Under the pieces are notes generated by a model. The model made no database searches. It was not told where the DNA came from and saw only the letters and a list, made by a program, of their open reading frames with translations. A program made the position numbers and the translations under genes. A stretch of DNA of 50,838 bases, from positions 1 through 50,838 of the forward strand of contig JBHLPW010000040.1 of the NCBI GenBank assembly GCA_048939015.1. Reading direction: 5' to 3'. Origin of the DNA: Promethearchaeota archaeon. Its GTDB lineage: Archaea; Asgardarchaeota; Lokiarchaeia; Sigyniarchaeales; SOKP01. This document shows, in pieces, positions 1 through 50,838 of this stretch (position 1 is the stretch's first letter; every line of letters begins with the position of its first letter).

Positions 1-78
1 AACTAAAATACTCTTTTCTTTAATATAAGAATTAAGGAATATTATTTTAAAAAAAAAATTTTATAAAAAGGAGTTAGA

Positions 79-1710
79 TTGAACGAAGAAAACCATTACT
101 GTGAAGGTAATAGATATAAATCTAATTCTCAAGTTCCATCCAAATGTATTCATTATTATAATGATTTTAGAGTTAGTAATAATAATGGAATTCTAAAAAC
201 AAATAATTCGAAATTTACTCTAAATATTAGAAAGAGTTCTTATGAGAAATACGAAGAGCTAGGAGAATCCAGAAAAGATTTAGATTTTGATATGACTCGA
301 GAAGAATTTAAAGATTTAATGGATAATAGAGGAACTATTAGACCAAGTTGGGTAAAAGTGAGATGGAGATGCATCCAATTTAACCATAAGTGGTATGCAA
401 TATATCATAATATAAAGAATGGTACAGGATGTCCCCATTGTCCAAGGAATAATGCGATAAATTATGAGGATTATATGGCCTTAGGGAATTCTAGGGAAGA
501 TTTAAACTTTAACATGACGAAGGATGAATTTTATAAAGCTATTGATAAGAGAGGAAATAAAAATCCAAGTGATGTACAACTAAGTTGGAGATGTATTTCA
601 AGAAATCATATTTGGTCTGCTAGTTATAATGCTATAAGGCAAGGTAATGGTTGTAATAAATGTCCTAAAGGAGTAAATGTAATAGATTATCAAACTTGTG
701 TTGATTTAAGTGCTTCCAGGAATGATATTGTGTTTGACATGAATCAGGAAGAATTTGAAGCGGTAATTGAAAAGAGAGGACTAATTAAACCAAGTTATGT
801 TAAGTTAAGATGGAAATGTATAAAATATGGTCATAAATGGTGGGCAAGTTATCACAATATATATATGGGAAAAGGATGTGTGTTTTGTTTTAAAACTTCA
901 TATGAAAAATGCATTGAATTAGGTGATTCAAGAGAGGATTTAAGTTTTCATATGAATAGATTGGAATTTAACAAAATCATGGGAAAAAAAGGTAATAAAA
1001 CCCCTAATACAGTTCTCTTAAAGTGGAGGTGTTTAAATGAATCAAATCATATATGGTGGGCAAGTTTTAATGGAATTGATGGGGGAAACGGTTGTCCTCT
1101 TTGTGGGGAACGAACAAGGGTGATTGGAGAACAATTACATTATATACTTCAATATCTCAACAATAAATATTTCGAAATTAAAAAATGCCCTATAAAAATT
1201 GAAGGAGAAGTTGATCCAAATAGAAAATTTCGTGCAGATATTCTTATTGATCGAAATCTCGAATTTTTAACAAAAATTGAAAGATTCCAACAGGTTATCC
1301 CAATTCCAAATATTATAAAAAAAATTTCAGTTGATTTTACATTTTCATTAGATCCAATAAAAATTTTAGAAAAATGTTTTAAAAAATATCAAAGTAAAGA
1401 ACGATTTTTAATAATAGTACTACTGCAAGAACAAAAAGGCCGTAATAAGGAAAAGTTTAATAAATTAATAAATAAATCTAATTCCATCAAAATGAAAGAC
1501 CATATACTTGTTATAAACTTCGATGATTATTTAAAATTAATTAACTTAATCCCAAATATTCAGAATTGGAGAAATTTCTCAGATTTGGAAAAGAAAATTC
1601 TCTCTAAATTTCAATGGGCAATCGAAAATGGCATGAAAGCCATAAAATCAGATTTATCACTGGATAAATTAATAGAAACAGCAAAATTTTTAAGAAAATT
1701 TTCAGAATAA
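79..1710 (+). CDS. Protein with four tandem zinc-ribbon (DUF4379/treble-clef-like) repeats and a putative C-terminal PD-(D/E)XK-like nuclease domain
   Basis: 543-aa ORF, TTG start after GGAG. Four ~71-75 aa repeats W-R/K-C-x4-5-H-x-W-x-A...G-C-x2-C. C-terminal KFRADILIDR...ISVDFT resembles a restriction-endonuclease-fold core (inference). Confidence 0.7.
   Translation: MNEENHYCEGNRYKSNSQVPSKCIHYYNDFRVSNNNGILKTNNSKFTLNIRKSSYEKYEELGESRKDLDFDMTREEFKDLMDNRGTIRPSWVKVRWRCIQFNHKWYAIYHNIKNGTGCPHCPRNNAINYEDYMALGNSREDLNFNMTKDEFYKAIDKRGNKNPSDVQLSWRCISRNHIWSASYNAIRQGNGCNKCPKGVNVIDYQTCVDLSASRNDIVFDMNQEEFEAVIEKRGLIKPSYVKLRWKCIKYGHKWWASYHNIYMGKGCVFCFKTSYEKCIELGDSREDLSFHMNRLEFNKIMGKKGNKTPNTVLLKWRCLNESNHIWWASFNGIDGGNGCPLCGERTRVIGEQLHYILQYLNNKYFEIKKCPIKIEGEVDPNRKFRADILIDRNLEFLTKIERFQQVIPIPNIIKKISVDFTFSLDPIKILEKCFKKYQSKERFLIIVLLQEQKGRNKEKFNKLINKSNSIKMKDHILVINFDDYLKLINLIPNIQNWRNFSDLEKKILSKFQWAIENGMKAIKSDLSLDKLIETAKFLRKFSE
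238..1104 (+). repeat. Four degenerate coding tandem repeats, units starting ~238, 460, 685, 898 (periods 222, 225, 213 nt)
   Basis: Units begin SYEKYEELGESRKDLDFDM / NYEDYMALGNSREDLNFNM / DYQTCVDLSASRNDIVFDM / SYEKCIELGDSREDLSFHM and each ends in GxGCxxC. Confidence 0.9.
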
Positions 1711-1873
1711 GTCAATGATTCTTAAAATCTCTCAGTACAATAAGAAAAATTCTTTAAATCTATTTTAACAAAATTGTTTTAAATAAATATATAATTAAAT
1801 AGTTTTTTACTTAATTCTTCTTCAATAAATATAATTAAATCAAATTTTAGATGAAAAATTAGGATATAGTAAT

Positions 1874-3142
1874 GTGAAAAAAATGACAAAAAAAGTTGGA
1901 ATTATCGGAATAGGAATTACACCCTTTCGAGCAAGATATTTGGATAAAACATACTTTGAACTTGCTTATGATGCTACAAAACTAGCGCTTGATGACGCAA
2001 ACAAGAATGGAGCGGAGATTTCGCATAAAGATCTTGAGTCAACGGTTTATGGGATATACAATGAGCTTTTTGAGCGTCAATTCATGCCGGATATCTTTAC
2101 AAATAGTTATTTAGGAATGAATAATAAGCCTGGTACAAGAGTAGCAACAGGTGGTGCCACTGGAGGTTATACTGTTCGAATAGCATATGCTGAAGTTGCT
2201 TCGGGATTGAGTGATCTGTGCCTATGTATAGGTCTTGAAAAATGCAACGATTGCTATGATGAACAAACAGGTACTACTACACCTGAAGTTCTTAACGCCA
2301 TTGCATATTCAGCAGATATGACTTATGAATATCCAATGGGTATGATGGCGGCTAGTTCTTATGTATCGATGGTCAATGCACATTATGAGGAATTTGGGAA
2401 TCCAACCGAAGAACAAATGGCTTACGTAAGTGTTAAAAATCATGGAAATGCTATATTAAATCCTAAGGCCCAATCCCCTATGAAGGTAACAGTAGAAGAA
2501 GTCATGAATTCTAGGATAATATGTCATCCTTTTAAAATGTTAGATTGTTGTTTATATTCAGAGGCATCAGCTGCATTGATTTTAGCAAGCGAAGATAAAG
2601 TAAAAGAATTAAAGATTGAAAATCCAATTTGGATTACAGGAGTTGCAGCTGCCAATACAGATTGTTTTATCGGCAATAGAGAAGATATGGGAAGGCTTTA
2701 TTCAAATATTTATGCTGCAAAAGCAGCGTATAAAATGGCTGGACTAGATTATAATAAAATTAAAAATCAAATAGATTTAGCAGAATTACATGATGCATTT
2801 AGTGGACAGGAAGTTATTAGTTATGAAGAACTTGGGTTTGTGCCATTTGGAGAAGGTGGTCCTTGGATCGAAAATTCTTATGAAAAACAAGGAGAGGGTC
2901 CATGGTTAGAAGGGGAACTTCCTTGTTGTCCTTCTGGAGGGTTAATAGGTTGTGGGCATGCTGTAGGTGCCACAGGAATTATGAGTACTGGAGAAGCTGC
3001 AATTCAATTAAGAGGTGATGCAGGAAAACATCAAGTACACATAGAAAAAGGGCGCGCAATTTCACATTCTATAGGAGGACCTGGAGCCGCATATGCGGCT
3101 ATAATAGTAATGACAAATGAGGAGGGGTTAAAAAAACCATGA
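1874..3142 (+). CDS. SCP-x/thiolase-fold protein lacking the catalytic Cys (putative aldolase-type)
   Basis: Thiolase motifs KNHGNA.NP.AQ, LDCC..S..SAA, AELHDAF, GGLIGCGHAVGATG. RVATGGATGG stands where canonical thiolases have ACASG. GTG start at 1874 (ATG 1883 alternative). Confidence 0.85.
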   Translation: MKKMTKKVGIIGIGITPFRARYLDKTYFELAYDATKLALDDANKNGAEISHKDLESTVYGIYNELFERQFMPDIFTNSYLGMNNKPGTRVATGGATGGYTVRIAYAEVASGLSDLCLCIGLEKCNDCYDEQTGTTTPEVLNAIAYSADMTYEYPMGMMAASSYVSMVNAHYEEFGNPTEEQMAYVSVKNHGNAILNPKAQSPMKVTVEEVMNSRIICHPFKMLDCCLYSEASAALILASEDKVKELKIENPIWITGVAAANTDCFIGNREDMGRLYSNIYAAKAAYKMAGLDYNKIKNQIDLAELHDAFSGQEVISYEELGFVPFGEGGPWIENSYEKQGEGPWLEGELPCCPSGGLIGCGHAVGATGIMSTGEAAIQLRGDAGKHQVHIEKGRAISHSIGGPGAAYAAIIVMTNEEGLKKP

Positions 3143-3633
3143 ATCAAGAATTTCAAGACCATCAAATAAGAGATTTCATCAAAATTAATTATAAATACAC
3201 CATGGGGGGTCAATCCAAATTTTTTATTGAGTTAATGAAGAACAAAAAGATATTAGGTACGAAATGTACCAAATGTGGAAAAACATGGATGCCTCCTAGA
3301 ATTAATTGTTCTGATTGTTATGAACCAGCAGATTGGGTAGAACTTAAGCAAACTGGAACGATCGAGGTTAGTACGATAGTTTGGTATACAACTTCAGCTT
3401 TTATCAAAGCAATACCTTACGGTGTAGGCTTTATAAAACTTGATGGCGCAGAAACAGCTTTACTTCAAGGTATATTCTCTGAAAATTTAGTCCCTTCAAA
3501 AATAAAAAAGGGGAAGAAAGTTAAAGCAGTTTTTAACAAAGAAAGGGAAGGGAAAATGACGGATTTCTTCTTTGTGCCTGAAGATGAGTATGAAAATTGG
3601 ATTTCAAAACCAGAATACGAAGGAGGGAAGTAA
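3139..3633 (+). CDS. DUF35-family Zn-ribbon/OB-fold protein (ChsH2-like thiolase/aldolase partner)
   Basis: GTKCTKCG...PPR.NCSDC followed by an OB fold (PYGVGFIKLDG). ATGA overlap with the upstream thiolase gene. Confidence 0.9.
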   Translation: MNQEFQDHQIRDFIKINYKYTMGGQSKFFIELMKNKKILGTKCTKCGKTWMPPRINCSDCYEPADWVELKQTGTIEVSTIVWYTTSAFIKAIPYGVGFIKLDGAETALLQGIFSENLVPSKIKKGKKVKAVFNKEREGKMTDFFFVPEDEYENWISKPEYEGGK

Positions 3634-3635
3634 AA

Positions 3636-4007
3636 ATGGGAATTGCTTATGAAAATTTAAAAAAAATTGTAGATAAGCTAAACAAAAATCCAAAAGCTCA
3701 AGCTGTATTTGTAACTAATATTGCTGGAAAGGATGTGGATTGGGAAATGTCCTTTCAATTTAATCTTGATAATCAAGATACTTTCTTTTTAGAAATCAAA
3801 AATCGCAAAGCAATATTATCCAGTGGAACCTTAACTGATGCAGGTATATTAATGTCAGGACTTCCAATAGCTATCGTAAGAATTTGCGAGGGTAAAGGAG
3901 ATTTTACTCATGCTATCTCAAGAGAGCAAATAACTGTTGAAAATGGAAAAGTTATGGATGTCATTCGTCTTACAAGAGCAATAACAACAGTATTAAAATC
4001 TAAATAA
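3636..4007 (+). CDS. SCP2 sterol/lipid-binding domain protein
   Basis: FQFNL..QDTFFLEIK, G..DFTHAI...ITVENG pattern of the SCP2 fold. Start moved to ATG 3636, just after the DUF35 stop and a GGAGG site. Confidence 0.7.
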   Translation: MGIAYENLKKIVDKLNKNPKAQAVFVTNIAGKDVDWEMSFQFNLDNQDTFFLEIKNRKAILSSGTLTDAGILMSGLPIAIVRICEGKGDFTHAISREQITVENGKVMDVIRLTRAITTVLKSK

Positions 4008-4101
4008 TTTATTTATTATTTTTTATATTTTGTAGCTTCATACCTAAATTCTATATTTATTTTGGGATAAATTTAAAAATTGAAAAACTATTCTGATTCT
4101 T

Positions 4102-4674
4102 ATGTGCTTTTACATAACGACAACCTTACCAGAAAGTACTGATATTGAATCAATAAGAAATATATTTGATCGATATAATATGGCGTTTTCTCTAATCAAT
4201 AATGATAATTTAACTCCTCAGTTTCGACCAGGTGAGCTTTATTTTCGAGCAACTAAAGATTTTTGCGATTGCGACACGTCTTTAGGGATTTTAAATAGAG
4301 AACAAGAATATCAGGAGTTATTGAATTCTAAGAAGGTTAAAAATCTAAGAAGAAAGAAATGGACTGAGGCTGAGATTGATGATTGGATTAAAAAGAAGTT
4401 GCAGAAGAAACCTCCACGTATTAAACAGTCAATAACGGAACGTGATATACAATTAGATACAGAAAGATGGATCAATTTTATTTTCGATATTTTAAATTCA
4501 AAAAAAGTTTCCCGAATTGGTATCCTTAAACATTGGTATAATTATGGAATACAAGAAGAGGAGATTAATCTTAAAAGAACTGAAAAATTCTATTTAGATG
4601 AGATTAAATCTGAGCTATTATTAAATCTGGAAGAAGATGTATTATATGAGTTTTTTCTGCGCTATGAATACTAA
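4102..4674 (+). CDS. Hypothetical protein with N-terminal MC and internal CDC motif (possible metal binding)
   Basis: 190-aa ORF; MCFYIT...RATKDFCDCDTSLG. Confidence 0.6.
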   Translation: MCFYITTTLPESTDIESIRNIFDRYNMAFSLINNDNLTPQFRPGELYFRATKDFCDCDTSLGILNREQEYQELLNSKKVKNLRRKKWTEAEIDDWIKKKLQKKPPRIKQSITERDIQLDTERWINFIFDILNSKKVSRIGILKHWYNYGIQEEEINLKRTEKFYLDEIKSELLLNLEEDVLYEFFLRYEY

Positions 4675-4711
4675 TAGTTGAAAAAAGATATTGATAATTT
4701 TTTTTAAGGAT

Positions 4712-6523
4712 TTATAATGGCTGTTTAATATGGTCAGGTTGCCAATCTAAGCTTTGATGTTCAAAATATTGTTTATACAACATCCCATATTTCCCTCCCT
4801 TGGCAAGTAGAGACTCATGAGTACCTTCTTCAATGATTCTTCCTTGATCCATTACAATAATTCGGTCAGCATTTAAGATAGTAGACAATCGATGCGCTAT
4901 TATTATTGAGGTTCTATCAGTTAATAATACATCAAGAGCCTCTTGAATTATCGCTTCTGTATACGCATCTACACTTGAAGTAGCTTCATCTAAAATAAGT
5001 ATTTTGGGATCCATTAAAAGTGCTCGAGCGAAGCTAATTAGTTGTTTTTGTCCAGCGGAAAGACCTCTCCCCCTTTCTCCTATTTGAGTCTGTAAACCAT
5101 ATGGTAAATATTCAATAAGCTCTTCAGCATGCACAGCTCTAATTGCATCCTGAAGATCTTCTTCCGAGGCATCTCTTCGACCGTAACGAATATTTTCCTC
5201 TAGAGTACCAGTAAATAAAAACACATCTTGTTGAACGATTCCCATATTTCTCCTATAAGAATCCAATTTTATGTTTCTAATATCCATACCATCAATTCTA
5301 ATAATACCTCCTTGAAATTCGTAATAACGTGAAAGTAGCTTTACTAAGCTTGACTTTCCAGCACCAGTATGGCCAACAATCGCCAATTTTTCACCTTTTT
5401 CTATTTTCAGATTTAAACCTTGAAAAACCCACTCCCCTTCTTTATAATAAAAGTCAACGTCTTCAAAAATAATTTCTCCCTTTAATTTATCAATTTCTAA
5501 ACTTTGTGAGTTTTGTTTTACTTTGGGTTCAGAATCGAGAATATCAAGGATACGTTCATAAGCTGCCATGCCCGAACTAAGTTGAGGAAAAAATAAAGCA
5601 ACAGCCATAATAGGACGGAAAAATCTCTGGAGATAGAGTATATACATAAAAATTGTTCCTGGATTAGTTATTCCTTGAAGGACAAATCGACCACCAATAT
5701 ATACAATCACTATTAATGTAATTCCAGAAACCATCTCAAGCAAGGGTCGCCACATATGAGTTGTTGCTGTTAATCTAAATCCTGTCTTAAAATACTCTTT
5801 ATTAGTTTTATCAAACTGTTCAGAAACAACAGCTTCTTGTCCGTAACTTTTACAGACATGAATCCCTTCAATAGCCTCTACCATGGCAGCATTCACATTT
5901 CCGATTGATCTTCTATAAGCCCTACTAACTCTTCTCGCAAGTTTCCTTAGAGAAATCATCAATAGTAAGATAATAGGAATAGAAATTAAAGTAATAAGAG
6001 CTAGTGTAAGGTTTAACCACAAAAGAATTCCAAATGTTAATATGCATATTAAGAAACTCCCTACTGTATCTGTTATTAATATGGTTGTGTTTCCGAAATC
6101 TAATGCATCATTTGAAACCCTAGTATTTAATCTCCCACTTTCAAATTTATCGAAAAAACTCATATCTTGTTCATGTAATTTATCGAAAATATCCATACGG
6201 AGCTTATCAAGAAAAAATGGAGCAAATTTCCCAATTTGTCTTCTTTGCAAGTAAAACATTATCCATATAATTACAGATAATAAAAGGTAAGCAAGAGCGG
6301 AAAAATCAATTAGTAAAATATTACGATTTACTTTAGATAATTCATCAACTGTATAACCAACTAAAAGAGGATTAACAATCTCAGCAATAGTTGAAATAAG
6401 AACAAATAATGAAATAAGAATAATATTTTTTTTAAAAGGAGCAACTCGTTTTATATATCTAATAAATAATTCACGATCAGAATACTTTCTTATAGTTTGG
6501 TCGCTATATATCCCAGAATACAT
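4712..6523 (-). CDS. ABC exporter half-transporter (TMD+NBD), subunit with consensus Walker B
   Basis: N-terminal TM helices; Walker A GHTGAGKS; signature LSAGQKQ; Walker B ILDEATSSVD; H-loop IAHRLST. Confidence 0.92.
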   Translation of the reverse strand: MYSGIYSDQTIRKYSDRELFIRYIKRVAPFKKNIILISLFVLISTIAEIVNPLLVGYTVDELSKVNRNILLIDFSALAYLLLSVIIWIMFYLQRRQIGKFAPFFLDKLRMDIFDKLHEQDMSFFDKFESGRLNTRVSNDALDFGNTTILITDTVGSFLICILTFGILLWLNLTLALITLISIPIILLLMISLRKLARRVSRAYRRSIGNVNAAMVEAIEGIHVCKSYGQEAVVSEQFDKTNKEYFKTGFRLTATTHMWRPLLEMVSGITLIVIVYIGGRFVLQGITNPGTIFMYILYLQRFFRPIMAVALFFPQLSSGMAAYERILDILDSEPKVKQNSQSLEIDKLKGEIIFEDVDFYYKEGEWVFQGLNLKIEKGEKLAIVGHTGAGKSSLVKLLSRYYEFQGGIIRIDGMDIRNIKLDSYRRNMGIVQQDVFLFTGTLEENIRYGRRDASEEDLQDAIRAVHAEELIEYLPYGLQTQIGERGRGLSAGQKQLISFARALLMDPKILILDEATSSVDAYTEAIIQEALDVLLTDRTSIIIAHRLSTILNADRIIVMDQGRIIEEGTHESLLAKGGKYGMLYKQYFEHQSLDWQPDHIKQPL

Positions 6524-6525
6524 TC

Positions 6526-8319
6526 CTATTTTTGCACCTCAAAAATCTTTTTAATTTTTAATTCTGGTAATATAATATGCTTCCCAAAAATACGTCTATA
6601 ATCTTCGGAACTTTGAATTAATCTATTGTGATTACCCTCTGCTACGATTTTTCCCTTCTTAAGTACAATTATTTTATCAGAAGAACGAATTGTATGTAAA
6701 CGATGAGTAATAATTAATGTAGTTCTATTCTCCAAAATGTTTTCCATAGCAAGGCCTATTTTTTCTTCTGTTTCGCTATCTACAGCAGACACAGAATCAT
6801 CCAGAATAATTATTTCAGGGTTTGTTAAAAAAGCTCGAGCAATCGCTACTCGTTGCTTTTCTCCACCAGAGAGGCGTGTACCTCTTTCACCTACAACTGT
6901 TTCGTATTTTTTAGGAAACTTTTGTACAAACTCATCTACTTGGGCTAATTTTGCAACTTCAATTATATCTTTTTGTGTTGCATTTTGTCTTCCAAAAGCA
7001 ATGTTTTCATTTATAGTTCGTGAAAATAAATAGATATCCTGCTCAATATAACCTATATGTCTTCTTAATAATTGAAGAGGGTAGTCTTGAATGTTTATAC
7101 CATCTATAAGTATATTTCCTTCTTGTGGATCGTAAAGGCGTAAGAGTAACTTAACAAGAGTAGTCTTTCCACAACCAGTTGGACCTACAAGAGCTACTCT
7201 TTGGTATGGTTCAATTGTAAAGGTCACATTTTTAAGAATTAGGGGATTTTTTTCATATCTGTTCTTATAGGTAAATGAAACATTTTTGAATTCGATTTTA
7301 CCCTTAATATTATCAGGCCATTCAATAACGCTCTCATTGCTGTATTCACTTTCTTCTCTTAAAAGAGAATTATATAAACGTGAACAGGCTGCAAAACCAC
7401 TCATCATGTCATTTGTAGCCCAAAAAATAGTATTCGTAGGATCTATAAGCGTAATTAAAAGTAGATTTATTGAAACCAATTCACCAATAGTCAAAGTATT
7501 TTGGAAAACAAATAGACAGCTAATTAAAAATGTTGTCCCTATTACTATATATAAAACCAGCATAGGATAGTATTTAGATTGCACTTTAGTTTCCCCAATC
7601 CAATTATCTCTAAAAGCATATACAGCTTTACTAAACTTTTTCCGTTCCAATTTCTCTGCTGTAAAAGCTTTAACAACTGCAGCACCAGTAATACTATCTT
7701 GTAAAACTGTCGCCAATTTTGAATGTTTTCTTAATCGTGCTGAAGCATAAGGCGAAATTTTTCTACGGTAATATAATATAAAATAAATGTATAAAATTAT
7801 GAATGGAAAAGTGATTAAAGCTAATCTAAAATCAAGAAACTCAAACAATAAAATCATGGTTATTACAACTTGAAAAAAGGGATAAATATAAAAACTACCG
7901 TGTGAAACCATTGTATTAATAACACGTAAATCATTAGTTGCTAAAGCTTGTAGATCTCCAGTTCGAGCATCATCATAATATCGTAATGGCTTTAGTTGAA
8001 TAGAATCAAAAAACTCTTTTCTCATATTCTGCTCAGTTTTTAAACCAAGATTGTGTCCTAACATCATGGTTACATAATCCATAATATTGCGGAAAAGATA
8101 GAGAGAAAATCCTATTGAAACCATTATTATTAAATTAGTTTCATCTTGCATCAATATCAAATTATTAATGATTGTTCCAAGAACAACAGGAATAAGAGTT
8201 CTCGTTAATGTAAGGATAATAATTCCTATTATGACAGAAAAGACTAAATATTTTTGCTTATAGAGATGGGATGAAAACCATCTTTTATAACTCTTATATT
8301 TTCTATTAATTAAATTCAT
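6526..8319 (-). CDS. ABC exporter half-transporter (TMD+NBD), subunit with degenerate Walker B
   Basis: Walker A GPTGCGKT; LSGGEKQR; Walker B ILDDSVSAVD (E>D). Lies 2 nt from its partner gene, the layout of TM287/288-type heterodimers. Confidence 0.92.
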   Translation of the reverse strand: MNLINRKYKSYKRWFSSHLYKQKYLVFSVIIGIIILTLTRTLIPVVLGTIINNLILMQDETNLIIMVSIGFSLYLFRNIMDYVTMMLGHNLGLKTEQNMRKEFFDSIQLKPLRYYDDARTGDLQALATNDLRVINTMVSHGSFYIYPFFQVVITMILLFEFLDFRLALITFPFIILYIYFILYYRRKISPYASARLRKHSKLATVLQDSITGAAVVKAFTAEKLERKKFSKAVYAFRDNWIGETKVQSKYYPMLVLYIVIGTTFLISCLFVFQNTLTIGELVSINLLLITLIDPTNTIFWATNDMMSGFAACSRLYNSLLREESEYSNESVIEWPDNIKGKIEFKNVSFTYKNRYEKNPLILKNVTFTIEPYQRVALVGPTGCGKTTLVKLLLRLYDPQEGNILIDGINIQDYPLQLLRRHIGYIEQDIYLFSRTINENIAFGRQNATQKDIIEVAKLAQVDEFVQKFPKKYETVVGERGTRLSGGEKQRVAIARAFLTNPEIIILDDSVSAVDSETEEKIGLAMENILENRTTLIITHRLHTIRSSDKIIVLKKGKIVAEGNHNRLIQSSEDYRRIFGKHIILPELKIKKIFEVQK

Positions 8320-8414
8320 GAATTAATATTTAATGTATATTCTATTAATGTAATATTCATTTGATCCATTAAATATGATATATTAATCTTTTTATCAGAA
8401 TTAAGTTTTGTAAA

Positions 8415-9254
8415 ATGAAGACTAAGGTTTATATAATTCAAAGACAGATTCAAGAAACAACACAAGATCTCATATTAAGAACACTCAGACTTATTCCCTT
8501 ATATAATTTGATTACAAATTCAGAAAAGAAAATCCTAATAAATCCGAATTGGGTAACCTCAGATCATTTTAGCACAGGAAATATAACTTCAACAGACACA
8601 TTGGAAGGAATAGTAATGTATCTAATCCAGGATTCTAAAGTCGATCCTGAAAAGATTATTGTAGCAGATGGTGGTTCTTTTGGGCTTTCTGAAAAATTCT
8701 TTGAACTCAATGAAATTTATCGATTAGTAGACTATGGAATTAAAATAATGAATTTGAATGATGATGAGGTTATTAACGATATTGAAATATCTAATCCTTT
8801 ATCTCTAAAAACAATAAACATTGTAAAAACAGCTATGGATGCCAGTTGTATTATATCTGTACCTTCATTGAAAACTCATAATTTGGCAAAAACAACATTA
8901 AGTATGAAAAATATAATGGGAACTATTATGCCGAAAAGTATAATGCACTCTAATCTACATAAAAAAATTGCAGATTTGGTTTCTGTCCTGCGATCAAAAA
9001 TGAAGTTTCAAATCATTGATGGAATTATTGGATCAGATGGATGGGAACTCGGAGGTAAACCAATTCAAATGGATTTAATTATAGCAGGAGAAGATCCTGT
9101 AGCTGTAGATACAGTAGGGAGTGCTATAATAGGATATGGGGTTGATAAGGTGAAATATTTAAAGTATGGAGTAGATAAACAACTAGGCACAGCAAATTTA
9201 GATGATATTGAAATAATTGGTAAATCAATTGAGGAAGTTTTCCACAAATTTTAG
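8415..9254 (+). CDS. DUF362 family protein
   Basis: INPNWV, IIVADG, ISVPSLKTH..AKTTLSMKNIMG, IIDGIIG..G...G, DPVAVD motifs. Confidence 0.85.
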   Translation: MKTKVYIIQRQIQETTQDLILRTLRLIPLYNLITNSEKKILINPNWVTSDHFSTGNITSTDTLEGIVMYLIQDSKVDPEKIIVADGGSFGLSEKFFELNEIYRLVDYGIKIMNLNDDEVINDIEISNPLSLKTINIVKTAMDASCIISVPSLKTHNLAKTTLSMKNIMGTIMPKSIMHSNLHKKIADLVSVLRSKMKFQIIDGIIGSDGWELGGKPIQMDLIIAGEDPVAVDTVGSAIIGYGVDKVKYLKYGVDKQLGTANLDDIEIIGKSIEEVFHKF

Positions 9255-9340
9255 CCATTTATTTAACTTTTTCATATCATACAATTTTATTTAGATGAAA
9301 GATTATAGAGATTAAGCTAATTAATGATAAAATCATTAAA

Positions 9341-10393
9341 ATGAAAATTGTTGACCTACGATCTGATACTGTTACTAAACCATCTCCCGAAATGTGGGAG
9401 GCATTAAGATCATTGAATGATTCCAAAATTGGAGATGATGTCGAAGGAGAAGATCCAACTGTAAATGAATTAGAAGAAAAAGCTGCAAAGACTATTGGAA
9501 AAGAAGCGGCAATATTTGTTACTTCTGGGACTCAAGGTAACCTTGTATCCCTTCTTTCACAAACTAAACCTGGTGATGAGGTTCTTTTAGAAGAGCTAAG
9601 TCATATATATAAAAATGAAGTTGGAAGTGCTGCTCGGATTGGAGGACTGATGATTAGAACTTATTCTTCAATTAAAGGTGTTCCTGCATATGACCAACTC
9701 CAAAAATTAGTACGAGATAAGGAGGATATACATGAACCACCAACTACACTCTTTTCTGTAGAAAACACACACAACTATCATGGAGGAGTAATTATCCAAC
9801 CAGATGTAATTAAAGATATAAAACAGTTCTCAATCAAAAATGATTTAAAATTGCATTTAGATGGTGCAAGGATATTTAACGCCGCTACTGCATTAAAAAT
9901 CCCTGTTACTGAGTTTACAAAACATGTTGATAGTGTAATGTTTTGTTTATCTAAAGGGCTTTCATGTCCAGTAGGATCAATTGTTGCAGGATCAAAAGAA
10001 TTAATTACAACTGCTAGGAGATATCGAAAGATGCTTGGTGGAGGTATGCGTCAAGCAGGTATAATTGCGTCTTTTGGCTTAGTAGCACTTGAACCAAAAT
10101 GGATTAAAAGACTAGAAGAAGATCATAAAAATGCTAAATTATTAGCTAATGGGATTGGTTCTTATGATTTACCTATTATAGCTAATAATCCACAAACTAA
10201 CATTGTACTTGTAGAACTTATGAAAAAGACGCACATATTTAAAATCGTGGCTGAACTTGGAAAAGAAGGGATTTTATGCTTTAATATAAGTAAAGAAAAA
10301 ATAAGATTTGTAACTCACTATGGAATTAATGAAGATGACATTGAACTTTCTATTGAAAAAATAGGGAATGTTTTAAGTAAATATTTAAAGTAA
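9341..10393 (+). CDS. ltaE: Low-specificity L-threonine aldolase (PLP-dependent)
   Basis: DLRSDTVTKP, GDD..EDPTV, SGTQGN, ENTHN, HLDGARIFNA, CLSKGL (PLP Lys), KMLGGGMRQAG. Confidence 0.93.
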   Translation: MKIVDLRSDTVTKPSPEMWEALRSLNDSKIGDDVEGEDPTVNELEEKAAKTIGKEAAIFVTSGTQGNLVSLLSQTKPGDEVLLEELSHIYKNEVGSAARIGGLMIRTYSSIKGVPAYDQLQKLVRDKEDIHEPPTTLFSVENTHNYHGGVIIQPDVIKDIKQFSIKNDLKLHLDGARIFNAATALKIPVTEFTKHVDSVMFCLSKGLSCPVGSIVAGSKELITTARRYRKMLGGGMRQAGIIASFGLVALEPKWIKRLEEDHKNAKLLANGIGSYDLPIIANNPQTNIVLVELMKKTHIFKIVAELGKEGILCFNISKEKIRFVTHYGINEDDIELSIEKIGNVLSKYLK

Positions 10394-10424
10394 TAATTAG
10401 ATAAATAAAAAAAATAAAAAAATT

Positions 10425-10955
10425 TTAGTCTTTTCTTAATTCTAAATTCTTTGCCTTATCTTCTGCCAAATCATAGTATTCAATGTCGTTTAACCCACCT
10501 TCTGGATTTTCCGTCCAATGAACTTTAATTGGCATGCCTACATATGTATCTTTAAATGTTATATCAGGGTTTAATTGAGTAGGATAACTTGTATCAGATC
10601 CATCAAGTTGAGCGCAAACAATTGGTCTTTCTTGAACTTCTCCAGTTTCGGGATCTTTTATATATGCGATTGTAAAGGTTGCTACTCGACCAGTTTCTCG
10701 TAAATCAACCCAACGGTCAGGCTTCACCATACATTTACCACATACAATTCTTGGGGGGAAAAATACTCTATTACAACTTGAACATTGTAATCCTACTAAT
10801 TTCTTCTGTTTTAATTTTTCTCTCATGGGTTCCATATGCGTGATATTGTATTTAAATTTATAACTAGATAAATACCAACTAGCAGGCATAGTTCTCGTTC
10901 TAACATATTCCTTTTTAATATATTCCATTGATTTTCTTCTTGTTAGTTTTGACAT
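10425..10955 (-). CDS. DUF35-family Zn-ribbon/OB-fold protein
   Basis: GLQCSSCNRVFFPPR.VCGKC plus QLDGSDT OB fold. Start placed at MSKL (10955), downstream of GGAGGT; the ORF-track start 10970 overlaps that site. Confidence 0.88.
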   Translation of the reverse strand: MSKLTRRKSMEYIKKEYVRTRTMPASWYLSSYKFKYNITHMEPMREKLKQKKLVGLQCSSCNRVFFPPRIVCGKCMVKPDRWVDLRETGRVATFTIAYIKDPETGEVQERPIVCAQLDGSDTSYPTQLNPDITFKDTYVGMPIKVHWTENPEGGLNDIEYYDLAEDKAKNLELRKD

Positions 10956-10973
10956 ACTATTTACCTCCATATT

Positions 10974-12221
10974 TTATTTAAACTTTCTAGCAGGTTCATC
11001 AGCCATTACCATCATAGTAATGAGATTAATATATCCACCCCAACCATGTCCTAAGCTTGTATGAACGGTTTTTGGGACTTGATTACTTGCTTTTCCCATG
11101 ATTTGTAAAGCTGCAACCGCAGGGCGTTCCATAGCAGAAGCTCCAATGGCATTAGTAGAATTAACTCCACCAGAGCAATTTATTGGTAATTCACCATTTA
11201 GCGCAGTTACACCCGTCTCATACATTTGCGACGCGGTATTTTCTTCGAATAAACCTAATTTCTCAACCCACATTAGTTCTTGATTAGGAAAGGGGGAGTA
11301 CACTTCTGCATAATCGATCTCTTTTCTTGGAAAAGAAATTCCAGCTTGTTGAAATGCTACATCAGAAGTTTTTTGAGCACCTAATTGTTCTGAAGGATCC
11401 AATTGACCTGAGCCACTACCACAATAACCTAGAATCCCGGTTTCTGTTGCAACACTTCCAACACCATTTACATATACAGGAATATCACAAATATTCTTAG
11501 CTTTTTCTTCTGTTGTAAAGAGCATAGCACACGCTCCATCTGATGCAGGACATACCATTCCATATCTTAAAGGATATGATATATAAGGAGTATCTAAAAC
11601 CTCTTCAATGGTTAACTTAGGCATTTTTAAGTGAGCCCACCATGTTTTAGCAGCATTATGTCTATTTTGAACTACTACTCGTGCTAAATCTTCTTCGGTT
11701 GTTTTGCTTTTCCGCATATAATTAGTAGCTTGATATGATGCAACCCCTATCGCAGCTCCAGCAGAAAATAGAAGTGTTAACTGATCATATGGAATACCTA
11801 AAGAGTTTAGAACAGATATTTCACCATATGCAACGCTAGCAAGACCTGTAGCGGTGTCACCTTGACTTTGTTGTTCAAAAGCAACTGCTAATACAGTATC
11901 TACCCCTGGTAATCCAGATGCAACAGAATAATATCCGGATATAGCTACTGAACCTCCTGTGGTACCGCCTGTTGTCACTCTCATTAAAGGTTTATTTCTA
12001 GCACCCATCCAATCTGTCATCCATAGTTCAGGTATGTTTGCGCCTTCAAAAGCAGGCATGTTACCATTTACAAACATATCAATATCGTCAATTTCGATAC
12101 TAGGTGCATTTTTTAAGCAATCTTTGATCGCTTCACTAATTAATTCTGGCATACTTACATCTGAGCGTTTTGAAGCGTGTTCACTAAAACCAGCACTCGC
12201 TATACATACTTGTCTTCCCAT
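10974..12221 (-). CDS. Thiolase-fold protein, Ltp3-like aldolase subunit (no catalytic Cys)
   Basis: KRSDVSMPELISEAI, FEG..IPELWMTD.MGA..KPLMRVTTGGTTGGS, AFEQQS, AEVYSPF. Resembles actinobacterial Ltp3 as I recall it. GGAGGGTGA site upstream. Confidence 0.8.
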   Translation of the reverse strand: MGRQVCIASAGFSEHASKRSDVSMPELISEAIKDCLKNAPSIEIDDIDMFVNGNMPAFEGANIPELWMTDWMGARNKPLMRVTTGGTTGGSVAISGYYSVASGLPGVDTVLAVAFEQQSQGDTATGLASVAYGEISVLNSLGIPYDQLTLLFSAGAAIGVASYQATNYMRKSKTTEEDLARVVVQNRHNAAKTWWAHLKMPKLTIEEVLDTPYISYPLRYGMVCPASDGACAMLFTTEEKAKNICDIPVYVNGVGSVATETGILGYCGSGSGQLDPSEQLGAQKTSDVAFQQAGISFPRKEIDYAEVYSPFPNQELMWVEKLGLFEENTASQMYETGVTALNGELPINCSGGVNSTNAIGASAMERPAVAALQIMGKASNQVPKTVHTSLGHGWGGYINLITMMVMADEPARKFK

Positions 12222-12223
12222 TT

Positions 12224-13366
12224 TTAATTATCACCCTCCAATACATATAAAATATTATTTTGAGAACACATTCCTATTTGACCTGAAGCAATTGCCTTGT
12301 TAGCATTTTTAACTTGATAACCTTTTGCTTCTCCTCTAATTTGTTTTACCGCTTCAATAATTCTTATTAACCCTGTCGCGCACAAAGGATTTCCTCCTAA
12401 AGCACCTCCTGAAGGATTCACTGGAAAATCACCTCCAATTTCAGCATTTAAATCTGCTCCTTTTCCTTTCTCAGCAAGTCCTAATGACTCAATAAAAATC
12501 AATTCTTCATGAGCAAATGCTTCATATAGCTCCGCTACATCAATTTGAGTATTAGGATCATTAATGCCGGCAGCTTTGAATGCCATTTTACCAGCTAATT
12601 CCATGGATTTGCTAGTAGATAAATCCCGATCTCCAAGATAATAAGTTTCCTGATTTAGACCTACACCAGTAATCCAAACAGGATTATCAGTTATCTTTTT
12701 TGCTTGTTTTTCAGGAGCTAACAACAATGCTGCAACACCATCACAGGGTTGAGCTACCATTAATTCAGTTACAGGATCAGAATAAATATCAGATTCTAAT
12801 ACATCTTTCACAGTTAAATTAGTATTCTGTGCTTCTGCTAGTGCTAATGGATTATTAGCAGCATTTTTCCGATTCTTTACAGCAGTTTTAGCAATTTCTT
12901 CTGCATTTATTCCATATTTTTCCATATAGGCTCTCATCTGAAATCCTGCAGAAGTAACATCATTAACGTAAGTATTTGGACGTTCCCAGGTTGGATCTGT
13001 TTCATATAAACGAACAGTGTGGGATGGAAATGAAGATGCCATACTCCCACCCCATACAACGGCTAATTTGTGGTTACCAGATAACACTCGCATTAATCCA
13101 TATAAAACAGCATGTGCTCCATCCATTTCAACTTTTGATTCATCTGTCAAATAACCTCCTCCTGGTTCAACTGTTAGTGAGTTTGAAATAGTACGCCCAT
13201 CATAATAATCGTTAGTGGCAGATACAACTGTAGTTATATCTTTCTTTTTCAATCCAGCATTATCTAAAGCTCCTCTTACAGCTTCAAATATCATTTCATA
13301 TCTACCATAATTAGCATCTGAATATAGTTTTACCTGATTAAACCCAACTATAGCTACTTTTTCCAC
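12224..13366 (-). CDS. Thiolase-fold protein, Ltp4-like subunit (no catalytic Cys)
   Basis: VAIVGFNQ, SATNDYYDGRTIS, ESKVEMDGAHA (cf. Ltp4 ESHVEMDAAWA as recalled), AELYEAF, VNPSGGAL..NP..ATGLIRI. GTG start after GAGGTGA. Confidence 0.8.
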   Translation of the reverse strand: MEKVAIVGFNQVKLYSDANYGRYEMIFEAVRGALDNAGLKKKDITTVVSATNDYYDGRTISNSLTVEPGGGYLTDESKVEMDGAHAVLYGLMRVLSGNHKLAVVWGGSMASSFPSHTVRLYETDPTWERPNTYVNDVTSAGFQMRAYMEKYGINAEEIAKTAVKNRKNAANNPLALAEAQNTNLTVKDVLESDIYSDPVTELMVAQPCDGVAALLLAPEKQAKKITDNPVWITGVGLNQETYYLGDRDLSTSKSMELAGKMAFKAAGINDPNTQIDVAELYEAFAHEELIFIESLGLAEKGKGADLNAEIGGDFPVNPSGGALGGNPLCATGLIRIIEAVKQIRGEAKGYQVKNANKAIASGQIGMCSQNNILYVLEGDN

Positions 13367-13380
13367 TCTAATATCACCTC

Positions 13381-13842
13381 TTATACTTTAGAAAAACCCT
13401 TTATATCTGAAGGGTCTCCCTTTGTTGCTTCTTCCCAGTCAACTTTAACTTTCATTCCTATTTTCACTTCTTCAGGTTCTATATTTAATAGCCGATAAAC
13501 TATCGACGTATTACTTCCATCTAACTGAACCATACCAATTATTTGAGGTTTCTTGACTTTTCTACTAGCTCTATCATTTATTTTATAATATGTTATTGTA
13601 TAATTCTTTAGTATTCCAGTGTCTGGTAAATCCACCCAATTCTGATCCAAAGGAATCGTTTCGTTACATTTTCCACATATTTTTCTTGGCGGAACAAAGA
13701 CATCTCCACACTTAAGGCATTTATTCCCAATAATTTTCTTATTTTCAAGAGCATCGTAAAATTTATCCATATATTGACCAACCCAAAAAGCAAATTCAGC
13801 TCTTATAATTCCCTTATTAGCAACAACTACTTTTTCAGTCAT
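13381..13842 (-). CDS. DUF35-family Zn-ribbon/OB-fold protein
   Basis: GNKCLKCGDVFVPPRKICGKC, VQLDGS, VKIGMKVKVDW. Confidence 0.9.
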   Translation of the reverse strand: MTEKVVVANKGIIRAEFAFWVGQYMDKFYDALENKKIIGNKCLKCGDVFVPPRKICGKCNETIPLDQNWVDLPDTGILKNYTITYYKINDRASRKVKKPQIIGMVQLDGSNTSIVYRLLNIEPEEVKIGMKVKVDWEEATKGDPSDIKGFSKV

Positions 13843-13913
13843 AATTTTTATTTTTTTTTTAATTTTAAATTATATAATGATTAATATTGTGATTAGTAGT
13901 ATTTATAATTTTG

Positions 13914-13935
13914 AAAACCGCTAATTACCGTTTTT
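13914..13935. promoter_or_regulatory. Candidate operator (imperfect palindrome) in a divergent promoter region
   Basis: AAAACCGC-TAATTA-CCGTTTTT, a dyad with two mismatched pairs, next to TATA-like TTTATAA at 13902-13908. Confidence 0.3.
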
Positions 13936-14025
13936 TACATTTTAATATACTTATTAAATAATTTTAAGAGAAATGAGTAATATTCACACTCAAATACATT
14001 AATTAAATTTAAAGAGTTGACATAA

Positions 14026-15306
14026 ATGGCTATAAAAAAAGGAGATGTGCAATGTATTAATGATGAGATCCTTGAAAAGCTTTCTTTAAAGAATCGATAT
14101 AAGTTCTTGAACTACAACCTTATGTCTTATTTGCCAAAAGAACAATTAGATTTCCTTAAAAAAGCTCAAAAGTTCTTTGTGGGTTATGAAAAAAAGAATA
14201 ATATAACCCATACTGAAGATTTTTATAATTGGATTCCTGATATTGGACAAGAAGGTTTAATAACAAGAATGAATAAATTTGAATTTCTTGACTTGAATTT
14301 TGAACCTTATGGATTAACTGCTGAATTTATGAGAACATTAGCTACTGACTTTTTTGATCCCCAACTCACAATGGGTATGGGAGCTAATGTTTTAGCAATC
14401 AATCCACTAATAGGGCATCATGAAGATATTGATCTTCGCTTAAAAGCGCTAAAAGAACTAGTTACTGGACAAAAAAACGGTTGTATATGTATAACAGAAC
14501 CAGAAAGAGGGTCTGACGCGGTCCACATGCTAACTACTTGTGAAGAACAAGAAAATGGAAGTTTTCTTCTTAACGGAGAGAAAATATATCAAACAAATGG
14601 TCCTAAGGCAGATTGGGCAATTATTTATGCAGTTACAGAGGAAAATAGCGGAAATACAATGGGACAATTCTTAGCTGATACAAGTTGGGAAGGCTGGAAT
14701 GTAGAAAGAATAAACATTCCTTGGACACCTCGGATTTACATTGGCAAAGAGACATTGACAAATTTAAGAGTTCCTCCAGACTACGTTTTAGGTAAACCAG
14801 GACAAGGGCGAGAACATCTTTTTGAAGGATTAAATTTAGAACGATTAGGAATTGTCATTTTAAACGCAGCAGAAGCTTGGAATGCTATAACTCATGCAGT
14901 AATCTATGCTAATATGAGAAAACAGTTTAATCAAGAAATTTTAAAATATCAAGGAGTCGGATTTCCTTTAGCAGATCTATGGGCAGAAACTATGAATCTT
15001 ACTTTATCCGCATTAAATATATGTCAAATGGTAGACAAAAAAATGGAACAATTTGGAGCTCTTCCTAAAGAATTCAGTTTAGCGTTAATGGCTACAGCCT
15101 CCCAATTAAAATCAGTAAGTGCTAAGATAAGTCAAAGGACGGCTTATGAATGCTCTAATCTTATGGGTGGTGCTGGAGTATGTGATAACACGTTAATGCA
15201 GGATTTACTGGGGATAACTAGAATTCAGGAAATAGGGGGAGGTACAAGACAAATTCAGCAATATATTATGAGTTTAACATTACGACAGATATTTAAACTT
15301 CTCTAA
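14026..15306 (+). CDS. Acyl-CoA dehydrogenase family protein
   Basis: CITEPERGSD, LNGEKIYQTNG, LNLERL, RKQFNQ.I.KYQGV.F.LAD, MGGAG, EIGGGT. Confidence 0.92.
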   Translation: MAIKKGDVQCINDEILEKLSLKNRYKFLNYNLMSYLPKEQLDFLKKAQKFFVGYEKKNNITHTEDFYNWIPDIGQEGLITRMNKFEFLDLNFEPYGLTAEFMRTLATDFFDPQLTMGMGANVLAINPLIGHHEDIDLRLKALKELVTGQKNGCICITEPERGSDAVHMLTTCEEQENGSFLLNGEKIYQTNGPKADWAIIYAVTEENSGNTMGQFLADTSWEGWNVERINIPWTPRIYIGKETLTNLRVPPDYVLGKPGQGREHLFEGLNLERLGIVILNAAEAWNAITHAVIYANMRKQFNQEILKYQGVGFPLADLWAETMNLTLSALNICQMVDKKMEQFGALPKEFSLALMATASQLKSVSAKISQRTAYECSNLMGGAGVCDNTLMQDLLGITRIQEIGGGTRQIQQYIMSLTLRQIFKLL

Positions 15307-15320
15307 TTTTTTTTTTATTT
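15307..15320 (+). terminator. Archaeal-type oligo-T terminator
   Basis: T10 run directly after the stop codon. Confidence 0.5.
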
Positions 15321-15355
15321 AAATTACATTTCTCTTAACTTAACCATAATTTAAA

Positions 15356-15384
15356 TAGGAAGTGTATATTTTCTTCATTTCCTA
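15356..15384. promoter_or_regulatory. Inverted repeat upstream of acyl-CoA ligase (operator or RNA hairpin candidate)
   Basis: TAGGAAGTG-N11-CATTTCCTA, 9-bp arms with one G-T pair. Confidence 0.3.
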
Positions 15385-15467
15385 CAAAATATTGAAAAAA
15401 AAAAGGTTAATTTTTATAAACTATAAAGATGAAATTAATTAAGTATCTTTAAAAAAAAGTGATATAG

Positions 15468-17189
15468 TTGGCTCAACAAATGAGTAGTGAAAAATTTTGG
15501 TTAAAATCGTATGATAAACACGTTCCTGCTTCTTTAACTTATCCAACAGAAGATATTGGAATGATGTTAATACAAAAAATGAATCAATATGCTGAGAATG
15601 TAGGAATTCATTTTATGGATCGTACTTTTCTCTTTGGAGAAATACTAGAACATTCTCAGAGATTAGCAACTTTCTTACAGAAAAATGGTATGAATAAAGG
15701 TGATGTACTTGCCATATGTCTTCCAAATTCACCCCAATACCTCTTTGCTGTTTATGGGACGTATATAGCTGGTGGAACCGTTACAGGATGTTCACCATTG
15801 TTAAGTCCAGAGGAAATAGTATACCAAATGAAAGATTCAGGTGCTAAATTCTTAGTTACAATGGATATACTTCATGAAAAGGTCTTCTCGAAGATATATG
15901 ATCGCTTAAATAATTTGAAAGTAATAATTCCAACAAATGTTTCGGAGTTTATGGGATTTGGCGGTTTTAAAGTATTCATGGGAAAATTAATAAAAAAAAT
16001 CCCAAAAGGTAAACTTATCCCTTGGCCAGGAAAAACAGTTGTTCCGTTTCTAGAAGCACTAGCTACTGAAATTGATTTAAAAAAGGTAGATATTGATCCA
16101 AAAAAAGATATTGCTCTAATACAATATACTGGAGGAACCACTGGTCTTCCAAAGGGAGTTGAGATCCTTCATACTAATTTAATGTCAAATATTCATCAAT
16201 TTGATGTTTGGCTTGACAGAGAGAAAGGTAAAGAAATACTGCTTTCGGCATTTCCTTTCTTCCACGTAGCGGGTTTCTTAATTGGACTTTTTTTGGCCTA
16301 TTTAGGTGGAACACAAATACTAATAGCAAATCCAAGAGATACTGATCATATAATAAAGGAAATAATTGATAAAAAACCCACAAGCTTTGGTAATGTACCA
16401 ACACTGTTTTTAATGATCCAAAACAATCCCATGTCAAAAAAAATCCCAACAGAAGTATTAGATAATATTACATTATATGTTAGTGGTGCTGCACCTTTTC
16501 CGCCAGAAGCTATAAGAGAGTTTGAAAAACAATTTCACTCAGAGAATAAATTTGTGGAAGTTTATGGGATGACTGAAACAGCTGTAGTGATATGTGCTAA
16601 TCCAATGTATGGGGAAAAAAAGATTGGAACTGTTGGATTACCTTGGCCAGATACAGATATTAAATTAATAGATACAGAAACGGGTACTGAAGTAAAAGAG
16701 TTTGGACAACCAGGAGAAATTTTAATAAAAGGCCCTTCGGTAGCAAAACAATACCATAACAAACCTGAAGCTACAGCAGTCACGTTTGATAAAGATGGAT
16801 ATGTCCACACGGGTGATGTTGGTGTTTTTGATGAAGATGGATATCTCAAGATTGTAGATCGTACAAAAGATATGCTTATAGTAAGTGGTTTCAAAGTTTA
16901 CAGTGTTCACGTTGAAGAAGTAATGACTAAACATCCTGATATTCAAATTATTGCAATAATAGGAGTTCCTAATCCTGATAGACCTGGAGCAGAAATTGTT
17001 AAAGCAGTTATACAATTAAAAGAAGGTGTAGAAGAATCTGACGCTGTTAAAGAAAGTATCAAAAAATATTCTGAAGAAAATCTCTCAAAATATGAAGTTC
17101 CTAAAATATGGGAATTTAAGGAAGAGCTTCCTCTAACTCTAGTTGGAAAGGTCCTGAAAAAGGCATTAAGAGAAGAAGAATCAAAATAG
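15468..17189 (+). CDS. Long-chain-fatty-acid--CoA ligase (FadD-like)
   Basis: QYTGGTTGLPKG, PFFHVAG, YGMTET, HTGD, IVDRTKDML, LTLVGKVLK. TTG start (ATG 15480 alternative). Confidence 0.92.
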   Translation: MAQQMSSEKFWLKSYDKHVPASLTYPTEDIGMMLIQKMNQYAENVGIHFMDRTFLFGEILEHSQRLATFLQKNGMNKGDVLAICLPNSPQYLFAVYGTYIAGGTVTGCSPLLSPEEIVYQMKDSGAKFLVTMDILHEKVFSKIYDRLNNLKVIIPTNVSEFMGFGGFKVFMGKLIKKIPKGKLIPWPGKTVVPFLEALATEIDLKKVDIDPKKDIALIQYTGGTTGLPKGVEILHTNLMSNIHQFDVWLDREKGKEILLSAFPFFHVAGFLIGLFLAYLGGTQILIANPRDTDHIIKEIIDKKPTSFGNVPTLFLMIQNNPMSKKIPTEVLDNITLYVSGAAPFPPEAIREFEKQFHSENKFVEVYGMTETAVVICANPMYGEKKIGTVGLPWPDTDIKLIDTETGTEVKEFGQPGEILIKGPSVAKQYHNKPEATAVTFDKDGYVHTGDVGVFDEDGYLKIVDRTKDMLIVSGFKVYSVHVEEVMTKHPDIQIIAIIGVPNPDRPGAEIVKAVIQLKEGVEESDAVKESIKKYSEENLSKYEVPKIWEFKEELPLTLVGKVLKKALREEESK

Positions 17190-17204
17190 TTCTCCTAAAA
17201 TTTC

Positions 17205-17222
17205 TCTTTTTTTATTTTTTTT
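17205..17222 (+). terminator. Oligo-T terminator
   Basis: Two T7-8 tracts just after the ligase stop codon. Confidence 0.45.
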
Positions 17223-17449
17223 ATACATATTGAATTTAAAATTAAATTTCAATCTCTTTCTTAATTTTATTTAAAATATTTAGAAAATAATGAAATGTAG
17301 CCGCTTATATCATTTAAATAGGTATAAACCTATTATAAAATTATAGATTTATTTAAAATGACTGAGATTATTGATAATTTTAGTTATTTTATAAACATAC
17401 CTTTATCTTTAAAACTAAAATAATATAATAGTGTAGAGCTGTTTCTCAT

Positions 17450-18382
17450 TTGATAAATTTTGAAAGAGAACAAAAAATTTTGAATATATGTGGAATTAAA
17501 ATTGGTGGGAAAATAGGTGAGAATCCTACAGTATTAATTGGCAGTATTTTTACTAAAGGAGATAAATTAGTATTAAATGAAAAATTAGGGGTTATTAATA
17601 AGAAAGAGGCAGAAAGACTAATTTATTATCAAAAAGAAATTTCTGATATGAGTGGAAATCCTTGTATGTTAGATATTGCTGGGATTAATAAACTTACTCT
17701 TCAAAAATGTATTGATTTTGTTGCTGGGTTAACAAAAGATCCATTTTTATTAAATGCACCAACAAATATCAGAATAAATCTTCTAAAACATTTAGAAGAA
17801 ATTGGATTAATTGAAAGACTTATTTATAATTCCATTAATTATACCGTCATAGATAATGAATTATTAGCTATAAGAAAATACAACGTTAAATCTGCATTAA
17901 TTCAATCTTTAAACCCAAGGAATCCCAAAATCAATGGGATGTTGGATACTTTATTAGGTAAAGATGAAAATACTGGTTTAATTAAAAAAGCACAAATGGC
18001 AGGAATTAAGAATCTGTTATTATTCACAAATGTATTTGAACTCCCTACAATAGGAATTGCCTCAAGAGGAATATATAGACTAAAACAAGAATCTGGTTTT
18101 CCAACTGGAACCGCACCTACAGGAATAATTGGTAGATGGTGTCTAAAAAATAATACGTTTAATGGTGATTTTAAAAAAGCATGTGAGACTACCGGATCAA
18201 CATTAGCTCAGGCTATGGGTGCTGATTATATAATATATGGAACAATAAAAAAAGCAGAATACATTTTTCCTGCCGTTGCTATAGTAGATGCAATGATTGC
18301 TTTAAATTCAAGAATATCATTTAAAAATAAAATATTAAATAATAAACATCCAATAAATAAACTCTATTTTCCTCTAAATTAA
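17450..18382 (+). CDS. mtrH: Standalone MtrH-family methyltetrahydropterin:corrinoid methyltransferase, divergent
   Basis: FEREQKI..I.G.KIGG..GENPTVLIGSIF, SGNPCMLD, IYNSIN, MGADYIIYG, FPAVAIVDA, HPINKL. No other mtr genes adjacent. Confidence 0.8.
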   Translation: MINFEREQKILNICGIKIGGKIGENPTVLIGSIFTKGDKLVLNEKLGVINKKEAERLIYYQKEISDMSGNPCMLDIAGINKLTLQKCIDFVAGLTKDPFLLNAPTNIRINLLKHLEEIGLIERLIYNSINYTVIDNELLAIRKYNVKSALIQSLNPRNPKINGMLDTLLGKDENTGLIKKAQMAGIKNLLLFTNVFELPTIGIASRGIYRLKQESGFPTGTAPTGIIGRWCLKNNTFNGDFKKACETTGSTLAQAMGADYIIYGTIKKAEYIFPAVAIVDAMIALNSRISFKNKILNNKHPINKLYFPLN

Positions 18383-18461
18383 GATTAATTTTAAAATTAA
18401 ATTTAAATATTCCAAAATTCAAAACTTATTCAATATTAAAAATTTAATTTTACGATTAATT

Positions 18462-19277
18462 ATGCGAATAGAAGATTTTGAAGATATTATTTATGAAAAG
18501 GAAGATAATGGTATATGTACAGCCACTATTTCAAGACCAGAGGCTAGAAATGCAGTAACTTACATAAGTTTCTTAGAGATGTATTATGTTCTAGAAGATA
18601 TGGAAAAAGATAGAAATGCCAGAGTACTTATTATAACAGGAGATCCTAGAGGGAATGCTTTCACATCTGGAGGTTTTTTTAAACCAGAAATGATTGAACA
18701 AATGAGAAAATATCCTGAAATTGATCTAATGGATATTGCTCAAAAAAAGGTTTGTATGAAATTCTGGAACTTTAGTAAACCAGTCATCGTTGCAATTAAT
18801 GGAATGGCTATTGGAGGAGGTATTACAATGCCTTTAGCAGGGGCTGATTTAATATATATGGCAGAAGATGCTTGGCTGGGATTTTTTTTCTCTAAAAGAG
18901 GTATAATCCCAGAATTTGGTTGCTCATTTCTATTACCATTACTAGTGGGTTTTCAAAAAGCAAAAGAAATATGTTATTTTGGAGAAAAAATTACTGCACA
19001 GAAAGCTCTCGATCTTGGACTTATAAATAAAGTTTTACCCTCAAAAGATTTAATCCCTTATGCAAGAGAACAAGCTATAAGATTGATACCTCCAAAGGGT
19101 CCTAGTTTGTCATTAAAATTGATGAAAAAGACAATGCATGCTTATTTTAGAGATATTATAGAAAGAACTTTAGATTTAGAAAATAGAGGTTTAAGAAAAA
19201 CTTTTACATCAAAAGATTTTAATGAATCCATGAATGCTATCAAAGAAAAAAGAGATCCAGTGTTCGTTGGGCGTTAA
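18462..19277 (+). CDS. Enoyl-CoA hydratase/isomerase (crotonase), isomerase-like residue pattern
   Basis: RPEARNA, AFTSGG, KPVIVAINGMAIGGG, RGIIPEFG, EKRDPVF. Lacks the two canonical hydratase Glu residues but has an acidic residue at the PaaG-like position. Confidence 0.88.
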   Translation: MRIEDFEDIIYEKEDNGICTATISRPEARNAVTYISFLEMYYVLEDMEKDRNARVLIITGDPRGNAFTSGGFFKPEMIEQMRKYPEIDLMDIAQKKVCMKFWNFSKPVIVAINGMAIGGGITMPLAGADLIYMAEDAWLGFFFSKRGIIPEFGCSFLLPLLVGFQKAKEICYFGEKITAQKALDLGLINKVLPSKDLIPYAREQAIRLIPPKGPSLSLKLMKKTMHAYFRDIIERTLDLENRGLRKTFTSKDFNESMNAIKEKRDPVFVGR

Positions 19278-19421
19278 TTAGACTTTTAAACTAAATCTAT
19301 AGATAAAAAATCTATGAACATTTTTAATATAGCTTAAACTCTATCTTTTCTTATTTGTATAAATTGTAGTAATATTGTTAAAATCTATAGTTTTAAATTT
19401 TATCTAATAAGATTATTTTTT

Positions 19422-20975
19422 ATGAATAATAGTATTTATGATGAAAGTAGAGTTTTAGACACTTATCCCATTATTGTTATTGGAGCGGGACTCGGAGGAC
19501 TCGGAGCTGCATGTCAACTTGCTTCAGTAGGAAAAAAAGTACTGTTGTTAGAAAAACATAATGTCCCCGGTGGTTTTGCTTCTTCGTTTGTCAGAGGAAG
19601 ATTTGAATTCGATAGTGCCTTACATGAATTAAGTGATATCGGAACAGAAAACAATAAAGGGAGCCTATATCGATTTTTAGAAAGACTTGGTGCTATTCCT
19701 GACAAAATACAATTCAGACAAATACCAGAGTTTTATAGAAGTATATTTATGGATGGATATGATGTCACCATGCCCATTGGTTTAGAAGAATATACCGAGA
19801 AATTAATGGAATTATTTCCTTCGGAAAAGAAAGCAATTGAAGACTTTTTAGATGTATGTCAGAAAGTATTAGAAGGAATACAATTTATGATAAAAAGAAG
19901 GGGTCAATATTCGCCAGCTGAAATCCTTAAAGAACATCCATGGCTGATAAGAGTTTCGGGAATTACCCTATCAGAATTCTTTAAAAAATTCTTTACTGAT
20001 AAGCGATTGATTTCGGTTATCGCACATTTATGGGGTTATCTAGGAGTACCTCCATCTAGATTAAATGCATATGCTTATATTGCTATGATCATCACATTTT
20101 TAAAATGGGGAGCCGCTTATCCGGTTGGTAGATCGCATGCATTAACCACTGCAATGGTTAAGGCTTTTGAAGAATTAGGTGGTGAGATAAGATATAATGC
20201 CTTAGTAAACAGAATAATTGTTAAAGATGGAAGAGTTATAGGCGTGGAACTTCTTAATGGAGATGTATATAAATGTCAAGCAGCTATTTCAAATGTTAAT
20301 CCAATATGCACAACCATGAAAATGCTCCCTAAAGATGTGGTTCCAGAAAGTTATATAAAAAAGATTTATGCTCCTGAAGTTGGACCGTCAGCATTTTCAG
20401 TTTATTTAGGATTAAATGCCTCATATAAAGATTTAGGAATTCATGCACATGAGATGACTATAAGTGAATCAGATGACATGGATAAAGCTTATGAAACATT
20501 TGCAAAATTAGAACCGCCAAAATATTTAGTAGCAGGTTGTTATAATCATGTATACAATGATATATCTCCTCCAGGAACGGCAGAGTTATGTATTACAACA
20601 TTACAAATGGGCAAATTATGGTATAATGTTCCTCCTGATCAATACCATAAAGTTAAGGACTATCTTGCTGATAAAATGGTGGAAATAATTGAAAAGACAA
20701 TTTGTCCAAATATACGTGATTATATTGAAGTTGCAGAAGCAGCAACACCACTCACATATTATCGGTACTCAAAAAATATGGATGGAGCAATATATGGATA
20801 TACACAAGATCTATTGGATGGACCAAATCTTAGACTAAAAAGCCGAGGCCCAATACCAGGTTTATATCAATGTGGAGCTTGGACCAATATCGGTGGTGGA
20901 TTCTCAGCAAGTATACTCAGTGGTAGAATTGCTGCAGGAATGTTTTTACAAGATAATAAGGAAGGGAGGCATTAA
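19422..20975 (+). CDS. CrtI/CrtISO/RetSat-superfamily FAD-dependent oxidoreductase (paralog 1)
   Basis: VIGAGLGGLGAA..LA, LEKHNVPGG.A.SF.RGRFEFD, YP.G.S.AL, SAFSVYLG, ATPLTYYRY...GAIYG, GLYQCGAW...GGG. Confidence 0.9.
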   Translation: MNNSIYDESRVLDTYPIIVIGAGLGGLGAACQLASVGKKVLLLEKHNVPGGFASSFVRGRFEFDSALHELSDIGTENNKGSLYRFLERLGAIPDKIQFRQIPEFYRSIFMDGYDVTMPIGLEEYTEKLMELFPSEKKAIEDFLDVCQKVLEGIQFMIKRRGQYSPAEILKEHPWLIRVSGITLSEFFKKFFTDKRLISVIAHLWGYLGVPPSRLNAYAYIAMIITFLKWGAAYPVGRSHALTTAMVKAFEELGGEIRYNALVNRIIVKDGRVIGVELLNGDVYKCQAAISNVNPICTTMKMLPKDVVPESYIKKIYAPEVGPSAFSVYLGLNASYKDLGIHAHEMTISESDDMDKAYETFAKLEPPKYLVAGCYNHVYNDISPPGTAELCITTLQMGKLWYNVPPDQYHKVKDYLADKMVEIIEKTICPNIRDYIEVAEAATPLTYYRYSKNMDGAIYGYTQDLLDGPNLRLKSRGPIPGLYQCGAWTNIGGGFSASILSGRIAAGMFLQDNKEGRH

Positions 20976-20977
20976 AA

Positions 20978-22177
20978 ATGGAAAAAGAGATAATGAATGA
21001 TGTTAAAAAATATCAGAAGCTTGAAAAATTGAAAAAAATGCGAGATGATATTCAACCAATTCCTTGGTATTATGATGGATTAGAAGCTCTTTGTGATCGA
21101 ATTCATCCTGAAAGCCAATTACTTCAAGTTACAGATATAGAAGAATTATCTAAGGATACTAAATTATTTCGATTTATTTCAGCAAAAGGGAATAAGCCTT
21201 TAGCACCATTTCGAGCGGGGCAATACATCGGACTTATAGTTGAAATCGACGGAGTTAGAACTTCACGTCCATTTTCTATAGCATCCTCTCCAAATCAATC
21301 CGCATATTATGAATTAGGAATAAAAAGAAAAGAAAATGGATTCGTGAGTAATTATCTTCTTGATAGATTAAAAGTAGGGGATATTGTAGAAGCAACAGGA
21401 CCATTAGGAGAATTGTATTACAACCAAATTTTTCATGGAAGAGACTTAGTTTTTATTGCAGGGGGTTCAGGGATAACTCCATTTATTTCAATGTTGAGAA
21501 ATATCATGGAACAAAACATAAAATTGAACGTTTGGTTATTATTTGGATGTTTGACTGAGGAAGATATTCTTTTTAAAAAAAAATTAGATGATATTCAATC
21601 ACGACGTTCTAATATAAAAATTCAATATATTCTTTCAGAACCAGGATCAGGTTGGAATGGTGCACGTGGTTTCATTTCAAAAGATAAAATCTTAGAGACT
21701 ATAAGGGCAATTAAAGATAAATTCTTTTACATTGTCGGCAATAGAGCAATGTATTCTTTCATAAAACAACAATTAAATGAACTAAAAGTACCTCAATCTC
21801 GAGCTATTTATGAATTATATGGAGTACCTGATGATGTTACTGAAGAAATGGGATGGCCAAAAGATATAACCGCTTCAAAAAAAGTTAAGGTAAAAATAGA
21901 TTTTATTCAACAAGGGAAAAAAATCCAAAAAATTATAGAAGTATTATGTACTGAACCATTGTTAAATAGTCTTGAAAGAGAAAAAAGTTTGGGATTAATA
22001 ATTAACACTGGATGTCGTTCAGGAGCTTGTGCTTTGTGTAGGACTAAACTAAAGGAAGGAAAAGTTTTTATGATCCCAGATGTAAAAATGAGAGAAATTG
22101 ACGAAGAATTTGGTTTTATTCATCCATGTGTCTCATATCCTTTGACAGATATTCATTTAGATTTAACACTAACATAA
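20978..22177 (+). CDS. FAD/NAD(P)H ferredoxin reductase with C-terminal [2Fe-2S] domain (PaaE/KshB/Hcr-type), paralog 1
   Basis: FRAGQY, RPFSIAS, GFVS, AGGSGITPF, CRSGACALC...HPC. Starts 2 nt after the CrtI-like stop, with GGGAGG in the upstream gene's last codons. Confidence 0.9.
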   Translation: MEKEIMNDVKKYQKLEKLKKMRDDIQPIPWYYDGLEALCDRIHPESQLLQVTDIEELSKDTKLFRFISAKGNKPLAPFRAGQYIGLIVEIDGVRTSRPFSIASSPNQSAYYELGIKRKENGFVSNYLLDRLKVGDIVEATGPLGELYYNQIFHGRDLVFIAGGSGITPFISMLRNIMEQNIKLNVWLLFGCLTEEDILFKKKLDDIQSRRSNIKIQYILSEPGSGWNGARGFISKDKILETIRAIKDKFFYIVGNRAMYSFIKQQLNELKVPQSRAIYELYGVPDDVTEEMGWPKDITASKKVKVKIDFIQQGKKIQKIIEVLCTEPLLNSLEREKSLGLIINTGCRSGACALCRTKLKEGKVFMIPDVKMREIDEEFGFIHPCVSYPLTDIHLDLTLT

Positions 22178-22252
22178 ATATTAAAATCGAAAATTCACCT
22201 TATCCTAAAATTAAAAAATCGCAAAAAATAAAACTTTAATAAATAATATAAA

Positions 22253-22663
22253 GTGAAAAAAGTGAAAATATTTTCAGAAGAATGGGTAGAAGCTTTTGGG
22301 AAAGCAATAAATGATAATCCGAATTATAAACCATCAGCTTTAACTTGGGAAGGGGATATGCTTTTTGTTATCGAACCAAGTGGTAATTTAGACTATACAG
22401 TCAAAGTTCTTGTAGGATTGTATCATGGTGAATGTACAGGAACTAAATTAATAAAAGAAGGAGAAGATGTAGAAGCAGAATTTATCATAACAGGTAATTA
22501 TGATAACGTTTTACAGGTAATAAAAAAAGAAATTGATCCAATCCGAGCTATCATGGCAGGTAAGCTAAAACTTGAAGGAAATATGGCTAAAGTAATGCGG
22601 CATACTAAAGCAGCGCAAGAGATAGTAGTTAGTCTTGGAAATATCGAAACTGAATTTTTATAA
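22253..22663 (+). CDS. SCP2 sterol/lipid-binding domain protein
   Basis: FSEEW, WEGD, HGEC, IDPIRAIMAGKLKLEGNMAKVMR. Confidence 0.88.
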   Translation: MKKVKIFSEEWVEAFGKAINDNPNYKPSALTWEGDMLFVIEPSGNLDYTVKVLVGLYHGECTGTKLIKEGEDVEAEFIITGNYDNVLQVIKKEIDPIRAIMAGKLKLEGNMAKVMRHTKAAQEIVVSLGNIETEFL

Positions 22664-22727
22664 ATTTATTTTTTTTGAAATTTTTTTATTAATAAATTAA
22701 ATACATTAATATTGGTGTGAAAAAGAA

Positions 22728-23927
22728 GTGTGGTACTTTTATAGTCCCAATATAATTTATGGCGAGGATAGTTTAGATTTTATTGAAAATATAAGCGGAA
22801 ATAAGTGTTTCATAGTCACAGATGAACAAATTGAAAAATTAGGATATTTAAAAATTCTAACAGAGAAAATTGAAAAATTTGGGAAGTCATTCCAAATATT
22901 TAATAATGTTCTGCCTGATCCTCATGAAGAGATTGTACTAGAAGCAAGAGAAAAATGTATATCTTACGAGCCAGATCTAATTATTGCTTTAGGAGGAGGT
23001 TCAGTAATAGATACAGGTAAAGCTGTTTGGGCTTTATTTGAATTTCCGGATTACATACTTGATGACGTTCATACATTTGATCCTCAATTATATGAAATGG
23101 GTAAAAAAGCTAAATTCATTGCAATACCAACTACATCAGGAACAGGTTCAGAAGCGACAAATGCTTCAATTATTTCTAGATTGGATGATAACATATGGAA
23201 GAAATATATTTTTGCTCATAAAGGATTAACTCCTACTTACGCTATAGTTGATCCAATATTCCCTTCAGGTATGCCTTTAGAATTAACGATAGATACAGCT
23301 CTAGATGCACTATCGCATGCCATAGAAGGAATGATATCAAATTGGAGGAATGAATTTTCTAATGGAATTGGTTTAAAAGCAATAGAGCTTATTTTCAAAT
23401 ATTTACCACTTGTTTATAAAGATGGTAGAAACAAGGAAGCAAGAGATTATTTACATCAAGCAGCAACAATGGCAGGTTTAGCATTTAGTAATTCTCAAGT
23501 TCATATCGGTCATGGAATGGGTCATGGATGGGGAGCAGTATTTCATACTCCTCATGGAAAATCTGTTGGAGTTTTACTTCCATATGTCACACAATTTTGC
23601 CTAAATAACCCAGATAAAGATGATAAGACAATAGAAATTTATGCTAAGATGTCTAAACAGCTTGGTTGGTCTAAATGGGACGATGTAGATAAAAATGCGG
23701 CATTTGTTGTCATTGATAAAATCAGAGAGCTTCAAAAATTGCTTGGATTTCCAACAAAATTAAAAGATTTAGGCGTCTCGAAAGAAGACTTAGAAAACAA
23801 TCTAGAAATGTTGGTGATGTGTTGTTTTCAGGATGCGACTAGTGTTATGACTCCCAGATCTATTACAGATGAATATTACAGAAAACTATACTATTATGCA
23901 TATGAAGGCAAAGATGTAGACTTTTGA
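22728..23927 (+). CDS. Iron-containing alcohol dehydrogenase
   Basis: ALGGGSVIDTGK, AIPTTSGTGSE, DALSHAIE, HGMGH, PHG. GTG start after GGTG. Confidence 0.92.
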   Translation: MWYFYSPNIIYGEDSLDFIENISGNKCFIVTDEQIEKLGYLKILTEKIEKFGKSFQIFNNVLPDPHEEIVLEAREKCISYEPDLIIALGGGSVIDTGKAVWALFEFPDYILDDVHTFDPQLYEMGKKAKFIAIPTTSGTGSEATNASIISRLDDNIWKKYIFAHKGLTPTYAIVDPIFPSGMPLELTIDTALDALSHAIEGMISNWRNEFSNGIGLKAIELIFKYLPLVYKDGRNKEARDYLHQAATMAGLAFSNSQVHIGHGMGHGWGAVFHTPHGKSVGVLLPYVTQFCLNNPDKDDKTIEIYAKMSKQLGWSKWDDVDKNAAFVVIDKIRELQKLLGFPTKLKDLGVSKEDLENNLEMLVMCCFQDATSVMTPRSITDEYYRKLYYYAYEGKDVDF

Positions 23928-24004
23928 GATAAAAATTAAAAATTTTAATTAATTTCATTTTACAAATTTTATTTTTAACAATACAAATTATAAAATTCCC
24001 TATC

Positions 24005-25852
24005 ATGGTATCATTAAAAGGCTTTGTAGGAAAACTATTAATTGTTGATCTTAATAACCAAGAGATTTCTGAAGAAAGTCTTAATGAAAATATAGCAAAA
24101 TCTTTCCTTGGAGGTACTGGATATAGTTGTAGATATCTATATGATTATATTGATAAAGATACGGACCCTTTATCTCCAGATAATATACTAATGTTTATGA
24201 CAGGACCATTTTGTGGTTCGAACGTTCCTACTAATGGAAGATTTTCGATATGTTCTAAATCCCCTTATACTGGAATTTGGGGAGAGGCAATATGTGGTGG
24301 ATTTTTTGGGCCTGAATTAAAAAAAGCAGGTTATGATGGAATAATATTTAAAGGCGCCTCTAAAAATCCTGTCTATTTAAATATAACTAATGGAAAGGCT
24401 GAAATTAAAGATGCATCAACTTTATGGGGTAAAGGAGTTTTTGAAACCTCAAAAATATTGAAAAAAGTATCGGGATCAGATTTAACTAGGATTGCTTGTA
24501 TTGGACAAGCTGGTGAAAATTTAGTAAAATATGCTACAATTGCTTCCGAGGAAAAAGCAGCAGGTAGGACAGGAATGGGTGCAGTTATGGGATCAAAAAA
24601 GTTAAAAGCAATATCTGTTAGAGCATCAAAAAGAATTTATGAAGCTGCGGAAGCAAATAAATTTAAAGAAACTGTTAAAAAAATTACAGAAGAAATCAAT
24701 TCAGCTTTTGCATCTCAGATGTTTGGAATTTTGGGTACTTCGAGTGGTGTGGATAAATATAATTTAGAGGGGGAATTACCCATCAAATATTGGACATTAG
24801 GAACTTGGGATGGTGCTTTTGATATTTCTGGAGCAACAGCTTCAGAAAAAATATTTTCCAGAAGTTATCCTTGTTTTTCATGTCCTATAGGATGTGCTAA
24901 AAAAGCATTAATTAAGGAGGGAGAATATAAAACTGATCAAGAAATTGAAGCTGCTGAATATGAAACGGTAGTGAGTTTTGGTTCATTAATTTTAAATAAT
25001 AATCTTGAATCAATTCAACGAGCTAATTATCTATGTAATGACTTTGGGATTGATACTATAAGTGGAGGAAGTACAATAGCCTTTATTTATTATTTATTTA
25101 ATAATGGAAAGATAAAGTCTACAGATATTGATGGTTTAGAACCTAAATGGGGGGATATAAAGTCAGCTTTAGAGATGATCCAAAAAATTGGATTTCGAGA
25201 AGGAATTGGGGATCTTTTAGCCAAAGGATCTAACACTGTTGGGCAGAAATTTAATATACATCAAGATGAAATAGCCACGGCATATGGTATGGAAATCCCT
25301 TTTCACGATTTAAGACGTTGTTTTGGTATGGCAATTGCGTATGGAATAGCTACAACAAGAGGACCATGTCATATGGCCTGTGATGCTTATTTTGTATTAT
25401 TAGGTCTTCCCATAGAAGAATTTGATGTTGATTTAAGTGTTGATTGGTATTCAGATAATGAAGATATGGCAAGAGTCTGTGCTCAGATTCAGAATTATCG
25501 AGCAATCTATAATTCATTAATATTGTGCAGTTTTGCTAATCCTCCTCTCTCAATGATTATTGAGTTGTTAAATACAGCTACTGGATTAGATCTTAATCTT
25601 GAAGAATTTAAAATTTTAGGTGAGAGAATCTATATGATTAAAAGACTGTTCAATCTAAAAATGGGCATAACACCCGCAGATGATAAACTTCCAAAGATCG
25701 TACTTATTCCGCTTAATGAAGGAGGTTCAGCAGGAAAATCGCCAGATTTTCAAAAATTAAAAGAATCATACTATAAATACAGAACTTTTGATCTTAAAAC
25801 GGGATACCCCACTCAAGGAAAATTAAAAACTCTTGGCTTAGATTTGCTCTAA
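24005..25852 (+). CDS. aor: Tungsten-containing aldehyde:ferredoxin oxidoreductase
   Basis: KSPYTG, GGFFGPELKKAGYD, AGRTGMGAVMGSKKLKA, CFSCPIGC, EYET, GIDTIS, RGPCH. Confidence 0.92.
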   Translation: MVSLKGFVGKLLIVDLNNQEISEESLNENIAKSFLGGTGYSCRYLYDYIDKDTDPLSPDNILMFMTGPFCGSNVPTNGRFSICSKSPYTGIWGEAICGGFFGPELKKAGYDGIIFKGASKNPVYLNITNGKAEIKDASTLWGKGVFETSKILKKVSGSDLTRIACIGQAGENLVKYATIASEEKAAGRTGMGAVMGSKKLKAISVRASKRIYEAAEANKFKETVKKITEEINSAFASQMFGILGTSSGVDKYNLEGELPIKYWTLGTWDGAFDISGATASEKIFSRSYPCFSCPIGCAKKALIKEGEYKTDQEIEAAEYETVVSFGSLILNNNLESIQRANYLCNDFGIDTISGGSTIAFIYYLFNNGKIKSTDIDGLEPKWGDIKSALEMIQKIGFREGIGDLLAKGSNTVGQKFNIHQDEIATAYGMEIPFHDLRRCFGMAIAYGIATTRGPCHMACDAYFVLLGLPIEEFDVDLSVDWYSDNEDMARVCAQIQNYRAIYNSLILCSFANPPLSMIIELLNTATGLDLNLEEFKILGERIYMIKRLFNLKMGITPADDKLPKIVLIPLNEGGSAGKSPDFQKLKESYYKYRTFDLKTGYPTQGKLKTLGLDLL

Positions 25853-25963
25853 AAGACTTTTAAAAATTTTATTTTAATTATTTTTAAGTATCCAGATTTA
25901 GTTTTTTTAAAATTCTTAATAATTCTGCAAAATTTTCATTAAATAAGAAATTAATAAAAAAAA

Positions 25964-27148
25964 TTAAGTTAAATCTAGCGTTAAATCGGTTAAAGGATAA
26001 GAAATACATGGATGTATATAACCAAACTTTTGATCTACTTCTCTAATAATTATTTCCGGCGGAATAAATACTTCTCCTGTGATTAATTTAGTTCTACACA
26101 ACGCACATGCCCCTGAACGACATCCACTCTCAATTTTAATTTCCGTTCCCATTTCTCTTTCAATACTATTTAATAATGGCTCAATACAAGGAGCTTCGAA
26201 AGTTTTCAAATCAATTTTATCTAAATTATTATATCTCACTGAAATTTTCACTTTTTTAGAAGAATCAACACCACTTGGCCATCCAATGACTTTAGTTACA
26301 TCATCAGGACTTCCATAGGCTTCATATGCAATTCTATGTTTAGGAATGTTTATCTCTTCTAATTCTTTAAATATGAATTGGTACATATCTCGATTTCCAA
26401 CAACATAAAAGAATTTATCATTAACATTTCCTACAAAATTCTTAATTGTATCTCTAGTAATAAATCCACATTCTCCCTTCCAATCTGAGCTATCTGCCTC
26501 GGACAGTATACAGTTGAATTTAAAGTTATTTCTCCGTGATTGCAAATCCTCAAGTTCTTGTCTAAAGATAATATCTCCTTCAGTGAGACAACCAAATAAT
26601 AACCAGATATTTACAGGTAATAATCTCTCAGAAATGTCTCTTAACATGGAAATGAATGGAGTTATCCCACATCCACCAGCAATGAAAACTAAATTATCTC
26701 CATGAAAGAGCCTATTATTATAGAAAACACCTAAAGGTTCAGTACTTTCTAAAATATCACCAATTTTTAAATTATTATAGAGATATACACTAACAAATCC
26801 ATTTTCTTTCTTTCTGATCCCAAGCTCATAATAAGCATGTTGATTAGGAGATGAAACTATCGAATAGGGGCGTGATGTCCTTACCCCATTTATTTCAATT
26901 GTAAGTCCAATGTATTGTCCTGCCCGAAATGGAGGCAATGCCTTCGTAGATCTTGCTGGAATTAATCGATATAATTTCGTATCATGGGAAAGATCTTTTA
27001 TATCCGATACTTTTAACCAAATTTTACCAGGATGAAGACGATCATGTAGATTTTCCATACTATCAAAATATTCAGGTAACTCCTTTACTTCCTCTCTCCA
27101 TTTCTGCATTTTCTGAGCATAAGTAAATTTCTTTAGATCTTTAAACAC
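25964..27148 (-). CDS. FAD/NAD(P)H ferredoxin reductase with C-terminal [2Fe-2S] domain, paralog 2
   Basis: FRAGQYIGL, RTSRPYS, AGGCGITPF, CRSGACALC...HPCISYP. GTG start 6 nt after the CrtI-like stop, with GGAGG upstream. Confidence 0.9.
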   Translation of the reverse strand: MFKDLKKFTYAQKMQKWREEVKELPEYFDSMENLHDRLHPGKIWLKVSDIKDLSHDTKLYRLIPARSTKALPPFRAGQYIGLTIEINGVRTSRPYSIVSSPNQHAYYELGIRKKENGFVSVYLYNNLKIGDILESTEPLGVFYNNRLFHGDNLVFIAGGCGITPFISMLRDISERLLPVNIWLLFGCLTEGDIIFRQELEDLQSRRNNFKFNCILSEADSSDWKGECGFITRDTIKNFVGNVNDKFFYVVGNRDMYQFIFKELEEINIPKHRIAYEAYGSPDDVTKVIGWPSGVDSSKKVKISVRYNNLDKIDLKTFEAPCIEPLLNSIEREMGTEIKIESGCRSGACALCRTKLITGEVFIPPEIIIREVDQKFGYIHPCISYPLTDLTLDLT

Positions 27149-27154
27149 TTTTCT

Positions 27155-28690
27155 TCACACTCCTCCTTTTTCCTTTTCTTCTAAGTACATACTAGCTGCC
27201 ATTCTTCCACTTGTAATGCTTGTTGAATAACCTCCACCTAGATTTACCCATGCTCCTGCGAAAAATAAACCTGAAATTGGACCTTTACTATTCAGTCTCA
27301 ACATAGGGCTATCTAAAAGATCTTGTTTATAACCATAAATTGCTCCATTCAAACTCTTTGAATAGTGATAATAAGTAAGTGGAGTTGCTGCTTCTGCTAT
27401 TTCTATATGTTCTCTTAGATTAGGATATAGTAATTCTTCAACCATATCTATCATATTGTTTGCCATTTCATCCTTCTTATGATGATATTGATCAGGAGAG
27501 ACAGTAGACCAAGGTTTACCATCCTGAAGTACTGTTAATACTACTTGACTCGTTCCTGGTGGTGAAATACCTTCATACATAACATTGTAACAAGATGCTA
27601 AAAGGTATTTTGGTGGTTCTATTTTAAGCGAACTCAAGTATTGTTCTTCTAAGTTATATGTTGAGTTTAAAAAAACTTCAAAATGAGTTATACCTAAGTC
27701 TTTAGGCTTTGCATTCAATCCTAAATACGCTGTAAAGACCGAGGTTCCGATATCTGGTGCATATACTCGTTTTTTATAACTATCTGGGATACTTTCTCGG
27801 GGAAGCATTTTCATAGTAGTGCATATTGGATTGACATTTGAGACGATTGCTTTACAAGAGTATCTTTCTCCATTAAGTAGTTCAACACCACTTACTTTAC
27901 CTTCTTCAACAAGAATTCGATTTACTAAGGCATTATATTTTATAGTACCTCCCAATTTTTCGAAAGCTTCTATAATTACACTAGATAATGCATGAGATCT
28001 GCCAACAGGGAATACAGCATCATCCAAAAGGGCTATCAAAACTAATATGTAGTACATTGCATTTACCCTTGATGGGGGTAAACCTTCATAACCCCATAAT
28101 TGACTCGCAATAGCCCTTAATCTTTGGTCTTTAAAACATCTATCATAGATATCATTAAGTGTTAATCCTCCAACGCGAGCTAGATAGGGATGTTTAAAAA
28201 GTATTCCTATTGGGGATGCTTTTCCCTCTTTTTCTGCTACGTAATTGAATCCCGCTCTAACCTTATATACAATTTTTTTCCATTTTTTAATTCCTTTTTT
28301 CTCTTTCGGAAAAAGTTCTATTAGTTTATCGAAATATGCTTCTCTCTCATTTGGAAAAGTAATATCAGTCCCATCATAAAACACACTTCTACAGAGATCC
28401 ATTGGTTTTTTAAATTCGATCTTATTAAACACTCCTAAATCTTTAAAAAAATCGTATAGACTTAATGGATGCTCCTCAGTTCCAACTTCAGCTAGTACAT
28501 GTAAGGCACCTTCAAATTCAAATCTCCCTCGAACAAATGATGTAGCAAATCCCCCTGGAACATTGTGCTTTTCTAATAATAAAACTTTTTCTCCAGAAAG
28601 AGCAAGCTGACACGCAGCTCCAAGTCCACCTAATCCAGCTCCGATAACTACTACAGGTAATTCATTCTTATTTAAATTCTCTTTTTCCAT
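27155..28690 (-). CDS. CrtI/CrtISO/RetSat-superfamily FAD-dependent oxidoreductase (paralog 2)
   Basis: Same motifs as 19422-20975, with long identical blocks (VIGAGLGGLGAACQLA, SNVNPICTTMKMLP, AEAATPLTYY). Confidence 0.9.
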   Translation of the reverse strand: MEKENLNKNELPVVVIGAGLGGLGAACQLALSGEKVLLLEKHNVPGGFATSFVRGRFEFEGALHVLAEVGTEEHPLSLYDFFKDLGVFNKIEFKKPMDLCRSVFYDGTDITFPNEREAYFDKLIELFPKEKKGIKKWKKIVYKVRAGFNYVAEKEGKASPIGILFKHPYLARVGGLTLNDIYDRCFKDQRLRAIASQLWGYEGLPPSRVNAMYYILVLIALLDDAVFPVGRSHALSSVIIEAFEKLGGTIKYNALVNRILVEEGKVSGVELLNGERYSCKAIVSNVNPICTTMKMLPRESIPDSYKKRVYAPDIGTSVFTAYLGLNAKPKDLGITHFEVFLNSTYNLEEQYLSSLKIEPPKYLLASCYNVMYEGISPPGTSQVVLTVLQDGKPWSTVSPDQYHHKKDEMANNMIDMVEELLYPNLREHIEIAEAATPLTYYHYSKSLNGAIYGYKQDLLDSPMLRLNSKGPISGLFFAGAWVNLGGGYSTSITSGRMAASMYLEEKEKGGV

Positions 28691-28757
28691 AATAATAATT
28701 CAATTTTTTTATTTTTATAATTTTAAATTTTTAAATAAAAAAATAATTCGATTATAT

Positions 28758-29582
28758 TTACTTCCATCGCCATTTAGGCTTAGTTTTTGACAATCGAGCT
28801 AACGCAGCATTTACTGCATCTTTAGTTTGAAGTAGTTGAGAGCTTACTAACGTTTCAAGTTCTAAACCTAAAGCAGTGTCCTTACCATAGCAATCATCTA
28901 TTAATTTTTTAGCAAGCCCAATTGCTAGAGGACCACTACTCATCAACTCGTCAGTATACATTTTAATAATTGAATCTAAATCTTCATGGTCTTTTGCAAC
29001 CCGATTTACAACTCCAAGTCTATAAGCTTCATTTCCATCGAACATTCGGCCAGTTAAAATGATATCCTTCGTGTTTTGGATTCCAACAAGCCTCGTTAAC
29101 CTGATTGTACCCCCAACATCTGGATTCATGCCTATCTTTGATTCTAACATATGAAATTCTGCAGATTCTGTACAAAATCGAAAATCACATGCTAGTGCTA
29201 ACTCGAATGCCATTCCATAACAATAACCATTTATTTTCGCTATAACAGGTTTTTCCATTTTTTCAATTTTAGTAAATATTGGATGAATCCAGGTATTTGC
29301 AAAATATCTAAAATTCCTTGGAATTCGTAAATCCGGAATTACACCTTCAGGATCCTTTTCTTGACCAGTAAGAAAGTTTAAATCTATACCTGAGCTAAAA
29401 AATTCATCCCCCCCAGTAATAATTACTACTCTAGCGTTAGTTCTTTCTACTTTATCAATAGCCTTTTGAAGTCCAACCATTAGATCATAATTCATAGCAT
29501 TTTTTTTCTCAATACGATTCATTTTTATTGTGACAATCGTCTTATCTTCGTTTTCTTCTATTAATACGGCATTTTCATTCAT
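28758..29582 (-). CDS. Enoyl-CoA hydratase/isomerase (crotonase)
   Basis: NR.EKKNAM, FSSGIDL, KPVIAKING.CYG.AFELALACDFR, LESKIGMNPDVGG; both Glu residues plus an Asp are present. Confidence 0.9.
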   Translation of the reverse strand: MNENAVLIEENEDKTIVTIKMNRIEKKNAMNYDLMVGLQKAIDKVERTNARVVIITGGDEFFSSGIDLNFLTGQEKDPEGVIPDLRIPRNFRYFANTWIHPIFTKIEKMEKPVIAKINGYCYGMAFELALACDFRFCTESAEFHMLESKIGMNPDVGGTIRLTRLVGIQNTKDIILTGRMFDGNEAYRLGVVNRVAKDHEDLDSIIKMYTDELMSSGPLAIGLAKKLIDDCYGKDTALGLELETLVSSQLLQTKDAVNAALARLSKTKPKWRWK

Positions 29583-29816
29583 TTTTATTTCACTTACTAA
29601 ATTTAATATTTGTATAGTATAATTTTGTTTTGATAAAAAAATTATTTCTTTCTAATTGTTTACCAAGAAAGATTTTTCTATTTGCTCAAGAATCAAAAAT
29701 AAGCATCCTCTTTACTAAAAGGTATAATAATTAGCTCCTTTTATTTTATTCAAATAAATTTTAATAAATTCTCATTTTATTCTTATTAATCAATTAAATT
29801 ATGTTGAGGATTTAAA

Positions 29817-31829
29817 TTGAAGTTCTTTAAATTATTCACACCTTTTAAAATTAGGAATATGACGGTTTCAAACCGAATTGTTATGCCTGCTTTGAATCTT
29901 AATCTCGCGGATAATGGTTTTATCACTCAAAGACTGATTGATTTTTATGCTGAAAGAGCCAAAGGAGGAGCTGGAATGTTAATAGTCGGTGGATGTTACG
30001 TAGATCTTTATGGAAAAGGGGTTCCCATGATGATCTCAATTGAAAGTGATGAATACATCCCAAAATTAGCAGAGTTCACTGAAGCTGTACATCAAGCTAG
30101 AGAGGATGTAAAAGTAGTCTGTCAATTATATCATAGTGGGGCTTATACTTTCCCACAAATAATTGGTAAAGCGCCCATAGCTCCTTCTGCGGTATATAGT
30201 AATTTCAGTAAGACAACCCCAAGAGAAATGACTCTTGAAGATATTAAAACTGAACAACAAGCTTTTGCTGACGCAGCCATCAGAGCAAAAAAGGCAGGTT
30301 TTGACGCTGTAGAAATATGTGCTAATGCTGGTTATTTGTTTAGTCAATTTTCTTCTCCAAAAACAAATATACGGACTGATGAATATGGTGGGAGTCTTGA
30401 AAATCGTTTAAGATTTGCTATTGAAACTTTTGAATTGATGAGATCAAGTGTGGGAGATTTTCCCATTGGATACCGCATATCAGGTGATGATTTTGTTCCA
30501 GAAAGTAATACATATAAGGAAAAAGCTATGATAGCTGAACATTTAAGTAAATACTTAGATTATTTAAATGTTACTGGTGGTTGGCATGAAACTAAAACAC
30601 CACAAACAACTATGGATGTTCCAGAAGGATGTTACACTTACTTAGCAGAAAATATTAGGAATAAAGTATCTATCCCGGTATTTGCTTCCAATAGAATAAA
30701 TAACACTGAGTTAGCTGAACACGTATTAATGGCTAGAAAAGCAGATGCTATCTGTATGGGTAGAGCATTAGTAGCAGATCCATATTTACCATCTAAAGCT
30801 AAAAAAGGCGATCTACGGGATATAATGTCTTGTATAGGGTGTAACCAAGGTTGTTTTGATGCTATATTTAAAATGGTTCCGATTTCTTGCTTGAGAAACG
30901 CTAGAGCCGGAAATGAAGCAAAAACAGAATTAAAACCTCTTAAGGGCAAAAAGAAAGTTATGATAGTTGGTGCAGGACCTGGAGGATTAGAAGCTGCGAG
31001 GGTTGCTGCAATAAGAGGTCATGAAGTTCATATCTTTGAAAAAGATGATAAAATAGGAGGATTATTAAATATAATATGGATACCTCCTGGAAGAAATGAG
31101 TTTAAGAGAATGATTGACAATTATCAATATTGGATTCAAAAGCATGGAATACAAGTTCATCTTGACCAAGAGGTTTCTATTAATACTGTTAAACAATATA
31201 ATCCTGATGTAGTTTTTGTGGCAACGGGTTCAAATCCAATAAAACCACCAATTTCCGGTATAGAAAGAGACAATGTTTATTGGGCTAACGATGTATTTAA
31301 TGGAGATGCTCCAATTGGTAAAAATAATGTGATTATTGGTGGTGGTGCAACAGGAATCGAATTAGCTATATATATAGCTAAATATGGGTCTTTAAGTCTT
31401 GAAGCGTTTGATTTTTTAACAAATTATGAAGCTTTAGAACCTGAGATTGCTCTAGATATGCTACATAGTGGAAGAAATAAAGTAACAGTACTGGAACAAT
31501 TACCAAAATTGGGTTCTGCATTAGGAAAAACCACTAAATGGGTACTGCTTGACAAGTGTGATAATTTAGGTGTCAAATTTCATACTGGAGTTAGAGTCAA
31601 AGAAATTGGAGAAAATACTGTGAGTTTTATAGATACAAAAGATAATGAACAGATTATCAATAATGTAGACTTTATATTTTATGCTACAGGTGTAGAACCA
31701 AATAAAAGTCTATTCAAAGAAATAAAACAACTTGATAATATTGAAGTTCAGACAATAGGAGATGCTAGAAAACCAGAAACCGTTCTAGAAGCAGTTCATA
31801 GAGCATATAAGTTAGCAAATAATATATAA
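29817..31829 (+). CDS. FadH-like 2,4-dienoyl-CoA reductase / OYE-family FMN, 4Fe-4S, FAD enoate reductase
   Basis: NRIVMP, ERAKGGAG, RTDEYGGSLENR, GWHE, CIGCNQGC...C, GAGPGGLEAA, GGGATG. TTG start. Confidence 0.88.
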   Translation: MKFFKLFTPFKIRNMTVSNRIVMPALNLNLADNGFITQRLIDFYAERAKGGAGMLIVGGCYVDLYGKGVPMMISIESDEYIPKLAEFTEAVHQAREDVKVVCQLYHSGAYTFPQIIGKAPIAPSAVYSNFSKTTPREMTLEDIKTEQQAFADAAIRAKKAGFDAVEICANAGYLFSQFSSPKTNIRTDEYGGSLENRLRFAIETFELMRSSVGDFPIGYRISGDDFVPESNTYKEKAMIAEHLSKYLDYLNVTGGWHETKTPQTTMDVPEGCYTYLAENIRNKVSIPVFASNRINNTELAEHVLMARKADAICMGRALVADPYLPSKAKKGDLRDIMSCIGCNQGCFDAIFKMVPISCLRNARAGNEAKTELKPLKGKKKVMIVGAGPGGLEAARVAAIRGHEVHIFEKDDKIGGLLNIIWIPPGRNEFKRMIDNYQYWIQKHGIQVHLDQEVSINTVKQYNPDVVFVATGSNPIKPPISGIERDNVYWANDVFNGDAPIGKNNVIIGGGATGIELAIYIAKYGSLSLEAFDFLTNYEALEPEIALDMLHSGRNKVTVLEQLPKLGSALGKTTKWVLLDKCDNLGVKFHTGVRVKEIGENTVSFIDTKDNEQIINNVDFIFYATGVEPNKSLFKEIKQLDNIEVQTIGDARKPETVLEAVHRAYKLANNI

Positions 31830-31830
31830 T

Positions 31831-31858
31831 AAAAAAAATCTATTTTTTGATTTTTTTT
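31831..31858. terminator. Candidate bidirectional terminator hairpin between convergent genes
   Basis: AAAAAAAATC-TATTTTTT-GATTTTTTTT, a perfect 10-bp inverted repeat giving T-tracts on both strands. Confidence 0.55.
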
Positions 31859-33408
31859 TAAGAATTAAAAATTTTACCTGTTTTTGTTTCTTCTTCTTCT
31901 CTAAGTGGTTGTTTCATTATCTTTCCTGTAGGTGTTTTAGGTAGATCATCTCTAAATTCCACATATTTCGGCACTTTAAAATCAGCTAGATGTTGTTTAC
32001 AATAATTAATGAGTTCTTCTTCAGTAAGCGACTTTCCCTCCTTTAATACAATAAAAGCTTTAGGAAGTTCTCCATAAATCTTATCTCGCACACCTATAAC
32101 AGTGGCTAAAGAAACCGCAGGATGAGAATACAGTACTTCCTCAATTTCACGGGGATATATGTTCTCTCCACCACGTATTATCATATCTTTTTTGCGGTCT
32201 GTTATATAGAAAAATCCATCCTCATCTATATATCCAATGTCTCCTGTGTACAACCAACCATCCTTCAAAGTTTCCGCGTTTGCCTCAGGGTTTTTGTAAT
32301 ATTCTTTCATAATGTTGTCTCCTTTAACAACAATCTCGCCTTTCGTATTAGGAGGAAGTTCGGTACCATTCTCATCTACAATTTTCATCTCATTTCCAGG
32401 TAAAGGTATACCAATACTTCCAACTTTTCGCCTATCTTCAGTCTCAGTGGGTAAAGGATTAACTGAAGATGCACATGTACCCTCTGTAAGACCATATCCT
32501 TCTACAACTTTGCAATTAAACGTTTTTTCAAATTCTTTAAATACTTCTACAGGTAAAGGAGCAGCTCCACAAACAACATATTCTAATGAAGAAAGATCTA
32601 AATTTTCATGTGGCATTCTAAGTAAGATAGAAAGCACAGTTGGAACACAACTAAAAGTAGTTGCCTTATATTTCGCCACAGTGTCCCAATGTGTTTGAGC
32701 TGAAAATCCAGGCGTTAAAATCGAGCTCGCACCTATTACAAGTGGTGCCATAATAGTAACTATCTGGGCATTAACATGAAATAGGGGTAAAATCAACATA
32801 TAACGAAAATGTTCCTGTCCATTTGTGAAATCTCGTATCATTTCAGCATTTCTTCTTATATTAAAATGTGTCTGTAAAACACCTTTCGGAAAACCAGTGG
32901 TTCCTGATGTATATAATATAGCAGCAGGGTCTTCTTTTTCATTGATATCCACCTTTGGAGGTGCATCAGGTGAAGCTTTTTCCATTAATTCCTCGTAACT
33001 TAATGTACCTTCAATTTTATCTCCTATTACAATTATGTGTTGTAGATTAGGTAATTCCACTTTAATTTGGTTAATAACTTCTATAAACTGGGGGATAGTT
33101 ACTATGACTTTAGCTTCTGAATGTCCGACTACAAATTTGACTTCTCTAGGTTTAAATAAAGCATTTACGGGACCTGTTATTGCACCAATTTTAGGTATCC
33201 CTAAATATAAGTATACGTACTCTGGCATATTTGGTAAATAAACACTGACTTTATCACCTTTTCTAATGCCTAAATCATATAAAAAATTAGCTACTCGATT
33301 GGTAAGTTCATTCAATTGAGTATAGGAAACAGTGATATCTTTCCAATATAAAAAGACTTTATCTCCATATTTTTTTGCTTGACTTTCTACTAATTCTCTA
33401 ATATTCAT
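31858..33408 (-). CDS. Long-chain-fatty-acid--CoA ligase (FadD-like)
   Basis: LYTSGTTGFPKG, LPLFHV, EGYGLTE, YTGD, DRKKDMIIRGGENIYP, PKTPTGK. Confidence 0.93.
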   Translation of the reverse strand: MNIRELVESQAKKYGDKVFLYWKDITVSYTQLNELTNRVANFLYDLGIRKGDKVSVYLPNMPEYVYLYLGIPKIGAITGPVNALFKPREVKFVVGHSEAKVIVTIPQFIEVINQIKVELPNLQHIIVIGDKIEGTLSYEELMEKASPDAPPKVDINEKEDPAAILYTSGTTGFPKGVLQTHFNIRRNAEMIRDFTNGQEHFRYMLILPLFHVNAQIVTIMAPLVIGASSILTPGFSAQTHWDTVAKYKATTFSCVPTVLSILLRMPHENLDLSSLEYVVCGAAPLPVEVFKEFEKTFNCKVVEGYGLTEGTCASSVNPLPTETEDRRKVGSIGIPLPGNEMKIVDENGTELPPNTKGEIVVKGDNIMKEYYKNPEANAETLKDGWLYTGDIGYIDEDGFFYITDRKKDMIIRGGENIYPREIEEVLYSHPAVSLATVIGVRDKIYGELPKAFIVLKEGKSLTEEELINYCKQHLADFKVPKYVEFRDDLPKTPTGKIMKQPLREEEETKTGKIFNS

Positions 33409-33558
33409 ACTTCATTTCCTCATTTATTTAAAAATATCATGTAGAAATTTAAACAAGCAAAAATATTTTCTTTCTTTTATAAATTTTATAATTTTTATCC
33501 AATTCCATTAATGATACAATAAAAAGAAAAAAAATAAAATTAGCTAAATTTAAAGTTT

Positions 33559-34635
33559 CTAATGAGTAGCTACTGGATAAATTTCTTTGAAATAATTTAA
33601 AACTGAATTTGTAAATAATTCTAAAGATTGAAAGTAGTTCCCTACACCAAAAACTTCAATTAAGAAATGTTCTACCCCGGCTTCTATAAACTCATCTATT
33701 TGCTCAATACAATCTTCAGGACTTCCAAAAATAACAAATGAATCTATAAGTTCCTCCGGAATATTCTCTTTAGCAAATTTAAGTGCTTCTGAATTTGATT
33801 TAACCAGATCAGATACAGTTTCATTAACAATTCTATGGTGAAGTTTTTCAGGAAGCTTAATATTGTAATCTTCGAGAATATGCGAATTCACACTCATAGC
33901 AAGTCCAAATGATTTTCCCATCTCTCGTGCCATTTCAGGATTATCTTTACTAATCACAACAGATACCTCACATGCCTTATCAACTTCATCCAATCTTCCT
34001 GCTTTACCTAATATTTTTAACCGTTTCTTATATGATTGTGCATTGCATATTGGAAGCCAACCATCAGCAACACGTCCTGTAAACTCAATTAATCTTGGAC
34101 CATTAGCAGCAATCCACAATTTTGGCATAAATTTCATAGGATACTGTAATCGAGCACCCTTCAAGTTAAAAAATTCACCAGTATAATCAATCCTAGCTTT
34201 TCTTGACTGGGTAGTTTTCCAAAGCTCTTTTATTACTTCGACAGCTTCAATTAGTCTTGATGCCGGCTTATCCCATGTAATACCAAATTCATTTAAGTTC
34301 ATTGCTTCTCCAGCTCCAATTCCCAAAATAAAACGGTTATTACTCAATCGTTGAATTGTAAGCGCATCTAATGCAATTTGGGATGGATGTCTTCTATGAG
34401 GATCCGTTACACATGAGCCAATTTTTACCTTTTCTGTCTGCGAAGCGGCAATTGGTAATATAACATTACTACTCACTATTTCAGAATTCATAGGAGAAGA
34501 GTTTAAATGATCCATCATGAAAATTGAGTCATATCCGCTTTTTTCACAATACTTAATTGATTTTAAATAATCTTTAGTTTTTAATCCTAGGTAGGCAGCA
34601 TTTGTTCCATGCTGAAAACCAAATTTTACATCCAT
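33559..34635 (-). CDS. LLM-class (probably F420-dependent) oxidoreductase, ketoreductase/secondary-alcohol-dehydrogenase-like
   Basis: GYDSIFMMDH, VTDPHRRHP, ILGIGAGEAMN, WDKP.SRL.EA, IAANGPR, ADGWLP. Confidence 0.82.
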   Translation of the reverse strand: MDVKFGFQHGTNAAYLGLKTKDYLKSIKYCEKSGYDSIFMMDHLNSSPMNSEIVSSNVILPIAASQTEKVKIGSCVTDPHRRHPSQIALDALTIQRLSNNRFILGIGAGEAMNLNEFGITWDKPASRLIEAVEVIKELWKTTQSRKARIDYTGEFFNLKGARLQYPMKFMPKLWIAANGPRLIEFTGRVADGWLPICNAQSYKKRLKILGKAGRLDEVDKACEVSVVISKDNPEMAREMGKSFGLAMSVNSHILEDYNIKLPEKLHHRIVNETVSDLVKSNSEALKFAKENIPEELIDSFVIFGSPEDCIEQIDEFIEAGVEHFLIEVFGVGNYFQSLELFTNSVLNYFKEIYPVATH

Positions 34636-34848
34636 TATGATCTACCCTCTATTTGCTTGTATTTGTTTGAATTAAGGTTCTTCACAAATTAGTTTGGATT
34701 AGGTAATATTTTGTGTTGTATCTAATAAATTTTGACATTTATGAATAGATTATAATTTGAATATGAAACATATTAATATGAAAAAAATCTATTCTCCATT
34801 GTAATCTGAGTTTAAAATTCATAAAATAAACGTCAAAAAGTGATAAAA

Positions 34849-35742
34849 ATGTCAGAAGAAGATTTATCAAAAAAATTGGTTATAAGCGCTGCACTAACTG
34901 GAGCTGTAACCAATAGGGATATGAATCCGAATGTCCCATTCACTGCTGAAGAGTTTGGGGATGAGGCAAAAAAATGTTATGATGCAGGAGCGGCAATAGT
35001 ACATATACATGCAAGAGATCCAGAAAAAGGTAATCCTACCCATGAACTAGAAATAATTGGAGCAATAATAGATAATATTAAAGAAAAAGCACCAGATATC
35101 TTGATTAATCTCAGCACCGCAATAAGTTCAATTGTAACTCCCAAACAGAGGATTACGCCTGTCACAACATTTAAACCTCCTATTGCTTCATTAAACACCA
35201 ATTCAATGAACTTTGCAGTAGGAGACCATAAAACTGGACAAGTTGGGCTTGGAGCTAAAAATATTTTTGCCAATACATTCGACACCATTCAAAAGTTTGC
35301 AAAAGCAATGAAAAAAGCAGAAACAAAGCCAGAAATCGAAGTTTATGATATTGGTGGAATGTATAATATATTACACTTAGCTAAACAGCAACCTAAAAGA
35401 ATTCTTGATCCTCCACTGCATTTTCAATTTGTATTCGGGGTGTTAGGAGGAATACCCTTTTCCTATGAAAATTTAGCCCATCTCATCAACCTTAAACCTC
35501 CAGATGCTACTTGGAGTGTTTGTGGTGTAGCTAAAAATCAATTTCAAGCCGCAATGTGTGCTGCAGCTATGGATGGTCATATCAGGGTCGGTTTAGAAGA
35601 TAATACACGTTTACCAGATGGAAGATTATCTAAAGGTAGTTGGGAACAAGTTGAATGGGCGGCTAAAGTAGCTAGAATCGTAAATCGTGAACCTGCTACT
35701 CCTTCTGAAACCAGAAAGATCCTTAATTTGTATCAACAATAG
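34849..35742 (+). CDS. Beta-keto acid cleavage enzyme (BKACE/DUF849, Kce-like)
   Basis: ISAALTGA, AGAAIVHIHARD, SLN..SMNF, KPEIEVYD, FQFVFGV.GG, GHIRVGLED. ATG 34849 preferred over GTG 34840. Confidence 0.9.
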   Translation: MSEEDLSKKLVISAALTGAVTNRDMNPNVPFTAEEFGDEAKKCYDAGAAIVHIHARDPEKGNPTHELEIIGAIIDNIKEKAPDILINLSTAISSIVTPKQRITPVTTFKPPIASLNTNSMNFAVGDHKTGQVGLGAKNIFANTFDTIQKFAKAMKKAETKPEIEVYDIGGMYNILHLAKQQPKRILDPPLHFQFVFGVLGGIPFSYENLAHLINLKPPDATWSVCGVAKNQFQAAMCAAAMDGHIRVGLEDNTRLPDGRLSKGSWEQVEWAAKVARIVNREPATPSETRKILNLYQQ

Positions 35743-35859
35743 AGATAATCAATAATATTTCTATTTTAATTTTATTTTTTTCTTATCCTTTCTTAATTAT
35801 TAAATGATCTAAATCGAATATTAAATTATTTTAAAGTAAGCAAATAGAGTTGGTGTATA

Positions 35860-36951
35860 ATAACAAAACCTAATTTTGTTCCTGGATTAAAGTTATCTGA
35901 ACTTTTTTATAATGATATTTTAAAAGAAAAAATTGAAAAAAAATATCCTGGGCTAAAGTATGCTGCTGCTTTAATAGGGACTGGGTCTGAGGTACTTGGT
36001 TTTGACGACGAGATGTCTACAGATCATCACTGGGGTCCAAGGTTACAACTTTTTTTAAAAGAAAAAGATTATAAAGAATTTAATGAAATAATCAAAAAAT
36101 ACTTCAGTAATAATTTACCTTATATCTTTCTTGGATATTCTACAAACTGGACTAAACCAGATGAGAATGATAATATGAATCAATTCTTAAAATTGAAAAA
36201 ACAAGGTTCAATTAATCATAGAATTGAGATTTATACCGTTAAACGTTTTTTAGCGCTCTTTCTGGGCCTTGAATCTTCCAGTCTTACTGAAAATGATTGG
36301 TTTACGATTCCAGAACAGAGATTATTAGAATTTACATCAGGTAAAGTATTTTATGATAACTTTGGAGAATTAACACATGCTAGACAAAATTTAAAATATT
36401 ATCCTGATTCCATTTGGAAGCTAAAAATAATAGTACAATGGAATCGAATTTCTCAAGAAATGGCATTTGTTGGAAGAATTGGAGGGAGAAGAGATGATTT
36501 AGGATCCAGAATAGAAGCGTCTCGATTAGTGAGATACATCATGGAGATGGCTCTAATTCTTGAAAAAGAATATATACCCTATGAGAAATGGTTTGGTATA
36601 GCATTCAAAAGATTAAATATTGCAAAAACATTGGAACCTCTATTATTGAGAATATTAAAGGAGATTGATTTGCAGCAAAGAGAGAAACTTCTATGTGATG
36701 CCTATTTACAATTAATTAAAAGACATATAGAATTAAATCTAATTCCAAAAATAAAAATAGAACCCTGTCAATTCCATCAACGACCCCAATTAGTGATTCC
36801 TCTACAAAAAGTTATCGAAGAATTAAAGAAGGGAATAAATCATTCTTTTAGTCAAGTATATTACTCACTTGGAACCATTAACCAGTTTATAAATATTTGT
36901 AATAATTTAAATCCCAAACTATGCAGAAGAGCACAATTATTTTATGAATAA
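35860..36951 (+). CDS. DUF4037 domain / nucleotidyltransferase-like protein; reading frame extends 5' of the ORF-track start
   Basis: In frame upstream of ATG 36013: TKPNFVPGLKLSELFY...YAAALIGTGSEVLGFDDEMSTDHHWGP. Only ATA codons (35857/35860) are plausible starts after the in-frame TAG at 35845. Confidence 0.75.
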   Translation: MTKPNFVPGLKLSELFYNDILKEKIEKKYPGLKYAAALIGTGSEVLGFDDEMSTDHHWGPRLQLFLKEKDYKEFNEIIKKYFSNNLPYIFLGYSTNWTKPDENDNMNQFLKLKKQGSINHRIEIYTVKRFLALFLGLESSSLTENDWFTIPEQRLLEFTSGKVFYDNFGELTHARQNLKYYPDSIWKLKIIVQWNRISQEMAFVGRIGGRRDDLGSRIEASRLVRYIMEMALILEKEYIPYEKWFGIAFKRLNIAKTLEPLLLRILKEIDLQQREKLLCDAYLQLIKRHIELNLIPKIKIEPCQFHQRPQLVIPLQKVIEELKKGINHSFSQVYYSLGTINQFINICNNLNPKLCRRAQLFYE

Positions 36952-36979
36952 AATATAAAAAAATAATAAAAATAAAAAG

Positions 36980-37582
36980 TTAGAAAGTAAAACCTTCTGG
37001 TAATTCTGATTCAGATGTGCCTTCAACAACAAACATTAAATCCATAATTGTATAAGTTGGATTCTTGGTTCGAAAGATAGGTACAACTCTCTTTCCGATT
37101 TCTGGTTCTCCTACAACTAAAACGCTCATAAGAATAGTAACGACTTCTTCATCAAATTCAACATTTATAAATTTAATAGGTTTTGGTAGGGTATTAAAGG
37201 CTCCAGAGCGGTGAGTTATGATAAAAGAATGTATCTTTGCAGTTTTACGAGCCTTTTCCGTAATATCAACAATCGTTGCTTTTCTTAGACAATCAGGACA
37301 ATAAATTCTAAAGGGTTCGAAAATTGAACCTTTTGTTGTGCATTTATCATTATCACAGCGAGTCGCTAAGAGCTTTCCTTTACCAATTCCTTCAAAAAAG
37401 GGAGCTTCACAACCATAAGAATGAATATAAGTCATATCTCTCGGATTAGTCACTCCTGCTAATTTACCTGTATCCTTATTAAAAATTGGTTGATTTTTTT
37501 CAATGATATGAAATTTACCTTTCACTTTATACCGGCCATTTACTATATCTACAAAACCTTTTTCATCTTCTGTTTTTGGCAT
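36980..37582 (-). CDS. DUF35-family Zn-ribbon/OB-fold protein with N-terminal extension
   Basis: LATRCDNDKC...YCPDC, FINVEF, PEIGKRVVPIF; starts 3 nt after the thiolase stop. Confidence 0.85.
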   Translation of the reverse strand: MPKTEDEKGFVDIVNGRYKVKGKFHIIEKNQPIFNKDTGKLAGVTNPRDMTYIHSYGCEAPFFEGIGKGKLLATRCDNDKCTTKGSIFEPFRIYCPDCLRKATIVDITEKARKTAKIHSFIITHRSGAFNTLPKPIKFINVEFDEEVVTILMSVLVVGEPEIGKRVVPIFRTKNPTYTIMDLMFVVEGTSESELPEGFTF

Positions 37583-37585
37583 TTT

Positions 37586-39007
37586 TTAATCCTCCTTTAT
37601 TAAATGATTTGGATGCATTAGTATCGTACAAGTTACATGAGATCCGACACCCGCATGACTTATGGCTAATCCACGATTAGCTCCTTTAACCTGTAAGCTA
37701 GTCCAATCTTTTGGTTTTTCTCGCCCAAATTCTTTCCACTTCTCCTCAGGTTCATGGATCTCATTCCATCTGTTCCAAATATGATAGCCAATTTCCGCAA
37801 TTTGCATTAATCCTGTAGCTCCTACTGCATGCATACACCCTATTAAACCACCACAGGGATTGCTAGGTAATTTTCCAGGTTTCTTGGTAATCGGATTAAT
37901 TACATATGCATCTCCAGACTCAATATAATCTCTGCCTTCCCCATACGGTCGAATTCCAATATCCTCGTAGGTTTGAATATCACTTATCGTAAATGCATCA
38001 TGAAGTTCTACCACATCTAGATCTTCGCTGGGGTCTACAACTCCTGTCATATTATACGCATAATACGCAGCAATTCGAGCAGCTAAGAAGCTACTAAATC
38101 CGGGATATCTATCTCCTCCTGGAAACTTTTTGCCTAAATCATCATATTGACCTGGACTCTCATTTGGTAGAAGTGGGATCTTCATATCCCGACGATCAGC
38201 AACTCTGAGTGTATGGCTTCCTGCACCTATCCATATTCGAAGTGGGTTGTCTGTAATTTCATACGCTGTTTTTTCATCACATACTATTCCACATGCTGCA
38301 CCCACGCTCATTAAACAACAATCTAATGCGCGAAGTGGGTAAGCTATAACAGGAGAATTAATTACATCCTCTACAGTAATATCCATGGGACCATGAGCAT
38401 GAGGATTCATTCTTGCATAACCTCGATTTTTAACCGCAATTTCTGCCATTGTTTTTCTAAAAGAATCTTCTGCTTTCCCAAAAATTTGCCAATATCGCTG
38501 AGCCATTACTGCATAGTATCCTGTATAGATATGACCTAAAGGGGTCTCCCAATCTTTATCTGCAGCACAAGAAATTAGATGATTACCCTCATCAGTAGGT
38601 ACTTCATCCATTCTTTCCCAACCCAGGGCTAAAGCACAATCACTATAACCTGAAGCAACGGCTTTAATCGCTTCCCACATTGTTGATCCGCCTGTTGCAC
38701 CACCTGTCTTGACCCCAATGGTTCCTAAAGGATCAAGTCCGAGTCTATCGTGAATTACAGCTTCTCCAAGTAATTGATCACCAAAATGATCAGCAAAATG
38801 ACCATAATAAGCTGTATGAATAAAACTTTTTAATTCTGCGGGAGTCATATTAACAAAATCTGAAGCAGCTGTTAGAGCTTGAACACATAATTCTTCTGTT
38901 CTTGTTTCAGGAAAAGCGCGACCGAATTTTGACATTCCAACTGTAGCTAAATAGACTGGTCGCAGTAATTTAGGTATTTTTAACTGTTTATCGCTAAATT
39001 TTATCAT
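37586..39007 (-). CDS. SCP-x/thiolase-fold protein lacking the catalytic Cys, with insertions
   Basis: GVKTGGATGG, GWERM, VKNR..A..NP.A, LDCC, VELHDAF, NPCGGLIGCMHAVGATG. Confidence 0.85.
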   Translation of the reverse strand: MIKFSDKQLKIPKLLRPVYLATVGMSKFGRAFPETRTEELCVQALTAASDFVNMTPAELKSFIHTAYYGHFADHFGDQLLGEAVIHDRLGLDPLGTIGVKTGGATGGSTMWEAIKAVASGYSDCALALGWERMDEVPTDEGNHLISCAADKDWETPLGHIYTGYYAVMAQRYWQIFGKAEDSFRKTMAEIAVKNRGYARMNPHAHGPMDITVEDVINSPVIAYPLRALDCCLMSVGAACGIVCDEKTAYEITDNPLRIWIGAGSHTLRVADRRDMKIPLLPNESPGQYDDLGKKFPGGDRYPGFSSFLAARIAAYYAYNMTGVVDPSEDLDVVELHDAFTISDIQTYEDIGIRPYGEGRDYIESGDAYVINPITKKPGKLPSNPCGGLIGCMHAVGATGLMQIAEIGYHIWNRWNEIHEPEEKWKEFGREKPKDWTSLQVKGANRGLAISHAGVGSHVTCTILMHPNHLIKED

Positions 39008-39200
39008 TAAATCTTCACTTTTAGGTATTTTATGTCAATTTACTTTTTAAAAATTTTATTTTCAAATAGATTTGATATTTTATTGTTATGTTTTGTTTTG
39101 ATTAAAAGATTACTAATTAGACTTACTTACATTGATGGGAATAAAATCCAACTTCATGGAAAAGAAAATTTAAAATCATGTGAAAATTGTCTTATTTATT

Positions 39201-40490
39201 ATGGATACAAGACTCCCAGAATTTCCGAAACTAGAAATTAGTAGATACATTCCAGAATTGGATATATTGAATAACCCAATATTTAATGTTAAAGAAAAGA
39301 ATTTCCTAGCTGAATTTTATGAATATATGGAAGAATATCTGGAGAAAGATTTAAAAAACTTGGAAGAATTAAATTATAAGGCAGAAGAACCAATTCAAGA
39401 AAGGAAAAGTGAAATCGTCGTTAATTTTATGAAAAAATTAGCTGAAAAGGGGTATTATAGTACAGTTATTGATTTTGATAATCATGAAGTTGGGAATGTT
39501 ACTAGAAATGTTCTTATTGCTTTATCTTTATGTGGTGGTTTTTGGTCACCTAATAGTGATAGATATGTCAATGGGAATTGGAGTGTTGAAATGGGGCGTT
39601 TAGCGGGGGGAACACTATATTGTAACCCCGTAAATTATAAAGCTAATGATTATCAACGAAAAAAATACCTTATTCCTGTGATCAAAAATGGTTTGATGGC
39701 AGCATCTGGCATGACTGAGTTTAACGCAGGAAGTGATATTGTAAGAATTGAGTTAAAACTGGATGAGAAAGGAGATAAAGTTATTGCGAATGGGAAAAAA
39801 TTATTTATTACTAATGGCATGTTAGCTGAAAACCTTATTCTTTATGGAAGATTAAATAATGGAAGACTAGGCGGAATTATCGTAGATACTGAACATCAAA
39901 AATTAAAAAACTTTGAATCTTCTAGAGTAAGAACTTATGGAATGAACGATGCTTTTGTTAGTCGTTTAGTTTTTGATAATGTTGAAATTCCTAGAGAAAA
40001 TCTTCTCGATGGTGATGGATTAGATATAATGTTTCATCAATTAACTGAAGAACGTTTAGTGATAAGTGCTGAAGCAATAGGGGACTCTATTAAAAAATTA
40101 TTTTATTCTCATACATTTGCTCTTCAACGTGAGCAATTTAAACACAAATTACATCAATATCAAATTATTAGATTTCCAATTGCTAAAAATATTCGAGGAA
40201 TTAATTTATATCTATCAGCTTTGATGAATTATGCTCGCGAGATCGATAATCGTCAACAAGCATCAGGTTCTAAGATGATGGCAAATCAAGTAATGGGATT
40301 AAAAATTCAGACATGTGAATTAGCATTCCAAAGTTCTATAGATTTATTTAGAACCATGGGTGGAAGAGCATTTACAGAGCAATATTGCAATCAATTTGGA
40401 CTTCTTGATGCATACTGTATGGTTCATGGTGGTGGAAGCCATTATATACTTGGTGACGCAGAATCTAGAAGAGTTTTTAAACCTAAATAA
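39201..40490 (+). CDS. Acyl-CoA dehydrogenase family protein (divergent)
   Basis: GMTEFNAGSD, NGKKLFITNG, FDNVEIP.ENL, LTEERL, REQF...L.QYQ, MGG. ATG 39201 preferred over GTG 39180. Confidence 0.87.
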   Translation: MDTRLPEFPKLEISRYIPELDILNNPIFNVKEKNFLAEFYEYMEEYLEKDLKNLEELNYKAEEPIQERKSEIVVNFMKKLAEKGYYSTVIDFDNHEVGNVTRNVLIALSLCGGFWSPNSDRYVNGNWSVEMGRLAGGTLYCNPVNYKANDYQRKKYLIPVIKNGLMAASGMTEFNAGSDIVRIELKLDEKGDKVIANGKKLFITNGMLAENLILYGRLNNGRLGGIIVDTEHQKLKNFESSRVRTYGMNDAFVSRLVFDNVEIPRENLLDGDGLDIMFHQLTEERLVISAEAIGDSIKKLFYSHTFALQREQFKHKLHQYQIIRFPIAKNIRGINLYLSALMNYAREIDNRQQASGSKMMANQVMGLKIQTCELAFQSSIDLFRTMGGRAFTEQYCNQFGLLDAYCMVHGGGSHYILGDAESRRVFKPK

Positions 40491-40701
40491 AAAAAGTGAA
40501 ATTTAGAGAATTATAAGAATTTTATTCAATAAAATATAATATTATCTTTTTTGAAAGATAATTATAACCTACTTCAACTAAATAAGAAAGCTTGGAACAC
40601 TTACATCTTTAAAATAAAATAATAAGAAATCTTCTAATTGGTTTATTATAAATCTTAAGAGAATACGTTATTAAATAAAAATTCATAATTTAATATAGAT
40701 A

Positions 40702-41673
40702 ATGGATTACTACAAATTCGAAAGCTTTGATATCACACCATTAGTAGAACAATATCGCGGTAAACGACTAGAAGATTTATATCAAAATCATCGTATTGTA
40801 AAAAATGCTATGGGAGAATTCCTTGAATTCTTTTGGGAGGAAACAGATATACCGAATGAAATTAATTTATTTAAAACCCAGAAAAAATTGTTATATAACC
40901 TTAAAACGGTAAGTTCTATTGGAGAGTATATCGAAAAAAAATTAAATCAAAGAGGAATAAGAACTCTTATTGATTTAAAATATCACTTAAGTTTTAGTAG
41001 TTTAGCAAATCAGATGATAAAATTAATTAAGAATAAGGATTATAAAACACTGGCACAAAATAGATATATTAATGATTTAGATGTAAGTTTTTGCTTTAAA
41101 ATTGAAGATCTTTTGTTTTTGGATATTGAGACTTTAGGCATCATTGATAATCCCGTCATCCTAGTAGGGATTGGGTTCTTTAAAAATGATAAATTTGAAA
41201 TTCATCTTTTGTTCGCAAGAGAACTTGAAGAGGAAATAGCAATTTATGAATATCTAAAAACGCAAATACTTCCGAATTTCAAATGTTTAGTTACTTATAA
41301 TGGAAAAACATTTGATATACCATATTTAGCAAATCGATTTTTATACTTTTTTGATGAAAATCCTATGATTTCTGAAGATGATCCCCCATATGAAAAATGC
41401 AATACTAAATTACATCATATAGATTTATATCACAATTGTCGTCGAATATATAGAGGGCAATATGATAAATATACTTTGACCAATATGGAAGAAAAATTAC
41501 TATGTTGGACAAGAGACAATACTCTACCAAGTAATTTAGTAGGTCTATGTTATCGAAAATATAAAGAAAATTCTGAAAGGTATATTGGATTAATTAAGGA
41601 GATCATTGAGCATAATTATTATGATGTCTATTCTATGCCTTTAATCCTCAAAACTATTTTAGAAGACTTTTAA
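40702..41673 (+). CDS. YprB-like RNase H-fold (DEDD) exonuclease
   Basis: FLDIETLG, TYNGKTFDIP, HIDL, L..MEEKLL, HNYYDV. Confidence 0.85.
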   Translation: MDYYKFESFDITPLVEQYRGKRLEDLYQNHRIVKNAMGEFLEFFWEETDIPNEINLFKTQKKLLYNLKTVSSIGEYIEKKLNQRGIRTLIDLKYHLSFSSLANQMIKLIKNKDYKTLAQNRYINDLDVSFCFKIEDLLFLDIETLGIIDNPVILVGIGFFKNDKFEIHLLFARELEEEIAIYEYLKTQILPNFKCLVTYNGKTFDIPYLANRFLYFFDENPMISEDDPPYEKCNTKLHHIDLYHNCRRIYRGQYDKYTLTNMEEKLLCWTRDNTLPSNLVGLCYRKYKENSERYIGLIKEIIEHNYYDVYSMPLILKTILEDF

Positions 41674-41700
41674 AAATATGTAAAGACCTAAATTTTTAGA

Positions 41701-42084
41701 TTAACTTTTTAGAAACTTTTCAATAGTTTTGTAAATATCTTCTTCTTTAAAAGGTTTTTTTATGTAATCTTTAGCCCCTTTTTCAGTAGCTTCTAGGACC
41801 GACATCTCTTGACCCATTGCACTTATTACTACAATTTTAGCCTTTTTGTCATATTTCATTATTTCTTCAATTGCTTTAATACCATCAGTATTTGGCATTA
41901 CAAGATCCATCGTGACTAAATCAGGTTTTAATTCTTTGTAAAGAGTTATAGCATCATCCCCATTAGAAGCTTCACCTATAACTTCGCAAAATTCGATTTT
42001 TTCGATTGCTTTTTTAATCCTATTTCTTATAAATTGAGCATCATCTACCACAAGAATTCCTTTTTTGTTTTGAGACTTTGACAT
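41701..42084 (-). CDS. Single-domain CheY-like response regulator
   Basis: ILVVDD, PDLVTMDLVMP (phospho-Asp), ISA, GAKDYIKKPF. Confidence 0.92.
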   Translation of the reverse strand: MSKSQNKKGILVVDDAQFIRNRIKKAIEKIEFCEVIGEASNGDDAITLYKELKPDLVTMDLVMPNTDGIKAIEEIMKYDKKAKIVVISAMGQEMSVLEATEKGAKDYIKKPFKEEDIYKTIEKFLKS

Positions 42085-42277
42085 ATTAATATATCCTTCG
42101 TTTCATCAAAAATTAGCTTTACTGCTAATTAATAGGGTTGTTTATTATAAAGTTTTACATTTAGAAAAAATATGTAATACCCACACGAAAAATTGATTTA
42201 GATAATACAACTAATGTGTCAAAATTATCCTTTTTAAAAATTTTAAGGTAACATTAAATTAGGTTTAAAAATTCAGT

Positions 42278-43975
42278 ATGTTGATAACAATGAAAGATTT
42301 AGAAGATAAATTATTTGATCAATCATGGAATTATAAGAACAGAGATAAGTTATTAAAAAAACTACGAGAGACTATTTTTGATGTTGTAGTAATTGGAGCA
42401 GGCATTACAGGAGCAGGGGTCACAAGAGAAGCTTCAATGAGAGACTTAAAAGTGGCTTGTCTTGACATGCAAGATTTTGCAGCAGGGACATCATCAAGAA
42501 GTTCTAAACTTGGTCATGGGGGTATTAGATATATTGCCCATGGTGATTTAGACTTAGTAAAGGAAGCATTACAGGAACGAAATTGGATGAGAGCTCATAT
42601 ACCTCATCTTATACGACCAATCCCTTTCTTATTTGTTCAATTAGAAGGAGGTAAATATAAAAAACGTGATATAAAGGGGGTAACAAAAGTTTATGATTTT
42701 TTAAGTGATAATGATTCAGAGTACAAAAATTATAAGAAATCTCGGATGCTTTCACCAGAAGAGATATTTAAATTAGAGCCAGAATATATTAGAGAGGGTA
42801 ATTTAGGTGGAGCATTGTACTATGACACCAATCTAGATGATGCAAGATTAACATTAGAAATAATTAAGGAAGCTGTTATTCGAGGGGCCGTAGCCGTAAA
42901 TTACTGCAAAGTAAATGGATATATTAAAGACAATGGAATAATTATTGGCGTAAAATGTACTGATTTAGAAAATAATATTGATTTTGAAATAAAAACTAAG
43001 CTAGTAGTAAATGCTACAGGAATATGGACTGATCAACTAATAAAATTATATCCTAATGAAATACTCAAACCCCTAATTCGTCCAACAAAGGGGGTTCATC
43101 TTCAATATCGAAGGAAAAATATCAATAATCGAAATGCTACTATAGTATTTTCTAAAAAAGATGAGAGAGCATTCTTTGTTCTACCAAGAAATAAAGAGTT
43201 TACTATCATCGGTACAACTGATACAGACTTTAAAGGAGACTTAGCTCATCCTTATTGTAATAAAGAAGATGCAGATTACTTAATCGAATCAGCAAAATTC
43301 TATTTTCCAAACGCCCAGATAGGATATGAAAACATTTTATCAACTTATGCAGGAATTAGACCACTTGTAATGCAAAAAGGGAAATCAGAGAGCGAAATTT
43401 CACGAAAACATCTAATATTTTTTTCTGATGATGGATTAATTACGGTTACGGGGGGTAAATTGACTGAGTGGCGAGCAATGGCAGAAGATGTGTTTGAACA
43501 TATAATAAGTAAAAATTTATTTCAAAATTTAGCGAAAGAAAAGCATTTTAGTAAGCAACCTTTCATCATTGGACTTCAAAAAGAAGATTGGGCGAAGGCA
43601 TTAAAAAATACAGAAATTGATATTGAAGATGATATTACAGATCATTTATATCAACAATATGGAAAAGGGACAATAAAAATCTTGGAATTAATTAAAGAGG
43701 ATTCCTCACTAGCTAATAGAATTATCGAAGAAAATAATTTTATAAAAGCAGAAATAATTTACACTTTACGTTATGAATTAACACTTCATTTAATTGATGT
43801 ATTTTGTAGAAGAACTGAAATGTCTCTATGGATTCATCATAAAAAAGCTTTTGAAGCAGCAAATATAGTTGCGGAATTAATGGCTAAAGAATATTCTTGG
43901 GATGAAAATAGAAGAAATCAAGAAATTGAGTTTTATTTAGATTACATTAAAAAAACTGTATCATTTATAATCTAA
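42278..43975 (+). CDS. glpD: FAD-dependent glycerol-3-phosphate dehydrogenase/oxidase (GlpD/GlpA family)
   Basis: VIGAGITGAG, DFAAGTSSRSSKL.HGG.RY, DDARL, PTKGVH, GTTDT, AGIRPL, GGKLT. Confidence 0.88.
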   Translation: MLITMKDLEDKLFDQSWNYKNRDKLLKKLRETIFDVVVIGAGITGAGVTREASMRDLKVACLDMQDFAAGTSSRSSKLGHGGIRYIAHGDLDLVKEALQERNWMRAHIPHLIRPIPFLFVQLEGGKYKKRDIKGVTKVYDFLSDNDSEYKNYKKSRMLSPEEIFKLEPEYIREGNLGGALYYDTNLDDARLTLEIIKEAVIRGAVAVNYCKVNGYIKDNGIIIGVKCTDLENNIDFEIKTKLVVNATGIWTDQLIKLYPNEILKPLIRPTKGVHLQYRRKNINNRNATIVFSKKDERAFFVLPRNKEFTIIGTTDTDFKGDLAHPYCNKEDADYLIESAKFYFPNAQIGYENILSTYAGIRPLVMQKGKSESEISRKHLIFFSDDGLITVTGGKLTEWRAMAEDVFEHIISKNLFQNLAKEKHFSKQPFIIGLQKEDWAKALKNTEIDIEDDITDHLYQQYGKGTIKILELIKEDSSLANRIIEENNFIKAEIIYTLRYELTLHLIDVFCRRTEMSLWIHHKKAFEAANIVAELMAKEYSWDENRRNQEIEFYLDYIKKTVSFII

Positions 43976-44084
43976 TGCTTCCAAACTCTTATTTTGAATT
44001 ATTGGACTCCCTTTGAAATATATTTTTAAGTATGTATATACAATATAATAACAAATCTAAATTTACATTTAAGAGTGAAAATAA

Positions 44085-44756
44085 TTGATTTTTCAGTTTG
44101 ATTTTACCGAAAATTTTTTGAAACCATTAGGAAAACTCGGTGGTTGGATAATGCTACTTTTAGGAATTATTTGGCTCATTTTTGCAGCATATGAAACTAG
44201 TAGGAGGAAATCTTTCAAGAAGAGGAAGATCGAAGCTTGGGATTTTGATGTTACTAAGTTTTTAAAGGCATTAACATATATAGGCTTTATTGTCGGTCTA
44301 TTAGCTATAATATCTGGTTTTTCTGGTTTAATGTTTGACATTCCACCTAGTGTAGCTTATGCCACAACGACCGAGAATAGTCGAAATCTATTTACATCCA
44401 TTCTCTTGATAATATTTGGAATCCTAACATTTGTAAAGCCAGCAAACGATCTACCACTGGCAAGTATAATTGGAGTTTTAGCAGCCACTTTAGTAATAAT
44501 AATTATAGCTTTAGCAATCCCACAGCAACTCGTTGATGTAATCGCTGTATTTATTAATCCTAAAATTGTATTAGCGATTGTATTCTTAATAATATTTGCT
44601 ATAGTTGCACTAACAGCTAAGTTCTATGTAAAAGTGTTTATGACAATTTCAAAAGCGATCTCATGGCCACCATTAGCAGTTATCATTACAATCTTTTGTT
44701 TCCTTCAAGGATTTCTATTATTAGCAGTTGGCGTTAGTATTTCGGGTTATTTCTAA
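44085..44756 (+). CDS. Hypothetical integral membrane protein (~6 TM segments)
   Basis: 223 aa with about six long hydrophobic stretches; TTG start; T-tract follows. Confidence 0.75.
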   Translation: MIFQFDFTENFLKPLGKLGGWIMLLLGIIWLIFAAYETSRRKSFKKRKIEAWDFDVTKFLKALTYIGFIVGLLAIISGFSGLMFDIPPSVAYATTTENSRNLFTSILLIIFGILTFVKPANDLPLASIIGVLAATLVIIIIALAIPQQLVDVIAVFINPKIVLAIVFLIIFAIVALTAKFYVKVFMTISKAISWPPLAVIITIFCFLQGFLLLAVGVSISGYF

Positions 44757-44865
44757 TTTTTTATAATTTTTTTTATTCTTTATTTGAATTTAAAGAAACG
44801 ACATCTGATCTTTCATAAAATTTCAGAATAAAGCTTTTTATGTAAAATAAAATTTTATTAAAATT

Positions 44866-45366
44866 ATGAATACTCTAATCGTATATTTCACAATGGGTGG
44901 AAGGACGAAAAAGACTGCTGAAGCTATTGCTAGTGCTCTAACAAATTATGAAGTGGACTTCTTTCCAGTAGAATTATCCGGAAAATTTATAGAAAAAATC
45001 AAAATATTAGATAAGTTCCAGAATAAAGATTTTTCAGCCATAGAAAAAGAATTAAATATACTCGATGCTACAACTTATGATTTAATTATATTCGGTATGC
45101 CTACATATGGAGATTTTCCTCCAAAAGCTTTTGATGAGATTATATCGAGAATGGGAAATCTCAATGGAAAAAAAGCAATTGTATTCAATACAGCTCGTTT
45201 TACTGGTACAAAAGCACTAAAATATATGAAAGTAAAAGTTGAGGAAGCAGGTGCCGAAGTAATTGACCAATTCAAATTCAGAAAATTATTTTGGATTGGG
45301 ACTAAAAATGCCGTTAATTTTGGTAAGCAGATCAATGAAACTTATGAGAAAGTAGATACAAAATAA
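44866..45366 (+). CDS. Flavodoxin-family protein
   Basis: LIVYFTMGGRTKK.A..IA, YDLIIFGMPTY, GKKAIVFNT. Confidence 0.87.
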   Translation: MNTLIVYFTMGGRTKKTAEAIASALTNYEVDFFPVELSGKFIEKIKILDKFQNKDFSAIEKELNILDATTYDLIIFGMPTYGDFPPKAFDEIISRMGNLNGKKAIVFNTARFTGTKALKYMKVKVEEAGAEVIDQFKFRKLFWIGTKNAVNFGKQINETYEKVDTK

Positions 45367-45416
45367 TGGATGTTTCTACAAATAAATCTTTTTTGAAATT
45401 TTTATTGGAACAATAA

Positions 45417-46529
45417 TTAAAAAAAACTGAATCTGTGGGAAGGCTGTTTGTTAATGTCACCAATAATATCATTATCTAATTCATAAGAACATTTAGGGCA
45501 TTTATTATCATCAGTGATATTGATCTTTTTAAAGCTATATCCTCTTCTCTCCATTAATAGATGAGAACATTTTGGACAATAGGTATTGCTCCCCTCTTCA
45601 TGATTTATATTTCCTATGTATGGGAAATATAGTCCAGTTTCTTTTGCAATATTATATGCCAAGTCTAATGTTTCATAGGGAGTTCGCTTCATTGAGGGCA
45701 TTTTGAAATCAGGATGATATGCTGAGAAGTGAATTGGAGTATTTTTTCCAAGGTTATTCAATACCCACTCACACAATTCTTTAATATCCTCTTTACTATC
45801 ATTTAGATCGGGTATTATTAAATTGGTGATTTCTACATGAATCCCATTAGATTTAAAACGGGAGGCTGTATCCAAAACAGGCTGAACTGAGGTGACACCA
45901 CATATTTTTTTATAGAATTCATCTGACATTGCTTTTATATCTATATTTGCCGCATCAATACCTATATCAATTAACTCTTTTGTTGCTTCTGGTGTAGAAT
46001 ATCCATTTGTTACTAATATAGTTTTAATTTCATGCTTTTTTAAAAGAGGAACTGTATCTAAAATCCATTCATGCCATATTAATGGTTCATTATAAGTGTA
46101 AGCAAGAGTTTTTGCTCCACTCTTAACAACTCTTTTTTCTAATTGCTCAGGAGTAATTTCCACTAGTGACATTCCTCTACCTTCATATCCCTCAAGGTCA
46201 TAAAATCCATTTTTTCCATTATCTGTTGGATTTGCTTGGCTAATAGACCAGTTTTGGCAATTTTGACACTTAAAAGAACATCCAATTGATGCAATCGAAT
46301 ATGCTGTAGCACCTGGCCAGAAGTTATATAGTGGTTTCTTCTCAATAGGATCTAAACTACCAGATGATATCATTGAACCATAAATTAAGGTGAATAATTC
46401 TCCATCAAAATTTTTTCTTGTCCTACATATTCCCACCTTATTAGGCAAAATTGTACATACATTGGCACATACCTGGCATTTAACTTTCTTATCATCTAAT
46501 TTATCAAATAATCTTGCTTTGAATTTCAT
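45417..46529 (-). CDS. amrS: AmmeMemoRadiSam system radical SAM enzyme
   Basis: N-terminal CQVC..C...G.C, DPIEKKPLYNF.PG, GCSFKCQNCQNW, AYTYNEP, NIDIK, TYCPKC...CPKC. Confidence 0.9.
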   Translation of the reverse strand: MKFKARLFDKLDDKKVKCQVCANVCTILPNKVGICRTRKNFDGELFTLIYGSMISSGSLDPIEKKPLYNFWPGATAYSIASIGCSFKCQNCQNWSISQANPTDNGKNGFYDLEGYEGRGMSLVEITPEQLEKRVVKSGAKTLAYTYNEPLIWHEWILDTVPLLKKHEIKTILVTNGYSTPEATKELIDIGIDAANIDIKAMSDEFYKKICGVTSVQPVLDTASRFKSNGIHVEITNLIIPDLNDSKEDIKELCEWVLNNLGKNTPIHFSAYHPDFKMPSMKRTPYETLDLAYNIAKETGLYFPYIGNINHEEGSNTYCPKCSHLLMERRGYSFKKINITDDNKCPKCSYELDNDIIGDINKQPSHRFSFF

Positions 46530-46649
46530 ACAATTACCTTATTTAAATAAATAATTCCTTGTTATATCACAAGATATATAATAGACATGGAATTTTATAT
46601 TTCTTATACCTTAAAATTATAAAATCAGGAAAAAAAGGAGATATTCAAA

Positions 46650-47084
46650 ATGTCAGGAATTGAAAGAGCAATCACATCTTTTAGAGGAGATTTTAATTGT
46701 GCTCAATCGGTATTAAGTTCATTTGCCCCACAATACGGACTTGATAAAAACACGGCATTAAAATTGGCAACTGGATTTGGAGGTGGAATGGGGCGAATGC
46801 AAAATACATGCGGAGCTGTATCTGGAGCTTTTATGGTTATTGGTTTAAAATATGGAATGGGTATTGATGGTGATATAGAAGCAAGAGATAAGACATATGA
46901 ACTCGTAAGAGAATTTACTAAGCGATTTCAAGAAATTAATGGATCGATTAATTGTAAGGAATTGTTAGGTTGTGATATTAATACTCCTGAGGGAAAAGAG
47001 TACTATGACCAAAATGATTTTTTCGAAAAAAAATGCTCTGAATACGTAAAAAGTTCAGCTAAGATTTTAGAAGAATTATTATAA
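46650..47084 (+). CDS. C_GCAxxG_C_C family putative redox protein
   Basis: FNCAQSV, GFGGGMG...TCGAVSG, GSINCKEL, KCSEYV; GGAG site upstream. Confidence 0.88.
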   Translation: MSGIERAITSFRGDFNCAQSVLSSFAPQYGLDKNTALKLATGFGGGMGRMQNTCGAVSGAFMVIGLKYGMGIDGDIEARDKTYELVREFTKRFQEINGSINCKELLGCDINTPEGKEYYDQNDFFEKKCSEYVKSSAKILEELL

Positions 47085-47110
47085 ATAAACTGTTATTCGA
47101 TTTTATTTTT

Positions 47111-48028
47111 ATGACAGAGAACGAAAATGAGTTTAAAGTAGAAGAATTAGAACAATTATTAAAAAAAAGACTGGAATATTTAAAAGAACTAGAAGAAATT
47201 GGTAAAGATTCAAACTATATTAAAGAACTAAGTGATGTTGCTTTAATCCAATTACAATTGGAGAAATTTAGGGATTCTGAGAAAAATTATATAATATGTT
47301 TAAACCATTTCATAAAACAAAAGGATCGTTTAGGTCAAGCAGCAGTTTATGGTGTATTGGGTACTCTTTACTTTAAAGAGGGTGATTATTATAAATCTAT
47401 TGAATCTTATGAAAAAGCATATGATATATATAATGAACTAAAACAAATTCAAGAACAGATCACTTGCTTAAAGGGAATTGGCAATAGTTATATAAAACTA
47501 AATCAATTTGATGAGGCATGTGATATCTTTTTGGATTGTAGTGCAATATGTTCAGATAATAATGACATTTACAATTTATTAGATTGCTTAAGTAATTTAA
47601 TTTACATTCATGAAAAAAATGAAAAATGGGATATTGTTTACGAATTATATAAGAAAACTTTAAACGCTTTTAAAGAGATTAAAGATCATAAGGGAATAAT
47701 CACTTCCTATTTCAATTTGGGAATCCTCCAAAAGAATCAGAATAATTTAGAGGAAGCTCTCATAAAATTTAAAAAAGGAACTAATATTGCCATTGATGCA
47801 AATTACCCAGAATCAATAATTAGAGGTCTTGGTTATGTTGGTGAAGTACTATTTTATATGGGGAAAATTAAGGAAGCAAAAAATCAATTTATAAAGGCTT
47901 TACATATAGCTAAAAATGTAGAAGCTAAAAATGCAATTAAACAACTCAAAATACTTCTGCAATCACTTGGATTACAGGAAAAAAATATTGAAGAAGAATT
48001 AAATACATTTGAAAATAACCAAAAATGA
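47111..48028 (+). CDS. Tetratricopeptide repeat protein
   Basis: Recurrent ~40-aa TPR-like units (LGTLYFKEGDYYKSIESYEKA; IGNSYIKLNQFDEA; NLGILQKNQNNLEEA; VGEVLFYMGKIKEA). Confidence 0.85.
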   Translation: MTENENEFKVEELEQLLKKRLEYLKELEEIGKDSNYIKELSDVALIQLQLEKFRDSEKNYIICLNHFIKQKDRLGQAAVYGVLGTLYFKEGDYYKSIESYEKAYDIYNELKQIQEQITCLKGIGNSYIKLNQFDEACDIFLDCSAICSDNNDIYNLLDCLSNLIYIHEKNEKWDIVYELYKKTLNAFKEIKDHKGIITSYFNLGILQKNQNNLEEALIKFKKGTNIAIDANYPESIIRGLGYVGEVLFYMGKIKEAKNQFIKALHIAKNVEAKNAIKQLKILLQSLGLQEKNIEEELNTFENNQK

Positions 48029-48071
48029 ATTTAATAAAAGAAGAAAAAAAATGCTATTTTACCTAACCCTT

Positions 48072-48221
48072 TTATTTTTTATGGTTTTTGTAGTCTTCTC
48101 TTCTTGCTTTTCTTAAAGAACTTTCTCCACATGACCCACAAAACTCATGAAGTGTATGAGCAAATTCACCACATTTATCACAAATAAAGGGGTATGTCCT
48201 TTTAAATAGTTTAGCGTCCAA
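48072..48221 (-). CDS. Small CxxCG zinc-finger microprotein (49 aa), not in the ORF track
   Basis: TTG start; MDAKLFKRTYPFICDKCGEFAHTLHEFCGSCGESSLRKARREDYKNHKK*. Two CxxCG knuckles; AAGTGA upstream. Confidence 0.8.
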   Translation of the reverse strand: MDAKLFKRTYPFICDKCGEFAHTLHEFCGSCGESSLRKARREDYKNHKK

Positions 48222-48503
48222 TATTATTCACTTATTATAATTTCCTAATTTTATTTATTAAGAAAAAAAAGATCCCTTTTATTTATTATTATAAATCTTT
48301 ATATGTGTCAACGTTTCTTGATATATGGGTGATATTAACACAAATAATAAATTTGCCGAACTTTTTTTTTAAGTTGAGTATAAAATGCGGAAAATAAAAA
48401 AAAGAGAGATATTAGATAATCAATTTCACCTTTCATTTTATTTTTTGGAATAAAGAGAAGCTAAGAATTGATTTTTACAGAAAATTTTCTCTTAAAAGCC
48501 ATT

Positions 48504-48809
48504 TTACACAATTATTTCTTGTGGTTTTTCCCTAAAACTTTCTGCTTCAATTATAGTCATTTCATAAATTCCTTCCGTTTCGAGCCATTCAGCTTTATCG
48601 GTTATTTCTCTAATGGATTCAGCATCTTTAGCATCCCACTCACAGAATATTTTTTCTAATTCTGGTACATTCCAAGATCTAATCCAATAAGCATCAGCTG
48701 AACAATGAGAACGGAATTCTATAAGAAGTTTATTTTCTTCTGGTGCTAGTTTCAAGTTTGCTTTCATTATCTTCTTTGGTGAAGGATGAATCGCTAAAAA
48801 TTTTGGCAT
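48504..48809 (-). CDS. DUF4242-like small protein (SCO4226-type)
   Basis: MPKFLAIH...WIRSW....KIFCEWDAKDAESIRE; strong GGAGGT site. Confidence 0.7.
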   Translation of the reverse strand: MPKFLAIHPSPKKIMKANLKLAPEENKLLIEFRSHCSADAYWIRSWNVPELEKIFCEWDAKDAESIREITDKAEWLETEGIYEMTIIEAESFREKPQEIIV

Positions 48810-48969
48810 ATAATTACCTCCATTTATTTTTTGAATTTCATTTTCCTTAAAATTGGATTGTGGAGATTATTTTTTTTCAAGATATAAATTTTACTAATTT
48901 GTAAAAAAAATATTTTATTGGTAAGGTATACATAAAAAATGTTAAAAAATAATTCACTTTTGTTATGAT

Positions 48970-49680
48970 ATGATTCAAGCGATTACATTTGATTTATGGA
49001 ATACATTATTTGTTAATAAATTTTATAGAGAATTGAGAATCAATTGGTTTATTCAATTTTTAAAAGATTATAGTATTCATTTTTCCAAATTAGAAATAGA
49101 AAAAGCATTTGAATCGGCTTTTAATCTGCCTATACGTAATTTTAAAGATACCAATCATATTTATACAGAAGATCGGATAATTAAATTGCTTAAAATTCTT
49201 CAAATCGACTTATCTGAAAAAGATATTATGAAAGTAAAGAATATCTTTGAGGACATTATGTTGAAGGATCCACCCCCTTTAAAGAAAGGTGTTAAGCAAA
49301 TATTAGACGAGTTATCTACAAATTATAAAATCGGACTTATTTCCAATACAGGAATAACCCCAGGAAGAATTATAATTAAGGTATTTCAAGAATATAATAT
49401 TCTTCAATATTTTCAAGTAATGGTTTTTTCTGATGAGATTGGATATTATAAACCACATCCAATTTTATTCAATACAGCTTTAAAAGAGCTCGCATGTAAC
49501 CCAAGAAACGCTATTCATATTGGAGACCGCTTGGAAACTGATATTAAAGGAGCCAAAGATTGTAATATGTATGCAATATGGTTTAATGAATCTAATAATA
49601 ATAAATCACAGTTAATTCAACCAGATTATGAAATACAAGAAATTTTTGAAGTGATTTCAATAGTAAAGAAAATTATTTGA
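48970..49680 (+). CDS. HAD-superfamily hydrolase
   Basis: ITFDLWNTL, LISNT, YKPHP, HIGDRLETDIKGA. Confidence 0.9.
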   Translation: MIQAITFDLWNTLFVNKFYRELRINWFIQFLKDYSIHFSKLEIEKAFESAFNLPIRNFKDTNHIYTEDRIIKLLKILQIDLSEKDIMKVKNIFEDIMLKDPPPLKKGVKQILDELSTNYKIGLISNTGITPGRIIIKVFQEYNILQYFQVMVFSDEIGYYKPHPILFNTALKELACNPRNAIHIGDRLETDIKGAKDCNMYAIWFNESNNNKSQLIQPDYEIQEIFEVISIVKKII

Positions 49681-49796
49681 AAGTATTTTTTTGTAATTCG
49701 TTAACTGAATATCGAAATAGAACTTGATGATCATTAAATAATTATATATAAGGTCATTTTCTTTTTAATTGTAAAACTCTGTAATTTCTTTAACCA

Positions 49797-50838
49797 ATGA
49801 AAACATGTCCTTATTGTAATTTCCCAGTTGAAGAAAATTGGTCCTATTGTAGGAATTGTAACAAACCTTTAATAACTAATCTAGAAGACGTAATAGATGG
49901 AAGTGTAAAATTTCCTTATGACGAACCAGAGATTTATCATTTAGAATCAGAAGAAGAAATCGATCAATTTGATGATTTTCTTATTAAAAACGATGAAATC
50001 GATCGAAAGATAAAAAAAATTGATGAAATCCTTGAGAGTAAAGAAACTATAGGAGATCAAATACCTGGAGCATTATTATTAGAAAAAGCAAGTTTATATT
50101 ATAAAAAAAGAGAACTTTCAAAAGCATTGAAGAATCTTGAATTAGCATTAAAAAATTTTAAAACTGAGAACGATTTACTTAATATTGCAATTTGTTTCAA
50201 TGAAATGGGAATAATTCAAGAGGATAATGGATTTTTTGATCAAGCAATCTATAACTTCAACAGAGCTCTTGAAAATCTTAAAGGACTAAATGATAATAGT
50301 AAAGTAATAAAAGTATTAAACAACCTAGGTAACATATATTTTATAATTAAAGATCTAGAGCAATCATATAATTATTATCAAGAAGCATTTCAAATTTCTC
50401 AAAAGGAAGGATTAATATTTGATGAAATAAAATCTTCAAGTAATTTAGTGGAAGTCCTCTATCTATTAAAAGACTATGAGCGAATTAAAAAAATTTTAAC
50501 AAGAAATTTAGATTTTTTCAAAGAGGATGAAGACATTTATGGTATAATCCAAACAAAAATAAAGTTTGGAAAACTGTATTTTATGATGGGAGAGGATTAC
50601 GAAGAATCTTATCAACACCTTACTGAAGCTTTAGAATTAATTAGTAGAATAGCAGAAAATATATCAGTCTATATTAAAGCAAAACTAGAATGGGAGTGTT
50701 ATTTTTATCTTGGAAAAATATACCATCTAAGGGATAATAGTACTAAAGCGGAGAATTTATTTATTCAAAGTCTAGAAGCTATTCGTATTTTTGAAATTGG
50801 AGACAATATTAAGGAAGGTGAAATTTTAGAGAAATTAG
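49797..50838 (+). CDS. Zinc-ribbon + TPR repeat protein, truncated by the window end
   Basis: ATG 49797, MKTCPYCNFPVEENWSYCRNCNKPL, then an acidic linker, then TPR units (NEMGIIQEDNGFFDQAIYNFNRALE; NNLGNIYFIIKDLEQSYNYYQEA). I found no stop before 50838. Confidence 0.85.
   Translation, partial: MKTCPYCNFPVEENWSYCRNCNKPLITNLEDVIDGSVKFPYDEPEIYHLESEEEIDQFDDFLIKNDEIDRKIKKIDEILESKETIGDQIPGALLLEKASLYYKKRELSKALKNLELALKNFKTENDLLNIAICFNEMGIIQEDNGFFDQAIYNFNRALENLKGLNDNSKVIKVLNNLGNIYFIIKDLEQSYNYYQEAFQISQKEGLIFDEIKSSSNLVEVLYLLKDYERIKKILTRNLDFFKEDEDIYGIIQTKIKFGKLYFMMGEDYEESYQHLTEALELISRIAENISVYIKAKLEWECYFYLGKIYHLRDNSTKAENLFIQSLEAIRIFEIGDNIKEGEILEKL

What the first reader, a model, noticed from the sequence alone, without database searches (positions are those of the whole stretch)
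19422..28690. Twice-repeated coupled pair: CrtI/RetSat-family flavoenzyme + FNR-[2Fe-2S] reductase (candidate undescribed two-component C=C reductase/desaturase)
Seen: two paralogous CrtI-superfamily genes (19422-20975 +, 27155-28690 -), each immediately followed (2 and 6 nt gaps, GGAGG inside the upstream gene) by a paralogous FAD/NAD-binding + C-terminal [2Fe-2S] reductase. Both reductases also have a charged N-terminal extension ending DR(I/L)HP, a possible docking segment. Established: reductases of this architecture (PaaE, KshB, Hcr) feed electrons to oxygenases or Hcp, and the characterised CrtI/CrtISO/RetSat enzymes I know have no dedicated reductase subunit. No oxygenase, hcp or phytoene synthase lies in the window, and the host looks anaerobic (W-AOR, MtrH). 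Inference: the reductase is the partner of the flavoenzyme, forming an O2-independent system that saturates or desaturates isoprenoid, sterol or fatty-chain double bonds. Retention of two diverged copies suggests different substrates.
Basis: partly seen in the sequence, partly recalled or inferred. Interest (0 to 1): 0.88.

Follow-up and report, generated by a model that had tools for sequence, protein, structure and literature searches.

The report
CrtI-like flavoenzyme with dedicated iron-sulfur reductase
An Asgard archaeon carries three copies of a gene pair, a carotenoid-desaturase-like flavoenzyme plus its own NAD(P)H/iron-sulfur electron donor; the pair is conserved or fused from archaea to gut bacteria, no experiment on it was found, and it most likely hydrogenates double bonds in lipid-like molecules.

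Summary
Two paralogous pairs lie at the stated coordinates: a CrtI-superfamily flavoenzyme (A) followed 2 or 6 nt later by an FNR-type FAD/NAD + [2Fe-2S] reductase (B). A third pair sits on another contig of the same genome. The host is an Asgard archaeon, not a clostridium.

The partnership is strongly supported:
- A lies directly upstream of B in 27 of 28 Asgard loci and in about 45 bacterial loci from many phyla.
- All B-linked A proteins form one clade.
- A and B distances co-vary (Mantel r 0.87).
- 57 natural single-chain fusions were found, and both domain orders occur.
- A sister lineage is fused to a non-homologous NAD(P)H reductase plus a BFD-type [2Fe-2S] domain.
- The predicted complex scores 0.87, against 0.00 for the best control.

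The genome has no Rieske, di-iron, P450, Hcp or phytoene-synthase gene.

The direction of the reaction is inferred. NAD(P)H-driven reduction of a C=C in an acyl or isoprenoid chain is most likely. Desaturation with NAD(P)+ as acceptor is thermodynamically implausible.

I found no paper on this module. The scan has met it before on other DNA, with the same reading.

The parts
19422..20975 (+). A1: CrtI-superfamily FAD enzyme (517 aa), terminal catalytic component
   Evidence: Pfam Amino_oxidase/NAD_binding_8. NCBIfam carot_isom 161.6 bits and crtI_fam 161.1 bits, both below cut-off. AF2 model pLDDT 90.5; best fold match 4rep, TM 0.79/0.83.
20978..22177 (+). B1: FNR-type FAD/NAD(P)H + C-terminal plant-type [2Fe-2S] reductase (399 aa) with a ~45-aa N-terminal docking segment
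   Evidence: Pfam FAD_binding_6, NAD_binding_1, Fer2. Invariant C346/C351/C354/C384 and H43. Predicted complex with A1: ipSAE 0.87, best control 0.00.
27155..28690 (-). A2: paralogue of A1 (511 aa, 56% identity)
25964..27148 (-). B2: paralogue of B1 (394 aa, 57% identity, GTG start 6 nt after the A2 stop)
18462..19277 (+). Enoyl-CoA hydratase/isomerase family gene upstream of A1; a recurrent neighbour of A-B in Asgard, Dehalococcoidia, Syntrophomonas, Robiginitomaculum and delta/Syntrophales loci
   Evidence: Pfam ECH_1; neighbour clustering
28758..29582 (-). Second enoyl-CoA hydratase family gene upstream of A2 (only 28% identical to the first)
22253..22663 (+). SCP2-domain lipid-carrier protein (136 aa) directly after B1; A-B-SCP2 recurs in related Asgard genomes
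   Evidence: Pfam SCP2; tblastn hits in 8 Asgard loci
22728..23927 (+). Iron-containing alcohol dehydrogenase, same operon-like run
   Evidence: Pfam Fe-ADH + ADH_Fe_C
24005..25852 (+). Tungsten-type aldehyde:ferredoxin oxidoreductase
   Evidence: Pfam AFOR_N + AFOR_C
15468..17189 (+). Long-chain-fatty-acid-CoA-ligase-like AMP-binding enzyme; a recurrent neighbour of A-B
29817..31829 (+). OYE + Pyr_redox_2 Fe-S flavoenzyme (FadH/BaiCD-like ene-reductase) flanking the cassette

Best explanation
A and B form a two-component redox enzyme, made as a single chain in many bacteria.

Proposed electron path: B takes a hydride from NAD(P)H onto its FAD. It passes single electrons through its C-terminal [2Fe-2S] cluster to the FAD of the CrtI/RetSat-like protein A. 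A then uses the reduced flavin on a lipophilic substrate.

Most likely net reaction: O2-independent saturation of a C=C double bond, or a closely related two-electron reduction such as allylic dehydroxylation. The substrate would be a fatty or isoprenoid chain, handled as alcohol, acid or CoA thioester.

In this Asgard archaeon the system sits in a lipid-catabolic island. The island holds an acyl-CoA ligase, acyl-CoA dehydrogenases, enoyl-CoA hydratases, SCPx-type thiolases, an SCP2 carrier, an alcohol dehydrogenase, an aldehyde:ferredoxin oxidoreductase and a FadH-like ene-reductase. There the reaction would remove double bonds that block beta-oxidation and would also serve as an electron sink.

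Shown here: the A-B partnership, the cofactor-binding motifs, and the absence of any classical partner for B in this genome.
Inferred: the direction of electron flow, the class of substrate and the physiological role.
For: 1. Synteny. A lies directly upstream of B, co-oriented, in 27 of 28 full-length Asgard loci. The same holds in nearly all bacterial A homologues of 30% identity or more: Chloroflexota, Bacillota, Bacteroidota, Spirochaetota, Actinomycetota, Pseudomonadota, Thermodesulfobacteriota and Bdellovibrionota. No homologue below about 29% identity has a B.
2. Genome co-occurrence. In one sample of 151 Asgard genomes, 31 carry the A subfamily and 29 carry a full-length B. All 29 with B also have A.
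3. Phylogeny. All 46 B-linked A proteins and two A/B fusions fall in one clade of 49 (SH-aLRT 99).
4. Co-variation. Mantel r is 0.865, with 0 of 2000 permutations as high. The nearest neighbour agrees in 19 of 27 pairs. The C97 pair is closest to a Christensenellaceae pair for both genes (56% and 51%), so the pair moves as a unit.
5. Fusions. An 881-aa A-B protein (Dehalococcoidia) and a 916-aa B-A protein (Syntrophaceae) were verified by Pfam. Of 59 long homologues of B, 57 carry Amino_oxidase + FNR + Fer2.
6. Convergent fusion. A neighbouring RetSat-like lineage is fused to a non-homologous reductase: Pyr_redox_2 + BFD-type [2Fe-2S] + CrtI-like, 974 aa. Thirty-one clusters share this architecture.
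7. Predicted complex A1+B1. Score 0.87, best of 3 controls 0.00. That mark was reached by 58 of 80 solved complexes and 2 of 110 mismatched pairs; these counts hold only roughly because my own alignments were used. The runs agree in at least 95% of contacts and the partner's pLDDT is at least 87. B's N-terminal segment and its cluster loop (343-355) touch A. A's contacts include the family-signature residues 47-48 and 55-62 next to the FAD motif.
8. Cofactor motifs. Four invariant Cys, RxYS and GGxGxxP in B; GxGxxG plus a family signature in A.
9. No classical partner for B. No Rieske, FA_desaturase, PaaA or P450 was found. The one strong Prismane hit is CooS; a second, weaker one was not classified. 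No phytoene/squalene synthase was found.
10. Direction. FNR-[2Fe-2S] proteins characteristically carry electrons from NAD(P)H to a terminal component. Oxidation of C-C bonds (about 0 mV) cannot reduce NAD(P)+ (-320 mV). Both statements rest on established knowledge, not on a test here.
11. Context. Acyl-CoA ligase and ECH recur next to A-B in distant phyla, and a FabK-like NMO and a FadH-like ene-reductase recur in some loci.
Against: - No experiment exists on any member that I could find. Substrate and net reaction are unknown.
- Relatives in the superfamily use reduced FAD for redox-neutral chemistry (CRTISO isomerisation, Has hydration). B could therefore merely keep A's flavin reduced.
- The published analogue CtmAB runs oxidatively (limonene to perillyl alcohol).
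- The gene order A-B-SCP2-ADH-AOR would also fit hydroxylation followed by oxidation to the acid.
- In the Asgard family of this window, B has VGN in place of the conserved CGP motif of the NAD(P)H site. The donor may therefore differ there.
- In Lokiarchaeum ossiferum a Rieske/VanA_C gene lies next to the pair. In one complete Asgard genome A and B are 130 kb apart.
- I had no coordinates of the predicted complex, so the cluster-to-flavin distance was not measured.
Confidence: 0.58

Rival explanations
1. Redox-neutral enzyme with built-in reductive activation. A is an FAD(red)-dependent isomerase or hydratase, doing cis-trans or positional isomerisation or water addition to a double bond, as in CRTISO or hydroxyarchaeol synthase. 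B only keeps the flavin reduced.
For: - A's best family scores are to the carotenoid isomerase model.
- A CrtI-family hydratase, Has, is known in Methanosarcina.
- ECH-family isomerases/hydratases are recurrent neighbours.
- From my knowledge: CRTISO needs reduced FAD without net redox change.
Against: - A 1:1, translationally coupled and often fused reductase is a heavy investment for occasional re-reduction. The pairing is retained in one clade across two domains of life, and fusions arose in both orders.
- A second, non-homologous reductase fusion exists in the sister lineage.
- Both observations fit stoichiometric electron supply better, but they do not exclude this reading.
Confidence: 0.22
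2. Ctm-like oxidative enzyme. A hydroxylates an allylic methyl or methylene with water, or desaturates. The alcohol is then oxidised by the Fe-ADH and AOR and activated by the ligase. B carries the electrons away.
For: - Published precedent: CtmAB (COG1233) needs the [2Fe-2S] ferredoxin CtmE, and the cluster also encodes the reductase CtmF. It is followed by alcohol and aldehyde dehydrogenases, a CoA ligase and beta-oxidation.
- The related Delta24-desaturase is another oxidative member.
- The gene order A-B-SCP2-ADH-AOR in the window matches such a pathway.
Against: - The covalent-flavin motif G-F-[LR]-x-[NS]-[TL]-H-A of CtmAB/Delta24-SD is absent from the own genome and from all loci fetched up to that point.
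- A is a single subunit here, not a heterodimer.
- Electrons from such oxidations lie about 300 mV above NAD(P)+, and no high-potential acceptor is evident in a fermentative archaeon (established potentials, my knowledge).
- Many hosts are gut fermenters.
Confidence: 0.08
3. B serves another, unseen terminal enzyme (oxygenase, Hcp or similar). Its adjacency to A is operon convenience.
For: - This architecture classically feeds Rieske or di-iron oxygenases or Hcp (NCBIfam relatives PaaE, BenC, GbcB, Hcr).
- A Rieske/VanA_C gene lies beside the pair in Lokiarchaeum ossiferum.
Against: - The own genome has no Rieske, FA_desaturase, PaaA or P450 gene. No Hcp was identified: the strong Prismane hit is CooS and the weaker one was not classified.
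- 57 fused A/B proteins were found.
- One clade, co-variation and a strong predicted interface all point to A as the partner.
Confidence: 0.03

Closest known systems
Limonene dehydrogenase system CtmAB + CtmE ([2Fe-2S] ferredoxin) + CtmF (NADH:ferredoxin oxidoreductase), Castellaniella defragrans (PMC4109377; related Delta24-desaturase, PMC11061730)
   Same: - A COG1233/CrtI-superfamily flavoenzyme genetically tied to a [2Fe-2S] carrier and an NAD(P)H reductase.
- O2-independent chemistry next to a C=C in an isoprenoid.
- Followed in the pathway by alcohol and aldehyde oxidation, CoA activation and beta-oxidation-like genes.
   Different: - Ctm uses a heterodimer of two paralogues with covalently bound flavin. 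That motif was not found here.
- In Ctm the ferredoxin and reductase are separate proteins, and they are described as P450-type ferredoxin/ferredoxin-reductase relatives, so probably of other families than B (not tested here). Here one FNR-Fer2 protein does both jobs.
- Ctm runs oxidatively in a denitrifier.
RetSat (all-trans-retinol 13,14-reductase) and CRTISO (prolycopene isomerase) branch of the CrtI superfamily
   Same: - Same fold and FAD motif.
- A's best family-level scores are to the carotenoid isomerase model.
- Relatives of the neighbouring lineage are auto-annotated as RetSat by JGI.
- RetSat performs the kind of C=C saturation proposed here.
   Different: - A scores far below the curated cut-offs (161.6 bits against 586.9).
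- From my knowledge, no dedicated reductase is known for RetSat or CRTISO.
- Substrates here are probably not carotenoids or retinoids. No phytoene synthase is in the genome and the context is acyl-CoA metabolism.
CrtI / CrtD carotenoid desaturases (PDB 4dgk, 4rep)
   Same: Closest solved structures by sequence (E 3e-25) and by fold (4rep TM 0.79/0.83).
   Different: - Only 18-20% identity.
- Those enzymes oxidise and pass electrons to quinones or O2.
- No iron-sulfur partner.
FNR-[2Fe-2S] reductases of multicomponent oxygenases and Hcp (PaaE, BenC, GbcB, Hcr, phthalate dioxygenase reductase)
   Same: B has the same three domains and cofactor motifs, and presumably the same electron path: NAD(P)H to flavin to [2Fe-2S] to terminal component.
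   Different: - All equivalog scores are below cut-off.
- The terminal component is a flavoenzyme, not a Rieske, di-iron or hybrid-cluster protein.
- B has an extra N-terminal docking segment.
- Asgard copies replace the CGP motif by VGN.

Membership tests
CrtI family (NCBIfam TIGR02734 crtI_fam, subfamily model) | Score at or above the curated cut-off of 238.1 bits | tested here: not met
   A1 161.1 bits, A2 155.0 bits. Bacterial members 85-121 bits.
CrtI superfamily (fold level, COG1233-like) | N-terminal GxGxxG FAD fold plus the CrtI-type three-domain architecture | tested here: met
   Pfam Amino_oxidase over the full length. phmmer to 4dgk E 3e-25. Foldseek 4rep TM 0.79/0.83.
CRTISO (TIGR02730 carot_isom, equivalog) | Score at or above 586.9 bits | tested here: not met
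   A1 161.6 bits, A2 130.9 bits.
RetSat | Orthology to vertebrate all-trans-retinol 13,14-reductase; saturase activity | not testable with these tools
   The libraries hold no RetSat model. Only JGI auto-names on relatives of the sister lineage point this way.
CtmAB / Delta24-SD class of allylic C-H oxidising flavoenzymes | Covalent flavin-binding motif G-F-[LR]-x-[NS]-[TL]-H-A near the N-terminus (PMC11061730) | tested here: not met
   Neither the strict nor a relaxed pattern matched in the six-frame translation of the own genome or of the loci fetched up to that point. A has RFEFExALHE at the equivalent place.
CtmAB / Delta24-SD class | Heterodimer of two diverged paralogous subunits | tested here: inconclusive
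   In the window each A has its own B, and A1 and A2 sit on opposite strands. Another Asgard family has tandem A-A-A-B arrays.
FNR-type [2Fe-2S] oxidoreductase (phthalate dioxygenase reductase-like architecture) | FAD_binding_6 + NAD_binding_1 + plant-type Fer2 with four Cys ligands | tested here: met
   Pfam. Invariant C346, C351, C354, C384, plus RxYS and GGxGxxP.
Hcr (NADH oxidoreductase of the hybrid-cluster protein) | Equivalog score (cut-off 383 bits) and a cognate hcp gene | tested here: not met
   114.5-118.8 bits. No Hcp identified: the strong Prismane hit is CooS (717 bits to TIGR01702); a second, weaker hit on C99 was not classified.
PaaE / oxygenase reductase components | Equivalog score and a cognate oxygenase (PaaA, Rieske, di-iron) | tested here: not met
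   PaaE 128 bits against 420.8. No PaaA_PaaC, Rieske, FA_desaturase or P450 in the genome, which is 94.9% complete.

The most novel reading that the evidence does not exclude
The A-B module is the long-sought, widely distributed, O2-independent hydrogenase of non-activated or allylic C=C bonds in lipids and isoprenoids. Examples would be phytol to dihydrophytol, and the hydrogenation of unsaturated fatty acids and polyprenyl chains. The same enzyme family would then underlie rumen and gut biohydrogenation and give Asgard archaea an electron sink and a route into isoprenoid or unsaturated-lipid catabolism. It would also identify the kind of physiological electron donor that RetSat/CRTISO-type flavoenzymes use.
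Probability: 0.35. Interest if true: 0.78.

Novelty: new variant of a known kind. Interest (0 to 1): 0.62.

Why it matters
Enzymes of the CrtI/RetSat/CRTISO superfamily need electrons put into or taken out of their flavin. To my knowledge the physiological partner is unknown for most of them.

This is a clade in which the partner is written into the genome. It appears as a coupled gene, as fusions in both orders, and convergently as a second type of reductase fusion.

The clade spans Asgard archaea, syntrophs, Dehalococcoidia, actinomycetes, marine hydrocarbon degraders and many gut and rumen anaerobes. The genes behind reductive transformations of dietary and sedimentary lipids in such organisms are still poorly defined.

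A biochemical assignment would annotate a large family of 'phytoene desaturase family' and 'FAD-dependent oxidoreductase' genes. It would also add a concrete step to models of Asgard lipid metabolism.

The natural fusions are ready-made targets for expression and structure determination.

Tried and rejected
- Clostridial host: rejected. The best homologues (90% identity) and the relatives found by the genome search are Asgard archaea.
- Duplication of an ECH-A-B triple: rejected. The two hydratases are only 28% identical.
- Hcp partner: the C8 Prismane hit is CooS.
- Carotenoid biosynthesis: no SQS_PSY gene.
- CtmAB-type covalent-flavin motif: not found.
- SpiE, a gut cholestenone reductase that turned up in a literature search, is an SDR and unrelated.
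- Butyrivibrio CLA reductase (Fukuda 2007) could not be checked. The paper is not held and its family is unknown to me.
- Literature searches for the module itself found nothing. Terms tried: Asgard + phytoene desaturase; CrtI + saturase + ferredoxin; phytoene dehydrogenase + ferredoxin reductase + 2Fe-2S; biohydrogenation; COG1233.
- The limonene dehydrogenase enzymology paper (PMC6005450) is not held.
- L088 was flagged as 'fused' only by ORF length, in a 66% GC locus. It shows no B or Pyr_redox module, so I treat it as an over-extended ORF.
- Neighbour analysis in gut bacteria gave no common theme. It turned up GntR and HTH regulators, sugar-related genes and unknown proteins.
- The cluster-to-flavin distance in the predicted complex could not be measured because coordinates are not returned.

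Full report
**What is in the window.** The 50.8-kb window has about 31% G+C. At 18.4-29.6 kb it carries a mirror-like cassette:
- plus strand: ECH (18462-19277), A1 (19422-20975), B1 (20978-22177), SCP2 (22253-22663), Fe-ADH (22728-23927), tungsten-type AOR (24005-25852);
- minus strand: B2 (25964-27148), A2 (27155-28690), ECH (28758-29582).

A1 and A2 are full-length Amino_oxidase/CrtI-type FAD proteins. B1 and B2 have FAD_binding_6 + NAD_binding_1 + Fer2. A1/A2 are 56% identical and B1/B2 57%.

The flanks form a lipid-catabolic island:
- two acyl-CoA dehydrogenases;
- two long-chain-type acyl-CoA ligases;
- three SCPx-type thiolases with DUF35/ChsH2-type partners;
- a FadH/BaiCD-like OYE-Fe-S flavoenzyme;
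- a Mer-like luciferase-family protein;
- a BKACE enzyme.

**Host.** The closest homologues of A1, at 80-91% identity, come from Promethearchaeota, Hodarchaeota and Lokiarchaeota MAGs. The genome (4.86 Mb, 94.9% complete) sits among Asgard genomes in the genome search. It encodes an anaerobic CO dehydrogenase.

**Is B the partner of A?** Eight lines of evidence agree.
1. The genome has three A-subfamily genes and exactly three full-length B genes, each A followed by a B. The third pair (C97: 10560-12125 and 12112-13341) lies beside pst/phoU genes with no ECH. The pair is therefore the only constant.
2. In 151 sampled Asgard genomes the A subfamily (E <= 1e-60) occurs in 31. A full-length B occurs in 29, and all 29 have A. 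A lies directly upstream of B in 27 of 28 full-length loci.
3. A scan of species-representative genomes returned 80 loci. Nearly every bacterial A homologue of 30% identity or more has B immediately downstream, across at least eight phyla. The hosts include Syntrophomonas, Dehalococcoidia, Faecalibacterium, Phocaeicola, Treponema, Nocardia, Streptomyces, Alcanivoracaceae and Robiginitomaculum. None of the more distant CrtI-like proteins has a B.
4. On a maximum-likelihood tree of 87 CrtI-like proteins, all 46 B-linked proteins and two A/B fusions form one clade of 49 (SH-aLRT 99). Only one member lacks B in its locus.
5. A and B distances co-vary (Mantel r 0.865; 0 of 2000 permutations as high). 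The agreement also runs against the species tree. The C97 pair is closest to a Christensenellaceae pair for both genes, and the pair of another Asgard family is closest to a Bacteriovoracaceae pair for both genes.
6. Natural fusions exist in both orders: 881 aa A-B in a Dehalococcoidia MAG and 916 aa B-A in a Syntrophaceae MAG. Of 59 long homologues of B, 57 carry Amino_oxidase + FNR + Fer2 domains.
7. Just outside the clade, a Spirochaetes protein of 974 aa joins a related CrtI-like domain to a non-homologous module: Pyr_redox_2 + Rubredoxin_C + BFD-type [2Fe-2S]. Thirty-one clusters share this architecture. The next relatives of its flavoenzyme domain are auto-annotated as all-trans-retinol 13,14-reductase. 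Two unrelated NAD(P)H-reductase/[2Fe-2S] modules have thus been recruited to this part of the superfamily.
8. The predicted A1+B1 complex supports binding.
   - Score 0.87, best of 3 controls 0.00.
   - The mark was reached by 58 of 80 solved complexes and 2 of 110 mismatched pairs. These counts hold only roughly because my own alignments were used.
   - The runs agree in at least 95% of contacts, and the partner's pLDDT is at least 87.
   - It also includes B's cluster loop (343-355, around Cys346/351/354), B's C-terminal residues, A's N-terminal residues, and A's family-signature residues 47-48 and 55-62 beside the FAD motif.
   - Termini of both proteins lying in the interface is compatible with fusions in either order.
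   - I know of no solved complex of this kind, so a pass from memory is unlikely. It remains a model.

**No classical partner for B.** The own genome gave no match to Rieske, FA_desaturase, PaaA_PaaC, P450 or SQS_PSY. Its strong Prismane-family hit is CooS, not Hcp; a second, weaker hit was not classified.

**What the proteins are.**
- A folds confidently (pLDDT 90.5).
- A's nearest solved structures are the carotenoid desaturases 4rep (TM 0.79/0.83) and 4dgk, then an uncharacterised Methanosarcina oxidoreductase and plant PDS.
- A fails the curated thresholds of crtI_fam (161 bits against 238) and carot_isom (162 against 587), as do bacterial members. It is a distinct clade.
- A's family signature is HN-PGG-A[ST]SF-RGRFEFE-[AS]LH.
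- B has the four cluster cysteines, RxYS and GGxGxxP, but reaches no equivalog threshold (PaaE, Hcr, GbcB, BenC).

**Direction and function (inferred).** FNR-[2Fe-2S] proteins normally carry electrons from NAD(P)H to a terminal enzyme. Oxidising C-C or allylic C-H bonds yields electrons near 0 mV, which cannot reduce NAD(P)+ at -320 mV (established potentials, my knowledge). Many carriers are fermentative gut or rumen anaerobes, syntrophs and Asgard archaea, for which C=C reduction is a useful sink.

In environmental lineages as far apart as Asgard, Dehalococcoidia, Syntrophomonas, Robiginitomaculum and deltaproteobacteria, the pair recurs with a long-chain-type acyl-CoA ligase and an ECH. Some loci add a FabK-like NMO or a FadH-like enzyme. 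Asgard loci add an SCP2 carrier. Actinomycete loci have a SnoaL/NTF2-like small protein instead.

I therefore favour NAD(P)H-driven saturation of a double bond in a fatty or isoprenoid chain, at about 0.58. A RetSat-like action on an allylic alcohol, followed by ADH, AOR and ligase, would fit the gene order and would be redox-balanced. I take two alternatives seriously:
- a redox-neutral FAD(red)-dependent isomerase or hydratase, about 0.22;
- a Ctm-like oxidative hydroxylase, about 0.08.

**Comparison with the literature.** In Castellaniella defragrans the COG1233 enzyme CtmAB is encoded with the [2Fe-2S] ferredoxin CtmE, and transposon mutants in ctmE lose growth on limonene. The NADH:ferredoxin oxidoreductase CtmF is encoded alongside. 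The related Delta24-desaturase and CtmAB carry covalently bound flavin at a motif that is absent here.

The module studied here differs from Ctm in three ways: its clade, its single A subunit, and an all-in-one FNR-Fer2 reductase. Seven full-text searches found no paper on it, and NCBIfam has no model for it.

The scan itself has met the module before in gut, rumen and other genomes, and follow-up agents reached the same reading. Those are AI notes, not independent evidence. I re-derived synteny, fusions and the Ctm comparison here.

**Specific to this window.**
- The host is archaeal.
- There are three pairs, one of them apparently exchanged with bacteria.
- The two local pairs are convergent and embedded in a lipid-catabolic island. 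A convergent A-B/B-A arrangement is also seen in a related genome, G113.
- B of this Asgard family has a conserved CGP-to-VGN change in the NAD(P)H-site motif. It occurs in 22 sequences, with VGP in two neighbouring lineages and CGP in 44 others, including all bacteria but three (CGS, CGT, AGP). This change is unexplained and might signal an altered donor.

**Verdict.** The chemistry is undetermined but most likely reductive. It is a new variant of a known kind: a CrtI-superfamily flavoenzyme with an iron-sulfur electron chain. It is widespread and experimentally untouched. Interest 0.62.

Noticed in passing
window 21734-21742 (B1 residues 253-255) and the equivalent place in B2: The FNR-family CGP motif of the NAD(P)H site is VGN in B1, B2 and 20 further orthologous sequences from this Asgard family. 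It is VGP in a sister family and in Lokiarchaeum ossiferum. It is CGP in 44 others (the third pair of this genome and most bacteria; three bacterial copies read CGS, CGT or AGP). The change is conserved, so it is not decay; its meaning for the electron donor is unknown.
   Followed up: partly
L086:973-3897 (Spirochaetes MAG): A 974-aa fusion of Pyr_redox_2 + Rubredoxin_C + BFD-like [2Fe-2S] + a CrtI/RetSat-like domain. This is a second, non-homologous reductase/iron-sulfur module joined to a related flavoenzyme. Thirty-one protein clusters of 962-976 aa share the architecture.
   Followed up: partly
L131:2725-7734 (Lokiarchaeum ossiferum contig): The A-B pair of this cultured Asgard archaeon lies divergently next to a Rieske/VanA_C oxygenase-like gene and a tocopherol-cyclase-family gene. 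This is an odd, plastid-flavoured set for an anaerobic archaeon, and the Rieske protein is a possible second client for B there.
   Followed up: no
G028:C149:1914-7748; G047:C62:19497-23719; G070:C83:3451-7666 (another Asgard family): Tandem arrays of two or three A paralogues followed by a single B, with 4-6 A copies per genome. One reductase may serve several flavoenzymes, or A may form hetero-oligomers as CtmAB does.
   Followed up: no
G000:C97:10560-13341 (L018): The third A-B pair of this genome is closer to a Christensenellaceae pair (56% and 51% identity) than to the two pairs in the window (36-38%). This suggests transfer of the whole pair between bacteria and Asgard archaea.
   Followed up: partly
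L051:2246-12041 (Dehalococcoidia MAG): A run of acyl-CoA ligase, FabK-like NMO, ECH and the fused A-B protein is followed by a glycyl-radical enzyme (PFL-like, 798 aa) and its radical-SAM activase. This is a possible anaerobic hydrocarbon- or lipid-activating cluster.
   Followed up: no
L082 (Phocaeicola massiliensis) vs L079 (Oscillospiraceae MAG): The A proteins of a Bacteroidota and a Bacillota gut genome are nearly identical (branch lengths about 0.07). This is either recent horizontal transfer in the gut or a mis-binned contig.
   Followed up: no
window 17450-18382: An MtrH/MtgA-like corrinoid methyltransferase gene sits between the acyl-CoA ligase and the first ECH, inside an otherwise lipid-catabolic run. 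It is missing from the corresponding place in three related loci (L048-L050).
   Followed up: no
window 33559-35742: A Mer-like (F420-type) luciferase-family oxidoreductase and a beta-keto-acid cleavage enzyme (BKACE) lie beside the cassette. With the DUF35/SCPx-thiolase sets at 10425-13842 and 36980-39007, they suggest degradation of branched or otherwise unusual acyl chains.
   Followed up: no
L115:5546-5989, L070:5567-6004 (Streptomyces, Nocardia): In these two actinomycete loci a small SnoaL/NTF2-like protein gene precedes A, overlapping or abutting it. It occupies the place that the SCP2 carrier gene holds after B in Asgard loci.
   Followed up: no
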